A stretch of DNA of 64,000 nt from Nitrospirota bacterium (GTDB lineage: Bacteria > Nitrospirota > UBA9217), in the NCBI GenBank assembly GCA_963737155.1, contig CAVTRN010000002.1:672001-736000 (forward strand), given 5' to 3'. The notes beneath the pieces were generated by a model. It saw only the letters and a program-made list of their open reading frames with translations, was not told the DNA's origin and made no database searches. The translations under genes were made by a program, and so were the position numbers. This document shows positions 1-64,000 of this stretch, piece after piece. How positions within the stretch are numbered: the stretch's first letter is position 1; every line of letters starts with the position of its first letter.

Positions 1-2
1 TG

Positions 3-548
3 TGCTCGCGACGAACATTGACGCACGGCCGGATGACGGGTTTCCTCTCTGGCATGGGCGCATCTACGGCTGACGTACTCTACGGCTTTATCGCGGCTTT
101 CGGTCTTACTTTCATATCAGACTTTCTCCACAGTAATCAGTTTTGGATAAGGCTTGCAGGCGGGGCGCTTTTGTGTTTCCTCGGCATCAAAACATACATC
201 GAAAAACCAGAAGGGAAAGCCTATTTACCAGAATTAAATGAAAAAAAACGTATGGCCGTAATATATACATCCACGTTTCTCCTTACGCTTACGAATCCCA
301 TGACCATTTTTTCCTTGGCTGCGGTTTTTGCCGGGTTCGGGATCTCAGGTACGAGGGGGAGCGTCCTCTCCGCGGGAGTTCTAATCCTGGGAGTGTTTCT
401 GGGCTCGATGCTTTGGTGGTTGTTTCTTGTCGGGTTGTTTAGTTTATTCAAGAGAAGGTTCAAAAAACGCGAATTGCGATGGATCAACAGAATAGCGGGC
501 GTGATTATTACGGCAAGCGGTTTGTTTGCGCTCGCCAGTCTGCTCTAA
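3..548 (+). CDS. LysE/RhtB family translocator (5' truncated by window edge)
   Basis: Frame is open from position 3 (CSRRTLTHG...). G.G...AD..YG motif, LTLTNPMTI and GVFLGS..WW; hydrophobic multi-TM protein. Confidence 0.85.
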   Translation, partial: CSRRTLTHGRMTGFLSGMGASTADVLYGFIAAFGLTFISDFLHSNQFWIRLAGGALLCFLGIKTYIEKPEGKAYLPELNEKKRMAVIYTSTFLLTLTNPMTIFSLAAVFAGFGISGTRGSVLSAGVLILGVFLGSMLWWLFLVGLFSLFKRRFKKRELRWINRIAGVIITASGLFALASLL

Positions 549-890
549 ATGTATTGTGTTCCCGTCTGGTTAATATATTCAAAGCACCACGGAACAGGGA
601 TTAAGAACACCAGCCAAAACTAAAAAGAGGTCAGCCGGGTTTTTTACCTCCGCCGACGAATGAACCTGCTGCGCAAGAAGAAAGATGGTGTCGATGAATC
701 TGGGAAACAGAAAAACTTGCTCAGGAAGCTTGAGTCTGATTAGAACGTTATTTCGACACAGGAAGCTCTTATTTGCATTATTGAAGTGTGCCACTTTGAT
801 TTTTCAATAATAATCTCGTTATGAAAAGCCAATTAGAATTTAGAAAATCCCTGCCGTATATTCGTTGAATTTTCTCCCGCGACCTTGCTT

Positions 891-1964
891 TTATCTTTTT
901 CGGAGCAGATATGCATGGGCCGAGAGTCCCGCTCCGAAAGCAACCATGATGCACCATTCTCCTGAAGCAACACCTTGCACCTCAAGCTCTTGCAGCACGA
1001 ACCAGACGGTGGGCGATGACATGTTCCCGTACTTGGAAAGCACAGCACGCGTAGCAGAAACTTGTTCCTCCGACAGTCCGGGCTCGTCTCGGACGGCGTT
1101 TATGATTTTTTCTCCGCCATTGTGGAGGGCCCAGTGTTTGATATCGTTTGGTTTAAGCGAGCGCGGAACGAGGAGGTCGGCAACGACCTGTGCCGTAGCC
1201 TTACGGACCATGTCAGGTAGTCTGACCGAAAGTTGATTGTAAAGCTGTCCGTTTTTGTGGACGTAGCGGATTAATTCGCGCTCTTCCGGCACATACCGCC
1301 TTGCCGAGGCGACAAGCTCATAGCCTTGCGGCCTCGTCCATAGCACGGCGGCAGCAGCACCGTCTCCGAAAAGCGCGTTCGAGAGCAGGAGGCTGAGATC
1401 GTCATCCATCTGGAAAGTAGCGGTACAAATCTCTACGGATACACTTACGATGGCCATACCTTCCCGCTGTTGTAAGAGCGACTCGGAGATTTCGAGGTTG
1501 GGAATCGCCCCGCCACAACCGCTTCCGACCAGGTCGTACGCACGTACGCTGCGCGGGAGGCCAAGCCGCTCGATCAGATATGTTGAAATGCCAGGGCATA
1601 TATAACCCGTACACGTGTTCACGACCAGACCGGCCACCTCACCCTTGCCCAAGCCGGACTTTGCCAGCGCTTTTTCGATCGCCAGCGAAGAAAGTTCCAA
1701 TGACCAGTGCGTAAAACGTGCGATGCGCGCATCGGGGGCCTCATTGACAAGATTTTCAACATCGTCGATGGCGAAGTTACGCCGTTTGATACTCTGATGA
1801 GAGAAGAGCGTGCGGATAACCGACATGCTCAGCGGATTTAACCTCCCCTGATAATGCTTGCGCGCGAGCCGCCCAAGTTCCGCCTGGTCAAGGGTACAAG
1901 GAGGAGTCGCAACAGCCAATGACGCAATATGCGCCCTTGACGCGTTCGCATGCTCATCCATCAT
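891..1964 (-). CDS. Type III polyketide synthase (chalcone/stilbene synthase-like)
   Basis: Cys-His-Asn triad motifs GSGCGGA, WALHNGG and YGNMSS; also NTCTG, EICT, LFGDGAAA and AFGAG. Confidence 0.92.
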   Translation of the reverse strand: MMDEHANASRAHIASLAVATPPCTLDQAELGRLARKHYQGRLNPLSMSVIRTLFSHQSIKRRNFAIDDVENLVNEAPDARIARFTHWSLELSSLAIEKALAKSGLGKGEVAGLVVNTCTGYICPGISTYLIERLGLPRSVRAYDLVGSGCGGAIPNLEISESLLQQREGMAIVSVSVEICTATFQMDDDLSLLLSNALFGDGAAAAVLWTRPQGYELVASARRYVPEERELIRYVHKNGQLYNQLSVRLPDMVRKATAQVVADLLVPRSLKPNDIKHWALHNGGEKIINAVRDEPGLSEEQVSATRAVLSKYGNMSSPTVWFVLQELEVQGVASGEWCIMVAFGAGLSAHAYLLRKR

Positions 1965-2025
1965 ATCGCATTCCTTTCCATGATTCTGATTGATCAGAGG
2001 GGGAGAGACCTGCCCTTGTATTGCC

Positions 2026-3507
2026 TTATATTCGCATCCCCACTGATTTGAGCCCCCTTCGAATAAAACGCGTATAACGCCAGAGCGGTGGTTTAAGCCT
2101 CAGCCAATGTCCCAAGCGGCTTATATGGGGAAGATAGGAAAATGACAGCGATTCGCCGTTCATGAAGTTCATATGGCCGTTCAGGGATTGTTTCACCCGC
2201 GCCATGATCCAATCAGCGTCAACATCGGGAGAAACATAGAAGAGTGGCGCAAGCATACTGCCGGCAGGAAGGGAAAGCACGCCCTGATTGCGTGCGATGG
2301 TTTCCAGTTCGGTCCCTGGATATATGCGGATGCCGATGTTAAACAAAGCGGCATCCTGAGGCCTTATGAACTTCTCCGCGAAGTGCAGTGTTTCTCGCAC
2401 AGTATCACGTGTTTCACCCGGGCCACCGAGCAGGAAAATCCAAAGGCATGGCAGATGGTTGCGTTTTACGACTTCTGCTGCTGCATGAACGTCTCTCGAG
2501 GTAAAGCCTTTTCGAAGCCTCTTCAGGATCGGGTCGGATGCGCTTTCCACCGTAAGCCCCATTCCCACGAAGCCTGCCTGTTCCATAGCAAAGAGCAGAC
2601 GACTATCGAATGATGCCGGGCTCAGTTCGATGCTCTGAAGGCGCGCGCGGTTCTTTGAGCGAATAAGCGACTCACATACCGCAAGGGCATGGTCGTAGGG
2701 AGCATTGAAAACGTTATCAACGAATTCGATGTCGGTTAACCCCGCTGATGCATAACGAAGCGTGGCCTCGGCCACGCTCGCGGGGTCGCATAGCCGGTAG
2801 TCGTCGCCTTCGATCTTTTGGTAGGTGCAGTAGACACACCGAAATCGGCATCCCTGTTTTGTCTGAAGAGGGATCGTCGACAAATAGGAATGATAGGTCT
2901 TCATATTAACCCACCGACTATAATCAGGCCCTGCACAGGAATGCGCAGGACCATCTGCAGGGGTATTTGCACGGTATTTTCCACCCTCCAGGGATGCGAC
3001 ACCTGGCAGACCCTGCCATGGTTCCTTGCGAGCCAGTTTCGCGACCAAAGGGGGAAATATGGCTTCACCGTCTCCTATTACCGCACAGGAAACGCCTGTT
3101 GCGCGCATGATCTCCTCTGGCATGATCATGAGCGAAGCGCCTCCTAGGACAAGGTACGCATTGTTCGCGAACATGCGGATAGCATCAATGAGAGGGATGA
3201 GATCAACGATAAAATTCCGGGGAGCTACCATATCGATGTTGTCAATGTTCCGAACAGAAAGTCCTATGACATCGAACTTCGCCCTGTCGAGCACGGATTT
3301 AAGAGCACGGAGGGGGTTGGCGGCAAACATGAGGTCGAGAAACGATACCCTGTGTCCGGCCCGTTCAGCGGCTTCCGCGATCATGCAGACACCTGAAGGA
3401 AGGACAGGCACGGGATGGGCATTCCGGTTTGTACTGATGAGGAGAATATTCATGCTGCCGACAGCCGCAGGGTTTCCGCTCGGTGTCTTGTTATCCCCTC
3501 TACTCAT
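2026..3507 (-). CDS. B12-binding domain radical SAM protein (lipid-biosynthesis-type)
   Basis: N-terminal ILLISTN...P.PV.P.G and GLSVRNIDN cobalamin-binding domain; CRFRCVYC radical SAM motif. Start overlaps the KS stop (alternative start 3453). Confidence 0.88.
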   Translation of the reverse strand: MSRGDNKTPSGNPAAVGSMNILLISTNRNAHPVPVLPSGVCMIAEAAERAGHRVSFLDLMFAANPLRALKSVLDRAKFDVIGLSVRNIDNIDMVAPRNFIVDLIPLIDAIRMFANNAYLVLGGASLMIMPEEIMRATGVSCAVIGDGEAIFPPLVAKLARKEPWQGLPGVASLEGGKYRANTPADGPAHSCAGPDYSRWVNMKTYHSYLSTIPLQTKQGCRFRCVYCTYQKIEGDDYRLCDPASVAEATLRYASAGLTDIEFVDNVFNAPYDHALAVCESLIRSKNRARLQSIELSPASFDSRLLFAMEQAGFVGMGLTVESASDPILKRLRKGFTSRDVHAAAEVVKRNHLPCLWIFLLGGPGETRDTVRETLHFAEKFIRPQDAALFNIGIRIYPGTELETIARNQGVLSLPAGSMLAPLFYVSPDVDADWIMARVKQSLNGHMNFMNGESLSFSYLPHISRLGHWLRLKPPLWRYTRFIRRGLKSVGMRI

Positions 3508-4732
3508 GTTTCTGCACGATCAGCACGGCGTTTGTTCCACCGAAGGCGAAAGAATTGGACATAGCCCTTCTCATATCAACTCCCGTTCTGGCTTTTCTGG
3601 GCACATAATCGAGATCGCATAGCGGGTCAGGCACCGCCAACGTTGCAGTAGGCGGTATAATCTGATTCTTAAGCGCGAGAACAGCAGCAACAAGCTCCAC
3701 GGCCCCGGCCGCTCCGAGGAGGTGTCCGTGCATGGACTTCGTGGAGCTGATTGGAATATCATAGGCCCGTGGGCCGAATACGTTCTTGATGGCCCGTGTT
3801 TCCACTTCATCATTGGCTATCGTGGCCGTTCCATGGGCGTTGATATAATCGATATGGCCAGGCCCCATCCTTGCCTCATCCAGGGCCGCCTGCATGGCAG
3901 ACGACTGGCCTACCATGGAGGGTTTCGTGATATGCTCTCCATCCGCGGAAGAACCGTAGCCAACTACCTCTCCGTAAATGCGGGCACCCCGCGTCATCGC
4001 CCGGTCCCATGATTCCAATACCAGGGCAGCAGCTCCCTCACCCAACACGAACCCTGTTCGGTCCTTGGAAAAAGGTCTGCAGGATGTCGATGGGTCTTCT
4101 GCTTCCAAGGCCAATGTCCCTATCGATTCCCAACTCATCATAATGCCGCAGGTAAGGAGCGATTCAGCGCCTCCGGCCAGCATGACATCGGTGTATCCGT
4201 GTTTGATCGATCGGAAGGCTTCTCCGATGGCGACTGATGAAGAGGAACATGCTGTGGAAAAGGTAAGACAGGGGCCTTTCAATCCATATTCGATGGAGAT
4301 GGCGGAAGCAGCAGCATTATTCATCACCATTACGATGGTGAGCGGATGCAGCCGCTTGACCTTGTGCTCAAAAAGCTGGACATAGGAGTCTTCAAGGGTT
4401 TTCGCTCCTCCCATACCTGTCCCAAGATAGACACCGGCACGCCTCTTGTTCTCCTCGGAAAGCTGTATCCCGGCGTCCTTCCAGGCCTGTGAGGCTGCGG
4501 CAAGGGCGAACTGGCTCACTCGGTCCAGCGTGCGGGCAATCTTTTTCGGGAAATGCTCCTCAACAATAAAATCCACCTCGGCGGCGATTCTTGTAGACAA
4601 CCGTTCCGAGAAGCACGAATGCATTCTCTTGATTCCCGATTTACCCGCTGCGATGCTGTCAAAAAATGTTTCACACGAATTCCCCAGCGGGGAAATAATG
4701 CCCATCCCTGTTATGGCTACCCGTCTCCTCAT
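3500..4732 (-). CDS. fabF: Beta-ketoacyl-ACP synthase II-type ketosynthase
   Basis: RRVAITGMG, TACSSS (catalytic Cys), NAHGTAT, KSMHGHLLGA and SNSFAFGGTN. Probably a cluster-dedicated paralog. Confidence 0.9.
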   Translation of the reverse strand: MRRRVAITGMGIISPLGNSCETFFDSIAAGKSGIKRMHSCFSERLSTRIAAEVDFIVEEHFPKKIARTLDRVSQFALAAASQAWKDAGIQLSEENKRRAGVYLGTGMGGAKTLEDSYVQLFEHKVKRLHPLTIVMVMNNAAASAISIEYGLKGPCLTFSTACSSSSVAIGEAFRSIKHGYTDVMLAGGAESLLTCGIMMSWESIGTLALEAEDPSTSCRPFSKDRTGFVLGEGAAALVLESWDRAMTRGARIYGEVVGYGSSADGEHITKPSMVGQSSAMQAALDEARMGPGHIDYINAHGTATIANDEVETRAIKNVFGPRAYDIPISSTKSMHGHLLGAAGAVELVAAVLALKNQIIPPTATLAVPDPLCDLDYVPRKARTGVDMRRAMSNSFAFGGTNAVLIVQKHE

Positions 4733-4748
4733 TTAGACGTCCTGGTGA

Positions 4749-5024
4749 TCATCTTGCCTTTTCTTGCTCGCGGAGCAAGCTTTCAATAACATTGATAATG
4801 TCCTGGATGGAATTAAGCGTAATTTCGCGATCGGGGATTTTAACATTGAATTCCTTTTCCAGGTCAAACAGAAATTCAATCTTGTCCAGCGAGTCGAGGC
4901 CTATGCTCTCGATTGTTGATTCCGGTTGGAGCATCTCGGCGGGAAAATCGTAGTTTTTTTGAAAAAGGCGTTTGACCCTTTCTAAGGTGCTCACCGGTTT
5001 CTCCCCGTCATGAGAAAATATCAA
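4749..5024 (-). CDS. Acyl carrier protein
   Basis: GLDSLD phosphopantetheine attachment motif; small acidic protein next to the KS. Confidence 0.9.
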   Translation of the reverse strand: MIFSHDGEKPVSTLERVKRLFQKNYDFPAEMLQPESTIESIGLDSLDKIEFLFDLEKEFNVKIPDREITLNSIQDIINVIESLLREQEKAR

Positions 5025-5041
5025 AAGCAGAGTTCAATGAG

Positions 5042-6286
5042 TCAGAATTTTAGTTGCGTTTTTTTAAGACCCCACATCTCACCGGAATACATGTCGCCGA
5101 ATGCGTCCTCGTAGAGCTTAAGAAGCTCGGCGCGGTATGCCTCGTCGATTGTAACTGCCTTCCTTGCATACGAAGCGCACCAGCCGCAGGTTCCGCAGTC
5201 GGTCGAACGGCAGTTCCTATCCTTGAAGCCGGGGATGAAACCGGCCAATTTCCCGTTGTCGATATGAACGGGATCTCCCTCGAGAGGTGCAAGCATTCCA
5301 CGCCTGATGGTGAGGTCCTTAAGCTTCATGAGCTTCGACAGCCGGACCGTCTGCGGCCTGAACATATACTTCCACTTGTTAAATGGCCCTCTTGAGAGGG
5401 ACGCATCGCTTTTTTCTTTGTAGCCGAAAGGCTGTATGAGATCAAGGAGGTTCCCGTCGTACCGCCCCTCGGAGTAGGCTTTTATTCTTCTCATCAATAC
5501 GGGCGTGGGTGCGCCCCGTTCCAATACCTTGAAAGAGTCATAACCCATATCGAGATAAAGACCCAGATCCTCGGGCCTGATGAACTCGGAGCGCAGGTAC
5601 TGCATCGGATCTTTCAGCTTATCGTAGGAGCATTTCAACACGCACCAGTCTATCATGAATCCCCGTGTCGGGTGCCCCGTCTGCGATGCATGGGAGAGAT
5701 TCACCATATGCTGGCCCGAGAGAGGACAGAAAAGCTGGCAGTTTGCATTTACGATGAGCTGCAGCTCTATATTGAGTTTCCTCCGGAGAGCTGCGAGCAG
5801 TTCGAAGTCGCGGTTGACGCTCAGCGACTCAAGCGTTATGCAGTCCGCTCCGCCTTCCTCCCAGAACCTGGCCTTGACAATGCTGTCGACGCGGGCATAT
5901 ACGCCCACACGGACCTTAAGCCGCGGATGGCGCTTCTTTATTATTGGCAACAAAAAGGGAAGCGATATCGTTACGGCACTCACCCCCGCGCCCTCGATGT
6001 ATTCTAAGAGTGTCTCAATCTTTCTCTGCCCCTGCCTGGTGTACTCGAGGTTGTTCATGCATGCAGGATTGAGGAGATAATTGAATCCTATGCCTTTCGA
6101 TCGAGCCGTCTGGACATGGAGCTCAAACCGTTTGCGCGAGAGCGGCGGCAGCGCAAAGGATGCCCTACCGCCGCCAACCGGGTCGCATGACAGCTTTCCA
6201 AAGACCTCTGTCACCGGATAAACCGAAATGGCATCAAGGAGGCCGTCATCGAAATTGGTCGCGACCGACAGTCCGAATTTCTTCAT
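5042..6286 (-). CDS. Peptidase U32 family Fe-S protein (UbiU/TrhP-like hydroxylase fold)
   Basis: Likely start ATG 6286 (MKKFGLSVATNFD), directly after the upstream stop. FNYLLN..C, NANCQLFCP, DWCVLKC, FIRPEDL..Y, FKVLER; C-terminal CxxxxCxxCxxC. Confidence 0.82.
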   Translation of the reverse strand: MKKFGLSVATNFDDGLLDAISVYPVTEVFGKLSCDPVGGGRASFALPPLSRKRFELHVQTARSKGIGFNYLLNPACMNNLEYTRQGQRKIETLLEYIEGAGVSAVTISLPFLLPIIKKRHPRLKVRVGVYARVDSIVKARFWEEGGADCITLESLSVNRDFELLAALRRKLNIELQLIVNANCQLFCPLSGQHMVNLSHASQTGHPTRGFMIDWCVLKCSYDKLKDPMQYLRSEFIRPEDLGLYLDMGYDSFKVLERGAPTPVLMRRIKAYSEGRYDGNLLDLIQPFGYKEKSDASLSRGPFNKWKYMFRPQTVRLSKLMKLKDLTIRRGMLAPLEGDPVHIDNGKLAGFIPGFKDRNCRSTDCGTCGWCASYARKAVTIDEAYRAELLKLYEDAFGDMYSGEMWGLKKTQLKF

Positions 6287-6287
6287 C

Positions 6288-7016
6288 TCAGCCCTTCCTC
6301 CCGGAGAGCACCATAAGCCAGAACGGTTCTGCTGCAACTTTGCAGCCGGTAAGACCCGCTTTTCCGGCCAGGGTCTCAAGCTCGGGAACCGTGAATGACC
6401 GGAGAACCGACAATGGCCCATCATGCCAGGTAATCCTATTCCTTGTAAAGAGCCTAGTAAGCATTGTGATGAGCGCCCATGCCACCCAGCTCCGTCTGAG
6501 ATCCAGGACAATATAACCGATGGCAGCTACTCTGCCTATTTCCTGCAGCAGCCTGAGCGTGGCCTCCTCATCGAAGTGGTGAAGAGTTTTGGCGCACAAT
6601 ACAACGTCGAAGCTTTCATTTTCGAACGGAAGCGAAAAGCAGTCGGCGACGGCAACAGTAATTTCAGGGTACCCCACAGTGAAAGCAGCTGCTTCGCGGA
6701 CTGCGATGGGGTTGTTATCAACGGCGGTTACGTTGATCCGAAGTCCCCTCTTGCGGGCCCATCTGACAATGGCGGCAGGAATATCGGCTGAGCCAGTCGC
6801 GATGTCCAGCACTCTGATCGATCTGGCTAGTGTTCCCGCATCAGCCTGTAAAAGGGACGAAAAGTGCTTGAGCGTCGTGCGATAATCGCCTAGAAAACGG
6901 TTGACTTTTCTTATGTCCGCAAGGCTTCCGGTATATTCGTGCAGGTTATCATTCTCAATGGGGAGGTCTATCAGCTCCGGGCTTCGCCTCCGCTCAGGCA
7001 ACAACGACATTATCAT
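6288..7016 (-). CDS. Class I SAM-dependent methyltransferase (type III PKS-associated family)
   Basis: VLDIATGSADIP SAM motif; E.ID...L..I..VNRFLG, LHHF, DLRRS and HDGPLSVLRSFT. Confidence 0.88.
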   Translation of the reverse strand: MIMSLLPERRRSPELIDLPIENDNLHEYTGSLADIRKVNRFLGDYRTTLKHFSSLLQADAGTLARSIRVLDIATGSADIPAAIVRWARKRGLRINVTAVDNNPIAVREAAAFTVGYPEITVAVADCFSLPFENESFDVVLCAKTLHHFDEEATLRLLQEIGRVAAIGYIVLDLRRSWVAWALITMLTRLFTRNRITWHDGPLSVLRSFTVPELETLAGKAGLTGCKVAAEPFWLMVLSGRKG

Positions 7017-7788
7017 CGAAAGATCTTTCTCTGGAGGGTAGGCGATGCGGGATTGGTTCCTTGAGAATCATAATAGTACTAATTATAGCATGTACAAATT
7101 GTGATTTTTTCAGATCAAGGGGGACCACATACTTTTTTATCCGCATGACAATCAGCTAAGATTTCCTCATGCTGATTCTTATGCAAGCAGCTTTCAAAAT
7201 GGTGATTCGGCGGCTGAAATTGGGTTTCCTGTCCGAGAAGACGTGTTTGACTGAACAGGCGAATCCTGCGGTAATTAAAAAAGCCATAGTTCTAGCACTT
7301 GGCGTCATATCCCGCAGGTAAGCCAATCCGGTGAAATCGCAACGAACCTGAGTTCTTTATGGACAGATGCTGCGGATTTGGGGTTAACGTGTATCAGGTG
7401 CAAGGAAAGGTGACTGAGATAATTCCCCCGGCTCAAGGATCTGTGCTGTTTGTCACAAGAAGACGGCAAGGATAGAATTTTCATCTGCTTTCGGTATGGT
7501 ATACTGAAAATTAGTTGGCGCTGCTCGACTCTTGCAAAAAAGTACAACTACATTTCCAAGAGTGAGCATGCTGGAAACTAGGCAAGAACGTCAGGAAGAA
7601 CGGCGTGATTCGACGATTGTCTGAATAATAATAACCGATTAACGAACAGGATGTTGCTTCAAGGGGAAACGCAGATGTGCGAAACCACGCGCTTAACCGC
7701 ATATAGCAAGTTAATGGGATATATAAAAGTGTTTATATGCGCCACGCGGTCGGGTTATATGAATTTAAAAACAGCAGAGGGGAACGAT

Positions 7789-8739
7789 ATGAAACGGATG
7801 AAAGCAATGCCAACGATTGTTGTGATATTTGTTGCTGCTTTTTCTCTTTTACCAGCGTTTGCTGGAGCTGCCAATAATTCAGATCTGCTCGTTGATGCGG
7901 GGTGGCTTGCCGGCAAGCCTAACGTGGTTATAGTGGATGTAAGGGCCAGCGATGCGTACCTGAAGGTGCACATTGCCGGTGCGATAAACATAGACGTGAA
8001 TGACCTCCAGACCAAACCCGATGCTATCATGTTTCCTGTCGCCCGGGAGGAGAAGATACTCGGGGAGAAAGGCCTTGATATAAACAGCAATGTTGTTTTG
8101 TACGGTGCCGGGAGGGAAATGGCATATCTGGAATTCTGGATGTTTGATTATCTGGGGATGACCAAGATCCATATCTTAAACGGCGGTCTAGAAGAATGGA
8201 AGGGGGAGCTTTCAACCGAAGAGGTAAAACTTCCGTCTACCGTATTCAAAGCAAAACCCGATCCGTCAAGATATGCCACAACTACCTATGTTCGCGCGCA
8301 CCTCAGGAAGCCGGATGTCGTACTTCTTGACGCCCGTACTGCCGGTGAATATCAGGGGACGGATGTGAGGTCATTACGGGGCGGGCATATCCCCGGAGCT
8401 ATAAACTTGAATTATGCGGAGAACTTCCAGAACGACACGACGAATCTCAAATCCATTGAAGAATTAAAAAAGATGTATGCAAAAATAGACCCCAAAAAGG
8501 AGGTAGTTACTTATTGCCAAACTGGAACCAGGGCGGCAAATTCCTATTTTGTACTGCGAGAACTGGGTTTTCCGAAGGTCAGGGTCTATGATGCATCATG
8601 GATTGAATGGGGAAGTAACTCTAGCCTTCCCGCCGATGATGTGAGCTACTTTAATTTTGTTTCCGTCTTGAACTCAATTAAAGAACTGCAAAGGGAAATA
8701 ACGGATCTCGAAGAAAAGCAGGCTGCGGGCGTGAAATAA
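7789..8739 (+). CDS. Exported tandem-domain rhodanese/sulfurtransferase
   Basis: RBS GAGGGG before ATG 7789; Sec-type signal peptide (..LLPAFAGA); HIAGA, GGHIPGA, active-site YCQTGTRA and YDASWIEW. Confidence 0.88.
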   Translation: MKRMKAMPTIVVIFVAAFSLLPAFAGAANNSDLLVDAGWLAGKPNVVIVDVRASDAYLKVHIAGAINIDVNDLQTKPDAIMFPVAREEKILGEKGLDINSNVVLYGAGREMAYLEFWMFDYLGMTKIHILNGGLEEWKGELSTEEVKLPSTVFKAKPDPSRYATTTYVRAHLRKPDVVLLDARTAGEYQGTDVRSLRGGHIPGAINLNYAENFQNDTTNLKSIEELKKMYAKIDPKKEVVTYCQTGTRAANSYFVLRELGFPKVRVYDASWIEWGSNSSLPADDVSYFNFVSVLNSIKELQREITDLEEKQAAGVK

Positions 8740-8812
8740 CAAAAAATGAAGCGGCTTGAATATTAGAAATTACGTCTCTCCCCGAGGATGGGGTTATCGT
8801 ACCTGTCGTTAA

Positions 8813-9616
8813 TTAATTTTTGCCTCCTGCAAGTTCTCCTTGTGTGGTTTTACGTGCGATGAGAAAGAGCCTTTTAAATGGATAGAGAATTCGCCCGTCG
8901 CTTTGAGGATGGTACTGTTCTTGAGAGGCAGTTAATACTGTCTGCTCGAATTCCCCCCTAGAATCATCGGTCGGCAGGCTCTCGAGAAAAGGTTTCATCG
9001 CGGTGCTCTTATACCACTCAACAAGATTTTGGTGGGATTTCAAAATGTGATAGTAAGTCGTTTCCCAAAGGGTGATGTCCTTCGTTAAGGAAACGAGCTG
9101 CTCATAATAATATGTGGCATTATGGTGCGTTATCAGCCCGTCGCAACCAGAGGTGAACGTACTCCATTTACTGTTCTGGGCAACTTTCAATATGATTTTG
9201 TATAAAGGCGATTCGTAATTAGCAGGCACCTGGATCGCCAGTATCCCGTTGTTCCTTACTATTTGGAACAATCGCGAAATTAACCTCGGGTGATCAGAGA
9301 TCCATTGTATAGCCGCATTGGAAAAAACAATATCATATGCCCGGTCAGTTTCCACTCTTGAAGCATCCCCTATCACCCATGTTTGACCAGGATAATCCGT
9401 GCGCGCTCGTTCTATCATCTTAACGGATTTGTCGAGGCCGACGATGTCGGCGTAAGGCCATCGCTTGCGCAGGACCTGGGTACTGTTTCCTGGGCCGCAG
9501 CCTATATCGATAATAGATTCGGGATCGGCCAGGGGAATTCGTAACACGAGGTCTATGGATGGCTGCGTTCTTTCTTGCTCAAACTGCAGGTACTGTTCTG
9601 GATCCCAATTGTGCAT
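8813..9616 (-). CDS. tam: Trans-aconitate 2-methyltransferase-like
   Basis: MHNWDPEQYLQFEQERTQP, DIGCGPGNST, FSNAAIQW and YPFKRLF. Start inferred at 9616. Confidence 0.85.
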   Translation of the reverse strand: MHNWDPEQYLQFEQERTQPSIDLVLRIPLADPESIIDIGCGPGNSTQVLRKRWPYADIVGLDKSVKMIERARTDYPGQTWVIGDASRVETDRAYDIVFSNAAIQWISDHPRLISRLFQIVRNNGILAIQVPANYESPLYKIILKVAQNSKWSTFTSGCDGLITHHNATYYYEQLVSLTKDITLWETTYYHILKSHQNLVEWYKSTAMKPFLESLPTDDSRGEFEQTVLTASQEQYHPQSDGRILYPFKRLFLIARKTTQGELAGGKN

Positions 9617-10078
9617 TGCAACCCTTCCGTTATTCCAGACAGCTCTGTCAATTGTACTGCAATCGCTGCAATCAAAAAAGTGATGAACACTGCAGGGCAA
9701 ACAGCATCGAAGGCGCCGGTTCTATAAAACAGGGGACTTGAAAATATTTTGTGATTAAATTGAGATTTTAAGCTCAGGGGATATATGTGTCAAATAATAT
9801 CTTCCAGAGAAGACCTCCGCCAATCGCCGGCTGAGGGAAAGGGTACCGCGGAGGAGGTGGACGGTTCTCGGTGTTCGGTCCGGGAGGTTCAAATTATAAA
9901 GCAATTGCGGAAACTGATCTTCCCAGGGATGGTGCCTAGGATTATGGTCGCTGTTGTTTCATGCATGACTCGATTGGGCAAGCATTGCGCAAACAATTCA
10001 AAATTTATGCTGCAATTTCACGAAGATTATGCTGTCGCGGGCTATAGGATGTGCTTTCCCGCCGTACACTGCCTCTTA

Positions 10079-10564
10079 TTAGTCATTTTGTCGCAATAGA
10101 AAGCGGAGCAGCACCGGCACCCACTGAAATATCGAGGCCAGTTTGACGCCACCAAAGCTTGTTAAACCGGTTACGGTGGTACGAATCCGCTTGATATCGT
10201 CCTGCAGATCTGCGACCTCGGTCTTAATACGCTTCGCATCCGCGGCAAGACTTTCGATTGCGGCCTCGCGTAGGGCCCCAGCGTCATCAACTTCAGGACC
10301 GAGGTGCAGATGACCTGCAACACCGACCGCCACCACGGCCAGCACAATATCGACGATGGCGACCATGAGAGCGGCAACGGCATTATCAAGACGCGGCGCG
10401 AGGTACAGATAGAGGGCGATATTCAGCATGACCGTAGCCAGAAAAACTAGAAGAACGGCTGCGATGTAAAACGCTCCTTGCCGGACGGTGTGACGCAATT
10501 GGAGGCGAAACAGGATTAACTCCGCCTTCAGTAATAGGTGCAACTTTACCAGGATCTCATCCAT
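10079..10564 (-). CDS. YqjE/holin-X-like membrane protein
   Basis: Two TM helices followed by a coiled coil; paired with an ElaB/YqjD-like gene. Confidence 0.55.
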   Translation of the reverse strand: MDEILVKLHLLLKAELILFRLQLRHTVRQGAFYIAAVLLVFLATVMLNIALYLYLAPRLDNAVAALMVAIVDIVLAVVAVGVAGHLHLGPEVDDAGALREAAIESLAADAKRIKTEVADLQDDIKRIRTTVTGLTSFGGVKLASIFQWVPVLLRFLLRQND

Positions 10565-10568
10565 ATTT

Positions 10569-10859
10569 CTACCCCTTGCGACTGAGCAGTCGACCCATGA
10601 GGACCCCGAGCGCAAAGATCACGAGTGCTGTCTTGGCGGGTACGTCCTTGAACTGAAAGTCCAAACCTCCCATCAGTTCCTCAGCCTGTTTTATCAAGTC
10701 CCGCAGCCAGGTTCCCGCCTCTCCTTGGGTTTCTTCCTGAGGTCCCTGCCCCGGCTCCTCTGAGGCGCCCTGCGTGTCTGCATGGCCTTTGGCTGCCTCA
10801 AGCGCCTGCAGCTGTTTTTTCAACTCCTTTATCTCCTGCATGATGTCAAGATCTGACAT
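10569..10859 (-). CDS. ElaB/YqjD (DUF883)-like C-tail anchored protein
   Basis: N-terminal coiled coil; C-terminal P...ALVIFALGVLMGRLLSR anchor; GGAAGGAG RBS. Confidence 0.6.
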   Translation of the reverse strand: MSDLDIMQEIKELKKQLQALEAAKGHADTQGASEEPGQGPQEETQGEAGTWLRDLIKQAEELMGGLDFQFKDVPAKTALVIFALGVLMGRLLSRKG

Positions 10860-11232
10860 GGCTCATGTTCTCCTTCCTGATTTCCATAAGATCCTCTTGC
10901 AAGATTATCATAGATAGTGACATCGTGGCAAGGGAATCTCCTTTTTTAATCATTTTTTGCATTACCGTGCGTTGTTGGCTTCGGCATCCAAATCCGGCTT
11001 ATCCCAGCTATAATTAAGAATATCAAAGTAAGTACCCATGTACATTTCTCATGTCACCTTAATATCAAAACTATAAACGTTATATTACCCATCTGTTTGG
11101 CGCGAAAGCCTCCTAATGTATAGTGCAAGGCGAACGAAAAGAATTTAAGAACGCATAAAGATCCGAGTTACTGGCAGAATTGACCATCCCGAATCATTCT
11201 GATATCCAGACCGTCATGCGAGGGGGGGGAAT

Positions 11233-12765
11233 ATGGATTTCCTTAAGAGCTTAGGCATTGAGAACCGGAATTCAGGGGCGTCTACCGGCAAATGGTGGGA
11301 CAGGGAAAACAACGGCGTTATACTGGATATCGTTACTCCGGTAGACGGCAAGACCGTCGCGGCTATAAATCAGGTTTCCACGCAGGCATATGAAAAGGTA
11401 GTACGGACTGCCCAGTCTGCATTTGCCGTATGGCGCGCAGTCCCGGCACCGAAGCGGGGCGAGATTGTCCGGCAGATCGGGCTCAAGCTCCGGGCCGTCA
11501 AAGAACCGTTGGGCATGCTGGTCTCCTATGAGATGGGCAAGTCCCTTCAAGAGGGGCTGGGCGAGGTGCAGGAGATGATCGATATTTGTGACTTCGCGGT
11601 AGGGCAGTCGCGGATGCTATACGGTTTCACTATGCATTCTGAGAGGGGGCTGCACCGGATGTACGAGCAGTATCATCCGCTGGGGCCTGTCGGCATAGTG
11701 ACATCTTTCAATTTTCCCGTGGCGGTGTGGTCCTGGAATGCCATGATCGCTGCGGTGTGCGGTGACGTGACAATCTGGAAACCCTCGTCCAAGGTCCCAC
11801 TTTCGGCCATTGCTGTGCAGAAAGTCCTTACCGAAGTGATGATAGAGAATAACCTGCCTGACGGGATTTTCTCCCTCGTAATCGGCCAGGGCTCCACCAT
11901 CGGCGAGGCGCTGCTTGGTGATCGACGAGTTCCGCTCATCTCCTTCACTGGCTCGGTGCCTGTGGGCCGCCATGCAGCCGAGGTTGTGGCAAAACGACTG
12001 GGGAGGACCATCCTGGAACTTTCCGGCAACAACGCAGTCATCCTGACTGAGTTCACGGACCTTCCGCTTGCCCTTCGTGCTGTCGTGTTCGGTGCTGTCG
12101 GGACGGCAGGCCAGCGCTGCACAACCATACGCAGATTGATCGTTCATAATGCGGTCTATGACAGGGTTCGGGAGGCACTGATAAAAGCCTATGAAGGGCT
12201 TCGCATCGGGAATCCGCTGGATGAAAAGAATAATGTCGGACCGTTGATCGACAGGGACGCTGTCGCTGCTTTTACCGAGGCCCTAGCAAAGTGCCGTGAG
12301 CAGGGGTGCCGCCTGGTTTACGGCGGAAAGGTGCTTAGGGGGAGTGGATTTGAGTCGGGCTGCTATGTGGTCCCCGCAATCGTTGAGGCGGAGAACCATT
12401 TTCCCATCGTTCAGGAGGAGACCTTCGGTCCGCTGCTCTATCTCATACGATACAGCGGCGACGTGTCCGAGGCAATTGCCCTGCAAAACGACGTGAAGCT
12501 TGGCCTCTCATCTGCCATTTTCACCACCGACCTGAGGCAGGCAGAGGCGTTTCTCTCATTCGCGGGCTCCGACTGCGGCATTGCGAATGTCAACGTCGGC
12601 ACCTCGGGTGCCGAGATCGGTGGTGCCTTCGGGGGCGAGAAGGAAACGGGCGGTGGCCGGGAATCTGGCTCCGATGCTTGGAAGGCCTACATGCGCCGCC
12701 AGGCGGTTACCGTCAATTACGGCACCGAGCTGCCCCTGGCCCAGGGGATAAAATTCGATACATAA
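11233..12765 (+). CDS. pcd: Aldehyde dehydrogenase family 7 (alpha-aminoadipate semialdehyde/P6C dehydrogenase)
   Basis: PAPKRGEIVRQ, GEVQEMIDICDFAVGQSR, FNFPVAVWSWN, GTAGQRCT and GAEIGGAFGGEKETGGGRESGSDAWK. Confidence 0.92.
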   Translation: MDFLKSLGIENRNSGASTGKWWDRENNGVILDIVTPVDGKTVAAINQVSTQAYEKVVRTAQSAFAVWRAVPAPKRGEIVRQIGLKLRAVKEPLGMLVSYEMGKSLQEGLGEVQEMIDICDFAVGQSRMLYGFTMHSERGLHRMYEQYHPLGPVGIVTSFNFPVAVWSWNAMIAAVCGDVTIWKPSSKVPLSAIAVQKVLTEVMIENNLPDGIFSLVIGQGSTIGEALLGDRRVPLISFTGSVPVGRHAAEVVAKRLGRTILELSGNNAVILTEFTDLPLALRAVVFGAVGTAGQRCTTIRRLIVHNAVYDRVREALIKAYEGLRIGNPLDEKNNVGPLIDRDAVAAFTEALAKCREQGCRLVYGGKVLRGSGFESGCYVVPAIVEAENHFPIVQEETFGPLLYLIRYSGDVSEAIALQNDVKLGLSSAIFTTDLRQAEAFLSFAGSDCGIANVNVGTSGAEIGGAFGGEKETGGGRESGSDAWKAYMRRQAVTVNYGTELPLAQGIKFDT

Positions 12766-12891
12766 GGCATGAATCAATACAAGATTTTAAATCTTGGTGA
12801 AATTTAACGACAATGTTTATAATACAGGAACATGGTGCGTATTTGAAATTGTGCTCGGGAATTGATGTCTGTTCTGAATCTGGAGGTGGCG

Positions 12892-14253
12892 GTGATTGAA
12901 CCCAAAAACGTGAAAGCAACCCTGTCCAGGCATCTTTTGGCGGAGGGATTCGACATGATCTTTGATGAGAAAAAATCGAGCGGAAGCTGGCTCGTGGACA
13001 AGCGCAACGGTGACCGCTACCTCGACTTCTTCTCCATGTACGCATCCATGGCGGTGGGCTACAACCATCCACGTCTGGTCGAGGCACGGAACCAGCTGGG
13101 GCTCCTGGCAATCAACAAACCGTCTAATTCTGACGTGTACTCGACCGCCTTTGCGGAATTAGTCGAGGTCTTTTCCCGAATAGGCATCCCCGCCCATCTT
13201 CCCCACGTATTCTTCATAGATGGGGGCACGTTGGCCGTGGAAAACGCCCTTAAGGCCGCCTTTGATTGGAAAGTCCGAAAAAATCTCAGTCGAGCAGAAG
13301 GACGCGAGGTTGGGACCAAGGTCATCCACTTCCAGCAGGCCTTTCACGGCCGGAGTGGTTACTGCCTCTCTCTCACGAACACTTTCGATCCCCGAAAGAC
13401 CAAGTTTTTCCCAAAATTCCCCTGGCCGCGCATTATCAATCCGAAAATCACTTTTCCGCTCACTGCGGGAAATTTGGCGGCAGTCCGTAAATGCGAGGGT
13501 GAGGCCCTTGATGAAATCCGCCGCGCCATCGACCAGGAGGGCGGGGACATAGCGGCCCTGATTATCGAGCCGATCCAGGGCGAAGGCGGGGACAACCATT
13601 TCAGGCCGGAGTTCTTCCGGGCCCTTCGCATGATCTGCGACGAGCGAGAGATCATATTCATCCTGGATGAGGTCCAGACCGGCGTGGGCCTTACCGGGAG
13701 ATTCTGGGCTTACGAGCACTTCGATGCAAAGCCGGACATCCTTGTGTTCGGCAAGAAGGCACAGGTATGCGGGATACTCGCCTCCCGTCGCGTTGAGGAG
13801 GTGGGCTGCCACGTGTTCAGTGAGCGTAGCCGCATCAGCTCGACCTTCGGCGGCAACCTCGTGGACATGGCCCGATTTACTCATATCCTTCGCATCATCG
13901 CGGAGGAACGGCTGGTTGAAAACGCACGCGTCCAGGGGGACCTCCTGCTCCGTGAACTGCAGACGCTGGCTGCGGAGTTCCCCGACATCATTTCCAATCC
14001 TCGAGGCCGGGGACTGATGTGCGCCATGGATGCGCCGGACAGCGGGACGCGGGACAGACTCCTCATTGCCTTCCTGCAGGAAAAACTGCTGATCGTGGGA
14101 AGCGGCGAGCGAAGCATCCGTTTTCGCCCCCATCTCGTTGTTACAGAAGACGAGATTTTGCAGGGAATCGGGATTATTCGTGGTGTTTTGAAAAATGGCA
14201 ACTTTGCCAGGATTGAGCTTACTGCGGACGCCTGCCCCGGGGGCGGGACATGA
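12892..14253 (+). CDS. lat: L-lysine 6-aminotransferase
   Basis: GGAGG RBS then GTG 12892; KPSNSDVYS, ALKAAFDWK, FHGRSGY, EPIQGEGGDNHF, DEVQTG, FGKK (PLP Lys) and SSTFGGNL. Confidence 0.92.
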   Translation: MIEPKNVKATLSRHLLAEGFDMIFDEKKSSGSWLVDKRNGDRYLDFFSMYASMAVGYNHPRLVEARNQLGLLAINKPSNSDVYSTAFAELVEVFSRIGIPAHLPHVFFIDGGTLAVENALKAAFDWKVRKNLSRAEGREVGTKVIHFQQAFHGRSGYCLSLTNTFDPRKTKFFPKFPWPRIINPKITFPLTAGNLAAVRKCEGEALDEIRRAIDQEGGDIAALIIEPIQGEGGDNHFRPEFFRALRMICDEREIIFILDEVQTGVGLTGRFWAYEHFDAKPDILVFGKKAQVCGILASRRVEEVGCHVFSERSRISSTFGGNLVDMARFTHILRIIAEERLVENARVQGDLLLRELQTLAAEFPDIISNPRGRGLMCAMDAPDSGTRDRLLIAFLQEKLLIVGSGERSIRFRPHLVVTEDEILQGIGIIRGVLKNGNFARIELTADACPGGGT

Positions 14254-15815
14254 TACGCGCCATGGAAAAACTTCAGGAACTCGTGCAGGGACATGTGCTA
14301 ACCGGCCAGGATGCCGTGCGGAAATATTCCCGGGACCAGAGCATCTATGAGATCAGGCCAATGGCAGTGGTTCTTCCCGAACACATTGAGGATGTGAAAA
14401 AGATCGTTGAATTTGCACGAGGGGAAGGCCTGCCTGTCACTGCCCGCGGCGGAGGATCGGGCCTTGCCGGAAGCGCACTGGGCCACGGGCTCGTCATGGC
14501 CCTGCCACAAAATGAATTCTGGGACAGTATTAGCGGCTTTTCAGAGACTCACGGCGCGGCGCGGGTCTCAGCCGGGGCAGGGGTAAATCACAGTGATCTC
14601 CAGATGTTTCTCAAGGAAAGAGGTTATTTTCTTCCGGCCGATGTCACAAGCGCCAAAATCAGCCGTGTAGGCGGCAACATTGCCACCAAAGCGAGCGGTC
14701 CCCACGCGCTCAAGTACGGATCCATAGATCGCTTTGTGGAGTCCTTAGAATTCATCACCGCGGAGGGAGAGCTGGTGGACACCGCCGATGAATTGACGAT
14801 ACCAGGACGGATCGCAATGAGGCTTGCGGACCTTGAGAGAAGGATCCGGGGGGACGCGGTGGCGTGGAAATTTCTTGAATCGCGGAAGGGGTTGAAAACA
14901 GCTAGTGGCTACAACCTCTTCGCCTTTGTGAAAGAACTCTCTGCAGGAGAACGGATTGCGCAGCTTCTGGTCGGCAGCGTCGGGACGTTGGGGTTGATCA
15001 CGAGAGCAAGTCTTCGGGCCGAAGTCCATGAGCCTGAGCGGGCTGCCATCCTTCTCTATTTTGACGACCTGGAACAGGCCGGAAGGGCCGTCTGGTTCTT
15101 GCGGGAGTTGGATATCGCCGCCATAGAACTGATCAGCCGGGAGACCCTCCGCATTATCCGCGAGCGCACGCTATTACCCCACGTCCTGTCCATTGACGCC
15201 AATGTGCTGCTGATGGAGCTGGCAGGCACCGACCTACGGAGCCGGATTGAACAGATCACCATGCACATTGGGCGAAGCGATCTTAAAATGAGTATGCCGC
15301 CTGCTGCCATAGCCGAGAGCGAGATCGAAAATCTCTGGGATGTACGAAAACGGATTTTGTGGCTGATCGAACACCCAAAACGAGGCCTCCGTGCACTCGC
15401 CGTAGTCAATGACGTGGCTGTCCCCCTCCCGCGTTTGGCGGAGTTCATCGGCGACGCGCAGAAGGTATTCGCCGCGCACAGGATGACGGCGCTCATATAC
15501 GGTCACGCCGGAAACGGGAACCTCCATCTGAGGCCGCTCTTTGATACGACCCTGCCGGATCTCGCGGGACGCGTCCGGCGGCTTGCGGATGATGTCTACG
15601 AAGTGGTGTTCCGTTATAATGGCACCGTGACTGCCGAGCATGGCATGGGAAGGTTGCGGGCGCCCTATCTGAAAAGGGAGTGGGGCGATGTGCTCTATAC
15701 TTATATGCGGGAAGTCAAGACCATCTTCGATCCGCAAGATATATTCAATCCGGGGGCTATGTTCAACGACGAGCCTATTACCGACAACATGAGGCTGGAT
15801 CTGTTGGAACCTTGA
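14250..15815 (+). CDS. FAD-binding oxidoreductase, GlcD/D-2-hydroxyacid dehydrogenase family
   Basis: ARGGGSGLAG, GSVGTLG, GHAGNGNLH, AEHGMGR and FDP..IFNPG; no C-terminal Fe-S domain. Confidence 0.88.
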   Translation: MIRAMEKLQELVQGHVLTGQDAVRKYSRDQSIYEIRPMAVVLPEHIEDVKKIVEFARGEGLPVTARGGGSGLAGSALGHGLVMALPQNEFWDSISGFSETHGAARVSAGAGVNHSDLQMFLKERGYFLPADVTSAKISRVGGNIATKASGPHALKYGSIDRFVESLEFITAEGELVDTADELTIPGRIAMRLADLERRIRGDAVAWKFLESRKGLKTASGYNLFAFVKELSAGERIAQLLVGSVGTLGLITRASLRAEVHEPERAAILLYFDDLEQAGRAVWFLRELDIAAIELISRETLRIIRERTLLPHVLSIDANVLLMELAGTDLRSRIEQITMHIGRSDLKMSMPPAAIAESEIENLWDVRKRILWLIEHPKRGLRALAVVNDVAVPLPRLAEFIGDAQKVFAAHRMTALIYGHAGNGNLHLRPLFDTTLPDLAGRVRRLADDVYEVVFRYNGTVTAEHGMGRLRAPYLKREWGDVLYTYMREVKTIFDPQDIFNPGAMFNDEPITDNMRLDLLEP

Positions 15816-15916
15816 GCGGGAACTCGCGCACAGCCACGGTCCCCGCGGTGCATAAAAACAGTAAGCTGGACATACAGGTGAACATGACTTCATGTTTTTC
15901 AGGCCGTGAATCCTGA

Positions 15917-15945
15917 ACTTCGTTACTTACGGTAAGCGACGAAGT
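15917..15945. other. Intergenic stem-loop
   Basis: Imperfect inverted repeat ACTTCGTTACTTAC-G-GTAAGCGACGAAGT between the FAD oxidoreductase and the next gene. Confidence 0.4.
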
Positions 15946-15983
15946 CGCTAGTCATTAAAACATCCTGACATAGAGAGGAAACT

Positions 15984-17354
15984 ATGAAACTCGAAAAAGG
16001 ATTCTATTGGGAACGGCAAGCCGAAGCAGAAAAGGCGTGTGTTGACCTTCTCGACGACTATAAGCGGAAGAACTCCGTTCTTGGGCGTTTTGAGCAGAAA
16101 CTCATCCTCCGAACCAGCTCTCGACTGCTTGATTGGGTGGACCACATTCTTGTCCAGGACACAAAACGAATGAGGGAAAAACTTAACGACGTTGGATTCG
16201 TGAAACACACGGGCACAAGGTATGAGGCAATGTACCATCCCGGCGCGCTCTTGCCAAGGATAGTTCTCGCTGGACAGAACTCCGGTATGGACCAGGGTGT
16301 GGCCTTGCGAGTGGAAAGCATCAGCGATTTTCTGCAAGCAAACGGGTTCCGCGCCGGGATCGAGGGCGGACCTTTCGGCCCCTATCGGCGGGCCGTAGTA
16401 GGCATGGAGGGGGGGGTCGGCATGATGGTTGTGGAACGCAGAGGGACCATGGATTATGACCCTGCTTCCCTATCCGATGGCCATCTCCGGAACTATCTGG
16501 AAGGAGTGGAGGCGTGGCAAAACAGGCCGCGGCACGGCGAGACCGAAGACGACACCTTCAGGGGAATCTTTCGGATCGCGGATCGCCTTGTTTATCAAGT
16601 GGGAGCGGACATGGCTGCCTCCATCGTCTGCCAATGCGAGCGGGTTTACTGGCTATCCCGAAACTTCGCGGCCCGAATGCAGCGAGCACGCCACGACACG
16701 CTCGGATTGGGATGGGCTAATCACGACCATCACACGTTTCGCAGTTCGCGACGAAATTTTTTCAGGCTTGTGGACCTCTTCACCAGACTGGGGTTCCAAA
16801 ACCGGGAGCGGTTTTATGCCGGCGCGGAAGCGGGCTGGGGTGCCCAGATTATGGAAAACGTAGCGGCCGGGCTCGTTCTTTTTCTCGATGTAGATCTGGT
16901 GCCCAACGAAGTGGCTACGGAGTTTTCCAAGGAGGAACTCAAGGATTTAGACCAACTCAGCACGGTGGGATTGTGGTGCGCTCTCCATGGCGACTCCATC
17001 CTCCACGCCGGGATGCACCATTTTGCCGCCCGGTTCGATTTTGACCGCCTGATCGCGGACCTTGCCCGCTTGGGCGTCGGATACATGGCACCGTTCAGCA
17101 ACTTCCCTTATTTCAAACAGGCATTCAGCGTTGCCGAGCGATGGGAGGTAGATTCGGCGAGAGTGGAGAAGCTAACCAGGGAAAAATCCATCACCAATGA
17201 ACAGGGCGAGCTGTTCCTCAATCAGGGAGCAGTTGGCAGCCACCTCGAGAACATCGAACGGAGGGAAGGATATAAAGGATTCAACAGAAAGAATGTGAGC
17301 GCCATTATCCGGCAGACAGACCCGAGAAGGAACATGGCAACGGACGGCAATTGA
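15984..17354 (+). CDS. Hypothetical metalloenzyme, putative VOC/HPPD-fold (DUF1338/HglS-like)
   Basis: GAGGA RBS; NHDHHTFRS, GMHH and HLENIER motifs suggest a His/His/Glu metal triad; last gene of the lysine catabolic cluster. Confidence 0.55.
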   Translation: MKLEKGFYWERQAEAEKACVDLLDDYKRKNSVLGRFEQKLILRTSSRLLDWVDHILVQDTKRMREKLNDVGFVKHTGTRYEAMYHPGALLPRIVLAGQNSGMDQGVALRVESISDFLQANGFRAGIEGGPFGPYRRAVVGMEGGVGMMVVERRGTMDYDPASLSDGHLRNYLEGVEAWQNRPRHGETEDDTFRGIFRIADRLVYQVGADMAASIVCQCERVYWLSRNFAARMQRARHDTLGLGWANHDHHTFRSSRRNFFRLVDLFTRLGFQNRERFYAGAEAGWGAQIMENVAAGLVLFLDVDLVPNEVATEFSKEELKDLDQLSTVGLWCALHGDSILHAGMHHFAARFDFDRLIADLARLGVGYMAPFSNFPYFKQAFSVAERWEVDSARVEKLTREKSITNEQGELFLNQGAVGSHLENIERREGYKGFNRKNVSAIIRQTDPRRNMATDGN

Positions 17355-17355
17355 T

Positions 17356-17386
17356 ATCCTCCCCAGCCTGAAGGCCTGGGATTCCC
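17356..17386. repeat. Hairpin resembling an IS200/IS605-family terminal palindrome (orphan) or terminator
   Basis: ATCCTCCCCAGCCTGAAGGCCTGGGATTCCC; no tnpA or tnpB nearby. Confidence 0.35.
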
Positions 17387-17613
17387 AAATCAGGCTCTGC
17401 CAATGCTCCGAGCCACTATGTTCGCAGATGCGGCAGTGATGTTTGCCACGTCAAAATCAAAATGCTGTCCAAAACAAGCTTTATCTTGGACGGGTATGGA
17501 ATGTGATCCAAAATGTGGCTTTTTTGTATGAAGCCATAATGAAAGGGAAATCGTTGAGATTACGCGGAAGTTCCTGGAGTGCCCCAAATGCTAGCGCCGT
17601 GAGGCTGCATGAG

Positions 17614-18501
17614 TTATTTGAGACGGGATTTATCCTCTCCCATCCCGAGTGCTTTCAGTATCTCGCTCACCGAATCTGACCGGTTCATGGTGTAAAAGTG
17701 GAAGTAGTTCACGCCGTGTTTTTTCAAATCAACGCACTGTTTGACCGCGAATTCCACACCCAGCTTCCGGATTTCCTGGGGCATGTCCATCACCGGCTCC
17801 ATCCTGTCCAGGATGTCCTGCGGCACGGATGTGTTGCAGAAACCAGCAAACTCCTTAATTTTTCTGCAGTCGATGATCGGCATAATGCCCGGCAGAATAG
17901 GGATCGTGATGCCGATCCTCTCTGCCCGCTCCATGAACTCGTAATAGTAACGGTTGTCGAAGAACATCTGGGTTATGCCGAAATCAGCGCCCGCGTCGAT
18001 TTTTTGCTTCGTATACTCCATGTCCTTCTCAATGCTCGGCGATTGGCCATGACCTTCGGGGTATACGGCAACGGCAATGGAAAAATGGCCGTCTTTTTTG
18101 ACGAACTCAACTAAATCCCGGGCATAGTTGAACTCTCCCCGCGCTGGGTCGAAATCAGGTGCGTTCTTCGGCCTGTCTCCGCGAAGTGCAAGGATGTTTT
18201 CGATGCCGTGGTCATGGTAATCCCTCAGGAGAGCATCCATAGACGCCCTGGTCGCGCCAATACACGTGAGGTGGGACATTACAGAGAGATCCGTTTCCTG
18301 TTTTAGCCACTGGAGCGTGCTGCTGGTCCTATCCTGGGTCGTACCGCCTGCGCCGTAAGTCACAGAAACATAGAATGGATCATAGACGCTCAAATCCCTC
18401 ACAACCTTCATGAACGCGTCTTTCCCTTCTGTCGACTTCGGCGGGAAAAATTCTAGAGAAATCCCCTGTTTTAGCTCTTCAAATTTGTCGCGTATTCTCA
18501 T
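17614..18501 (-). CDS. metF: Methylenetetrahydrofolate reductase
   Basis: SLEFFPPK, SVTYGAGG, HLTC, LALRGD, YPEGH, ITQMFFD and HFYTMN. Confidence 0.95.
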   Translation of the reverse strand: MRIRDKFEELKQGISLEFFPPKSTEGKDAFMKVVRDLSVYDPFYVSVTYGAGGTTQDRTSSTLQWLKQETDLSVMSHLTCIGATRASMDALLRDYHDHGIENILALRGDRPKNAPDFDPARGEFNYARDLVEFVKKDGHFSIAVAVYPEGHGQSPSIEKDMEYTKQKIDAGADFGITQMFFDNRYYYEFMERAERIGITIPILPGIMPIIDCRKIKEFAGFCNTSVPQDILDRMEPVMDMPQEIRKLGVEFAVKQCVDLKKHGVNYFHFYTMNRSDSVSEILKALGMGEDKSRLK

Positions 18502-18867
18502 ATTTTAATAATAATCTAAAAAAGACCCAATTTGGGGTTGTTTTTCTGAGCTGCAGAAAGTGGTAAAATTCATTATGTATCGGAATTGCAAGAATTCGTA
18601 ATTATTATAATTATCGAGAAACGGAGGTGAGCAACATACTGCTCATCAATGGATTGAATACAGAAGAACTTACGGGGCCGGCTCATGGATCGGCACAAAA
18701 GCAATCTTGACAGAAGAAATGCACCGTGTTATGAATTCGTCAGAGAGCAATTGTTCCATGGTGCATGCAAAAGAAATCCAGCCAACCGCTCTCCTTGTTT
18801 TTTATTGTGCTTATACGAAGGGAAGAGCAGCGTTCTTGAACGCTGAATCGTTTGAGGGAGCTTCAAG

Positions 18868-21228
18868 ATGGGAACAGGGACTGAGAATATCAGAACACGA
18901 AAAGAATTTGCTATCGACAAAAAATTATACGAAAGCATCATGGACGGGATTACGTCTGGTGTCTGGGTGGCGGACAAGAATAACGTCATCTACTATGCGA
19001 ATAAAGCAATGGAGATGATAGCAGGAGTGACGCAACAGAAACTGATCGGGTCAAAGGTCTTCCCTAATAACGCGGAGCATGCGACAAAGGAATTTAGGCT
19101 CCACTACGATGAGGCGCAGGAGACTCTTCGGCCGGTGTATTATTCCGGGGCCTCCATCCTTACGTCGGCGGGAAAGCAGACATACCAGTCGGGGTGGCTG
19201 ATTCCGAAGATGAAAAAAGGATCTTACGACGGCATGATCTGCACGGTTGAGGATATTACAAATGAGAAACAGACAAGGAAAGCGCTAAAAGAGAGTGAAG
19301 CCAAATATCAGCAGCTTGTGGAAAGCGCCAACAGCATTATTCTGTGGATGGACAGCAAAGGTGTTATTACGTTCATTAATCCTTTTGCACGAAATTTATT
19401 CGGTTACGGCGAGCAGGAGATTATTGGTAAAAATATCTTGGGAACTATCGTGCCAGCAACGGAAAGCACCAGGCGGAATATGGAGACCATGCTGCAAAAC
19501 ATCGGGAACAATCCCGAGCAACATTCGAGCACTGAATATGAGATAATCCGGAAGAACGGAGACACTGTCTGGATATCCTTGTCGAACAAGGCGCTCTTCA
19601 GCGATAGTGGAACAATGAGCGGTATCCTCTGCATAGGCAATGATGTAACGATCCAGAAGCACCACGAAGCCCTTCTGACAAAGTGGAGCAGTGAGCTGGA
19701 AGAGAGAGTGAAGCTCGGCACCCTGCAGCTCAGCATTGCGAACGAGGAGCTCCAGCAGGAGATCGTCGAGCGCAAATGGATGGAGCAGAGCCTGCGGAAA
19801 TCGGAAGAAAAATACCGTCTCGTGGTTGAGTATGCGAATGAAGGCATCCTGATAACGCAGGATAATTACTTCCAGTATTTGAATCCCAAGGCGGTAAAGA
19901 TTTTGGGGCATCCCAAGGAAGAACTCACAGAAAGGCCATTCACCGATTTCATCTATCCCGACGACAGGGCGATGGTGACGGAGCGGCATCTGAAGAGAAT
20001 CAAGGGGGACAGTGTACCGCATTATTATTCCTGCAGAATCGTGGATGGTGAAGGGAACACCAAATGGCTGGAGATCAACTCGGTCCTGATCACATGGATG
20101 GGCAGGCCCGCCACGCTCGCCTTCTTCAACAACATCACGGAACGAAAGAAGGCCGAGGAGATGCTGCGACTGACAGAATCGGCGATTCAGCAGGCGGGAG
20201 ACTCTGTCGTCATTACAACGGCGAACCCTGTACGCTCTTCATCACGCATCGTTTTTTTCAATCCGGCTTTTACCAAAATGACGGGATATACGGCGGAAGA
20301 AGTTACTGACAAGCTCTCGCTTTTCCAGGGGCCGTTCACCGACGTCACGCAGTGGAAAAAGCTGGAGTCCGGTACATCGCAGAGCAAGGCCTTTTATCTT
20401 GAGACGGTGGCCACCCGGAAAGACGGAACGCAGTTTAATATGGAATGGCAGATTACCCCTCTGCGAGATGAAAGGGGAAAGGTCACTCATTTTGTCTCGG
20501 TCCAGCGGGACATAACCGAGAGGAAAAAGATCGAGGGGCAGGTTCACGCCTACCAGGAGCAGCTGCGGCTCCTGGCCTCGGAGCTGCTGCTCGCCGAGGA
20601 GCGGGAGCGAAGGCGCATCGCCATGGACCTTCACGATAATATCGGGCAGATGCTCGCCTTAACGAGGATCAAGCTCGGGGTACTCAGAAAATCGCTGTCC
20701 CGGGACGTCCACGAGGATGCCGTTAGCGGCATCGTTGAGCTCATCGATCAGTCGATCAGTTACACGAAATCCTTGTCCTTTGAGCTGAGTCCGCCGCTTC
20801 TGTATGATATCGGCATCGAAGCGACAATCGAATGGCTCGCAGAACATATGCAGAAACAGCATTACATTCTGTTCTACTGCAAAAATGACGGCAGCCCCAA
20901 GCCCTTGATGCGGGATGTCAGCATTCTCCTGTTCCAGACCGTGCGGGAGCTGTTCATGAATATTGTGAAGCACTCCCAGGCGCACCAGGTGAATGTCGGC
21001 ATCAGCCGCGAAGCCGATGACATTAAAATCGTCGTCGAAGACGACGGGATCGGATTCGATGCTTCGAAGATCGACACAAGCAGGACCTTTGGATTCTTCA
21101 GTATTCGGGAACGGTTAAAGTACCTTGGTGGCTCCCTGTCAATTGATACAGTGCCCGGCAGGGGCACTCGGGTTACAGTAACCTCACCTCTTGGCCAAAA
21201 AGATGTGAGGGAAGGAGTATCGTTATGA
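18868..21228 (+). CDS. Cytoplasmic multi-PAS sensor histidine kinase (HisKA_3/NarX-like transmitter)
   Basis: Four PAS/PAC repeats ending EDIT, NDVT, NNIT and RDIT; ERRRIAMDLHDNIGQ H-box; DDGIGF and GTRV; no TM helix seen. Confidence 0.92.
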   Translation: MGTGTENIRTRKEFAIDKKLYESIMDGITSGVWVADKNNVIYYANKAMEMIAGVTQQKLIGSKVFPNNAEHATKEFRLHYDEAQETLRPVYYSGASILTSAGKQTYQSGWLIPKMKKGSYDGMICTVEDITNEKQTRKALKESEAKYQQLVESANSIILWMDSKGVITFINPFARNLFGYGEQEIIGKNILGTIVPATESTRRNMETMLQNIGNNPEQHSSTEYEIIRKNGDTVWISLSNKALFSDSGTMSGILCIGNDVTIQKHHEALLTKWSSELEERVKLGTLQLSIANEELQQEIVERKWMEQSLRKSEEKYRLVVEYANEGILITQDNYFQYLNPKAVKILGHPKEELTERPFTDFIYPDDRAMVTERHLKRIKGDSVPHYYSCRIVDGEGNTKWLEINSVLITWMGRPATLAFFNNITERKKAEEMLRLTESAIQQAGDSVVITTANPVRSSSRIVFFNPAFTKMTGYTAEEVTDKLSLFQGPFTDVTQWKKLESGTSQSKAFYLETVATRKDGTQFNMEWQITPLRDERGKVTHFVSVQRDITERKKIEGQVHAYQEQLRLLASELLLAEERERRRIAMDLHDNIGQMLALTRIKLGVLRKSLSRDVHEDAVSGIVELIDQSISYTKSLSFELSPPLLYDIGIEATIEWLAEHMQKQHYILFYCKNDGSPKPLMRDVSILLFQTVRELFMNIVKHSQAHQVNVGISREADDIKIVVEDDGIGFDASKIDTSRTFGFFSIRERLKYLGGSLSIDTVPGRGTRVTVTSPLGQKDVREGVSL

Positions 21229-21872
21229 AACTCAAGGTCCTTCTGGCCGACGACCACGTTATGATGCGCGGCGGCCTTCGAATGTTACTCGAGCAGAATC
21301 CGGAACTTGCGGTAGTTGGAGAAGCCGAGGACGGCAGGGAGACAGTCCGTTTAGTCAGAAAACTGTCGCCGGACGTGGTAATCATGGACATTGCCATGCC
21401 CGATATGAACGGCATCGAAGCCACGCGCCAGGTTCTTGAAGGGCATCCCGGCATTAAAGTGATTGCGCTCTCCATGCATTCCGAGCGGCATTTCGTATCG
21501 GAGATGCTGAAAGCCGGGGCTTCAGCCTATCTCCTCAAGCAATGTGCCGTCGATGAACTTCTCACTGCCATCAAGACGGTGATGAAGAACCAGACCTATC
21601 TCAGCTCCTGCATTTCCGGTATAGTTGTAGACCATTTTGTGCGCAATGCATCGAAATCGGAGTCTACCGCATTCTCCCACCTGACCGACCGGGAGCGGGA
21701 GGTTCTCCAGCTCATGGCCGAAGGAATGACCTCCAAAGCGATAGCCAGTCAGCTGAATCTGAGCATCAAGACCATCGAAAGTCACCGGATGAATATAATG
21801 GAAAAGCTCAATATCCATACCGTCGCTGAATTGACGAAATACGCGATCCGCGAAGGACTGACCTCACTTTAG
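21225..21872 (+). CDS. NarL/LuxR family response regulator
   Basis: LADDH, MDIAMPDMNG, LTDREREVL and SIKTIESHR HTH; 4-bp overlap with the kinase. Confidence 0.95.
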   Translation: MKLKVLLADDHVMMRGGLRMLLEQNPELAVVGEAEDGRETVRLVRKLSPDVVIMDIAMPDMNGIEATRQVLEGHPGIKVIALSMHSERHFVSEMLKAGASAYLLKQCAVDELLTAIKTVMKNQTYLSSCISGIVVDHFVRNASKSESTAFSHLTDREREVLQLMAEGMTSKAIASQLNLSIKTIESHRMNIMEKLNIHTVAELTKYAIREGLTSL

Positions 21873-21949
21873 CACACTCCGATGCTGCTCAGCGCAACGC
21901 TGGCAATTACCCCGTACAACTTTCTTTGTATCCAAGTACCTTTCACTTC

Positions 21950-21990
21950 ATCAGTATTTCTCCTCCCCTAAAATCAGGGTTCTCCCTATT
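21950..21990 (+). promoter_or_regulatory. Putative response-regulator operator (two related boxes)
   Basis: ATCAGTATTTCTCCT at 21950 and near-palindromic ATCAGGGTTCTCCCTAT at 21973, 23 bp apart, upstream of the methyltransferase operon. Confidence 0.4.
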
Positions 21991-22112
21991 TGTTTTCCAC
22001 TGGCAAAAAGATACATTAATGATCATACGAAGCAGTGTTCCCGGTCAAGCCCGGACCTGCTCACAAAAGCAATCATAATATGCAAACAAAAGACAAAGAG
22101 AAAGGAGTTTAT

Positions 22113-23147
22113 ATGGCAAACAAACTGACACCGAGGGAGAGGGTGCTGAAGTTACTTCATGGGGAACAGGTTGACCGTCCTCCCATCTTCAGTGGAATGG
22201 GAAACGTCATCAAGCCGGTATTCGATAAATACGGGATCCTATTTTCAAAGGTTCACCGGGACCCTGAACTCATGGCAAAAGCAGCTGGAGGGATGTACCG
22301 CGAGTACGGTTTTGAAGGCGCCGTCGTACCTTTCGACCTCGGAGTCGAGGCAGAAGTGCTTGGAGCGAAGCTAAATTTTTACGATGATGTCGAAGGCATC
22401 CTGTATCCGACCGTGAAAGAAAAGTCCGTGAAGGATGCGAGTGACGTACACATTCCCGACGATCTTGCACATGCCGGCAGGTTGCCGGTGGTGGTCGGCG
22501 CGATAAAGGCTCTGCGCAGGGAGCTGGGAAACGACGTGGCCATCGGGACTTATGTTCTCGGACCCTTTACCCTCGCCGGCCAGGTCAAGGAGCTCGATGC
22601 CCTCTACGAAGAATCTTTTCTCGAGCCGGAAAAGACCAGCAAATTGCTGGAGAGGCTCTCTGATTTCATCATCCGGATCTTCAAGATCTACCAGGCTGCG
22701 GGAGCGGACTATTTCACTCTCAGAGAAATGGGAGGAACTTCGGATGTCATGAGTCCTAGGAGCTTCAAGAGCCTTATTAAACCTCATTTGCAGAGGATAC
22801 TCTCTGAGATGCCCCGGCCCAGCATTCTTCATATCTGCGGAGACACGAACGCCATCATAATCGACATGGCAGAGTGTGGGGCCGATGCGGTCAGCGTGGA
22901 CCACAAGAACTGTCTGACTGAGACAAGACAGAAGCTGGGGCCGAAAGCCATTATCCTGGGCAATTTCGACCCCATCAAGGTCCTCCACAAGGGAGCAGCT
23001 AAAGATGTGGGCCCCGCCGTCATCGAATCTATCAATGGCGGGGCGAATGCTGTATGGCCCGGTTGTGACCTGTGGCCTGAGGTGTCGAAGGAAAATATGG
23101 AAGCGCTTATGAATGCTTTGAAAGAAATCAACGTAAAGGTCGCCTGA
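22113..23147 (+). CDS. MtaA/CmuA (URO-D fold) Zn-dependent methylcobamide methyltransferase, copy 1
   Basis: AAAGGAG RBS; TPRERV, PFDLGVEAEVLG, GPFTLAG; Zn ligands LHICG and PGCD. Confidence 0.85.
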   Translation: MANKLTPRERVLKLLHGEQVDRPPIFSGMGNVIKPVFDKYGILFSKVHRDPELMAKAAGGMYREYGFEGAVVPFDLGVEAEVLGAKLNFYDDVEGILYPTVKEKSVKDASDVHIPDDLAHAGRLPVVVGAIKALRRELGNDVAIGTYVLGPFTLAGQVKELDALYEESFLEPEKTSKLLERLSDFIIRIFKIYQAAGADYFTLREMGGTSDVMSPRSFKSLIKPHLQRILSEMPRPSILHICGDTNAIIIDMAECGADAVSVDHKNCLTETRQKLGPKAIILGNFDPIKVLHKGAAKDVGPAVIESINGGANAVWPGCDLWPEVSKENMEALMNALKEINVKVA

Positions 23148-23170
23148 CCGGAAGGTATGGAACTAATCCA

Positions 23171-23788
23171 ATGCGGCTCGTGCAAGTGGCGGGATGGCTC
23201 GGCTCGGGGAAGACGACCCTGATTATAGCCCTCAGTAAGGGGCTTTCTCAAAAGGGTGTTAAGGTCGCTGTACTCGTGAACGAGATCGGCGCAATTCCAG
23301 TAGACGGCAGAGTGATCCAGGACTATGGTCTCACGGTGAAGGACCTCGGAGGGGGCTGTATCTGCTGTCAAATGGCAGGCAGCATGATGAAGACGCTGAG
23401 ACTCCTTCGGGAAGGACCGAATCCCGATGTTGTCATTCTCGAGCCCTCGGGCATCGCGGTGCCGCATGCGGTCAAGGAAACGATTCTCTCTACGTCGCCA
23501 TCCAGAGAGATAACCCTTGGCCCGACAATCGTGCTATTCGACACCACGCGCGCAACAAAGCTCTTGGGCTATGAAACGTTACAAAGAGTCATCACCACCC
23601 AGTTAAAAGACGCTGATATCATCGCGCTTAGCAAAAGCGATGCGATAGCGGGTGAGGCTTTTGCGAAGGCAGGTGAATCGGTTCGAGCTATCAACCCTCG
23701 CGCGCAGATCATCCGCCTGTCGGTGACGAACGGTGACGGGATGGCGGCACTCACTCAGGCGGTGGAGGAGATGGCCATACAGGCATGA
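23171..23788 (+). CDS. CobW/HypB/UreG (G3E) metallochaperone GTPase
   Basis: GWLGSGKTT, VNEIG, GGGCICC, EPSG and SKSD. Confidence 0.88.
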   Translation: MRLVQVAGWLGSGKTTLIIALSKGLSQKGVKVAVLVNEIGAIPVDGRVIQDYGLTVKDLGGGCICCQMAGSMMKTLRLLREGPNPDVVILEPSGIAVPHAVKETILSTSPSREITLGPTIVLFDTTRATKLLGYETLQRVITTQLKDADIIALSKSDAIAGEAFAKAGESVRAINPRAQIIRLSVTNGDGMAALTQAVEEMAIQA

Positions 23789-24198
23789 ACAACCTTCGGA
23801 TACATCCTCTTCATGAGGGCACGAGCGCCTATGCGACGGCCTGTTTCCTGTCGAGAGGAGGCAATATGGATAGCGCAGAGCTGCGCAGATTTGCGGAACG
23901 GTTGATGCATGCCATCTCGTCCTCTTCGATTAAGCGGGGCGCCAAGGTGATCGGGCACATCAAGGCTTACATTGAGCACCAGGATGGTTTCCTCCATGCC
24001 CATACCGTCGGAGAACCGGGAGACATCACCGTCGACGGCAGGGACGCAGGCCCGGTGGGACGGTTCAAACTCGTCGTGAATGCTATCATCTTCGGGCTCT
24101 CTGAGGAAGCGGTTAAGAACGCCGCGGATGAAGCAATCCGGGAAACTGCGGCCCTTTTCGATCTCGTGTGGGAGCCGGCCGGTTTATCAGGGGAATAA
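23785..24198 (+). CDS. Hypothetical protein, probable split C-terminal partner of the CobW GTPase
   Basis: IGHIKAY motif and LVVNAI; 4-bp overlap with the GTPase. Confidence 0.55.
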   Translation: MNNLRIHPLHEGTSAYATACFLSRGGNMDSAELRRFAERLMHAISSSSIKRGAKVIGHIKAYIEHQDGFLHAHTVGEPGDITVDGRDAGPVGRFKLVVNAIIFGLSEEAVKNAADEAIRETAALFDLVWEPAGLSGE

Positions 24199-24216
24199 AA
24201 AAGGAGAAAGATCACC

Positions 24217-25047
24217 ATGCGAGATACCATCCATCAAATACCGCTCGAGATCAACATGCAGGATTATCGGGTCATGAAGGAACCTTTTTATCTTCCCGTG
24301 CAGGACGAGGTGAAACTCTTCGAGATCGCCTATGAAAACAAGCTACCGTTGATGCTGAAAGGCCCCACGGGCTGCGGCAAGACAAGGTTCCTTTCCTACA
24401 TGGCGTATAAACAGGGCCTTCCCCTTATCACGGTGGGATGCCATGAAGACCTTACCGCCAGCGATCTTGTCGGCCGATATCTCCTCGATGGGGCCTCCAC
24501 GCGCTGGCAGGATGGCCCGATAACCCTTGCGGTCAAACATGGCGGGATCTGCTATCTCGACGAGATTGTTGAGGCGAGGAAGGACACCACGGTACTTATC
24601 CATCCCCTGACTGATGACAGGCGGGTCCTGCCGATTGAGAAGCGGGGTCAGATCATCGAAGCGGCGGACAATTTCATGATCGCCATTTCCTACAACCCCG
24701 GTTATCAGACGGTGCTCAAGGACCTCAAGCAGAGCACCAAGCAGCGCTTTATTTCGATCGATTTCGACTACCCGCCTGCACAGATTGAAGAAGAGATCAT
24801 CGTCCACGAGAGTGGCGTAGACCGAAACAATGCAGCGGTTCTTAGGAAGATCGCGGAAAAATTCCGCGCCATGAAGGGGCGGGGACTGGACGAAGGGGTA
24901 AGCACGAGGCTCCTGATCTATGCGGGGGTATTGATCCTGAAGGGAGTCGATCCCCGGCGGGCAAGCAGCGTTGCCCTCATAAAACCGATCACCGACGACC
25001 CGGAGATCCAGAAGACACTGGAAGAGATCGTCGCAGCGGTCGTGTAG
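24217..25047 (+). CDS. CbbQ/NirQ/NorQ family MoxR AAA+ ATPase
   Basis: [56 protein letters not shown] and STRLLIYA. Confidence 0.93.
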
Positions 25048-25059
25048 GCGGATGACCTA

Positions 25060-27771
25060 ATGAGAGAGAATGGCATGGAAACCGGGCAGGCAGTCATTGC
25101 GGAGTTGGAGCAAACTCTAATCGATAAGATTGGTCATGATGAGGCTGCCCTTAAAACCATTGCCAGAGTAAGGGAACTCCTCGATGAACAGGGGAGGAAA
25201 GCATACCTCCTTCTCGTTGAGTCCTTCCTTTCTGTGGACGCTCCCTTTGCGAATCTCCTGATCAGAACCGGATACGAGACGCTATCCAGCATCCAGGGGC
25301 GGTCAGACCGCCGCGAGTCCCTCGAAGCGCTCCTCGGAATGGGAAGATCGAAATGGAGCGTCGTGGAACATGCCTACCTAAAGCTGCCGCAAATCGGCAG
25401 TGTTCCGGGTGAGTTCGTTCCCCGATGGCTGGGTTGGGGCAGAAGCCTTGCCGACATCGACCAGGACGTGGCGTTGCAGTATTTTGACTCCAGTCCAGCC
25501 GTGATAGGGAACATTGGCCATGAAAGAATGGAACGCTGGGCGCTGTCCGGTCTCGCGCTGGCAAAGAAGTCATGGAAGGCGGCAAGGGAATATTTCAAGT
25601 CGAGCCCGGAAATCACCAAAAAGATGGACCTCTGCGATCTCGATCGATGGGCGCGTATCGGCATGTATCTGATTGAAAAGAGTCCCCAGATGAAAGCTGG
25701 CTATGATGCCCATAGTCTCCTCGCGCAGGGCACCGGAGCAGGCAAGTCAAAGATCATGGATTCGGCCGTCCAATATTTCAAATCGGCCCCCCAGATACTG
25801 GGAAGACTTTCCCTGGATGATCTGGAAAACTGGGTGCAGAAGGGACTCGAGATCACCGGCACCGGAAACCGGAAGGGCGAGGCATACTTCTCCCTCAGGA
25901 CAAGCGCGAGCCATAAGGAGATGGATTTTCTCGTAAAGGGCATGGAGCTTAAGGACATTCATACGGTCCTCGACTCCTATGCAGAGTCCCTCATGGGACG
26001 GAAGGTGCGGATACGATCATCCTCTGTCTTTTACAAGAACCTGCCAGGGCTCGGCAGGTCATTCTCGGTGTCTGATGGATCGAGGGTTTTTATTCCGTCC
26101 CGCATGGAGATTTTCAACGAAGAAGAGCTCAATTTCAAAACCTATAAATGGGTGTTGACCCACGAACTCTCCCATCTCCTGTTCGGGACGTTTGCGATCA
26201 CCCAGGACGATAGGAAGCACCTCGCACAGTTCCAAGCCGCAGTTCCGTCATTCAAGATTTTTGAATTTCTCGAGGATGAGCGTGTTGACTTTCTTATGGG
26301 ACATCTTTATCCCGGTCTCGAAAAGGACAGGCAACTTATCATGAATGCGTTTGCCGCACAAATGGGCCGGAAGGACGAGCTCGGGCGGTCAGTCTTCGCG
26401 TCCGTCGGATTCCGGTTATCGGAAAAGCCGGATTCCTCGTCCCTTCGTCATAATCGTCTCAGTGGGCTCCTCTGCGAGGCGGTCTCCCGGGTGACGGTCC
26501 CGGATTGTACCATTCAAGACGTCCTTGCCCTCACCCTTAGGCTCTGCGAGGCGTGGGACGGCGCGGCCGCTTGTGAGCCCGGTGAAAGTCGGGAAACGGC
26601 AGACCGTCTCTTTTACCGCGGAGTACTCGATTTCAAGCTCGTTGAAGAGACGCGCATCGGCATGTCGAATCTGGTTGCCGGGATGGTCGAGCGTTTCCGG
26701 GAAAATAATAATGGGGCAACTCCTTTGAACATCGAGAAGGCTCTCGACAGGATCGATGAAGCCGAAGGTCCGGAATCTGAGATGCTCCTTTGGCAGATAA
26801 CGGACCCCGACGGCCTGGCGGAGCTCGCCCAACAGGTGGAGAGCGAACTCGAGGAAATTGAAAAGGAGAGTCGCTTCAGAAGGACCGTGCTCTACGACGA
26901 GTGGGACAACACCCTGGAGGACTACAAAAAGGAATGGTGCCGGGTGAGAGAGATTGATATGCCCTCCACATCACTCCTGTTTTACGACCGGACGGTGCAA
27001 CAGTATTACGGTATGGTCAGTCTCTTGCGGAGGCATTTCGGACTGCTTCGGCCCGACCGGATAAAACGTTATTTCCGCGAAGAGCGCGGGGATGACCTCG
27101 ATATTGATGCCCTCATCGAATCGGTTGTTGAGCGCCATGCGGGGATAACCCCCTCGGACCGCGTGTACATTCGCCGCGATAAGAAACTGCGTGACGTCTC
27201 GGTTGCCTTTCTCGTGGACATGAGCTTTTCGACCGGCGAAGCGCTCCCTTCAGGAAAAAGGATCATCGACGTCGAAAGTGAAGGGCTCGTCTTGATGGCC
27301 GAAGCCCTCGAAAGCATCGGCGACAGGTGGGCGGTATACGGATTTTCCACGGAGCGGAGAGACAAGGTGGATTTCTATGTGATCCGCGATTTCGATGAGC
27401 CTTTTAACGATGACGTGAAGATGCGCTTTGAGGGCATCAAACCCATGGCACAGACGAGGCTCGGAGCGGCCATCCGGCATGCAAACCGGTTGCTTGGGCG
27501 GCAGGATTCACTGATCCGGCTCCTGATCCTTCTCTCCGACGGCAGGCCCTATGACGTCGACTACGGAGACGTGGACTACGCAGTGGAGGACACGAAAATG
27601 GCCCTTTGGGAGGGCAGGGCCAAAGGGATCAGTTCCTACTGCATCACCGTCGATAAAAAGTCCAGGGACTATCTGCCCCATATGTATGGAGAGGCAAACT
27701 ACACCATCATCGACAACATCGATGCGCTGCCGATCAGCCTCCCCTTGATATATAAAAAACTTACCGTGTAG
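25060..27771 (+). CDS. CbbO/NorD family VWA-domain protein
   Basis: HELSH; YDEWD...DY; GDDLDIDA; MIDAS DMSFS; TRLGAAIRHA, LSDGRP and LPLIYKKLT. Confidence 0.9.
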   Translation: MRENGMETGQAVIAELEQTLIDKIGHDEAALKTIARVRELLDEQGRKAYLLLVESFLSVDAPFANLLIRTGYETLSSIQGRSDRRESLEALLGMGRSKWSVVEHAYLKLPQIGSVPGEFVPRWLGWGRSLADIDQDVALQYFDSSPAVIGNIGHERMERWALSGLALAKKSWKAAREYFKSSPEITKKMDLCDLDRWARIGMYLIEKSPQMKAGYDAHSLLAQGTGAGKSKIMDSAVQYFKSAPQILGRLSLDDLENWVQKGLEITGTGNRKGEAYFSLRTSASHKEMDFLVKGMELKDIHTVLDSYAESLMGRKVRIRSSSVFYKNLPGLGRSFSVSDGSRVFIPSRMEIFNEEELNFKTYKWVLTHELSHLLFGTFAITQDDRKHLAQFQAAVPSFKIFEFLEDERVDFLMGHLYPGLEKDRQLIMNAFAAQMGRKDELGRSVFASVGFRLSEKPDSSSLRHNRLSGLLCEAVSRVTVPDCTIQDVLALTLRLCEAWDGAAACEPGESRETADRLFYRGVLDFKLVEETRIGMSNLVAGMVERFRENNNGATPLNIEKALDRIDEAEGPESEMLLWQITDPDGLAELAQQVESELEEIEKESRFRRTVLYDEWDNTLEDYKKEWCRVREIDMPSTSLLFYDRTVQQYYGMVSLLRRHFGLLRPDRIKRYFREERGDDLDIDALIESVVERHAGITPSDRVYIRRDKKLRDVSVAFLVDMSFSTGEALPSGKRIIDVESEGLVLMAEALESIGDRWAVYGFSTERRDKVDFYVIRDFDEPFNDDVKMRFEGIKPMAQTRLGAAIRHANRLLGRQDSLIRLLILLSDGRPYDVDYGDVDYAVEDTKMALWEGRAKGISSYCITVDKKSRDYLPHMYGEANYTIIDNIDALPISLPLIYKKLTV

Positions 27772-27779
27772 AAAGGAGA

Positions 27780-28019
27780 ATGACCATGGAAGTCTGTTAC
27801 AAATGCGGAAGAGCGGCTGAATACATTTGCCCCGATTGCGGGACGAAGGTCTGCAAGGCGCATATGGAGCTCCGGTATGCGGGACCGGACCGGGGTTTCA
27901 AGTCCCGTTATATGTGCCCGGAATGCTGGAAAGTCAAGAGGAAGATGCTGAACGAGCAAATGATAAAAGCGCAGCAGTATTTGGCGAAACAGTATTTCTT
28001 TTTTCCAGGAAAAGGTTAG
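27780..28019 (+). CDS. Small Cys-rich zinc-finger protein
   Basis: CxxC-x7-CxxC-x4-CxxH and CxxC; AAAGGAG RBS. Confidence 0.7.
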   Translation: MTMEVCYKCGRAAEYICPDCGTKVCKAHMELRYAGPDRGFKSRYMCPECWKVKRKMLNEQMIKAQQYLAKQYFFFPGKG

Positions 28020-28031
28020 GGCAGGGGTGGC

Positions 28032-28730
28032 ATGCGGACACTGACAGCAACAGCGAAAAAAACGACGCGGGAGCGAGCGGCCGGTCGCGAAAAAATCAGA
28101 CAGCTTGAATGCTTTTCGATCGAACGCGGGGCGTACCGTGCACGGGCATTTTCCGCTCGAGGGGTCGTCATCGATGAACGGGTGAGGTTGAAGTGCCAGA
28201 TACCGCTCTGTCCTCACTATGGCAGAACGCTTACCTGCCCGCCCAACGTTCCTCCCTTTGAAGAATTCGTCAAAGCCGTGCGGCGTTATCAGACAGCCCT
28301 GCTCGTACAGACCCGGAGCGCACTGACTGGCGATATCGCGGTCTGCGACAGAGAGGAGGTCTTGAAATTCTTCGCGTCTCCGGGTGCGGCACAAAAGGAA
28401 AAAGGAGGTGAAAAGACTGGAACCGGCCAGAATCTTGACGCCATGAAGATCGCAGCTATTCGGCTGCACAAGCTCGTGAACGAGGTGGAACAAAAGGCCA
28501 TGTCCATGGGTTTTCCCTACGCGTTGGGACTCATAGGCGGTGAGTGTATGCTGTGCCAGGAATGTGCTGGCGCGGGTTCGGGAAAGGCATGCCGGCGTCC
28601 CTATGAAGCACGGCCTTCCATGGAGGGAGTCGGGATCGATGTCATCAAGACGAGCGCCGCGGCGGGGCTGCCCTTCGAACTACCCCCGAAACAGGAGATC
28701 GTCTGGTCAGGTTTAATACTGATCGATTAA
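28032..28730 (+). CDS. DUF2284 metal-binding protein
   Basis: RLKC..PLCPHYG..LTCPPN, GGECMLCQEC and RPSMEGVGIDV. Confidence 0.85.
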   Translation: MRTLTATAKKTTRERAAGREKIRQLECFSIERGAYRARAFSARGVVIDERVRLKCQIPLCPHYGRTLTCPPNVPPFEEFVKAVRRYQTALLVQTRSALTGDIAVCDREEVLKFFASPGAAQKEKGGEKTGTGQNLDAMKIAAIRLHKLVNEVEQKAMSMGFPYALGLIGGECMLCQECAGAGSGKACRRPYEARPSMEGVGIDVIKTSAAAGLPFELPPKQEIVWSGLILID

Positions 28731-28807
28731 GGCAGGAGACGGTCTTGCATGGTCAAGGCTGTCTGGAAACCACATTGTTAGGTGCACAACGACCACAGGA
28801 GGCAAAT

Positions 28808-29872
28808 ATGACTGACAGTATGAACGGACTTGAAAGAATAGCGACAGCTTTCCAGATGAAGGAAGCGGACAGGGTCCCGGTTGCGCCCCTGGTATGCGGA
28901 GCGACTCATCGGGCTGCAGGTATGACATATGGCGAATGGTCACGGATGACGGATGTCGATGCAATGGTAAGAGGCCATGTAGATTCGCTGGATCTTATAG
29001 GACATGACGGCGTCGTGATGCTTGTCGATCTGTCCGTAGAGGCCCAGACTTTTGGATGCGAAGTCATTTTCCCCGAAAACGACACAGCACACCCGAATTA
29101 CGATGACCCATTCATCAAAGGCCCCGAAGATTACAAAAAAATCAAGAAGATCAACCCGAGGAAAACAGGAAGAATGAAAGGCGTGATTGACCTCACATCG
29201 GGACTGTCCAAAGTGATCGGCAAAACCCATGGGATCGTGGGGTTCGTATATGGGTCCCTGGGGGTGCTGAGCATGATGCGCGGACCCGAGGCCTTCTTCA
29301 TGGACTTGATGGAACACCCGAAAGAGGTCATGGATGCCGTAAATATCATGGATGAGGCGCTTATAGATTACGCCGTGGCCCAGGCCGAGGCGGGAGCACA
29401 TTCTGTCTGCTATGACAACCTCTATGCATCCCAGAGCATTCTGAGCAAGGAACTTTGGGAAAAGTTCGAAGGACCATCGGTAAAGAAGGTATGCGATGCA
29501 ATACGCAAGGCAGGGGCCTTCGTGAGCTTTCACAATTGCGGCAACGGCATCTACTTCGATATGACAGAAAAATGGGGAAACCCCACAGCCATCTCCCATG
29601 CCTATGTAGCCGACGATGTGGACAGCTGGGAAGAGCATAAAGCCAAGTGGGGGAAGAAGATTACCACAATTGGATGGGTGCCGCCGGGACCGGTTGCGAT
29701 GCTCGGCACGCCCGAAGAAATAGAGGAGGAATGCAAGGCCGAGCTTGAGATTTTTGCAAAAGGCGGAGGATTTATTCTGTCTACGGGATGCGAGTTCGGG
29801 CCGAACGCGCCTCTCAGGAACGCAAAGAGGATCGTGGAAGCGTCCAAGAAATACGGTGTGTACCGGAAGTAG
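28808..29872 (+). CDS. MtaA/CmuA (URO-D fold) methyltransferase, copy 2
   Basis: AGGAGG RBS before ATG 28808; DRVPVAPL, DLSVEA, MMRG; Zn ligands FHNCG and STGCE. Confidence 0.85.
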   Translation: MTDSMNGLERIATAFQMKEADRVPVAPLVCGATHRAAGMTYGEWSRMTDVDAMVRGHVDSLDLIGHDGVVMLVDLSVEAQTFGCEVIFPENDTAHPNYDDPFIKGPEDYKKIKKINPRKTGRMKGVIDLTSGLSKVIGKTHGIVGFVYGSLGVLSMMRGPEAFFMDLMEHPKEVMDAVNIMDEALIDYAVAQAEAGAHSVCYDNLYASQSILSKELWEKFEGPSVKKVCDAIRKAGAFVSFHNCGNGIYFDMTEKWGNPTAISHAYVADDVDSWEEHKAKWGKKITTIGWVPPGPVAMLGTPEEIEEECKAELEIFAKGGGFILSTGCEFGPNAPLRNAKRIVEASKKYGVYRK

Positions 29873-30031
29873 ACGCAATACGGTTCCCTTTTTGCCGGGG
29901 CGGGAATGACCATCGTTTTAGCGATTGAGGAACGATAACGCAATCGGGAACCAGGCGCAAGACTCCCTGCAGCGGAGTTGCAGGATGTAAATTCTATGAG
30001 CTGAAGCAAATCACGATAAGGAGATAAAAAC

Positions 30032-30703
30032 ATGGCTACGGAAGAAAAAGAGAAAGAGCTCATCAAGAGACTTCAAGAGGCGGTGATCAACTTCAAAGTG
30101 GAGGATTCGCGGAAGGCGGCCCAGGAGGCCGTCGCGGTTGGCGCAAACGCCTATCGGATGACGATGGAGGGTCTTGCGGGAGGGATGGAGGTCGTAAGCC
30201 AGAAGTTCGACTGCCATGAGTATTTCGTGCCTGAGACCCTACTCTGTGCGAAGGCGCTTTATGCTGCGCTCGACGTCCTGAAACCTCATATCAAGGTCGA
30301 GGGAGAAGTAAAAAAAGGGCAGGTCGTTCTCGGTGTTATGCAGGGTGATGTCCACGATCTCGGAAAAAACCTCATCAAGGCCATCTTCGAGGCTTCTGGC
30401 TGGACCGTGCATGACCTTGGTCGGGATGTCCCGCTCAATAAATTCGTGGAAGAGCAGCTCAAGACTGACTCCGACATCATCATGCTCTCCGCCATGATGA
30501 CGACTTCGATGGTGGGCATCAAGAAGCTAATCCCGATGATCAAGGAGAAGAACCCGAAAGTGAAGATCATGATCGGGGGCGCTCCGGTGACCGAGAAAGC
30601 TGTTGAGGAGTACGGCGCCGATACCACGGCCGACAACGCGCCGAATGCCCTCAAGGAAGCGATGAAGATGCTCGACACCCTGAGAAAGGGAAAGGCAGCA
30701 TAG
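30032..30703 (+). CDS. Corrinoid (B12-binding) methyl-carrier protein, MtaC/MtbC-like
   Basis: Four-helix cap (GLAGGMEVV..F...EYFVPE), GDVHDLGKN base-off His-on motif, SAMMTT and IGGAP. Confidence 0.93.
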   Translation: MATEEKEKELIKRLQEAVINFKVEDSRKAAQEAVAVGANAYRMTMEGLAGGMEVVSQKFDCHEYFVPETLLCAKALYAALDVLKPHIKVEGEVKKGQVVLGVMQGDVHDLGKNLIKAIFEASGWTVHDLGRDVPLNKFVEEQLKTDSDIIMLSAMMTTSMVGIKKLIPMIKEKNPKVKIMIGGAPVTEKAVEEYGADTTADNAPNALKEAMKMLDTLRKGKAA

Positions 30704-30849
30704 GAAGATAGAGGCCCTCAAACCCGCAGTTTATCCGCGAGAAGCCTGACTGTCGGGGAGCGTGCAGAAGAATGCAGGTGAGGTTATCACGCTTGGAGTT
30801 ACACAGCTGACACCGCGGACAGCATGTTTGTGAGGAGGATTAAGGGGAT

Positions 30850-32799
30850 ATGGATCATACGATTATTTTTCAGCCCTCTGGCCGGCGCGGCCAGGTACCG
30901 GAAGGCACCACCATTCTCGATGCGGCGAGAAGGCTGGGGGTGGGCATCGAGGCAGTATGCGGAGAGCAGCTCGTGTGCGGAAAGTGCCGCGTCAAGGTGA
31001 TGGAGGGGAATTTCCCGAAGGAAGGCATAACATCCTCCATGAGTCACCTGAGTGGGCTTGACGAGAAGGAGATAAAAGTCCTGAAGCGCAAGGACTCCGA
31101 TGAGCATCTCCGCCTGGCCTGTTCTACAAAAATCCTAGGGGATGTGCTCGTCTTTGTTCCCGAGGCCAGCCGTACGGGAAAGCAGGTCGTGAGCAAAGCG
31201 GCCGGAGCGATCAAGGTCACGCTGAAGCCGGCCGTAAAAAAATATTACATCGAGCTTCCGGAGCCGGCTCTTGGCGATCCGCTCGGAGATTTCGAGCGGG
31301 TCGAGAACGTTCTTGCAAAAAAGCACGGACTGAAGCGGCTCTCCATTGATTACCGCACCCTCCAGAAACTTCCTGATGTGGCCAGAAAGGGCGAGTGGAA
31401 GATTACGGTAACGGTGTGGAACAATGCGGAGATCATCAGGGTCGAACCGGGCAGGGTCGAAACGAATATCGGTCTAGCCGTTGACATCGGCACGACAACC
31501 GTGGCAGGCTACCTGACAGACCTCAATACCGGTAAAGTGCTCATAACGGAGTCGATGATGAACCCCCAGGTGCGTTACGGGGAAGACGTCATGTCCCGCA
31601 TCACCTACTGTATGATGAATGAGACGTCGGGCCTTAAGGAGCTGCAGGATACAATCATCGAGGGGCTGAATACGATCGCAAAACAGTCCGCGGAAAAGGC
31701 GGGATTTACTGCGGAAGACATCAGCGAAATGACTCTCGTGGGAAACACCGCCATGCATCACATCCTCCTTGGGATCAATCCTGAGTTTACCGGGGTGGCG
31801 CCTTTTACCCCGGCCCTCCATCGCTCCGTCGATGTCAAGGCGGACCGGTTCGGGATCCAGATCCTTCCCTCGGGCAATATCCATGTGTTACCTATCGAGG
31901 CGGGCTTCGTGGGTGCGGACAATGTGGGTTGCCTTCTTGCCGATGCTCCTCACAAGCGCAAGGAGATGACGCTTCTCATCGACATCGGCACCAACGGGGA
32001 ACTGGTGCTCGGGAACAAGGAGAAGCTCATATCCTGTTCCTGTGCTACCGGTCCGGCACTCGAAGGTGCGCAAATCGAGTTCGGGATGCGCGCCGCCCCC
32101 GGCGCCATCGAGCGAGTGAAAATTGATCCCGCAACGCTGGAGGCGACCTACAGGGTCATCGGGAACACCCTCTGGAGCGATGGGAAGGTCAACATGCAGG
32201 CAAAGGGGATCTGCGGCTCAGCGATCATTGATGTGATTGCGGAGATGTTCAAGGCGGGCATCATCAAGAAGAACGGCCAGATCGACATGGCCCTCCAGTC
32301 GCCGAGGATCAGGAAGGGGACGAAAGGCATGCCCGAGTATGTCCTTGCTTGGAAACAGGAAACGTCTGTCAACCAGGACATCGTTGTTAACCAAAAGGAT
32401 GTGCGGGCGATACAGCTCGCCAAGGGCGCCCTCTATTCCGGCTGCCTCATCATGATGCGAAAGCTCGGTGTCGCAGGTTTCGATCGGCTGGCGATCGCGG
32501 GTGCTTTCGGGAGTCATATCGACAAGGAAGAGGCCATGGTAATCGGCATGATCCCCGATTGCGATTTGAAGAAGGTTGAGTATATCGGGAATGCCGCCGG
32601 TGACGGCGCGCGCATAGCGCTCCTGAATGTGGATAAGAGAAAAGAGGCTAATGTCGTCGCGAGAAGGGTTGAATACGTCGAACTCGCCCTCGAAGAGGAC
32701 TTTAATGACCGGTTCGGCGAGGCAATGCAGTTCCCGCACATGTTTGATGCCTTTCCCCACCTTGAGGGGATCCTGCCGAAGAAGGTGGAGGTAGCTTAA
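30850..32799 (+). CDS. RACo/RamA-type ATP-dependent corrinoid reductive activator (ASKHA, 2Fe-2S)
   Basis: N-terminal CG...CGKC...RLAC ferredoxin domain; DIGTTT, YGEDVMSRI, DIGTNGE, GICGS and GNAAG.GA. Confidence 0.93.
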   Translation: MDHTIIFQPSGRRGQVPEGTTILDAARRLGVGIEAVCGEQLVCGKCRVKVMEGNFPKEGITSSMSHLSGLDEKEIKVLKRKDSDEHLRLACSTKILGDVLVFVPEASRTGKQVVSKAAGAIKVTLKPAVKKYYIELPEPALGDPLGDFERVENVLAKKHGLKRLSIDYRTLQKLPDVARKGEWKITVTVWNNAEIIRVEPGRVETNIGLAVDIGTTTVAGYLTDLNTGKVLITESMMNPQVRYGEDVMSRITYCMMNETSGLKELQDTIIEGLNTIAKQSAEKAGFTAEDISEMTLVGNTAMHHILLGINPEFTGVAPFTPALHRSVDVKADRFGIQILPSGNIHVLPIEAGFVGADNVGCLLADAPHKRKEMTLLIDIGTNGELVLGNKEKLISCSCATGPALEGAQIEFGMRAAPGAIERVKIDPATLEATYRVIGNTLWSDGKVNMQAKGICGSAIIDVIAEMFKAGIIKKNGQIDMALQSPRIRKGTKGMPEYVLAWKQETSVNQDIVVNQKDVRAIQLAKGALYSGCLIMMRKLGVAGFDRLAIAGAFGSHIDKEEAMVIGMIPDCDLKKVEYIGNAAGDGARIALLNVDKRKEANVVARRVEYVELALEEDFNDRFGEAMQFPHMFDAFPHLEGILPKKVEVA

Positions 32800-32859
32800 C
32801 TGACCCAAACAGTCCCGCCGGCAACGCGGTACAAACAGCCAGCAGGCAACGAGGAGGAA

Positions 32860-33057
32860 GTGATGAAGGTTACGTACATTGGTGAGACTAAAGACGTCAA
32901 AACCATAAGCGGCAAAGATGCACGGCTCAGCAAAAACATGGAGCTCGAGTGCATGGAAAAGGAGTATCATTCCGCCATGACGGTAAGAGTCATGCTCGCT
33001 TCCGGCGAGCATGTCAAGGTGGGCAGGAAAGAACTTAAAAAGATAGACGTCTGCTGA
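32860..33057 (+). CDS. Small hypothetical protein
   Basis: Strong GAGGAGG RBS; 65 aa; co-oriented within the operon. Confidence 0.6.
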   Translation: MMKVTYIGETKDVKTISGKDARLSKNMELECMEKEYHSAMTVRVMLASGEHVKVGRKELKKIDVC

Positions 33058-33247
33058 AAAAATAGGGAGGCAGTAAGAACCCTGTTGAGATGTGCCCCTG
33101 CATGGGAGCTTTGCCTACGACGGGCTGAGGTATCGTATCACCGAAAGCATCGAGTCGGAGCGGATGCACTGCAGCCGGCAAAGGGGGGGGTGCGCACAAT
33201 AATATTAATGCATTCATGCCGTTCGACGAGCTGCAGTAATACTGGAA

Positions 33248-33853
33248 ATGATGGTGTCGCAGGGGGGTCGTTCTATTGATTCTATGGAGAAAAAATCCGT
33301 TCTATACATCAGTTGTGGGATATTTAAGGAGGAATTGGAATATCTCGTCAGGGAAAAGGCGCTTGACCTGGATGTTCTTTTCCTTGATGCGGCCCTGCAT
33401 GTGAACTTTGACCGGCTGAAGGAGCGACTGATCCAGGCCCTTGATAAGCATCGAAAGGAGGGCACGCAACTCAAGGTCCTCTATGGCCATTGTCACCCTG
33501 AAATCATGGAGATCGTAGAGCGCTACGGCGCAAAAAAGATCGATGTCGCCAACTGCCTTGAGGCAATCGTAGGGCGTGAGGAAATCCGGAAGATCGATTC
33601 AGAAGCAAAAACTTTTTTTCTCACTGCAGGGTGGGTTAACAACTGGGAAAGCATGTTTGCCCAGGGGCAAGAGGATTTCCATTTCGATTTCAGCTCGATG
33701 TTCAGCCAGTACAAACGTGTCATGGTCTTTGACACCGGCGTAATTCCCATCGATGAAGATAAAGTTAAGCAATTCAGCAAGATCACGAAACTACCCGTTG
33801 AGCGAAGGCGGATCAGCCTGGACCATTTACTCGATCTCGTAACGTGCATTTGA
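33248..33853 (+). CDS. DUF1638 domain protein
   Basis: ISCGIFKEE, LHVNFDRL, LYGHCHP, NCLEAIVG and FFLTAGW (alternative start 33284). Confidence 0.8.
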   Translation: MMVSQGGRSIDSMEKKSVLYISCGIFKEELEYLVREKALDLDVLFLDAALHVNFDRLKERLIQALDKHRKEGTQLKVLYGHCHPEIMEIVERYGAKKIDVANCLEAIVGREEIRKIDSEAKTFFLTAGWVNNWESMFAQGQEDFHFDFSSMFSQYKRVMVFDTGVIPIDEDKVKQFSKITKLPVERRRISLDHLLDLVTCI

Positions 33854-33902
33854 GCAGTATAGTTAGAATCGCAACGCAAGGAACAACGGCCTAAAAAAAG
33901 TT

Positions 33903-34139
33903 ATGCACATAGCTATCGAATACTGCGGGACCTGCAATTACCGGCCGATAGCGGCAGCTCTGTCACTGGCGATTCAGGAAACCTTCGGCATCAAGCCGCT
34001 CCTTGTCCATTCCACGAGGACCGGGGCCTTTGATGTTACCGCTGACGGGGAAATCATCTTTTCAAAGTACGCCACCGGGACGTTTCCGTCTAATGAAGAG
34101 ATTGTTGATATCCTGAGAAAACGGCAGAATTCTGTTTGA
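33903..34139 (+). CDS. Rdx (SelT/SelW/SelH) family protein, Cys form
   Basis: IEYCGTCNY, GAFDVTADG..IFSK and FP..EEI. Confidence 0.88.
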   Translation: MHIAIEYCGTCNYRPIAAALSLAIQETFGIKPLLVHSTRTGAFDVTADGEIIFSKYATGTFPSNEEIVDILRKRQNSV

Positions 34140-34179
34140 CAGGTGCGCATATTTATCCCCGGATGCGGAGAGGCACTAT

Positions 34180-34458
34180 ATGAAAAAACACACAATCACT
34201 CTTTATATGAACGATCCCATGGGCAAGTGGTGACTTTCGCATATCGAGTCTGCCCGTCGGGCGGAGAAGGAATGCGGTGCAGAAGTTATCGTGATCATGA
34301 AAACGTCGCGGGAATATGATTTGGAGAAAGATCCGCCTCCCTGTCCCTCAGTAAAGGTTAATAATCGCTTCATCGTGAAAAGGGGCATGATCACGTACGA
34401 GCAGCTTAAGGCGGTCCTCCTAAAAGAAGATAGCACTTTCGCTTCTGAGGAGGGGTGA
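34180..34458 (+). CDS. Putative selenoprotein (92 aa, in-frame UGA at 34231), thioredoxin-like NDPxGxxU motif
   Basis: GGAGAGG RBS; MKKHTITLYMNDPMGKW-U-LSHIESARRAEKECG...PPPCPSVKVNNRFI...; frame stays open to TGA 34456-34458; SECIS-like hairpin just downstream of the UGA. Missing from the ORF track. Confidence 0.75.
34234..34270 (+). promoter_or_regulatory. Putative bacterial SECIS element
   Basis: TCTGCCC-GTC-GGGCGGA stem starting 16 nt after the UGA, with G first in the apical loop. Confidence 0.6.
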
Positions 34459-35123
34459 CGCAGGTGGAATTTATGGATGTCGGGGAACGCCGCATGCACG
34501 AATTGAACGTTTTAAACCAGAAGCGGTATGCCGTAACCGCCTGGTTCTACGATATTCTGGATTGTCCCTGGGAGCGTCAATACCGGAAGTGGAGACCCGA
34601 CCTTTTGGAAGATGTGCGCGGAGAGGTGCTGGAGGTCGGCATCGGTACCGGGCGCAACCTGAAGTACTACCGGCCCGACGTCAACCTGACCGCGGTGGAT
34701 TTTAGCCCGGCCATGTTGAAGAAAGCGTCGAAGAGGTGTGCCGAAGCGTCGTGCACGGTCCGGTTTATCCATGATGATGCTTCACAGATGGTGTCCATCC
34801 CGTCAGACGGCTATGACTGGGTGGTGGCTTTCTTTCTCTGCTGTGTCCTACCAGAGGATCTGCAGGCCCGGGCAATCTCCGAGTTTGCCCGCGTGCTGAA
34901 ACCCGGTGGCAGATTTCGCCTCCTGGAAATGAAATATTCGCATGATCCCGGACTCAGAAGACGGCAGAATGTGTTTGCGCCCTTTGTCGCCAAGGTATAC
35001 GGCGCGGGGTTCGACCGGCAGACACTCATGTACGTTCAGAACAACGAGAACCTGAAAGTGACAGAAACGCACTATATCAAAAAGGACACGTATCTGCTTA
35101 TCGAAGGCGTGCGGGACGTGTGA
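34455..35123 (+). CDS. Class I SAM-dependent methyltransferase
   Basis: VLEVGIGTGRNL, DFSPAML, FFLCCV and RVLKPGG. Start is uncertain (34455 or 34494). Confidence 0.85.
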   Translation: MTQVEFMDVGERRMHELNVLNQKRYAVTAWFYDILDCPWERQYRKWRPDLLEDVRGEVLEVGIGTGRNLKYYRPDVNLTAVDFSPAMLKKASKRCAEASCTVRFIHDDASQMVSIPSDGYDWVVAFFLCCVLPEDLQARAISEFARVLKPGGRFRLLEMKYSHDPGLRRRQNVFAPFVAKVYGAGFDRQTLMYVQNNENLKVTETHYIKKDTYLLIEGVRDV

Positions 35124-35550
35124 AATTATCATACGATTGAAATCTCGATTTTTTGTACCCCGATGATAGAACGCTTACTATCAGAAGCTTCGAGGTATTA
35201 TACGATGGCCCACAGGGCCAGAACTGGCGCTGGTCCCGGCCTTGACAATGCCTGTGTCGCTTAGTCTCCGGGGCGCCATAACCGCAAATATCATGATTCT
35301 TGCCCTGTTGATGTCTTTGCATTCCGCTGTCGCGGGCGTCACTGCAAATTTCGGGGATCAGATCCGGCAAAGGGATATGCGGGGTGCAGTGGTTCCGGCA
35401 CCGGAATCACAACCGGCGAAATGACGGGGTTTTTCATGGAAGCCGCACTGCATCCGGAGCTGGAGCATGTGAAACGGGAACTGTTGAATGGGCCCAGGGT
35501 GAGCGAAAAATTCCCCCTCCCATAAAATTTATTAGTTCGGAGGGTGAGCG

Positions 35551-36447
35551 ATGAAATTGATGAAGGGGGGAGAACTTTCCGCAAAAATTGTCGCAGCAGT
35601 GCGGGAAGAGACAGACAGACTCGCCAAACATGGGATCCGGGCGGGGCTCGCGCTTTTCCTCGTAGGCGAGGACAAATCGTCACATATGTATTATCAGGCG
35701 ATCCAGAGCGCGTCGGTGCGTGCGGGGATCGATATATTCAACTACACAAAGCCGTCGTCTTCATCGGTGAATGAGATTCTGAACCTGATCAAGACCTTGA
35801 ACCACGACGAACGGGTCAACGGCATTCTCGTGTTCATGCCGCTTCCCCGCCACATCGATACAAGGAAAGTCGTGAATGCCATTGCTCCAGAGAAGGACGT
35901 GGACGGACAGGGCGCCATCTCTGTGGGACGGCTTTCGGCTGAAGAGTCTACAATGCATCTCTTCGAGCCCAGGTTCAATCTCACGGTTCGCCCCACCTTT
36001 CTTCCCTGCACCCCCTATGGCGTGATGCGGATGCTCGAACACTACGGCATAGATCTGAAAGGCAAGAAAGTCGTCATTGTGGGCAAGAGCCTGGCAGTAG
36101 GCAAGCCGCTGGCAATGATGATGCTGGTCAAGGAAGCCACGGTCACAGTCTGCCATCGTGAAACAGAGGACCTCGGCGCGGAAACCAGGCAGGCGGACAT
36201 TCTCTGTACCGCCACGGGGAGGCAGGGCCTGATCAAAGCCGACATGGTGAAAGACGGCGCAATTGTCGTCGATATCGGCATTAATGTACTGCCTGGCGGA
36301 TTGACCATCGGCGATGTGGATTTCGAAGCAGTCTCGAAAAAGGCATCGATGATTACGCCGGTTCCGGGCGGAGTGGGGCCGGTAACAATCGCCATCCTGC
36401 TTAAAAATACGGTAATCTCCGCGAAGAGGATGGTAGGGGTGGGATAA
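35551..36447 (+). CDS. folD: Methylene-THF dehydrogenase/methenyl-THF cyclohydrolase
   Basis: PEKDVDG, PCTPYG, VGKPLA, VDIGIN, GDVDF and TPVPGGVGP. Confidence 0.93.
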   Translation: MKLMKGGELSAKIVAAVREETDRLAKHGIRAGLALFLVGEDKSSHMYYQAIQSASVRAGIDIFNYTKPSSSSVNEILNLIKTLNHDERVNGILVFMPLPRHIDTRKVVNAIAPEKDVDGQGAISVGRLSAEESTMHLFEPRFNLTVRPTFLPCTPYGVMRMLEHYGIDLKGKKVVIVGKSLAVGKPLAMMMLVKEATVTVCHRETEDLGAETRQADILCTATGRQGLIKADMVKDGAIVVDIGINVLPGGLTIGDVDFEAVSKKASMITPVPGGVGPVTIAILLKNTVISAKRMVGVG

Positions 36448-36790
36448 TATTATTCAGAGTTAATAGTTCGGAGATCTGAGTGAAGAGCCTATAATGACGG
36501 TAAGACCGCAAGCGTACAAGGGATCGATGAACATGGGCACTGATTAAAACGATAGTGCCCTGACTGAAAACGTGATATAGTGGAACGGAACATCACGGAT
36601 GTTGGCGCATCATTATGTGTTCAACAGAGCGGACTTTGGTAGAATAGGAATGGATAACTAACTTCTGGCTGCCGGACTTCGTCCGCTATTGCAATTGCGT
36701 TTTTTGATGTGATCGTTATTTTGTCTGAAATTATATTTCTTTTGGATGATTTTGAAAGTCTCAAGTACAGATATCGTAGATAGTAATAGT

Positions 36791-36948
36791 AAATACAGGT
36801 CCCGCAAGGGATAAGAGGGAATCCCGTGGAAATCGGGAGTGGACCCGCCGCTGTAACCGGCACGAAAGCCAATCAATCCACTGATCCTTAACGATCGGGA
36901 AGGCGGGCGAGTAGGATAAACCGGGAGCCAGAAGACCTGCCTGTATTT
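36791..36948 (+). promoter_or_regulatory. Cobalamin riboswitch upstream of bzaCDE
   Basis: AATACAGG...AAGAGGGAATCCCG..GAAATCGGGAG...CCCGCCGCTGT...CCACTG...GGGAAGG...GAGCCAGAAGACCTGCCTGTATT. Confidence 0.93.
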
Positions 36949-37081
36949 GTCAGTATCCGTACGGTGTGACCAGGAAAGACGCAATACTGGCCACCGAATA
37001 AACCTTCTCGCGGATAGAAGGGAGGATGAAGTGAAACAGGGTGCAATCCTCAGAGCTCAAACTTTGAGGATTTTTTAATTT

Positions 37082-38635
37082 ATGAAAAGACCCGTGACGC
37101 CCCGGGATTTCGATGCTCAGACCGCGGGGCCCCAGTACCTCGAAGACCTGGCTACCGGATACTGGTTTTCGGAGGCCCTGTTTACCGCCGTTGAAATGGA
37201 TCTCTTTTCTCTCATCGGGGCGGAAGGCGCAACCCTCGACGAGCTTTCCCGGGACGTCGGTGCAATCCCCCATGGCCTCAAACGGTTCCTGCATGCCCTG
37301 GAGAAAATGGGGCTGGTTATAAACGACGGCCCGCGGTATTTTAATACTAAACTTTCAGACAATTATCTGGTATCCGGCAAAGAGCTGTATCAGGGTGATT
37401 CCATCCTCTGGAGGAAATACCTGCATGCCGGATGGCAAGGCATGAGAGACTGTCTCAAGGAGGGCGGACGGGTTGATTATGCCAGCCAGGACAGTTTTTC
37501 GTTAAGGATCGGGCGCATCCAAAAATACATCCGCGCCATGGATGGTATCGCAAAAGTTAAGGCGCGGGAGATCGTCACGTTTTTTGCTGACCGCCCCGTG
37601 ACGGGAGAGATTCTCGATGTCGGCGCCGGCTCGGGCGCCATAGCCGCGGCCTTCCTTGATCGTTTTCCCCTGACGAGTGCGGTATTCATTGATCTTCCCG
37701 ACGTTCTTGGTTGCACCAGGGAATTTGTGGCGCGCCGGGGGCTTGACAAGAGGACGGGATATTGCCCGGCGAACATTCTCGAGCCTTGGCCGGTCAGAAA
37801 ACATGGCTTCGACCTTGTCATCCTTTCCAACATCCTTCACGCTTATTCCGAGCAGGAATTGCCGAATATCCTCCGGTCTGCCGTTGATTGCCTTACTGAA
37901 CGCGGCATCCTTTTGATCCATGATTTCTTTCTGGAGCACTTTCCGGAGAAGGCGGCGCTCAGTGATCTGAATATGTTCATCAATACGCATAACGGCAGGG
38001 TTTTTCCCGGGAAATCAGTCCAGGAACAGCTTCGCCATCTGGGACTTTTTTGTACAGACCTGGTCCCGCTCGGGACCGATACGGCCGTCCTCTTCGGCAC
38101 GCATGAGGAGGCCGGCCTCGGGTCTCTTCGTCTCGATGTGCTAGATCTCCTCATTTCGCGGATTCGTGCCCAAGGGTTCGGAAACGTGTATATGATGAGG
38201 ACGGAGGATATCCATATCCCGGACTGGACGAACATCCGGTGCCGGTTCGGATGCGAACGGTACGGCAATCTTCACTGTCCTCCCAACAGCCTGACTCCCA
38301 GTGAGACCAGGGAAATGGTAAAAGACTACAAGAAGGCACTGCTGCTTGAGGGGGAGCCACCGACGAGGGACTTCCAGGTGCGGGTCCTGCAAGCCGAGCG
38401 AGCGGCATTCAAGGCAGGCTTCCATAAAGCCTTCTCTTTCTGGGCGGGTCCGTGCTCTCTCTGTGAGTCCTGCGCCGAGAATGGATGCTGCACGAATACG
38501 GCGAATTCCAGGCCTTCCATGGAAGGAGCAGGAATTGACGTTTTTGTGACGGCAAGGAACGCGGGAGCGACCCTGAAAACCCTTGAGCAAAAAGACGAGC
38601 TCGTTAAATATTTCGCATTACTTCTTTTGGAGTGA
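37082..38635 (+). CDS. bzaC: BzaC-like methyltransferase with C-terminal DUF2284
   Basis: Dimerisation domain plus ILDVGAGSG O-methyltransferase domain; C-terminal CRFGC..YG..HCPPN...RPSMEGAGIDV; first gene after a B12 riboswitch, followed by two B12 radical SAM genes. Confidence 0.8.
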   Translation: MKRPVTPRDFDAQTAGPQYLEDLATGYWFSEALFTAVEMDLFSLIGAEGATLDELSRDVGAIPHGLKRFLHALEKMGLVINDGPRYFNTKLSDNYLVSGKELYQGDSILWRKYLHAGWQGMRDCLKEGGRVDYASQDSFSLRIGRIQKYIRAMDGIAKVKAREIVTFFADRPVTGEILDVGAGSGAIAAAFLDRFPLTSAVFIDLPDVLGCTREFVARRGLDKRTGYCPANILEPWPVRKHGFDLVILSNILHAYSEQELPNILRSAVDCLTERGILLIHDFFLEHFPEKAALSDLNMFINTHNGRVFPGKSVQEQLRHLGLFCTDLVPLGTDTAVLFGTHEEAGLGSLRLDVLDLLISRIRAQGFGNVYMMRTEDIHIPDWTNIRCRFGCERYGNLHCPPNSLTPSETREMVKDYKKALLLEGEPPTRDFQVRVLQAERAAFKAGFHKAFSFWAGPCSLCESCAENGCCTNTANSRPSMEGAGIDVFVTARNAGATLKTLEQKDELVKYFALLLLE

Positions 38636-39969
38636 ACTGCATGCGGGTTTTATTCATACAGACGCTTTCCGTCGAGGGAATATCGCAAGAGAAGGTTTAC
38701 CCCCTTGGTATTGTAACCTTGGCCGGTTGCCTTCAGGACCGCAGCTACGAGGTCAGCCTTCTCGATATGAACCTCGAGCCGGATCCCTTCGGCGCGGTAA
38801 AGAACAGACTCCTCAGTTTCAATCCCGATGTTGTGGGCCTGTCGCTGCGAAACATCGATCCGCTCGCAAACAAGACAAGTTCGCTTGTCCCGCCGTTCCT
38901 TGTTACGGCGCGGCTTGTCGCCTCCATCGTGCCCCAAGCATGGATTATCGCCGGTGGCGCCGGCTTTTCCCTGTTTCCCTTGCGGCTAATGCGCGAGGCG
39001 CCGGAAATTCATTACGGCGTTGTTGGAGAGGCGGAAACTTCCTTGCCGCTCCTCCTTGCATCTCTCGAAAATCCGCCTGCTATCAAAGGGATCTGCAGGC
39101 GCGAGCAAGGCGGAGTAATGGGCGGCTCTTCCTCGCAATGCCTGGACATGACTCACTATGTGCGGCCGACCAGGAGCCTGTTGGACCCCTCCCTCTATTC
39201 CGGCATAAATTCCTACGTGCCTGCCGTAGGGATCGAAACAAAGCGCGGCTGTCCGTTTCACTGCGCCTACTGCGTATATCCCAATTTGCAGGGGCGCATG
39301 CTTCGGTACCGCCTTCCGCGGGATGTAGTGGATGAAATGGAGTCGCTGAACAAGGAATACGGCATCGAGCGTTTTCATTTTACCGATCCGGTCATAAACT
39401 ATCCCGGTGACCATTTCGGGGACATCTGCCGTGATATTATCAGGAGAAAACTGAAACTTAAATGGGACGGCTTTATGAGAGAAGACTACTTCCACGAGAA
39501 GAATGTGGCCCTTTTCGAGAAAGCAGGTTGCGAGTGTTTCTCTTTTTCTCCGGACGGGCTTTGCCAGGAAGCCCTTGACGTTCTCGACAAAAGACTGAGC
39601 TCTAAGGATATTCTGAGGGCCGCCAAGCTCGCCGCGAGAACAGACGTCGTCAGCGTTTATCATTTCATGGTCAATGTTCCTGGAGAAACGGAAAAAACCT
39701 GCGAAAAAGGACTTCGTTTTCTGGAACGGATCTACGATCAGCACGACAGGAAGAAAAACCTTGGCACAGTCGTGCTCAATAATATTCGCATTCTGCCGGG
39801 AACGCCGATGGAAGAGATGGCCAGGGCCAAAAGCGTCATTCGGCCGGATACGGATCTTCTCTATCCGACCTACTATAACCCGCGGCCGTTCGAGGCGTTC
39901 AGGTATCGGCTGGAAGCTCTGCACCTCGCACGGAATGTGTTCATGTGGCAGGAAGTGAGGCGGCCATGA
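38632..39969 (+). CDS. bzaD: B12-binding radical SAM methylase, BzaD-like
   Basis: VYPLG, SLRNIDPL and RGCPFHCAYC; order bzaC-D-E. Confidence 0.75.
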   Translation: MNCMRVLFIQTLSVEGISQEKVYPLGIVTLAGCLQDRSYEVSLLDMNLEPDPFGAVKNRLLSFNPDVVGLSLRNIDPLANKTSSLVPPFLVTARLVASIVPQAWIIAGGAGFSLFPLRLMREAPEIHYGVVGEAETSLPLLLASLENPPAIKGICRREQGGVMGGSSSQCLDMTHYVRPTRSLLDPSLYSGINSYVPAVGIETKRGCPFHCAYCVYPNLQGRMLRYRLPRDVVDEMESLNKEYGIERFHFTDPVINYPGDHFGDICRDIIRRKLKLKWDGFMREDYFHEKNVALFEKAGCECFSFSPDGLCQEALDVLDKRLSSKDILRAAKLAARTDVVSVYHFMVNVPGETEKTCEKGLRFLERIYDQHDRKKNLGTVVLNNIRILPGTPMEEMARAKSVIRPDTDLLYPTYYNPRPFEAFRYRLEALHLARNVFMWQEVRRP

Positions 39970-41501
39970 AGATCCTTCTCCTGGAGCACCCGCGCAGTGT
40001 GGTTCCTGAGCGGTGCAACGATATTGCGAACACCCCGCTCTCCTCGTGCCTCCTGACCGGCTACGCCGCGGGCATGCTGAAGAGCAAAGGGCATGATGTC
40101 GAAATTGTGGAAGGATATCTCGACGGGCTTGCCTATGAAGAGATTGCCTCCCGGGTTCGCACCATGAAACCCGACATTCTTGGCGTCCACGTTGTCTACC
40201 ACTGGCAGAAGGATCATGCCCTCTTCGATTTCCTCGAAACCATGAAGAGGGAAGGACAGGTTTCTTCGATAACGGCGTATGGTTTTTATGCCACGATTGC
40301 CCATGAGAGCATTCTCAGAAGCTGTCAGGCTGTCGATGCCGTCATCGTCGGGGAACCTGAACGGACTTTTGCCGACTTTGCGGAGTCGGCCTCGCTGAGG
40401 AACTACACACCCTGCATCCCCGGCGTTGCAATCAGAAATGGTTCCGGGGGTATCAGGCTTCAAAAACAGAACGCCGTCACAGACCTCGATGACATTCCTT
40501 TCCCTGTCCGTACCGAGGCGATGTACCGCCTGCCTGAAGTGAACCTGCTGGGCAGCCGCGGGTGCTATGGTAACTGCACGTTCTGTTCAATCAATTCCCT
40601 TTACGGTGCCGCGGGTTCCTGGCGCGGCCGGAGCCCGAAGAACATTGTCCAGGAAATTGACGCGATCATCGCGGACCGGGGGGTGAGGGAATTCTATTTT
40701 ACCGATCCCAACTTCTTCGGTCCCGGACAGATGGGGCAGGAACGCGCACTGCTGCTTGCCTCTCTTCTAAAGCCGAAAAACATCCGCTTCGGTATCGAAG
40801 GAAGGGTCAACGACATTAACGACGAAACCGTCGGCGCACTGGTGGACGCCGGTCTCCGCCACATTCTCATCGGGCTCGAAAGCGGGAAAGATGAGTCTCT
40901 CAGACGAATGAATAAAATGACCACCGTGGCCCAGAACGAGAGGGCACTCCGGATCCTCCGCAGTCACGGCATCGAGCCGAACGTCGGGTTCATCATGTTC
41001 GAACCGGATTCCCTGCTGGAAGACGTTCGCATTAATTTCGATTTTCTGAAGCGGAACGACCTGTTGAAAAATCTGTCAGTTACCGCGAACGTGCTGTACC
41101 ATCATCAAATCGTTCTGGAAGGCACGCGGGCATATCATGATCTCAAAAGAGAAAACCGGCTCGAACTCCAGCGAACTTCCTATGAGGGAATTGCGCATCC
41201 GAAAAATCCGGAGGTCGCCAGTCTTGCCGATATCATGAGGAAAATAACCAACATCCTCTTTGGGCGGATGGACGGGATATGGAGCGGCAAGACGATCGAA
41301 CCGCCCGGCATGCAGAAAAGATACGCGGGGCTAAACCATGTTCTTGTCAATGTATTTGAAGACTGCCTGGAGGCAATGGAGTCAGGTGGGCGGTTGGACA
41401 AGGATCACATAGCGTCCCTGGTCGCGGCGACGGGAAACGTGATAGATGAGATCTTGACCTCGGTGGATCAGCGACCGGATAATCGCAATGAGGGGCCTTA
41501 A
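39966..41501 (+). CDS. bzaE: B12-binding radical SAM, BzaE-like
   Basis: NDIANTPLSSCL, RGCYGNCTFC and FYFTDPNFFG; ATG 39966 overlaps the bzaD stop. Confidence 0.72.
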   Translation: MKILLLEHPRSVVPERCNDIANTPLSSCLLTGYAAGMLKSKGHDVEIVEGYLDGLAYEEIASRVRTMKPDILGVHVVYHWQKDHALFDFLETMKREGQVSSITAYGFYATIAHESILRSCQAVDAVIVGEPERTFADFAESASLRNYTPCIPGVAIRNGSGGIRLQKQNAVTDLDDIPFPVRTEAMYRLPEVNLLGSRGCYGNCTFCSINSLYGAAGSWRGRSPKNIVQEIDAIIADRGVREFYFTDPNFFGPGQMGQERALLLASLLKPKNIRFGIEGRVNDINDETVGALVDAGLRHILIGLESGKDESLRRMNKMTTVAQNERALRILRSHGIEPNVGFIMFEPDSLLEDVRINFDFLKRNDLLKNLSVTANVLYHHQIVLEGTRAYHDLKRENRLELQRTSYEGIAHPKNPEVASLADIMRKITNILFGRMDGIWSGKTIEPPGMQKRYAGLNHVLVNVFEDCLEAMESGGRLDKDHIASLVAATGNVIDEILTSVDQRPDNRNEGP

Positions 41502-41506
41502 AGAAG

Positions 41507-41535
41507 TTGACTTCGCATGAGACGGGTGGTATACA
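41507..41535 (+). promoter_or_regulatory. Sigma70-type promoter of the cob operon
   Basis: TTGACT-17 bp-TATACA with extended -10 TG, just upstream of the riboswitch. Confidence 0.55.
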
Positions 41536-41562
41536 TGAATTACATTTAAAATATAAATAATA

Positions 41563-41718
41563 TTCAAGCTAAGGGAATCCCGTTATAGTCGGGAGCGGAG
41601 CCGCCGCTGTAATCCCAACCCCGTTTGAAAGGGGTATATCCTTTACTAAATGCGCCACTGGCCAATGATTGGGCTGGGAAGGCCGGTAAAGGTGGGAGAG
41701 CCAGAAGACCTGCTTGAA
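41563..41718 (+). promoter_or_regulatory. Cobalamin riboswitch (first of tandem pair)
   Basis: TTCAAGC/GCTTGAA P1; AAGGGAATCCCG, GCCGCCGCTGTA, GCCACTG, GGGAAGGC and GAGCCAGAAGACC. Confidence 0.9.
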
Positions 41719-41772
41719 CACATTCGCACAATCTTCGGAGCTAAGATCATGTGTGGATTATGGCGTTCACCT

Positions 41773-41809
41773 AATCCCCAGTCTTACATCGATGACTGGG
41801 GATTTTTTT
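41773..41809 (+). terminator. Intrinsic terminator (riboswitch expression platform)
   Basis: AATCCCCAGTC...GACTGGGGATT followed by a T run. Confidence 0.85.
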
Positions 41810-41882
41810 GTTCGATTGCACAAATGAATGCGTTGCAAGATGCGACCCGAAGTCAAGATCCAAGACAAAGTTCAAATGCTCC

Positions 41883-42024
41883 AACGGGAATGAGAAAGCG
41901 GAAAGGGGTGCGATTCCCCTGCTGTCGCGCAACTGTAATGGAAACGAAAGCCGACAACGCCACTGCCCTCACCGGGGCGGGAAGGCCGGCGAGTAGGATG
42001 TCCTGAGCCAGGAGACGTCTCGTT
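41883..42024 (+). promoter_or_regulatory. Cobalamin riboswitch (second of tandem pair, variant core)
   Basis: AAAGCGGAAAGGGGTGCGATTCCCC, GCAACTGTAA, GCCACTG, GGGAAGGC and GAGCCAGGAGAC; closing AACGGG/CTCGTT. Confidence 0.85.
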
Positions 42025-42244
42025 CAATACCCCCGCGTGGAAGGAGAAAAACATGGCAGAGAAAATACCGGTGTTGCCGTAGACGGCAAAAGAGTGCTAT
42101 TTGGCAGAGGAGCCGACCGCGATTCTCTCGATGAGGCAAAAAGATCCGCGGTAGGACGAACAAGGGAACAGCATGCCCCGTCATGCGCAGGCCAGATGTT
42201 GATCTCGGAATAGTGAACAGGGCGTCATTCAGGAGATAATTGCA

Positions 42245-43297
42245 TTGGAACATTTACGAAGCAGGATTTCACGGGTAAATAGCGCGCTCTCCGAGGAGGC
42301 GCAGAAAAGGCTTGATAACCTTACGAAGCCGCAGGGGAGTCTCGGCAGGCTCGAAGAGTTTGCCCGAAGGATTGTGGCTATCACCGGTGACAAAATGCCT
42401 GTGCTCGACAAGAAGGTTATCTTCACGTTTGCAGGAGATCACGGCATTGCAGACGAGGGCGTATCCGCATTTCCGAAAGAAGTGACCGTGCAAATGGTGT
42501 TCAATTTTCTGCGCGGCGGTGCGGGCATCAATGTGCTCGCGCGGCATGCGGGCGCGGACGTCGTCGTCATCGACATCGGCGTGGATCATGACTTCGGCGA
42601 GTTACCTGGCCTGGTTTCACGAAAAGTCATGCGCGGGACTGCGAATATGTGCAAAGGGCCGGCCATGTCCAGACAGCAGGCCGAGCAGTGCATCCAGGTG
42701 GGGATCGACCTCGCCCGCCAGTACGCGGAAAAAGGGTATCGCATTTTCGGAACTGGAGACATGGGGATCGGCAACACCACGCCATCCAGCGCGATTGCAT
42801 CAGTGCTCACGGGGACGCCCGTTAGGGATGTGACCGGCAAGGGCACGGGTATTACCGACGAATCGCTCCGGCGCAAGATCACTCTTATCGAGGGCTGCAT
42901 TGTAAAGAACAAGCCCGATCCGAAGGACCCCATCGACGTGCTGGCCAAGGTGGGCGGCGCGGAGATCGGAGGCATTGCCGGGCTCATCCTGGGGGCGGCC
43001 TCCGAGCGCATCCCCGTGGTCGTGGACGGGTTCATATCAACGGCCGGGGCGATGATCGCCTACGTTCTCGAGCCGAAAACTGCGGATTATCTGTTCGCCG
43101 GCCATTCCTCGGTCGAGATCGGCCAGAAGGCGATGCTAGGGAAAATGGGTCTTGTGCCAATCCTCGATTTGAATCTCAGACTTGGGGAAGGCACGGGAGC
43201 CGCGCTCGCGATGATGATTATCGAGGCGGGGACCAGGATCTACCGGGAGATGGCCACCTTCGGTGAAGCAGGCGTTTCGAACGAGATTATCAATTGA
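42245..43297 (+). CDS. cobT: Nicotinate-nucleotide:benzimidazole phosphoribosyltransferase
   Basis: [26 protein letters not shown] and RLGEGTGA. Confidence 0.95.
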
Positions 43298-43445
43298 CAT
43301 ATTCACAGTTTGAGGAAGTCGATCGGGGCCCGATTTCGATCTGACGCACGAAAATTCTTCTTGGATCTTCGGAGTGAGCTCGGACAAACGCACCGTCGAA
43401 GGGCAGACGCTGGTTGTCCTTCTAACAATCAAAAGGAGACAGTAC

Positions 43446-44756
43446 ATGACTACGCAAATAGAATATGCCCGGAAAGGGATTGTTACCGCCCAGATGGAGG
43501 CAGTCGCAATTCAAGAAAATTTACCACTTGACTACATAAAAACGATGGTAGCACAGGGAAAGATCGTCATTCCCTGGAACAACAAGCGAAAACCGAAAGC
43601 GGTTGGTGTCGGGAAAGGGCTGAGAACAAAAATAAATGCCTCGATCGGGACGTCTTCCGACATCATCGACTATGCAGCCGAGGTCCGCAAGGCGAAAGTC
43701 GCGGTTGCCGCCGGCACGGACACGCTCATGGAACTCTCGGTAGGCGGCGACCTGGACCGGGTGCGGCGCGAGGTGATTGCGGCCGTCGACATCCCGGTTG
43801 GCAATGTGCCCTTGTACCAGGCATTCTGCGAGGCCGGACGAAAGTACGGCAACCCGAACAAGCTAGACGAGGAAATGCTGTTCGATCTGATCGAACAACA
43901 GTGCGCCGACGGCATTGCCTTCATGGCGATCCATTGCGGTATAAATCTTTATACCATCGAGCGCCTGAAAAAACAGGGATATCGGTATGGCGGGCTGGTC
44001 AGCAAGGGCGGGGTCAGCATGGTCGCCTGGATGCTCGCCAACAACCGGGAAAATCCGCTGTATGAGAAATTCGACCGGGTGGTCTCCATCCTGAAAAAAT
44101 ACGATGTAGTCCTCTCGCTCGGGAACGGGCTCAGAGCGGGGGCCATTCACGACTCTTCCGACCGGGCGCAAATACAGGAATTGATCATTAACTGCGAGCT
44201 GTCAGAAATAGGCCGCGACATGGGTTGCCAGATGCTCGTGGAAGGGCCGGGACATGTGCCGCTCGACGAGATCGAAGGCAATATTCAGCTGCAAAAACGC
44301 ATGAGCGGCGGCGCTCCCTACTATATGCTGGGACCCATATCGACCGATGTCGCACCCGGTTTCGACCACATTACCGCAGCCATCGGAGCAGCGCAATCCA
44401 GCCGTTACGGCGCGGACCTGATCTGCTACATTACACCAGCGGAGCATCTCGCGCTGCCGAACGAGGACGATGTGCGTCAAGGGGTGCAGGCGGCAAGGAT
44501 CGCCGCCTATATCGGCGATATGAACAAGTATCCGGATACAGGGAGAACGCTCGATATGGAGATGAGCAAGGCGCGGCGCGACCTCAATTGGGACAAGCAG
44601 TTTAAACTTGCTCTTTATCCGGAGGAGGCAATCGCGATCCGCAAAAGCCGCATGCCTGAGCATGAAGATTCGTGCACAATGTGCGGGAGTTTTTGCGCCG
44701 CGAAAGGCGCTGCTAAACTTTTTTCGCATGACCTGCAGCAAGGCGGAAAATTGTAA
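43446..44756 (+). CDS. bzaF: ThiC-family radical SAM, probably 5-hydroxybenzimidazole synthase
   Basis: ThiC fold (KINASIGTS, EGPGH, EHLALP, CTMCGSFC) with VSKGG in place of ThiC VSRGG; lies between cobT and cbiP under B12 riboswitches. Confidence 0.8.
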   Translation: MTTQIEYARKGIVTAQMEAVAIQENLPLDYIKTMVAQGKIVIPWNNKRKPKAVGVGKGLRTKINASIGTSSDIIDYAAEVRKAKVAVAAGTDTLMELSVGGDLDRVRREVIAAVDIPVGNVPLYQAFCEAGRKYGNPNKLDEEMLFDLIEQQCADGIAFMAIHCGINLYTIERLKKQGYRYGGLVSKGGVSMVAWMLANNRENPLYEKFDRVVSILKKYDVVLSLGNGLRAGAIHDSSDRAQIQELIINCELSEIGRDMGCQMLVEGPGHVPLDEIEGNIQLQKRMSGGAPYYMLGPISTDVAPGFDHITAAIGAAQSSRYGADLICYITPAEHLALPNEDDVRQGVQAARIAAYIGDMNKYPDTGRTLDMEMSKARRDLNWDKQFKLALYPEEAIAIRKSRMPEHEDSCTMCGSFCAAKGAAKLFSHDLQQGGKL

Positions 44757-44826
44757 AGAGAATCACTGGGTTTCCCCGTCGTCTTATGTCGGGGAGGCCC
44801 GGTGAAGACGTTCACAAGGAGCAGCA

Positions 44827-46365
44827 TTGGCCAAGGCATTGATGATACAGGGGACGGGTTCGGGCGCGGGCAAGAGCCTCATCGCAGCTGCGCTGTGCAG
44901 GGTCTTTTCCGACCAGGGGATCAGTGTTGCACCCTTCAAGGCGCAGAACATGGCGCTCAACTCATTCATCACCGCGGAAGGCGGGGAGATCGGACGGGCG
45001 CAGGCGCTTCAGGCGCGCGCCGCACGGGTGGAATGCACTACTGACATGAACCCCATTCTGCTCAAGGTATCGGGAGAGGCGGGTTCACAGGTTATTATCC
45101 ACGGGAGGGCTCACGCAACAATGCAAGCCCGGCAGTATTATTCGTTCCGGGATGAGGCATGGAAGGCGGTAAGGGAGTCCTACAAAAGGCTTTCGAAAAA
45201 ACATGAGTTGATCGTCATCGAGGGCGCGGGAAGTCCCGCAGAGATCAATCTCGCGAAGGTTGACATCGTCAACATGGCCATGGCAAAACATGCGAAGGCG
45301 CCCGTGCTACTTATTGGCGACATCGATAAGGGCGGCGTGTTCGCGTCGCTTTACGGCACGGTCAAGTTGCTCGGCCGGGACAGCAGGTTTATCAAGGGGT
45401 TCGTGATCAACAAGTTCCGGGGAGACCGGGCCATCCTCGATCCGGGTCTCGACATGATCCGTGACCGAACCGGCAAACCGGTGGTCGGCGTCCTTCCCTA
45501 TATCCACGAGATCGGGCTTCCCGAGGAGGATGGCTTGGCGCTTGAGAAACGGATTCAGAAAAGCGGCGGCCCGTCTTCCACGGGACGATTGAAGATCGCC
45601 ATTGTGCGGTTGAAGTATATTTCCAACTTCACCGACTTCGATCCCCTTGAGTTGGAACCCGACGTCGAAGTCGTGTATTCCGAGAATTTCGCCGATATAG
45701 AAAACGCCGATCTCGTCATCATTCCCGGTTCGAAGAACACCGTCGAGGATCTCCTTCTGCTGAAGAAGAAACGGCTCGATGCCAGCATCAAAAGGGCATT
45801 TGAAAAAGGCTCGCAGATCATCGGTATTTGCGGCGGATACCAGATGCTTGGCAGGAAGATTGAAGATCCCCATTGCGCGGAAAGCAGACACCGGAGCATC
45901 GACGGCATGGGCCTATTGAACATCGAGACGATATTCGAGCGGGGGAAAAAGACGTGTCTCATAGAAGCAGAAATGGCATCAAACGCGGAATTCGGACTGC
46001 GGAATGAGGATTTGAACAGAGACATCCTGAAGGGCTATGAAATCCACATGGGGACGAGCAGGGGGGATGTCGGTTTGTTCAAGGTGAGAAGATTGTCCGC
46101 GAAATCCGCAACCCGCAATTCACGGTCCGAAATTCTGGACGGATCGATGAACGGGAATTGCTGGGGGACCTACATTCACGGCATCTTCGATAACGATTCG
46201 TTCAGGCAGCGGATAATCAATCTAGCCCGGTCCCGGAAGGGGCTGCCTCACCGGGAATCCGCCGTGAGTTACGATGAGTCACAGGAATGTGCATTGGACC
46301 GTCTGGCGGTGGTATTCAGGGAAAATGTTGATATGGATTTTATTCGGGGCATTACGGGGCTATGA
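44827..46365 (+). CDS. cbiP: Cobyric acid synthase
   Basis: QGTGSGAGKS, FKAQNMALNS, EGAGSPAEIN, GICGGYQMLG and GYEIH. Confidence 0.95.
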   Translation: MAKALMIQGTGSGAGKSLIAAALCRVFSDQGISVAPFKAQNMALNSFITAEGGEIGRAQALQARAARVECTTDMNPILLKVSGEAGSQVIIHGRAHATMQARQYYSFRDEAWKAVRESYKRLSKKHELIVIEGAGSPAEINLAKVDIVNMAMAKHAKAPVLLIGDIDKGGVFASLYGTVKLLGRDSRFIKGFVINKFRGDRAILDPGLDMIRDRTGKPVVGVLPYIHEIGLPEEDGLALEKRIQKSGGPSSTGRLKIAIVRLKYISNFTDFDPLELEPDVEVVYSENFADIENADLVIIPGSKNTVEDLLLLKKKRLDASIKRAFEKGSQIIGICGGYQMLGRKIEDPHCAESRHRSIDGMGLLNIETIFERGKKTCLIEAEMASNAEFGLRNEDLNRDILKGYEIHMGTSRGDVGLFKVRRLSAKSATRNSRSEILDGSMNGNCWGTYIHGIFDNDSFRQRIINLARSRKGLPHRESAVSYDESQECALDRLAVVFRENVDMDFIRGITGL

Positions 46366-47360
46366 TAGGCGCAATGGACTTGATACTAGCCTTCATCCTG
46401 GACCTCTGCATCGGGGACCCTCGGTGGGCGCCCCATCCGGTTAGGGTGATCGGGGCCGCCGCGAGCAGGGTGGAAGGCTTCTGGAGAAAATTCTGCCACA
46501 CCCCGTTGGGAGAGAGATGGGGAGGGGTGCTGCTCGTCCTGTCCATCGTCCTGCCGGTGTACATCCTCACTGACTTCGTCGTGATAGCGGTCAGCAGGAT
46601 CTCCATGCAACTATCCGCCGTCATCGGGACTGTCGTGCTCGTGTATCTTATCGCTACGACGATTGCTACACGTGATTTGATCCGATCCGCGCGGCTCGTG
46701 ATCGCAGCGATAAGGGATGAGGAGCTTGAAGCAGCTAGACGTCATGTAAGCATGATCGTGGGGCGCGATACCCATGATCTCTCTGAGAAAGCAGTCCTCA
46801 AAGCCACGATCGAAACCCTGGCAGAGAGTCTTTCAGACGGCATTGTAGCGCCGCTCTTTTACCTGGCACTTGGGGGACTTCCCCTGGCCATGGCATATAA
46901 AGCCGTTAACACACTCGATTCTATGGTGGGATATAAGAATGAACGGTACCGGTATTTCGGTTGGGCGGCGGCGAGGCTAGACGATGTCGCGAATTATGCG
47001 CCCGCCCGCATTACTGGACTGCTTATCGTGGTTGCTTCCTTTCTGGTGTCCCTGGTAAAGGATGGGGCGGCCGCAAAGGCAGTGGTCGGCCGGTCGCTTT
47101 CCGTGATGCTCAGGGACGGAAGAAAGCATCCAAGCCCGAATAGCGGGATTCCCGAGGCTGCCATGGCGGGGGCGTTAGGAATCCAGCTCGGAGGACCGTC
47201 CACCTACGGAGGCGTGCTGGTCGAAAAGCCCCGGATCGGGGATGGGAGAACGGATGATTATCTTGCTGTTTCCCTGCGGGCCGTTACTGTAGTCTACGTA
47301 ACGTCGGTCCTGGCCCTGGCTTTGGCTGCCTCGCTCCTTGCTCTGAGGAGAACGTCATGA
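46362..47360 (+). CDS. cbiB: Adenosylcobinamide-phosphate synthase
   Basis: GDP..HPV, IVGRDT, NTLDSMVGY and HPSPNSG. Confidence 0.95.
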   Translation: MIGAMDLILAFILDLCIGDPRWAPHPVRVIGAAASRVEGFWRKFCHTPLGERWGGVLLVLSIVLPVYILTDFVVIAVSRISMQLSAVIGTVVLVYLIATTIATRDLIRSARLVIAAIRDEELEAARRHVSMIVGRDTHDLSEKAVLKATIETLAESLSDGIVAPLFYLALGGLPLAMAYKAVNTLDSMVGYKNERYRYFGWAAARLDDVANYAPARITGLLIVVASFLVSLVKDGAAAKAVVGRSLSVMLRDGRKHPSPNSGIPEAAMAGALGIQLGGPSTYGGVLVEKPRIGDGRTDDYLAVSLRAVTVVYVTSVLALALAASLLALRRTS

Positions 47361-48415
47361 TGGAGCACGGAGGAAATGTACACCGGGCTTCGGAGGAAAC
47401 GGGTATCCCGGTCGACGAGATTATTGACTTCAGCGCATCCATTAACCCCCTCGGCGTGCCCGACACGGTAACCGAAGTGATCCGGGAGAATATCCGTTAT
47501 CTGGTCCATTACCCGGAGCCTTTCGCGGAGAATCTCGCAGCTCATCTAGGGAGGCACCTGGATATCGACCCGCAGACGATCGTCTGCGGCAACGGAAGCA
47601 CGGAGCTGATCTATCTCGTTGTCCGGGCGTTGGCCCCGCGGAGGGTGCTCGTAACAGCACCGACCTTCTCGGAGTACGGGCGGGCATGCTCGATGCTCCG
47701 TGGTACATCGTGCGTTCGCTTCGCTTTGACGCGGGAAAACGGATTTGCAATTGACCCCGGCGCATTTATTGACGCAATGACGGGATGCAGCATGGCCTTC
47801 CTCTGCAACCCCAACAACCCTACCGGCAGGCTGCTGCAGAGGGATACGGTGATGGCCATTGCCGAAGCCGCGCGGCGCCGATCGTGCCATCTCGTGGTGG
47901 ACGAGGCATTCATTGATTTCGTGCCGGAACATTCGGTGGCCGGTGAGGTCGCGAAGAATTCCCATCTTATCGTGCTGAGGTCGCTTACGAAATTCTATGC
48001 CCTTTCAGGCCTACGGATCGGCTACAGCGTATTTCCCCGGACCCTTGCAGAACTGATGAAAAAACATAAGGAACCATGGACAATCAACACACTCGCGCAG
48101 AAGGCTGGCATCACGGCGATCGATGACCGTGGTTACCAGGAAAGGACCGTCGCCGTCATCGCGGAAGAAAAGCGGTTTCTGGAAAAGGAGCTGGCGGCAC
48201 AGGGGATCGATTATGTCCCCTCGGCTGCAAATTACTATCTACTGAAGCTGGATCATGCCCAGATGGTCGTAGCCTCACTTCGGGAGAAAGGTCTCCTGGT
48301 GAGGGACTGTTCCAATTTCCCGGGACTTGATTGCTCGTACATCCGCATTGCGGTACGATCCCATCGAGAGAATGCAATATTATTGAAGGAGTTTGCACAG
48401 ACATGCGCGGCATAG
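47357..48415 (+). CDS. cobD: L-threonine-O-3-phosphate decarboxylase
   Basis: HGGN, DFSASINPLG, CNPNNPTG, DEAF and SLTKFY. Confidence 0.9.
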   Translation: MMEHGGNVHRASEETGIPVDEIIDFSASINPLGVPDTVTEVIRENIRYLVHYPEPFAENLAAHLGRHLDIDPQTIVCGNGSTELIYLVVRALAPRRVLVTAPTFSEYGRACSMLRGTSCVRFALTRENGFAIDPGAFIDAMTGCSMAFLCNPNNPTGRLLQRDTVMAIAEAARRRSCHLVVDEAFIDFVPEHSVAGEVAKNSHLIVLRSLTKFYALSGLRIGYSVFPRTLAELMKKHKEPWTINTLAQKAGITAIDDRGYQERTVAVIAEEKRFLEKELAAQGIDYVPSAANYYLLKLDHAQMVVASLREKGLLVRDCSNFPGLDCSYIRIAVRSHRENAILLKEFAQTCAA

Positions 48416-49797
48416 TTATCGCAGGGACGCACAGCGGCTGCGGCAAGACGACGGTTACCCTCGGCATTCTCGCTGCCTTGAGGAAAAAGGGTCTCGTGGC
48501 GCAGCCTTTCAAAGCCGGACCAGATTTCATCGATGCCGGGCTTCACCGGCTTGCCGTGGATCGGCCGTCCCGGAACCTCGACCAGTGGATGTGCGGACGG
48601 GAGTACGTGATCGAGTGTTTCAGGAGGCATGCGGCCGGAGCCGATATCGCGGTTGTAGAGGGTGTCATGGGCATGTACGACGGCGATTCGAGCACGGCGG
48701 GCCTGGCGCGCCTTCTGCGTGTTCCGGTCCTTCTCGTGGTCGACGCGTATGGCATGGCCGAGAGCGCGGGAGCGGTGGTGAAGGGATTCACGAATTTCGG
48801 ATTGTCGTTTGCCCACGGTGAACCCGAGGAGACACACTTGGAAAACGGTAATCGTAAGTCGTTAACGAACGTTGCCGGCGTGATCTTCAACCGGGTCGCT
48901 TCGGAGAACCATTACGAGAGACTCAGGGGCAGTGTCCTTGACGTGCCGGTATTCGGTTACCTCCCGAAGGAGCTAAACTTCGAGATTCCGCATCGTCACC
49001 TCGGCCTCAGCATTGCGGAAGAAACCCCGATTCCTGGCGAAAATATCGAAAGGCTTGCCGATGCAGTCATCCATCACGTTGATATCGATGCCATTATTAG
49101 GCAGGCTGAAATTTCGAACGGGGGGACGTATCACCGTGAAGCCGAGGGCACGAAGAAAACTGGAAAATTCAGACTCGCCGTTGCCTATGACAAGGCGTTC
49201 AGTTTTTATTATGAAGATAACCTGGATCTGATGCGCGATGCAGGCGCGGAGATTATCCATTTCAGCCCGCTTGTCGATCGGACCATCCCGGACAGAGCCG
49301 ATGCCGTCTATATCGGAGGCGGGTATCCCGAGCTCCACGCCTGCGCGCTGTCCCGCAATATGTCCATGCTCGGGTCGATCCATGCATGGGCGTGCGCCGG
49401 AAAACCGCTGTATGCCGAATGCGGCGGGCTGATGTACCTTTCGAAGGGCATCAGCGACTTCGACAACAGATTTTATGCCATGGCCGGAGTGTTCTCCTTC
49501 GATACGAGGATGACGCAAAAACCGCGTCTCGGCTATCGCGAGATACTGCTGAACGAGGACTGCATCATCGGCGCCAGGGGTGAGAGGTGCCGGGGGCACG
49601 AGTTCCACTATTCGGAGATTCAGGAGGGTGCGCCGGGGCTGGTCTATTCACTGAGCGACAGCCGCGGCAAGATCCTTCCGACCGAAGGGTTCCGGTACAA
49701 GAACACCCTTGCCAGTTACGTCCATGTCCATTTCGGCAGCAACCGACGAATTGCAGAACACGCTGCCGGTCTTATAAAAGGAGAGATAGTGCTATGA
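48403..49797 (+). CDS. cbiA: Cobyrinate a,c-diamide synthase
   Basis: SGCGKTT, FKAGPDFID, EGVMG, RHLGL, AECGGLMYL and GHEFHYS. Confidence 0.95.
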   Translation: MRGIVIAGTHSGCGKTTVTLGILAALRKKGLVAQPFKAGPDFIDAGLHRLAVDRPSRNLDQWMCGREYVIECFRRHAAGADIAVVEGVMGMYDGDSSTAGLARLLRVPVLLVVDAYGMAESAGAVVKGFTNFGLSFAHGEPEETHLENGNRKSLTNVAGVIFNRVASENHYERLRGSVLDVPVFGYLPKELNFEIPHRHLGLSIAEETPIPGENIERLADAVIHHVDIDAIIRQAEISNGGTYHREAEGTKKTGKFRLAVAYDKAFSFYYEDNLDLMRDAGAEIIHFSPLVDRTIPDRADAVYIGGGYPELHACALSRNMSMLGSIHAWACAGKPLYAECGGLMYLSKGISDFDNRFYAMAGVFSFDTRMTQKPRLGYREILLNEDCIIGARGERCRGHEFHYSEIQEGAPGLVYSLSDSRGKILPTEGFRYKNTLASYVHVHFGSNRRIAEHAAGLIKGEIVL

Positions 49798-50813
49798 AAG
49801 AAAGCATCTTGCTGCTCGGACATGGAAGCCCAAAAAAAGACGCAAACAATCTTGAGCGAGTCGGAAAGATGCTGCACGGCATGCTGCATATAGGATGCTC
49901 GGAAGACTGCGTCGGGATCGCTTATCTTCAGTTTGCCGAACCGGGAATTATGGATGCCATTAAAGGGTGCGTTGAGAAGGGGGCAAAAAAGGTCATTCTT
50001 CATCCTTTTTTCCTGAGCGCCGGTCTGCACGTTACAAAGGACATCCCGGGTTTGATCGAAGACGCGCGGAACCTCTATCCCGACGTGAAATTTGTTTATA
50101 CCGAGCCGCTCGGCATCCATGAAAAACTGGCACATATCGTAATGGAGCGGATCAGCGCAGCCGAGGACCTTGCGCCAGCAGACATAGAAAAAAGGAGTTT
50201 TGACATTCTTTCCGCCGAGGCGGATCTGAGCGGCATCCCGGCCGATCGTTTGCCGATCGTGCAACGCGTCATTCATGCCACGGCAGATTTTGAATTCAAG
50301 AACACGCTGACGTTTCACCCGGATGCTGTCGCCTGTGGAATCAAGGCTATCAGGGCGGGGAAGGACATTTTGACCGACGTTGAGATGGTGAAAACGGGGA
50401 TCAATAAGAGATGGCTTTCTCCCTGGGGAGGGAAGGTTATCTGCAGCATTCAAAATACCGGCGCACAGGGATTGGATGAGCCGCCCGAAAAAGGGAAAAC
50501 CTCGACGCGCGCGGAGCGAGGGATCGAAGCGGCGTTGAAAGAGGGCCACAATATCGGCATCATCGCTATCGGGAATGCACCCACGGCCCTGCTGAAGGTG
50601 ATTGAATTATTCAACGCTTCGCCCGCTGTTGGACGTACGTTGCCGCTTGTGGTCGGTGTGCCCGTAGGGTTTGTGAAAGCCGTGGAATCCAAGGCCCTCC
50701 TTGCGGAACAACAGTTCCCCTTTGTAACCGCCTTGGGAAGAAAGGGCGGGACACCCGCGGCGGTGGCGATCGTGAACGCTCTACTGAAAATGACGGGAGA
50801 AAAAACATCATGA
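49794..50813 (+). CDS. cbiC: Fused short sirohydrochlorin cobaltochelatase (CbiX) and cobalt-precorrin-8 methylmutase (CbiC)
   Basis: N-terminal GHGS...PFFL..GLHVTKDIP; C-terminal IEKRSF, RVIHATADF, IGNAPTAL, PVGFV and GRKGG. Confidence 0.9.
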   Translation: MKESILLLGHGSPKKDANNLERVGKMLHGMLHIGCSEDCVGIAYLQFAEPGIMDAIKGCVEKGAKKVILHPFFLSAGLHVTKDIPGLIEDARNLYPDVKFVYTEPLGIHEKLAHIVMERISAAEDLAPADIEKRSFDILSAEADLSGIPADRLPIVQRVIHATADFEFKNTLTFHPDAVACGIKAIRAGKDILTDVEMVKTGINKRWLSPWGGKVICSIQNTGAQGLDEPPEKGKTSTRAERGIEAALKEGHNIGIIAIGNAPTALLKVIELFNASPAVGRTLPLVVGVPVGFVKAVESKALLAEQQFPFVTALGRKGGTPAAVAIVNALLKMTGEKTS

Positions 50814-51595
50814 TCATGAAATTAAGAAGTGCAAAGAGCAATGTTCGTAAGGATATATTCTTTCTTCTTTTGCTTGTTGCATACTGCCTGCTGTTTACCG
50901 CTCAGGACGCCTATGCCATGCATATTTCCGAAGGCATATTGCCTCTTAACTGGGCGGCGTTTTGGTTTGCCGTCGCAGCGCCGTTTGTTGCTTTTGGCCT
51001 TTATCGACTCAAGAAACTTTCGGCAGGTGACCTGTCGTTCAAGCCCCTCGTGGGCCTCATGGCCGCCGTGGTTTTTATCATTTCCTGCATGCCTATCCCC
51101 GTTCCGACGGCGGGTACCTGCTCTCATCCCTGCGGAACAGGTATGTCGGGGATACTCCTTGGCCCGTTGATTAGCGTCCTGATCGCCGCGGTGGCACTCC
51201 TCATTCAGGCGCTTTTTCTCTCTCATGGCGGGTTGACCACCTTGGGAGCAAACATAGTGTCCATGGGCGTTATGGGATCATTTGCCGGGTATTTTACCTT
51301 CAGGGCATTGCGGTCGATGAAGATAAATATGGCAGTTGCAGGCTTTGTGGCCGGGCTGTTTGCGGACTGGGCGACATACCTCACCACATCCGTGGAACTT
51401 GCCTCGGGCATACGGGGGGACTCTCCCTTCCTCCCGCTTTTCTGGAAGATTGCTATTGCCTTCATGCCCACGCAGATTCCGCTCGGAATCCTGGAAGGCG
51501 CGATGACGGCGGGAATGGTTGTTCTGCTCTATAAGAAGCGTCCCGACCTTCTGGTGAAAATGGGCGTGTCGAAGCCGGAGGAGGTCAAGACATGA
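50810..51595 (+). CDS. cbiM: Cobalt ECF transporter S component
   Basis: Signal peptide ..AYA followed by MHISEG; GTCSHPCG and HGGLTTLGAN. Confidence 0.93.
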   Translation: MIMKLRSAKSNVRKDIFFLLLLVAYCLLFTAQDAYAMHISEGILPLNWAAFWFAVAAPFVAFGLYRLKKLSAGDLSFKPLVGLMAAVVFIISCMPIPVPTAGTCSHPCGTGMSGILLGPLISVLIAAVALLIQALFLSHGGLTTLGANIVSMGVMGSFAGYFTFRALRSMKINMAVAGFVAGLFADWATYLTTSVELASGIRGDSPFLPLFWKIAIAFMPTQIPLGILEGAMTAGMVVLLYKKRPDLLVKMGVSKPEEVKT

Positions 51596-51915
51596 AACGT
51601 TGGCTGTGGAATGCGGAATGCGTTATTAGGATCAAGAAGCTGTTGTGTTTGGCAGCTATCGTATTAATGAGCATGGTCTATTCTGTGCCGACTGCAATCA
51701 CTGCTGAAAAATGGACTGGTGTCGACGAATCAGTAGTTGAGAAATATGCAAAAGAGCACGGCAGGGAAGCTCGCACACCGTATATCAACACGGACCAGGG
51801 TGATCTTCTCCTCTTTGTTTTCCTGCTGGGAGGGACCATTGGGGGATTTGTTGCGGGATATTACTGGCGGATACTTATGTCCGAAAAAGTGGAAAAGCAC
51901 AAAAAAGAGGAATGA
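51592..51915 (+). CDS. cbiN: Cobalt transport accessory protein (CbiN-like)
   Basis: W.GVDE.V.EK, GDLLLFVF and GYYW; lies between cbiM and cbiQ. Confidence 0.7.
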   Translation: MKRWLWNAECVIRIKKLLCLAAIVLMSMVYSVPTAITAEKWTGVDESVVEKYAKEHGREARTPYINTDQGDLLLFVFLLGGTIGGFVAGYYWRILMSEKVEKHKKEE

Positions 51916-51952
51916 CGGGACCATGCATCGATGCCTGTACAAGGAAAACTGA

Positions 51953-52705
51953 ATGCACGTATTTACAGAATATTTTAAGCACGAGCATATGCTCACAAAA
52001 ATAGATGCGAGGGTCAAGATCTTTGCAGCCCTGGCTGTTCTCATTATGGTTCTTACGTATAGGGGGTTCGTCTTCCCTTCGCTTGTCACGCTGTTATGCT
52101 TTTTCCTCTGCATAAGGATGCGGATACCGCTACGGGTTCTTGCCCTGAGATTTTCCGAGCCTCTGTTTATCGCAGCGGTTGTGCTCTTATTGAAATGCTT
52201 TTTTACCGGAAAGGCCGCGCTTTTTTTCATACACTTTATGGGTCTCAAGATTGTCGGCCACAGGGATGGACTGATAGAAGGGATGCTGATAGGCAGCAGA
52301 ATCATAGGCGCCGTGTCTGTGGTCGCGGTGCTGGGATTTGCTACTCCATTTACCGAGTTCATGGCGGGCCTTTCATGGTTCAGAGTACCGAAAGGATTCA
52401 TCGAAATCCTGATGTTTGCCTACCGGTATATCTTTGTGCTGTTCGAGGACGCACAGGTCATCTACCTTGCTCAGAAAAACCGCCTCGGCTATTCAACAGT
52501 CAAGGGGGGGTTGAGCTCCTTTGGAACACTGGCTGGCTCCCTGACGATAAAGGCCTTCGATCACAGCCAGAGCACCACCGTTGCCATGGTCCAGCGGGGA
52601 TATGATGGGACGATGCCCCTGTTCAAACACAAGGCGTTCAAGTCATCGGAAATGATCGCATCAGCGCTCGTTCTCCTGGTCATGGGCTTGCTATGGAAAC
52701 TATGA
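51953..52705 (+). CDS. cbiQ: Cobalt ECF transporter T component
   Basis: IDARVK, YRYIF, AQKNRLGY and AMVQRGY. Confidence 0.92.
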   Translation: MHVFTEYFKHEHMLTKIDARVKIFAALAVLIMVLTYRGFVFPSLVTLLCFFLCIRMRIPLRVLALRFSEPLFIAAVVLLLKCFFTGKAALFFIHFMGLKIVGHRDGLIEGMLIGSRIIGAVSVVAVLGFATPFTEFMAGLSWFRVPKGFIEILMFAYRYIFVLFEDAQVIYLAQKNRLGYSTVKGGLSSFGTLAGSLTIKAFDHSQSTTVAMVQRGYDGTMPLFKHKAFKSSEMIASALVLLVMGLLWKL

Positions 52706-53544
52706 TCCGGCTGGCGGTTGCCGTAGATGTCTTTGCATATGCCGACGGGACACAGGCTCTGCATGACATACGGCTTGAAGTGCGGAAGGGGGAGTTCGCC
52801 GGCATCCTGGGATCGAACGGCTCGGGAAAGACAACCCTTCTCAAGGTCATGGACGGTCTGGTGAAGGAGTACAAGGGCGAAGTCCTTCTTGACGGCAGGG
52901 ACGTCAGGAGGCTTACGCCGAAGGAGATCTATCTCAAGGTCGGCCTCGTCTTCCAGAACCCCGATGACCAGCTTTTTGCTCCGACCGTGTTTGAGGATGT
53001 CGCTTTCGGCCCGCTAAACATGGGTCTTACCCAGGAGGATGTCGCCCGCCGCGTAAACAGCGTTCTCAAAGCCGTGGAGATGGACGGCTTCGCGGGGAAG
53101 TCCATTCACAACCTGAGCTTCGGTCAGAAGAAACGGATCTGTATTGCCGGACTTCTTGCCATGGGACATGAAATACTGTTGCTTGACGAGCCGACGGCTG
53201 GCCTGGACCCCATGGGTGAATACAAAATGATGGCCCTTTTGACGAAGCTGAACCGCGAGCAGGGAGTGACCGTGGTGATGGCGACACACAGTGTTGATCT
53301 GGTCCCGCTGTTCCTCGACCGCCTGTATATCCTGAGCAAAGGCGGAATCGTGCGCAGCGGCCCTCCATCAGAGGTGTTCACGGCTCCCGAGGAAATGGCG
53401 CAAGTAAAACTTAGACTCCCGCATATCGCAGAATTGATTTATCGTCTCAAGCACGAGGACGGTGTAGCCTTCGATAAAATACCGCTGACTGTGGGCGAGG
53501 CGCGGCGGGAAATCCTCAAAACGATGAGAAACGATCATGCGTAG
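52693..53544 (+). CDS. cbiO: Cobalt ECF transporter ATPase
   Basis: GSNGSGKTT, FQNPDDQLF, LSFGQKKR and LDEPTAGLD. Confidence 0.93.
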   Translation: METMIRLAVAVDVFAYADGTQALHDIRLEVRKGEFAGILGSNGSGKTTLLKVMDGLVKEYKGEVLLDGRDVRRLTPKEIYLKVGLVFQNPDDQLFAPTVFEDVAFGPLNMGLTQEDVARRVNSVLKAVEMDGFAGKSIHNLSFGQKKRICIAGLLAMGHEILLLDEPTAGLDPMGEYKMMALLTKLNREQGVTVVMATHSVDLVPLFLDRLYILSKGGIVRSGPPSEVFTAPEEMAQVKLRLPHIAELIYRLKHEDGVAFDKIPLTVGEARREILKTMRNDHA

Positions 53545-54055
53545 GGGATACGTTCAGGTCTATACCGGAAACGGAAAAGGGAAGACCACGGCGGCCCTGG
53601 GGCTTGCGATCAGGGCCGCAGGCGCGGGTCTCAGAATATTTATCGGTCAGTTCGTTAAAAATAGGAAATGCAGCGAACATTATCTGCTTGACAGACTCAG
53701 CGACAGTATTACCATCCAGCAGTTCGGCAGGGGGCTCATCATGGGCCGACAGCCGTCTCCGGACGACAGGATGGCGGCGCACGACGGTTATGAAGCGGTT
53801 AAGGCCATCCTGCTCTCGGGCCGATACGACGTGGTGATCCTGGACGAGGCGAACGTAGCGGCCCATTACGGATTGATTACGGCGCAGGACCTGCTCGAAC
53901 TCATGGCGCTGAAACCGAAAAAGGTTGAACTCGTGATTACGGGACGGTATGCGGACGAGAGAGTCATGCAGGCAGCCGACCTCGTGACCGAGATGCACGC
54001 GGTTAAACACTACCGGCAACAGGGAGTGAGTGCTCGACGTGGAATCGAAAAATAA
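53537..54055 (+). CDS. cobO: Cob(I)yrinate a,c-diamide adenosyltransferase (CobA/CobO/BtuR)
   Basis: YTGNGKGKTTAA, ILDE, ELVITGR, ADLVTEM and RRGIE. Confidence 0.93.
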   Translation: MRRGYVQVYTGNGKGKTTAALGLAIRAAGAGLRIFIGQFVKNRKCSEHYLLDRLSDSITIQQFGRGLIMGRQPSPDDRMAAHDGYEAVKAILLSGRYDVVILDEANVAAHYGLITAQDLLELMALKPKKVELVITGRYADERVMQAADLVTEMHAVKHYRQQGVSARRGIEK

Positions 54056-55241
54056 AAAACTCCGGTCCGGCTACACAACCGGAGCCTGCGCAGCGGCAGC
54101 GGCAAAGGCGGCGGCGATACTCGTAATGCGGGATGCCGCTTGCGGAATGCCGGATGAAGCGGCCGTTACGACCGTTGAAATTCCTTTTCCAGACGGAAGC
54201 AGGGTAGCGTTCAATATTCACTGTCTGGAGATCGGGATTGAAAATGCAAAACGCGTAGCCATGGCTTCCGTGATCAAGGATGCGGGGGATGATCCCGATG
54301 TAACAAATGGTGCAGAAATAAGGGCAACAGCTATAATTATGGAATGCTCAGGCCCTTGTGTAAACGCCGGGATGGACGGGATTCAAAATTGGGACAGGGG
54401 AAATGCTCGAATTACCGTCAGGGGCGGGACGGGAGTAGGAATCGTCACCAAACCCGGACTGGCCGTACCAGTTGGCGATGCGGCGATAAATCCGGTGCCG
54501 AAAAAAATGATTTATGATGCGGTGGCAGAGGCGATGACTATTTGCCAAACGAGAAGCCAGCCTTTAAATCCCCATCCCGCCATCCGCATTCCACATTTGG
54601 AAGTCACCATTTCCGTGCCAGCAGGAGAGGAACTCGCCAAGAAGACCCTTAACCGCCGGCTGGGCATCATAGGCGGAATCTCGATCCTCGGCACCACGGG
54701 TATCGTGCGCCCTGTATCCGCCGAGGCTTGGACGGCGACCATCACGGCGTCCATGGATGTCGCAAAAGCCGCCGGCCTTGGCACGGTGGTCATCTCCTCC
54801 GGGCGGACCTCGGAGAAAGCCCACATGAAGAAGTATCGTTTCCCCGACGAAGCCTACGCGATGATGGGTGACTACCTTGAATTTTCTCTGCTCGAAGCGA
54901 AGCGGCACAGTTTCCACGAGGTCCATCTCTGCGCCCAGTGGGCCAAGATGCTGAAGACGGCCATGGGCACGCCGCAGACCCATGTGCGTCACGGCGCCCT
55001 CGAAGCGGAAAGCGCGGCGGAGTTCCTCGTCAGGCTTGGGTTAGATATTCCCCGGGGAAAAGCGTTCAACACATCAAGGGAAATCTTTGATTATATTTAT
55101 TCCATAATCCCCGATCCACAATCCGCAATGGCAATGGTTTGTGCGGCCGCGAAAAGCTATGCCGAGGGTATTACGTCGGGGATCCCGGTCATTGCCCATC
55201 TCATATCCTATGAGGGAGACATTCTTGCAGAAAGCGATTAA
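54030..55241 (+). CDS. cbiD: Cobalt-precorrin-5B C1-methyltransferase
   Basis: LRSGYTTGACA, KDAGDDPDVT, AINPVP and GGISILGTTG. Confidence 0.95.
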   Translation: MLDVESKNKKLRSGYTTGACAAAAAKAAAILVMRDAACGMPDEAAVTTVEIPFPDGSRVAFNIHCLEIGIENAKRVAMASVIKDAGDDPDVTNGAEIRATAIIMECSGPCVNAGMDGIQNWDRGNARITVRGGTGVGIVTKPGLAVPVGDAAINPVPKKMIYDAVAEAMTICQTRSQPLNPHPAIRIPHLEVTISVPAGEELAKKTLNRRLGIIGGISILGTTGIVRPVSAEAWTATITASMDVAKAAGLGTVVISSGRTSEKAHMKKYRFPDEAYAMMGDYLEFSLLEAKRHSFHEVHLCAQWAKMLKTAMGTPQTHVRHGALEAESAAEFLVRLGLDIPRGKAFNTSREIFDYIYSIIPDPQSAMAMVCAAAKSYAEGITSGIPVIAHLISYEGDILAESD

Positions 55242-56538
55242 ACTGTACGTCGTTGGGATTGGCTACCGCCCCCTCGGAAAGCGCGCGCAGGAGCTCGTGC
55301 GCGGAGCCAGTGTCATTCTCGCTTCATCCAGACTCTTCGAAGTCTTCCAGCGTTATCATGAATATGAAGAGGTCAAGGACCGCATCAAAGTCATTAACAA
55401 GGTGCCCGAGACGATTGCTTTCATACAGGGATGGTTTATACAAGCCGAACGCCATAAGACGAACTCCGCAATGCCGTCTGTTGTTCTTCTCGCGTCGGGA
55501 GATCCGCTCTTCTTCGGCATCGGCAGGCGGATGCGGGAGGAGTTCGGAAAGGAAGCCGTAGAGATCCTGCCGGACCTGTCGAGCGTTCAGGAGGCTTTCG
55601 CGCGAATCAACGAGCCTTGGGATGACGCTGTCCTCATCAGTCTTCATGGAGGGCCCGATATTGCGAAGCGGCGCGCGCTGCCTTATGAGGTCCATGACAT
55701 TCCGCGGCTGCTGGAACGAAGCGGCAAGATGGGGGTGCTCACAGACCGGGAAAACAACCCTGGAGTCATTGCAACTATCCTTCAATCCGCAAACGACAAT
55801 CGGCAATTAGAAATTGTGATGCATGTCTGCGAACGGCTCGGCTATCCTGATGAGAAGATCATAACGGGGACCCCTGCGGAAATTGCGGCGGCTTCCTTCT
55901 CCGACCCGAACGTGGTGATAATCATGAAAGACAGGGGTCGGGGGGCGGGGACGAAGGGGCAGGAAGCGAGCGTGAAATTTGGGATGCGGGAAGAGGACAT
56001 CCTGCACGAACGAGGCTTGATCACCAAGGATGAGGTGAGGGCGGCCACTCTTCACAAACTTTGCCTTCCACAGCGCGGCGTTTTCTGGGACGTCGGGGCT
56101 GGTTCCGGCTCGGTGTCGCTGGAAGCTGCACTGCTCTGTCCGGGGCTGCGGATCATTGCAGTTGAGAAAGAACAGGGAAGGATCGGCGCCATAACGGCCA
56201 ATATGCGGCGTTTCAACGCGGAAAATGTGGAGACTATCAATGGATCAGCGCCTGACGCGCTCACCGGGCTTCCTGCCCCGGACCGGGTTTTCATCGGAGG
56301 AAGCAGCGGGAGATTGGGCGATATTGTCGCGTGTGTGAGCGGGAAAATGTCATCAGGGATCATTGTCATCAACGCGGCATCCCTGGAAACGCTCCACGAT
56401 GCCCTGTCGGCCCTCGACAAGAACGGGTTTTCCGTCGAGGTCGCCGAGATATCCGTGTCGCGGGCGAAGGTCGTGGGAGGCAAGCGGCTTATGAGTGCGT
56501 TAAATCCGGTGTTTGTCCTGCGAGGCGAAAAAAACTGA
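55225..56538 (+). CDS. cbiET: Bifunctional cobalt-precorrin-7 C5 / -6B C15 methyltransferase (CbiE-CbiT)
   Basis: GAGGGA RBS before TTG 55225; ASGDPLFFGIG, ERLG, ITKDEVRA, WDVGAGSGSV and FIGGS. Confidence 0.92.
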   Translation: MQKAIKLYVVGIGYRPLGKRAQELVRGASVILASSRLFEVFQRYHEYEEVKDRIKVINKVPETIAFIQGWFIQAERHKTNSAMPSVVLLASGDPLFFGIGRRMREEFGKEAVEILPDLSSVQEAFARINEPWDDAVLISLHGGPDIAKRRALPYEVHDIPRLLERSGKMGVLTDRENNPGVIATILQSANDNRQLEIVMHVCERLGYPDEKIITGTPAEIAAASFSDPNVVIIMKDRGRGAGTKGQEASVKFGMREEDILHERGLITKDEVRAATLHKLCLPQRGVFWDVGAGSGSVSLEAALLCPGLRIIAVEKEQGRIGAITANMRRFNAENVETINGSAPDALTGLPAPDRVFIGGSSGRLGDIVACVSGKMSSGIIVINAASLETLHDALSALDKNGFSVEVAEISVSRAKVVGGKRLMSALNPVFVLRGEKN

Positions 56539-56539
56539 T

Positions 56540-57307
56540 ATGGCGGGAAAACTCTATGTTATCGGTATCGGGCCGGGCGACCCCGAACTCATGACCGTCA
56601 AGGCCATAAGGGTCCTGAGGGAAGTGCCCTGTATCTTTGTTCCTAAAGGGCGGGAGGAGGGAAGCAGCGTTGCCCTTTCCATCATACAGAAAATGCTCCC
56701 TCTCGATGGGAAGGAAATCATCGAGGCCTATTTCCCAATGATGAAAACAATGGGGAATACCTCCGCTGAGGATATGCGAGAGCAGGCTCCATGCGGAATG
56801 CGGAGTACGGACGCGAACGAACTCAACGCCAAATGGAGTGAGACCGCGGAGGCAGTTCTGAACAGGCTGGAACGCGGCGGGGATGCTGCGTTCATCACCA
56901 TCGGCGATCCGGCAATCTACAGCACCTTCTTCTATCTGTACGATAGGTTGCTCGAGCGCAAACCATCGCTCGAGATCGAGATCGTCCCCGGCATATCATC
57001 CATCAATGCCGCCGCTGCGCGGGCGGGACTCTCCCTGGGTCTCGGTAATGATAAGATCGCGATTCTCCCGGCGAACTATCTGGACAGCCTGCAGGAAACT
57101 CTGGAGAAGTTTGACACCGTTGTGCTCATGAAGGTCAGCAAGGTCTTCGATACGGTCAGGGATACGCTGGCCAGGATGAACCTTGAGGATGCCGCGACCT
57201 ATGTCGCAAGGGCGGGCATGGAGAATGAGCGGATACGGAAGGACATCCGCCAGGTGCGGAAGGAAGATCTGAATTATTTTTCCCTCGTGATCGTGAGGAA
57301 ACGATGA
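56540..57307 (+). CDS. cbiL: Cobalt-precorrin-2 C20-methyltransferase
   Basis: GIGPGDPELMTVKA, FPM, IGDPAIYSTF and YFSL. Confidence 0.92.
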   Translation: MAGKLYVIGIGPGDPELMTVKAIRVLREVPCIFVPKGREEGSSVALSIIQKMLPLDGKEIIEAYFPMMKTMGNTSAEDMREQAPCGMRSTDANELNAKWSETAEAVLNRLERGGDAAFITIGDPAIYSTFFYLYDRLLERKPSLEIEIVPGISSINAAAARAGLSLGLGNDKIAILPANYLDSLQETLEKFDTVVLMKVSKVFDTVRDTLARMNLEDAATYVARAGMENERIRKDIRQVRKEDLNYFSLVIVRKR

Positions 57308-58062
57308 AAACAAAGGTTTGTTTTGTGGGCGCGGGTCCCGGCGATCCCGAGCTCATTACCGTGAAGGGCCGAAAGGCCCTCGATAGCGCTGATGTTGTGA
57401 TCTATGCCGGAAGTCTCGTGAACCCCGTACTCCTTGAGGGGATCAATGCCCACATCATCGATTCGGCGAAGATGAATCTCGACGAGATCGTCGCAGTGAT
57501 GAAGAACGCGGTATCTGATAGTCGGTCAGTGGTGAGGCTCCATACAGGGGACACGTCTTTCTACAGCGCCATTTCGGAACAGATCGAGCGGCTTCGTAAA
57601 CTGAACATCCCTTACACGATCATACCCGGAGTATCATCGGCCATGGCGGGTGCCGCGATCCTCGGCCAGGAACTGACTATTCCCGAGATAAGCCAGACCG
57701 TTATCTTCACGAGGCTGGAAGGCAGAACCCCGGTGCCAGCGACCGAGCGGTTGGGCTCTCTTGCTTCCCACCGCGCGACCATGGCGATTTTTTTGAGCGT
57801 GGGCATGATTGAGAAGGTGCGGGACGAACTGCTCCAGGGCTATCCTGGAGACACCCCCGTTGTGATCATTGAGAAGGCTACATGGCCCGACCAGAAGGTC
57901 ATCCGGGGCGCGTTGCAGGATCTAGCTGGTCTGGTAAAGGACGCAGGCATCAGGAAGACGGCGTTGATCTATGTCGGCGAGTCGCTCCGGGCGTCCGAAA
58001 TGTCATTGGGAAAAGAGTCGAAACTCTATCACAAGGACTTCAAGCATGAGTACCGGAAATAG
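57304..58062 (+). CDS. cbiF: Cobalt-precorrin-4 C11-methyltransferase
   Basis: YAGSLVN, RLHTGD, ELTIPEISQTVI and SKLY. Confidence 0.93.
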   Translation: MKTKVCFVGAGPGDPELITVKGRKALDSADVVIYAGSLVNPVLLEGINAHIIDSAKMNLDEIVAVMKNAVSDSRSVVRLHTGDTSFYSAISEQIERLRKLNIPYTIIPGVSSAMAGAAILGQELTIPEISQTVIFTRLEGRTPVPATERLGSLASHRATMAIFLSVGMIEKVRDELLQGYPGDTPVVIIEKATWPDQKVIRGALQDLAGLVKDAGIRKTALIYVGESLRASEMSLGKESKLYHKDFKHEYRK

Positions 58063-58086
58063 ATATCTTGCGGATTGCGGAGTACA

Positions 58087-59940
58087 ATGAATAAAACAGC
58101 GGTGCTGTATATAACCAACCATGGCCAAAGACTGGCGCAGCGGTTGAAGGAATGCGCGTTGGTTACGGAGATTGTCAAATTTTCCCCGTGCGTTGTGACG
58201 GACCTGTGGAGCAAGTACGAAGCCCTTGTCTTCATCATGGCTACAGGGATTGTTGTCAGGACCATTGCTCCCTTGCTGAAGGATAAGAAGACGGATCCCG
58301 CGGTCATCGTCCTTGATGACGCAGGCAGGTTCGTCGTGAGCCTGGCTGGCGGACACCTGGGCGGTGCGAATGATCTGACACGGGAGATCGCGCAATTCCT
58401 GGGAGGAGAGGCGGTCATTACCACGGCTTCGGATGTGAACAGTCTCCCTTCCATCGATTTGTGGGCCAGAGATCATGGCCTTGCTGTGGAGGATTGGGGG
58501 CTGCTTCCGCAAATCGGCACCCGGTTCGTTAATAACGGCGCATTACGGGTCTATGAAGATCGGGGGACAGGAAGCAAGGAACCGGTGGCGGGGATACATT
58601 TGCCCGCCGAGTTCTTGCAGGTGGCGGATCCACGGTTTGCCGATATCATCATTACTAATCGGAAGACGGTGTTCTCCGGATCCCCCTGCGATCAAGGCTC
58701 CGAGGCTTGCTCACCAGATGCCTGCCGGGTAACGGGCCAGCTATATCTCAGGCCCGGAAATCTCGTTGTTGGTATCGGCTGCAACAGCGGCACGTCCCGG
58801 GACGAGATAGAGAATGCGGTACTCTTGACGCTCGAAGAGCACAACCTGGCATTTCCGTCCGTTCATTCCATCGCCACTATTGATATTAAACGCGACGAAC
58901 CGGGCCTGCAGGCTTTTATTCAAAAATATAATTTCCCCCTGCACACTTTTAATTCCTGCGAACTGAACCGAGTGGAAGGGATTCAGAAATCGGACACTGT
59001 CATGAGGTCCACGGGTGCTTTCGGCGTTGCTGAACCGTCAGCGCTCCTTGCCGCGGGAGCGAACAGGCTGCTTGTGCCGAAGCAAAAGAAAGGAAATGTG
59101 ACCGTGGCGATAGCTGAAGCCAAGAATCTACAGAGTTCAGCGTTTGGGGTTCAGAGTGAAAAAGAAGTTGAGGCAGAGCCGGGGGCAGGCAAGATATTCA
59201 TCGTTGGCACAGGACCGGGAAGCATTGAGCATATCACCCCTGCCGCGCGTGAGGCCATCAGGAAATCCGATATCATCGTAGGCTATGGCACCTACCTCCA
59301 TTTAATCACGGAACTCCTGCATGGCAAGGAGGTCTTATCCACAGGGATGACACAGGAGGTGGACAGGTGCCGCAAGGCAATGGAATTGGCATGCAGCAAC
59401 AGGACCGTGTCGGTGATCAGCGGGGGTGACCCCGGAGTCTATGCCATGGCAGGGTTAGTGTTTGAACTTCTGCGTTCGGAAGAGGGGAAGGGCAGGAGAC
59501 TACCCGCCGTTGAGGTAATTCCCGGCATATCGGCCCTGAACGCCAGTGCATCGCGGCTCGGCGCTCCATTGATGCACGACTTTGCGTGCATAAGCTTGTC
59601 GGACAGACTGACCCCGTGGGAAGTGATCGAAAATCGGATTGAAGCTGCTGCAGCGGCTGACTTCGTTATCGTCCTGTACAACCCCCGGAGTACAGGCAGA
59701 CCCGACCATATCAATAGGGCGAGGGAAATCATCCTGAAGCACCGCCAACCAACGACGGTTGTGGGCATTGTCAAGGGCGCAATGCGGGAACACGAGTCTG
59801 TCATTGTGACGGACCTGGAAAAAATGCGGGACGGCGATGTCGACATGCAGACCACGGTGATTATTGGCAACTCAAAAACATTTGTATGGAATAATCTGAT
59901 GGTAACGCCGAGAGGATATGAAAAAAAGTTCTCAATCTGA
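58087..59940 (+). CDS. cbiGH: Fused cobalt-precorrin-5A hydrolase (CbiG) and precorrin-3 C17-methyltransferase (CbiH)
   Basis: MATGIVVR, DPAV, GHLGGAN, GIGC and GVAEP; then GTGPG, SGGDPGVYAMA, SLSDRLTPW, YNPRS and TPRGY. Confidence 0.92.
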   Translation: MNKTAVLYITNHGQRLAQRLKECALVTEIVKFSPCVVTDLWSKYEALVFIMATGIVVRTIAPLLKDKKTDPAVIVLDDAGRFVVSLAGGHLGGANDLTREIAQFLGGEAVITTASDVNSLPSIDLWARDHGLAVEDWGLLPQIGTRFVNNGALRVYEDRGTGSKEPVAGIHLPAEFLQVADPRFADIIITNRKTVFSGSPCDQGSEACSPDACRVTGQLYLRPGNLVVGIGCNSGTSRDEIENAVLLTLEEHNLAFPSVHSIATIDIKRDEPGLQAFIQKYNFPLHTFNSCELNRVEGIQKSDTVMRSTGAFGVAEPSALLAAGANRLLVPKQKKGNVTVAIAEAKNLQSSAFGVQSEKEVEAEPGAGKIFIVGTGPGSIEHITPAAREAIRKSDIIVGYGTYLHLITELLHGKEVLSTGMTQEVDRCRKAMELACSNRTVSVISGGDPGVYAMAGLVFELLRSEEGKGRRLPAVEVIPGISALNASASRLGAPLMHDFACISLSDRLTPWEVIENRIEAAAAADFVIVLYNPRSTGRPDHINRAREIILKHRQPTTVVGIVKGAMREHESVIVTDLEKMRDGDVDMQTTVIIGNSKTFVWNNLMVTPRGYEKKFSI

Positions 59941-61201
59941 AATCAGGGACCAGAAGGACGGTTCAATTCCCAAGGCCGCCATGTTGTGGGACGAATCATT
60001 TCTGTGGGGCGTGATGGCGCATAAGGCCCTCACGGGAAGCGGGCTTTCCTTTGACCTTATCCGTGCCGAGGATGTGAGGAATGGCGGGTTGAGAGAGCAT
60101 GCCATGCTGTTCGTTCCCGGCGGTTGGGCATCAAATAAATTGAAGGCACTTGGTGACGACGGCATTAAAGAAATAAAACGGTTCGTGAATGCTGGCGGTT
60201 TGTATCTCGGGTTTTGCGGTGGTGCCGGGCTTGCTACGATGGATGGTATCGGTATCGTGCCCGTTAAACGACGACCAACGAAGGAGCGGGTGCCAAGCTT
60301 CAGCGGTAAAATCAAACTTGCAGTGTCCTCTCATCCTGCATGGCTGGGCATTTCGGAACCCGTGTTCCATGCTTGGTGGCCATCTCAATTCGTGATCGAC
60401 GGACCGGTGAACGTGCTCGCTACCTATGCTGAAGCGCTGCCTGACTCCTTCAGCTCCGACATGAACGTAGGGGATGTGGCTGCCGCCGGTAGCTGGTCCG
60501 AGCTAGAGCACCTTTACCAGATTAATCTGAACCCCAAACGCCTGCTCGGCGAGCCTGCCGTCATCGAGGGCCGGTTCGGAGACGGGAAAGTGCTTCTATC
60601 TCTCGTTCATTTTGATACGCCAGAAGACAGCAACGGGACGAAGGCGCTCGGGAATATCTGGCGTTACCTGGACTGCAATCAGCAATCGGCTGATGCGGCT
60701 ACGTCCGAAATACCGGACTGGCAGGATCGGGGACCATCATCTTATCAAATAGTATCAGAACTCGAGGCAGCGATTGGAGGGCTTATAGACCTCGGGTTAC
60801 GGAACTTTCTCTGGTTTTGGCGCAATCCCATGCTCCTGCAGTGGCGGCGCGGAGTGCGGGGTCTTGAATATTGTACGCTGTATGTCATGGTGCGAGAGAT
60901 CGCGGAATTTCTTGGTGCGCAGGATGGGAATCAGGAAATACCTGGTCTGGAAAAAAGTCTGGTGAGGATCAGGGAACTGCTCTTGCGTTTTGTTGAAAAG
61001 GCGAACCGTCTTCTGGTCCGTGAACGGCTTGTCATGCAATATTCCCATATAACCTATGAACGGTGCGATGACTTGGAAATCCAGACGATCAGAGAAGAAT
61101 TATTCGCACGCTCCAAAAGCCATGGCGGGCTCTTCAAAGAGCTCATCGATGAGATTGACAGGCTGTTGTATCATGCTCTGACGCTGCGGAGGAAAGGCTA
61201 A
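59918..61201 (+). CDS. BPL-N / class I glutamine amidotransferase-like domain protein
   Basis: LFVPGG, FVNAGG.YLGFCGGAG nucleophile-elbow motif and VHF; overlaps cbiGH. Confidence 0.65.
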   Translation: MKKSSQSEIRDQKDGSIPKAAMLWDESFLWGVMAHKALTGSGLSFDLIRAEDVRNGGLREHAMLFVPGGWASNKLKALGDDGIKEIKRFVNAGGLYLGFCGGAGLATMDGIGIVPVKRRPTKERVPSFSGKIKLAVSSHPAWLGISEPVFHAWWPSQFVIDGPVNVLATYAEALPDSFSSDMNVGDVAAAGSWSELEHLYQINLNPKRLLGEPAVIEGRFGDGKVLLSLVHFDTPEDSNGTKALGNIWRYLDCNQQSADAATSEIPDWQDRGPSSYQIVSELEAAIGGLIDLGLRNFLWFWRNPMLLQWRRGVRGLEYCTLYVMVREIAEFLGAQDGNQEIPGLEKSLVRIRELLLRFVEKANRLLVRERLVMQYSHITYERCDDLEIQTIREELFARSKSHGGLFKELIDEIDRLLYHALTLRRKG

Positions 61202-61369
61202 GCCCCCCGGGCTTGTTGTAAATCGAGCCTCCATCATGAACTGGATTATAAAAATTGCCGAAAAGAACCACGATAAAATTTTCTGCGTTTCATATTGTGC
61301 TTCACCTAAAGAGAGGTTCACTGGGCGTCTCACTCAGCATGAGTGTCACAAAGAGCTTCATACTTCCGC

Positions 61370-61396
61370 GTGTTTCACGATGGCATCGTGAAACAC
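61370..61396. terminator. Perfect inverted repeat between convergent genes
   Basis: GTGTTTCACGAT-GGC-ATCGTGAAACAC (12-bp stem); no U-tract. Confidence 0.4.
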
Positions 61397-61527
61397 TGCG
61401 ATCAATTTACTTGGTCCGCCATGTGAGATTGTCGTTTGCGCTGGTTCACAGGGATTTCAAAATAGATGCATGCTCTTTATCCGATTGCGCGAACAAAAAG
61501 GGCAAATGGTCGTTTATTATCCCATCG

Positions 61528-61998
61528 TCAAAACCGCAAGGTTGCTTTGAACCGCTTCGGATTCAGCAATAAGTCGAGCCCTTCAACCGCGCTCCGGACG
61601 TGAATGTCCGCAGCCAGGATCGCATCAACGGCGCATCCTTCCCCCTCTGACACCGCAATGCCGATCCGTGCGACCTTGAGCATCTTACGGTCGTTGTTTC
61701 CGTTGCCAAAAGCGACGACGTTCTCCGCACCGAGTTTCGTTACATACTCTGCCTTCTGCGCGTCCTGGTTATTTCCCGTCAGAATGTGCATTTCGCAGTT
61801 AATACCTTTCAGTTCAGCCTGCGCTTGGCCGAAGGTATCGGCGGTGAGGATATGTATTTTCAGAACCTCCGCCAACTTATTCAGCTGCGTATCCATTTTT
61901 GACAATAGTTGCCCGGTTACGGACAATGTGCCGGTAAAATCCGACACGAGGTGCTTCAGTTGGACCAAGCCGAAGCCAGGAATATCGATCTCAATCAT
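61528..61998 (-). CDS. HAD-superfamily hydrolase (soluble P-type ATPase-like)
   Basis: DFTGTL, LTADTFG, K and GNGNND motifs. Confidence 0.85.
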   Translation of the reverse strand: MIEIDIPGFGLVQLKHLVSDFTGTLSVTGQLLSKMDTQLNKLAEVLKIHILTADTFGQAQAELKGINCEMHILTGNNQDAQKAEYVTKLGAENVVAFGNGNNDRKMLKVARIGIAVSEGEGCAVDAILAADIHVRSAVEGLDLLLNPKRFKATLRF

Positions 61999-62016
61999 GC
62001 CTACTTCCTTTCTCGA

Positions 62017-63528
<1,512 letters not shown>

Positions 63529-63830
63529 TCAGGCACTACATCACCCGGCTGCATTCACCAAGACAATCCTTGAATCCCGTGAGAAAAGAATCACATCAAG
63601 GTCAGCAGGTCGGTAAACGTCAGGACCGCCTTCACGTTCTGCCTTTCGGTTTACAACACTCAATTATATACGTGGATAACGGGTATTGAGCAATTCAACC
63701 TATATTCCCGCTTTACCGTGACCAACATATTATCTTGCTGTGATGATTTTGTGACCATCGCAAAGTATACTTTAATTAAACATATGGGAGAGACTGCGTA
63801 TAAATCATATATGTGGTCAGGAGGTTGGAC

Positions 63831-64000
63831 ATGAAGCCAAGATTTATCAGGCCGGTTGTGGTGATGTTTACCCTTGCACTAACAGCAATGCTGGCGTATG
63901 CAGGCGGATTGGCCAGCAAAGCCTTTTCGTCTCTTTTTTCTGAATACGGAACTGCCGTTGCACAAGAGACAGGAACATCAAAGATTGTATTCACCGTCAA
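63831..64000 (+). CDS. Secreted or membrane-anchored hypothetical protein (3' truncated)
   Basis: AGGAGG RBS; MKPRFIRPVVVMFTLALTAMLAYAG... signal-like N-terminus; frame open to the window end. Confidence 0.6.
   Translation, partial: MKPRFIRPVVVMFTLALTAMLAYAGGLASKAFSSLFSEYGTAVAQETGTSKIVFTV

Follow-up and report, generated by a model that had tools for sequence, protein, structure and literature searches.

Organization of the operon

The stretch of DNA analysed here (the window) spans 64,000 nt of the genome of a Nitrospirota soil sulfur bacterium. Six tightly packed genes lie on its minus strand. In operon order they encode a class I SAM-dependent methyltransferase (MT; 6288–7016, 242 aa), a U32-like, putative Fe-S TIM-barrel protein (5042–6286, 414 aa) that we propose to be an O2-independent aromatic hydroxylase, a dedicated acyl carrier protein (ACP; 4749–5024, 91 aa), an extra paralogue of the FabF-type β-ketoacyl-ACP synthase (KS; 3500–4732, 410 aa), a B12-binding radical SAM enzyme (rSAM; 2026–3507, 493 aa) and, as the last gene, a type III polyketide synthase (T3PKS; 891–1964, 357 aa). 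Consecutive genes are spaced by 1, 17 and 16 nt, an 8-nt overlap and 61 nt. The ORF list opens the U32-like gene at 6511; we reject this start in favor of the ATG at 6286, because this codon abuts the MT stop (1 nt past it), yields the 414 aa of a database protein and is the start on which all homologues agree.

A promoter-like candidate site (7067–7096, minus strand) precedes the MT start by about 50 nt and reads TGTACA-18-TATGAT, with 9 of 12 consensus matches. It comes from a consensus scan, which returns 12 such sites in the region compared with 6.1 ± 2.7 in shuffled sequences.

Domains and catalytic residues

The MT matches PF13649 (54 bits) and the UbiE-type family PF01209 (36.7 bits), carries the SAM motif LDIATGSAD at residue 70, and reaches 147 bits against NF004851, under the cut-off of 243; it is probably an O-methyltransferase that acts on a new ring hydroxyl. 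The ACP (PF00550, 43.3 bits) has its DSLD-motif serine at residue 45. The KS scores above the equivalog threshold of TIGR03150 (fabF; 497.1 bits, cut-off 493.75) with the triad C162/H300/H337, and is a second FabF copy, the housekeeping FabF (660 bits) being encoded elsewhere in the genome.

The rSAM combines an N-terminal B12-binding domain (PF02310, 46.1 bits) with a radical SAM domain (PF04055, 60.7 bits). Its cysteines C220-x3-C224-x2-C227 form the CxxxCxxC core and it has the features of class B. The best-scoring family is TIGR04072 (293.3 bits, missing the curated cut-off of 360), followed by BzaD (166 bits), and we consider the enzyme a probable C-methyltransferase. The T3PKS, the sole copy in the genome, matches PF02797 (67.3 bits) and PF00195 (49.2 bits) above threshold, and its triad C150/H281/N314 aligns to that of chalcone and stilbene synthases. 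Among solved structures it comes closest to stilbene and chalcone synthases (109 bits), with PKS18 next (103 bits); among family models it scores 167 bits against DpgA and 79 bits against FabH.

A divergent member of the U32 family

The U32-like protein passes the PF01136 gathering cut-off marginally (26.3 bits, cut-off 22.4) and has no match among the NCBIfam profiles. A profile of its family (88 sequences) matches the U32 structure 5D88 with an E-value of 1.2e-19, and the same structure is the top Foldseek match (E = 1e-11, target-normalised TM 0.75) of an AlphaFold2 model with pLDDT 94.4 and pTM 0.93. Profile and predicted fold confirm that the protein is a deeply divergent U32 member. For comparison, other members of its clade score 35–53 bits against PF01136, UbiV 38.3, UbiU 228, TrhP 298 and RlhA 255.6; the low score is compatible with U32 membership because UbiV, a functional member, reaches only 38.3 bits.

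We rejected the identities UbiU, UbiV, TrhP and RlhA, as the protein falls outside all four E. coli subfamilies by BLASTP and in a quick tree. BLASTP gave E-values of 0.012 for TrhP and 0.029 for RlhA and no significant match to UbiU or UbiV. In the tree UbiU, TrhP and RlhA form a clade of their own on a branch of 4.85, UbiV sits on a branch of 9.5, and the U32-like clade is separate. Searches at E up to 10 found neither Peptidase_U32_C nor DUF3656 in the U32-like protein, and both domains were detected in the E. coli proteins. The genome contains a single PF01136 match and hence no UbiU/UbiV-like pair.

Invariant or near-invariant positions include Cys183, 187, 219, 359, 364, 367 and 370 and His193. 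C187 and C219 are invariant in the 88 sequences, at least 90% of which also keep C183 and H193, and nine cysteines are invariant across the U32-like orthologues. Alignment pairs C183-x3-C187...SGQH193...SHA...RG...C215-x3-C219 with the RlhA Fe-S stretch C..SGQC..SHA..RGDC-x3-C, placing His193 at the position of the essential RlhA Cys176. The clade also carries an additional C-terminal C-x4-C-x2-C-x2-C motif.

The original prediction described six tightly coupled minus-strand genes with intact catalytic motifs. Domains and spacing confirm the gene set, and the expected residues are in place in the T3PKS, KS, rSAM and ACP, but the description does not extend to the U32-like protein, which belongs to a remote clade with an altered cysteine pattern. 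The same prediction was staked on this protein not grouping with the tRNA and rRNA hydroxylases, and both BLASTP and the tree set it apart from TrhP and RlhA.

Three other architectures place the wider U32-like clade next to polyketide machinery: MT, U32-like, SRPBCC cyclase and KS; PadR, U32-like, AFOR, two KS genes, ACP and cyclase; and MT followed by convergent U32-like, UbiE-type MT, MMPL, second T3PKS and YceI genes. We also found two fusions, a U32-like/methyltransferase protein on seven contigs (P0169) and a chorismate-binding, CM_2 (chorismate mutase) and U32-like protein (P0168) known from one sequence, on a contig of 6.5 kb. U32-like genes occur without a PKS in Holophagales loci, and in one relative (G209) the U32-like gene and the PKS are on separate contigs.

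Conservation and modularity of the gene set

Four of the 40 genome loci (L004, L005, L007, L009) and three of the 80 metagenome loci (L104, L105, L106) show the identical six-gene order. The full set is confined to close Nitrospirota relatives, and its sub-modules are far more widespread. The arrangement is not by chance, and the gene set is modular rather than fixed; beyond close relatives the six genes do not form a conserved unit.

In all 20 U32-free loci the rSAM gene lies directly upstream of the T3PKS gene. ACP and KS accompany this pair in just 3 of the 20; otherwise the ACP appears only in window-type loci. The rSAM-T3PKS pair is the stable core, with ACP and KS optional. The original prediction had also grouped ACP, KS and rSAM into one module that builds the starter; this grouping is unsupported, because the rSAM tracks the T3PKS while ACP and KS are mostly missing. 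At the other end of the operon, the MT gene is directly upstream of the U32-like gene in 32 of 39 genome loci (L018 counted by hand), and 40 of 60 MT-anchored metagenome loci have a U32-like gene within 1.5 kb. MT and the U32-like gene are one add-on unit.

Within the window's own family (63 genomes), 37 genomes encode the T3PKS and 8 the U32-like protein, and all 8 of the latter also encode the T3PKS. None of the 20 U32-free loci read in this family has a FAD gene adjoining the PKS. As most T3PKS genomes of the family lack U32 and MT and no FAD gene is adjacent, the proposed hydroxylation is dispensable for the product of the core pair.

U32-like and FAD monooxygenase genes exclude each other beside the T3PKS

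To compare the U32-like gene with class-A FAD aromatic monooxygenases, we surveyed 151 genomes of the order containing Citrifermentans bremense R1. These genomes are related rather than independent, and 29 have a T3PKS orthologue, 24 a U32-like gene and 5 a FAD monooxygenase. The 29 T3PKS genomes divide into 23 with the U32-like gene, 5 with the FAD monooxygenase, 1 with neither and 0 with both. Nearly every U32 genome of the order (23/24) also has the T3PKS, always within ~3 kb. Across about 170 loci the FAD gene was found in two and in none alongside a U32-like gene, and no FAD monooxygenase homologue is present in the window or its whole genome.

The two FAD loci (L172, L173) share an operon of FAD monooxygenase, a methyltransferase termed MT', rSAM and T3PKS. 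The best solved relatives of the FAD protein are rifampin monooxygenase (E = 6e-39), PgaE and CabE, which are polyketide oxygenases, and p-hydroxybenzoate hydroxylase. Orthologues of MT' that are 72–75% identical accompany the U32-like gene in two other loci (L020, L031). In Geomonas, Citrifermentans and Geobacter loci the order is MT-U32-T3PKS.

The original prediction asked whether the two enzymes are mutually exclusive beside the T3PKS, and 23 against 5, with none carrying both, answers that they are. Its proposal that U32 stands in for the flavin hydroxylase gains from this exclusivity in 29 T3PKS genomes, from the shared operon slot and from the hidABC-like gene order. Judged from gene content and order, replacement of an O2-dependent flavoprotein hydroxylase by the U32-like protein is well supported, because the two are exclusive beside the T3PKS and the order MT-U32-T3PKS matches that of the hierridin operon. 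The displacement may reflect one or two events, as the five FAD-type genomes could all belong to a single group of relatives.

A candidate O2-independent route to a phenolic lipid

With a probability of roughly 60%, we read the six genes as one operon whose product would be a tailored phenolic lipid, similar to an alkylresorcinol or alkyl-hydroquinone, and whose pathway would not need O2. This reading draws on gene content, catalytic residues, the predicted fold, modular co-conservation and the exclusivity of U32 and FAD enzymes. The extra FabF-type KS and the ACP would supply or lengthen a fatty acyl starter, which the T3PKS, judged by its family, would join to malonyl units and cyclise into a resorcinol-type ring. 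The B12 rSAM, the constant companion of the PKS, may C-methylate the ring or the chain. The U32-like, putative Fe-S protein would then hydroxylate the ring without O2, a role suggested by its family and by the displacement of the FAD enzyme; the oxygen donor would probably be prephenate, as proposed for UbiU/UbiV. Finally, the adjacent MT may O-methylate the new hydroxyl.

For precursor and cofactor supply, the genome encodes chorismate mutase, and the window itself encodes an anaerobic cobalamin pathway and BzaD (38632–39969). DsrA is present in the host genome (566 bits), consistent with a largely anoxic lifestyle, and the genome also encodes haem-copper oxidases, which indicate that O2 is present at least at times.

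The U32-like protein could instead tailor the polyketide as a reductase, dehydratase, alkylresorcylic acid decarboxylase or electron-transfer partner, with the FAD enzyme of the sister clusters carrying out another step. We regard this as possible but rather unlikely. It would suit the remoteness of the clade from characterised U32 proteins, the altered cysteine pattern with its extra C-terminal four-Cys motif and the statement in PMC10990095 that in vitro hydroxylation has yet to be demonstrated for any U32 protein. It fits poorly with the distribution of U32-like and class-A aromatic hydroxylase genes over the 29 T3PKS genomes (23, 5 and none with both), with MT' partnering both types of enzyme, and with a constant neighboring methyltransferase, which suits hydroxylation followed by O-methylation. 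Nor is the U32-like protein an obligate partner of the rSAM, as 20 of 20 rSAM-T3PKS loci lack U32 and an L131-type cluster has U32 without the rSAM.

It is improbable that the cluster modifies fatty acids, in the manner of the candidate ladderane or PUFA clusters of anammox bacteria and deltaproteobacteria, with the "type III PKS" serving as a FabH-like initiator and no aromatic ring formed. The best rSAM family is named "lipid biosynthesis B12-binding/radical SAM protein", ACP and FabF are both in the operon, Rattray et al. 2009 (PMC2649909) describe rSAM/FASII clusters for Geobacter, Pelobacter and Desulfotalea, and the PKS also matches FabH models; however, the TIGR04072 score stays under its cut-off, the PKS resembles chalcone/stilbene synthase families and structures more closely than FabH (167 bits on the DpgA model and 79 on FabH; 109 bits to stilbene synthase), ACP and KS are missing in 17 of 20 rSAM-T3PKS loci and in the Geomonas type, and sister clusters encode an aromatic-ring hydroxylase. 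We also think it quite improbable that the six genes make up a local mosaic in which the modules MT-U32, ACP-KS and rSAM-T3PKS work independently and share no product. Each module does occur without the others: rSAM-T3PKS lacks U32 in the 20 loci above, in 20 of 60 MT loci the 1.5 kb downstream of MT contain no U32-like gene, Holophagales loci have U32 but no PKS, and G209 has the two on separate contigs. Against a mosaic stand the presence of the T3PKS in 23 of the 24 U32-encoding genomes of the surveyed order and in 8 of 8 of the window's family, the three independent architectures that tie the clade to polyketide genes, and the single strand and short spacing in the window (gaps of at most 61 nt, or overlap). 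The database names "collagenase-like PrtC family protease" and "U32 family peptidase" would make the U32-like protein a collagenase-type peptidase, which is highly improbable: the names are assigned automatically, signal peptide and peptidase context are absent, the gene nearly overlaps its neighbors inside a biosynthetic operon, nine cysteines are invariant among orthologues, and the characterised non-collagenase U32 proteins treated in PMC10990095 and PMC5727448 are all tied to hydroxylation.

Comparison with known systems

The srsABC operon of Streptomyces griseus combines a T3PKS, a methyltransferase and a hydroxylase for the synthesis of methoxylated alkylresorcinols or alkylquinones, and the ring C-methyl of the Srs products derives from a methylmalonyl extender, whereas its likely source here is the B12 rSAM. 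In the PkQ clusters of Mycobacterium and Streptomyces, a polyketide quinone is described as an alternative electron carrier (PMC9927152). The window operon shares with both systems a T3PKS accompanied by a methyltransferase and a hydroxylase slot; their hydroxylases, as described, require O2, while the proposed U32-like route would not.

In gene order the cluster type resembles hidABC, the hierridin B operon of picocyanobacteria, described as MT, FAD oxidoreductase and T3PKS; MT, FAD-dependent oxidoreductase and T3PKS follow the same order at 58 of 96 planctomycetal T3PKS genes (PMC10896814). These operons, like the one in the window, join an MT, a ring-hydroxylating enzyme and a T3PKS for a long-chain alkylresorcinol, a product that is predicted in our case. 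Compared by gene order, MT, hydroxylase slot and PKS are arranged identically in the Geomonas and Citrifermentans relatives. A U32-like, putative Fe-S protein takes the place of the FAD enzyme in this slot, one or two B12 rSAM genes come in addition, and in the window ACP, KS and rSAM lie between U32 and PKS.

UbiU/UbiV (with UbiT), TrhP and RlhA are described as U32 proteins linked to hydroxylation that depends on prephenate but not on O2 (PMC10990095, PMC5727448). The U32-like protein is of the same fold family, and its conserved Cys-rich segment can be aligned to the Fe-S motif of U32 proteins. It differs from UbiU/UbiV in being a single gene rather than a pair, from TrhP and RlhA in lacking Peptidase_U32_C and DUF3656, and from RlhA in the His at the Cys176 position and the added C-terminal four-Cys motif. 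Hydroxylation with a subsequent O-methylation would also parallel ubiquinone synthesis, in which an aromatic lipid head group undergoes the two steps in this sequence.

A B12 rSAM beside an ACP and a FabF paralogue recalls the candidate ladderane/PUFA FASII-rSAM clusters described for Geobacter and Pelobacter (PMC2649909). The constant rSAM partner here is instead a T3PKS, which that study looked for in vain in its organisms, and the window operon is without phytoene-desaturase-like genes. The pairing of methyltransferase and B12 rSAM resembles BzaC/BzaD of anaerobic dimethylbenzimidazole synthesis, an O-methyltransferase and a B12 rSAM; for BzaD, methylation of an sp2 ring carbon beside a methoxy group is predicted (PMC12931638). 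The cluster rSAM is 28% identical to the window's BzaD, and the substrate given for BzaD is a benzimidazole, not a polyketide.

A literature search for a link between U32 proteins and polyketides found nothing. The presence of a U32 protein in the slot of the flavin hydroxylase points to an undescribed, O2-free route to such lipids.

[quoted passage not shown]

The minus strand of window positions 891-7016 carries six co-directional genes, and their domains, catalytic residues and spacing bear out the original prediction of this layout. In gene order they encode a SAM methyltransferase (MT; 6288-7016, 242 aa, PF13649 at 54 bits), a U32-like protein (5042-6286, 414 aa), an ACP (4749-5024, 91 aa, PF00550, with Ser45 in a DSLD motif), a FabF-type KS (3500-4732, 410 aa, TIGR03150 at 497.1 bits over a cut-off of 493.75, C162/H300/H337), a B12 radical SAM protein (rSAM; 2026-3507, 493 aa, PF02310 and PF04055, C220/C224/C227) and a type III PKS (T3PKS; 891-1964, 357 aa, PF02797 and PF00195), whose triad C150/H281/N314 aligns with the stilbene and chalcone synthase triads. 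Consecutive genes are spaced by 1, 17 and 16 nt, an 8-nt overlap, and 61 nt. The mechanical ORF start of the U32-like gene (6511) falls within the MT gene; the true start is the ATG at 6286, 1 nt past the MT stop, from which the product matches a database entry exactly and is colinear with every homologue. A terminator scan of the operon region found sites no more numerous than in shuffles.

The divergent neighbor of the operon is a double-rhodanese sulfurtransferase gene (7651-8739, plus strand). We rejected it as a cluster member: tblastn with the rhodanese as query found no homologue in 40 related loci, so its position next to the operon is probably a coincidence. The adjacency of a Tam-like trans-aconitate 2-methyltransferase homologue (8813-9700, minus strand; NF002463 at 259.6 bits, under the cut-off of 297) to the cluster is not conserved.

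A remote clade of the U32 superfamily

The U32-like protein has no NCBIfam match, and its Pfam match is marginal (PF01136, 26.3 bits; cut-off 22.4). BLASTP against E. coli proteins gave E values of 0.012 to TrhP and 0.029 to RlhA and nothing significant for UbiU and UbiV; UbiU, TrhP and RlhA match among themselves at E values of 1e-32 to 1e-43. A profile of 88 family sequences matches the U32 structure 5D88 (E 1.2e-19), which is also the best Foldseek match (E 1e-11, TM 0.75 normalised to target) of an AlphaFold2 model with a pLDDT of 94.4 and a pTM of 0.93. Because of this profile match and the 5D88-like model, and because UbiV, a functional U32 protein, has a likewise low PF01136 score (38.3 bits), the protein is a real but remote U32 member.

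RlhA's Cys-rich U32 motif lines up with residues C183-x3-C187-PLSGQH193...SHA...RG...C215-x3-C219, and a C-terminal motif, C359-x4-C364-x2-C367-x2-C370, is conserved clade-wide. Cys169 and Cys176 of RlhA are described as essential (PMC5727448); the position of Cys176 is occupied by His193 in the U32-like protein. A quick unrooted tree placed the window protein and its orthologues in one clade (100% SH-aLRT), with UbiU, TrhP and RlhA on a separate branch of length 4.85 and UbiV on a branch of length 9.5. Kimura et al. are said to recognize 12 U32 subfamilies. The clade is large: a search of cluster representatives (50% identity clusters) returned 1629 at E <= 0.001 and 436 at E <= 1e-30. ESM Atlas matches were generic "U32 family peptidase" clusters only. 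The operon gene is the one PF01136 match in the 4.84-Mb genome.

Two natural fusions were found among the homologues. P0169 (628 aa, 7 contigs) joins a U32-like domain to a class I methyltransferase. P0168 (924 aa), the only fused form among proteins longer than 725 aa and a single sequence on one 6.5-kb contig, combines chorismate-binding, CM_2 chorismate mutase and U32-like domains, an arrangement that could connect the clade with prephenate or with salicylate-type chemistry.

The operon is modular

The original prediction treated the six genes as a set to be looked for in other genomes. Its sub-modules do recur, but the full order is limited to 4 of the 40 U32-anchored loci from species-representative genomes (L004, L005, L007 and L009, all close relatives) and to 3 of 80 metagenome loci (L104-L106). 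Of the 39 U32-anchored loci long enough to show it, 32 have MT as the gene immediately upstream of U32; in 25/38 an orthologous T3PKS is found no more than 7 kb away, and in 32/38 there is a T3PKS or a KS nearby. When metagenome loci were anchored on MT instead, 40 of the 60 with room to see had a U32-like gene within 1.5 kb. Across a 301-genome sample of the phylum, U32-like matches occur in 26 genomes and T3PKS in 43; within the window's family, 8 of 63 genomes have the U32-like gene and 37 have the T3PKS, and all 8 U32-containing genomes also carry the T3PKS. We read 20 loci of this family in which the T3PKS is present and U32 absent: in all 20 the gene just upstream of the T3PKS is rSAM, whereas ACP and KS are in only 3, and MT and U32 are in none. 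From these counts at U32-, T3PKS- and MT-anchored loci we conclude that the operon is modular, with an rSAM-T3PKS core, an MT-U32 add-on and an optional ACP-KS pair.

Loci of Geomonas, Citrifermentans and Geobacter contain, in this order, rSAM, a secreted 283-aa protein, MT, U32 and T3PKS, with a second, converging rSAM and without ACP or KS. Close U32-like orthologues (77-85% identical) occur without a neighboring T3PKS or rSAM in L003 and in three loci of Holophagales and Acidobacteriota (L010, L034 and L008); in L010 and L008, U32 is followed by a conserved protein of about 500 aa without a Pfam domain. In the genome of L003 (G209), an rSAM-T3PKS pair with ACP and KS is found on a contig other than that of U32.

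Among the 20 U32-free loci, the rSAM-T3PKS pair lies next to, and divergent from, a SCO1 and cytochrome c oxidase operon in 9, and a DUF5714 zinc-ribbon gene follows the pair in 10 (neighborhoods in relatives of the window's family: L058, L061, L067-L069, L071-L073 and L076). We rejected DUF5714 as a cluster member: in the window's genome this gene (62% identical; C2:2507983-2508741) stays by the cytochrome oxidase genes, beside COX1, 1.8 Mb from the operon. The rSAM-T3PKS pair therefore appears to have left, or never entered, the COX1/DUF5714 site in this genome.

U32-like and FAD monooxygenase genes are mutually exclusive

The check put forward in the original prediction, whether U32 and FAD monooxygenase genes exclude each other, was made in 151 genomes of the order containing Citrifermentans bremense R1, of which 24 have the U32-like gene and 29 the orthologous T3PKS. 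The 29 T3PKS genomes divide into 23 with the U32-like gene, 5 with an FAD monooxygenase, 1 with neither and 0 with both, as mutual exclusivity predicts. Six genomes of the order have the T3PKS without U32, and five of their loci were read. In two of these sister clusters (L172 and L173), a protein of about 400 aa is encoded just upstream of a second methyltransferase (MT'), rSAM and T3PKS. Among solved structures it is closest to rifampin monooxygenase (E 6e-39), to PgaE and CabE, which are polyketide oxygenases, and to p-hydroxybenzoate hydroxylase, and on this relatedness it is a class-A flavoprotein aromatic hydroxylase. Its orthologues occur in 5 of the 151 genomes, one of them split, and each of these genomes carries the T3PKS but no U32. 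In the split copy (G350:C60:165490-166682) the two pieces overlap and are 50-52% identical; it sits some 26 kb away from the T3PKS and may be decaying. Among about 170 loci examined, the FAD gene was found in L172 and L173 only; it has no homologue in the window's own genome. Orthologues of MT' (72-75% identical) accompany U32 in L020 and L031. The five genomes with the FAD gene are possibly closely related to each other, and the swap may then amount to one or two events.

The exchange matches a known operon type. In hidABC, a methyltransferase, an FAD-dependent oxidoreductase and a T3PKS occur in that order, as they do at 58 of 96 planctomycetal T3PKS genes, and the product of such operons is reported as hydroxylated, O-methylated alkylresorcinols (PMC10896814). 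The Geomonas MT-U32-T3PKS arrangement has the same order, with the U32-like protein in the oxidoreductase slot. Rattray et al. 2009 described rSAM/FASII clusters in Geobacter, but not this gene combination (PMC2649909). Literature searches, with subscription journals thinly covered, found no paper that connects U32 proteins with polyketides or a type III PKS, and the papers found on type III PKS and Geobacter do not, by title or abstract, deal with this cluster. What is new here is a functional context for the U32 superfamily, in a known operon type.

Other polyketide contexts of the clade

Members of the U32-like clade are found next to polyketide genes in three further architectures. The first, in another Nitrospirota family, contains MT, U32, an SRPBCC polyketide cyclase and KS. 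The second, in Nitrospirota family f3 (L077, L078, L079 and L085), places a 468-aa U32-like paralogue in a cluster resembling a type II PKS, with PadR, a 174-aa protein, aldehyde ferredoxin oxidoreductase, ApbA reductase, two KS, ACP and cyclase. The third, in metagenome loci L131, L142, L154, L155 and L158, begins with genes for a secreted protein and MT, after which a convergent run encodes a U32-like protein (49% identical), a UbiE/COQ5-type MT, a 193-aa protein, an MMPL lipid exporter, a second T3PKS that is only distantly related (28% identical) and a YceI-like lipid-binding protein; this gene content suggests that the product is exported. In both Geobacterales-type architectures the gene immediately upstream of MT (L039:8416-9267 and L131:608-1471; the two copies are 70% identical) encodes a protein of about 285 aa whose N-terminus resembles a signal peptide and which has no Pfam domain and no homologue in the window's genome.

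Cofactor supply

The nearest records to the window's organism are uncultured soil Nitrospirota. Its genome encodes DsrA (566 bits, over the cut-off), haem-copper oxidases, a chorismate mutase and, away from the operon, a housekeeping FabF. A full anaerobic cobalamin and bza (lower-ligand) pathway is clustered on the plus strand of the window (37082-51600): a BzaC-like MT (37082-38635), BzaD (38632-39969), a third B12-rSAM, possibly BzaE (39945-41501), CobT, a ThiC/BzaB-like protein, CobQ, CbiB, CobD, CobB and a CbiK/CbiC fusion. A second "ladderane-type" rSAM at 38632-39969 was rejected, as this gene is BzaD (665 bits against a cut-off of 450). Given this cluster, the organism can supply B12 to its many B12-rSAM enzymes.

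A proposed route to oxygenated alkylresorcinols

Genetic evidence ties UbiU/UbiV, TrhP and RlhA to hydroxylation that needs no O2 and takes its oxygen from prephenate, and direct hydroxylation by U32 proteins is described as so far unproven in vitro (PMC10990095). In the most likely reading of the operon, for which we infer all of the chemistry, KS and ACP would provide an acyl starter, T3PKS would make the resorcinol ring, rSAM would C-methylate it, the U32-like protein would hydroxylate the ring and MT would O-methylate the new hydroxyl. The second-best family of the operon rSAM is BzaD, for which methylation of an sp2 ring carbon is predicted (PMC12931638); the two proteins are only 28% identical. 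To our knowledge, O2-independent U32 hydroxylation has so far been tied only to ubiquinone, tRNA and rRNA.

Three observations argue against this reading of the operon: the clade lies far from the U32 proteins characterised so far, U32 and MT are both missing from most T3PKS-bearing genomes of the window's family, and the organism encodes oxidases, so that O2 is not always absent for it. We hold only tentatively, at a probability of roughly one in four, a broader reading in which the large unnamed U32-like clade would do in anaerobes what flavin aromatic hydroxylases do in polyketide metabolism. Alongside B12 radical SAM C-methylases and O-methyltransferases, the clade would allow sulfate and iron reducers (Nitrospirota, Geomonas, Citrifermentans) to build fully substituted methoxy-methyl-alkyl-hydroquinones without O2, that is, polyketide quinones acting as alternative membrane electron carriers, with exported redox lipids possible where MMPL, YceI and secreted partners occur.

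The U32-containing operon is directly testable in cultured Geomonas and Citrifermentans strains. If the U32-like protein does swap with a flavin hydroxylase at the same PKS, these strains would serve as hosts for a simple small-molecule assay on an alkylresorcinol substrate with the FAD enzyme as a built-in control, a system that could settle the mechanism of the whole U32 family. Such a swap would extend U32 chemistry to polyketide and lipid natural products and explain oxygenated aromatic lipids in strict anaerobes; a quinone product would be a new anaerobic electron carrier.
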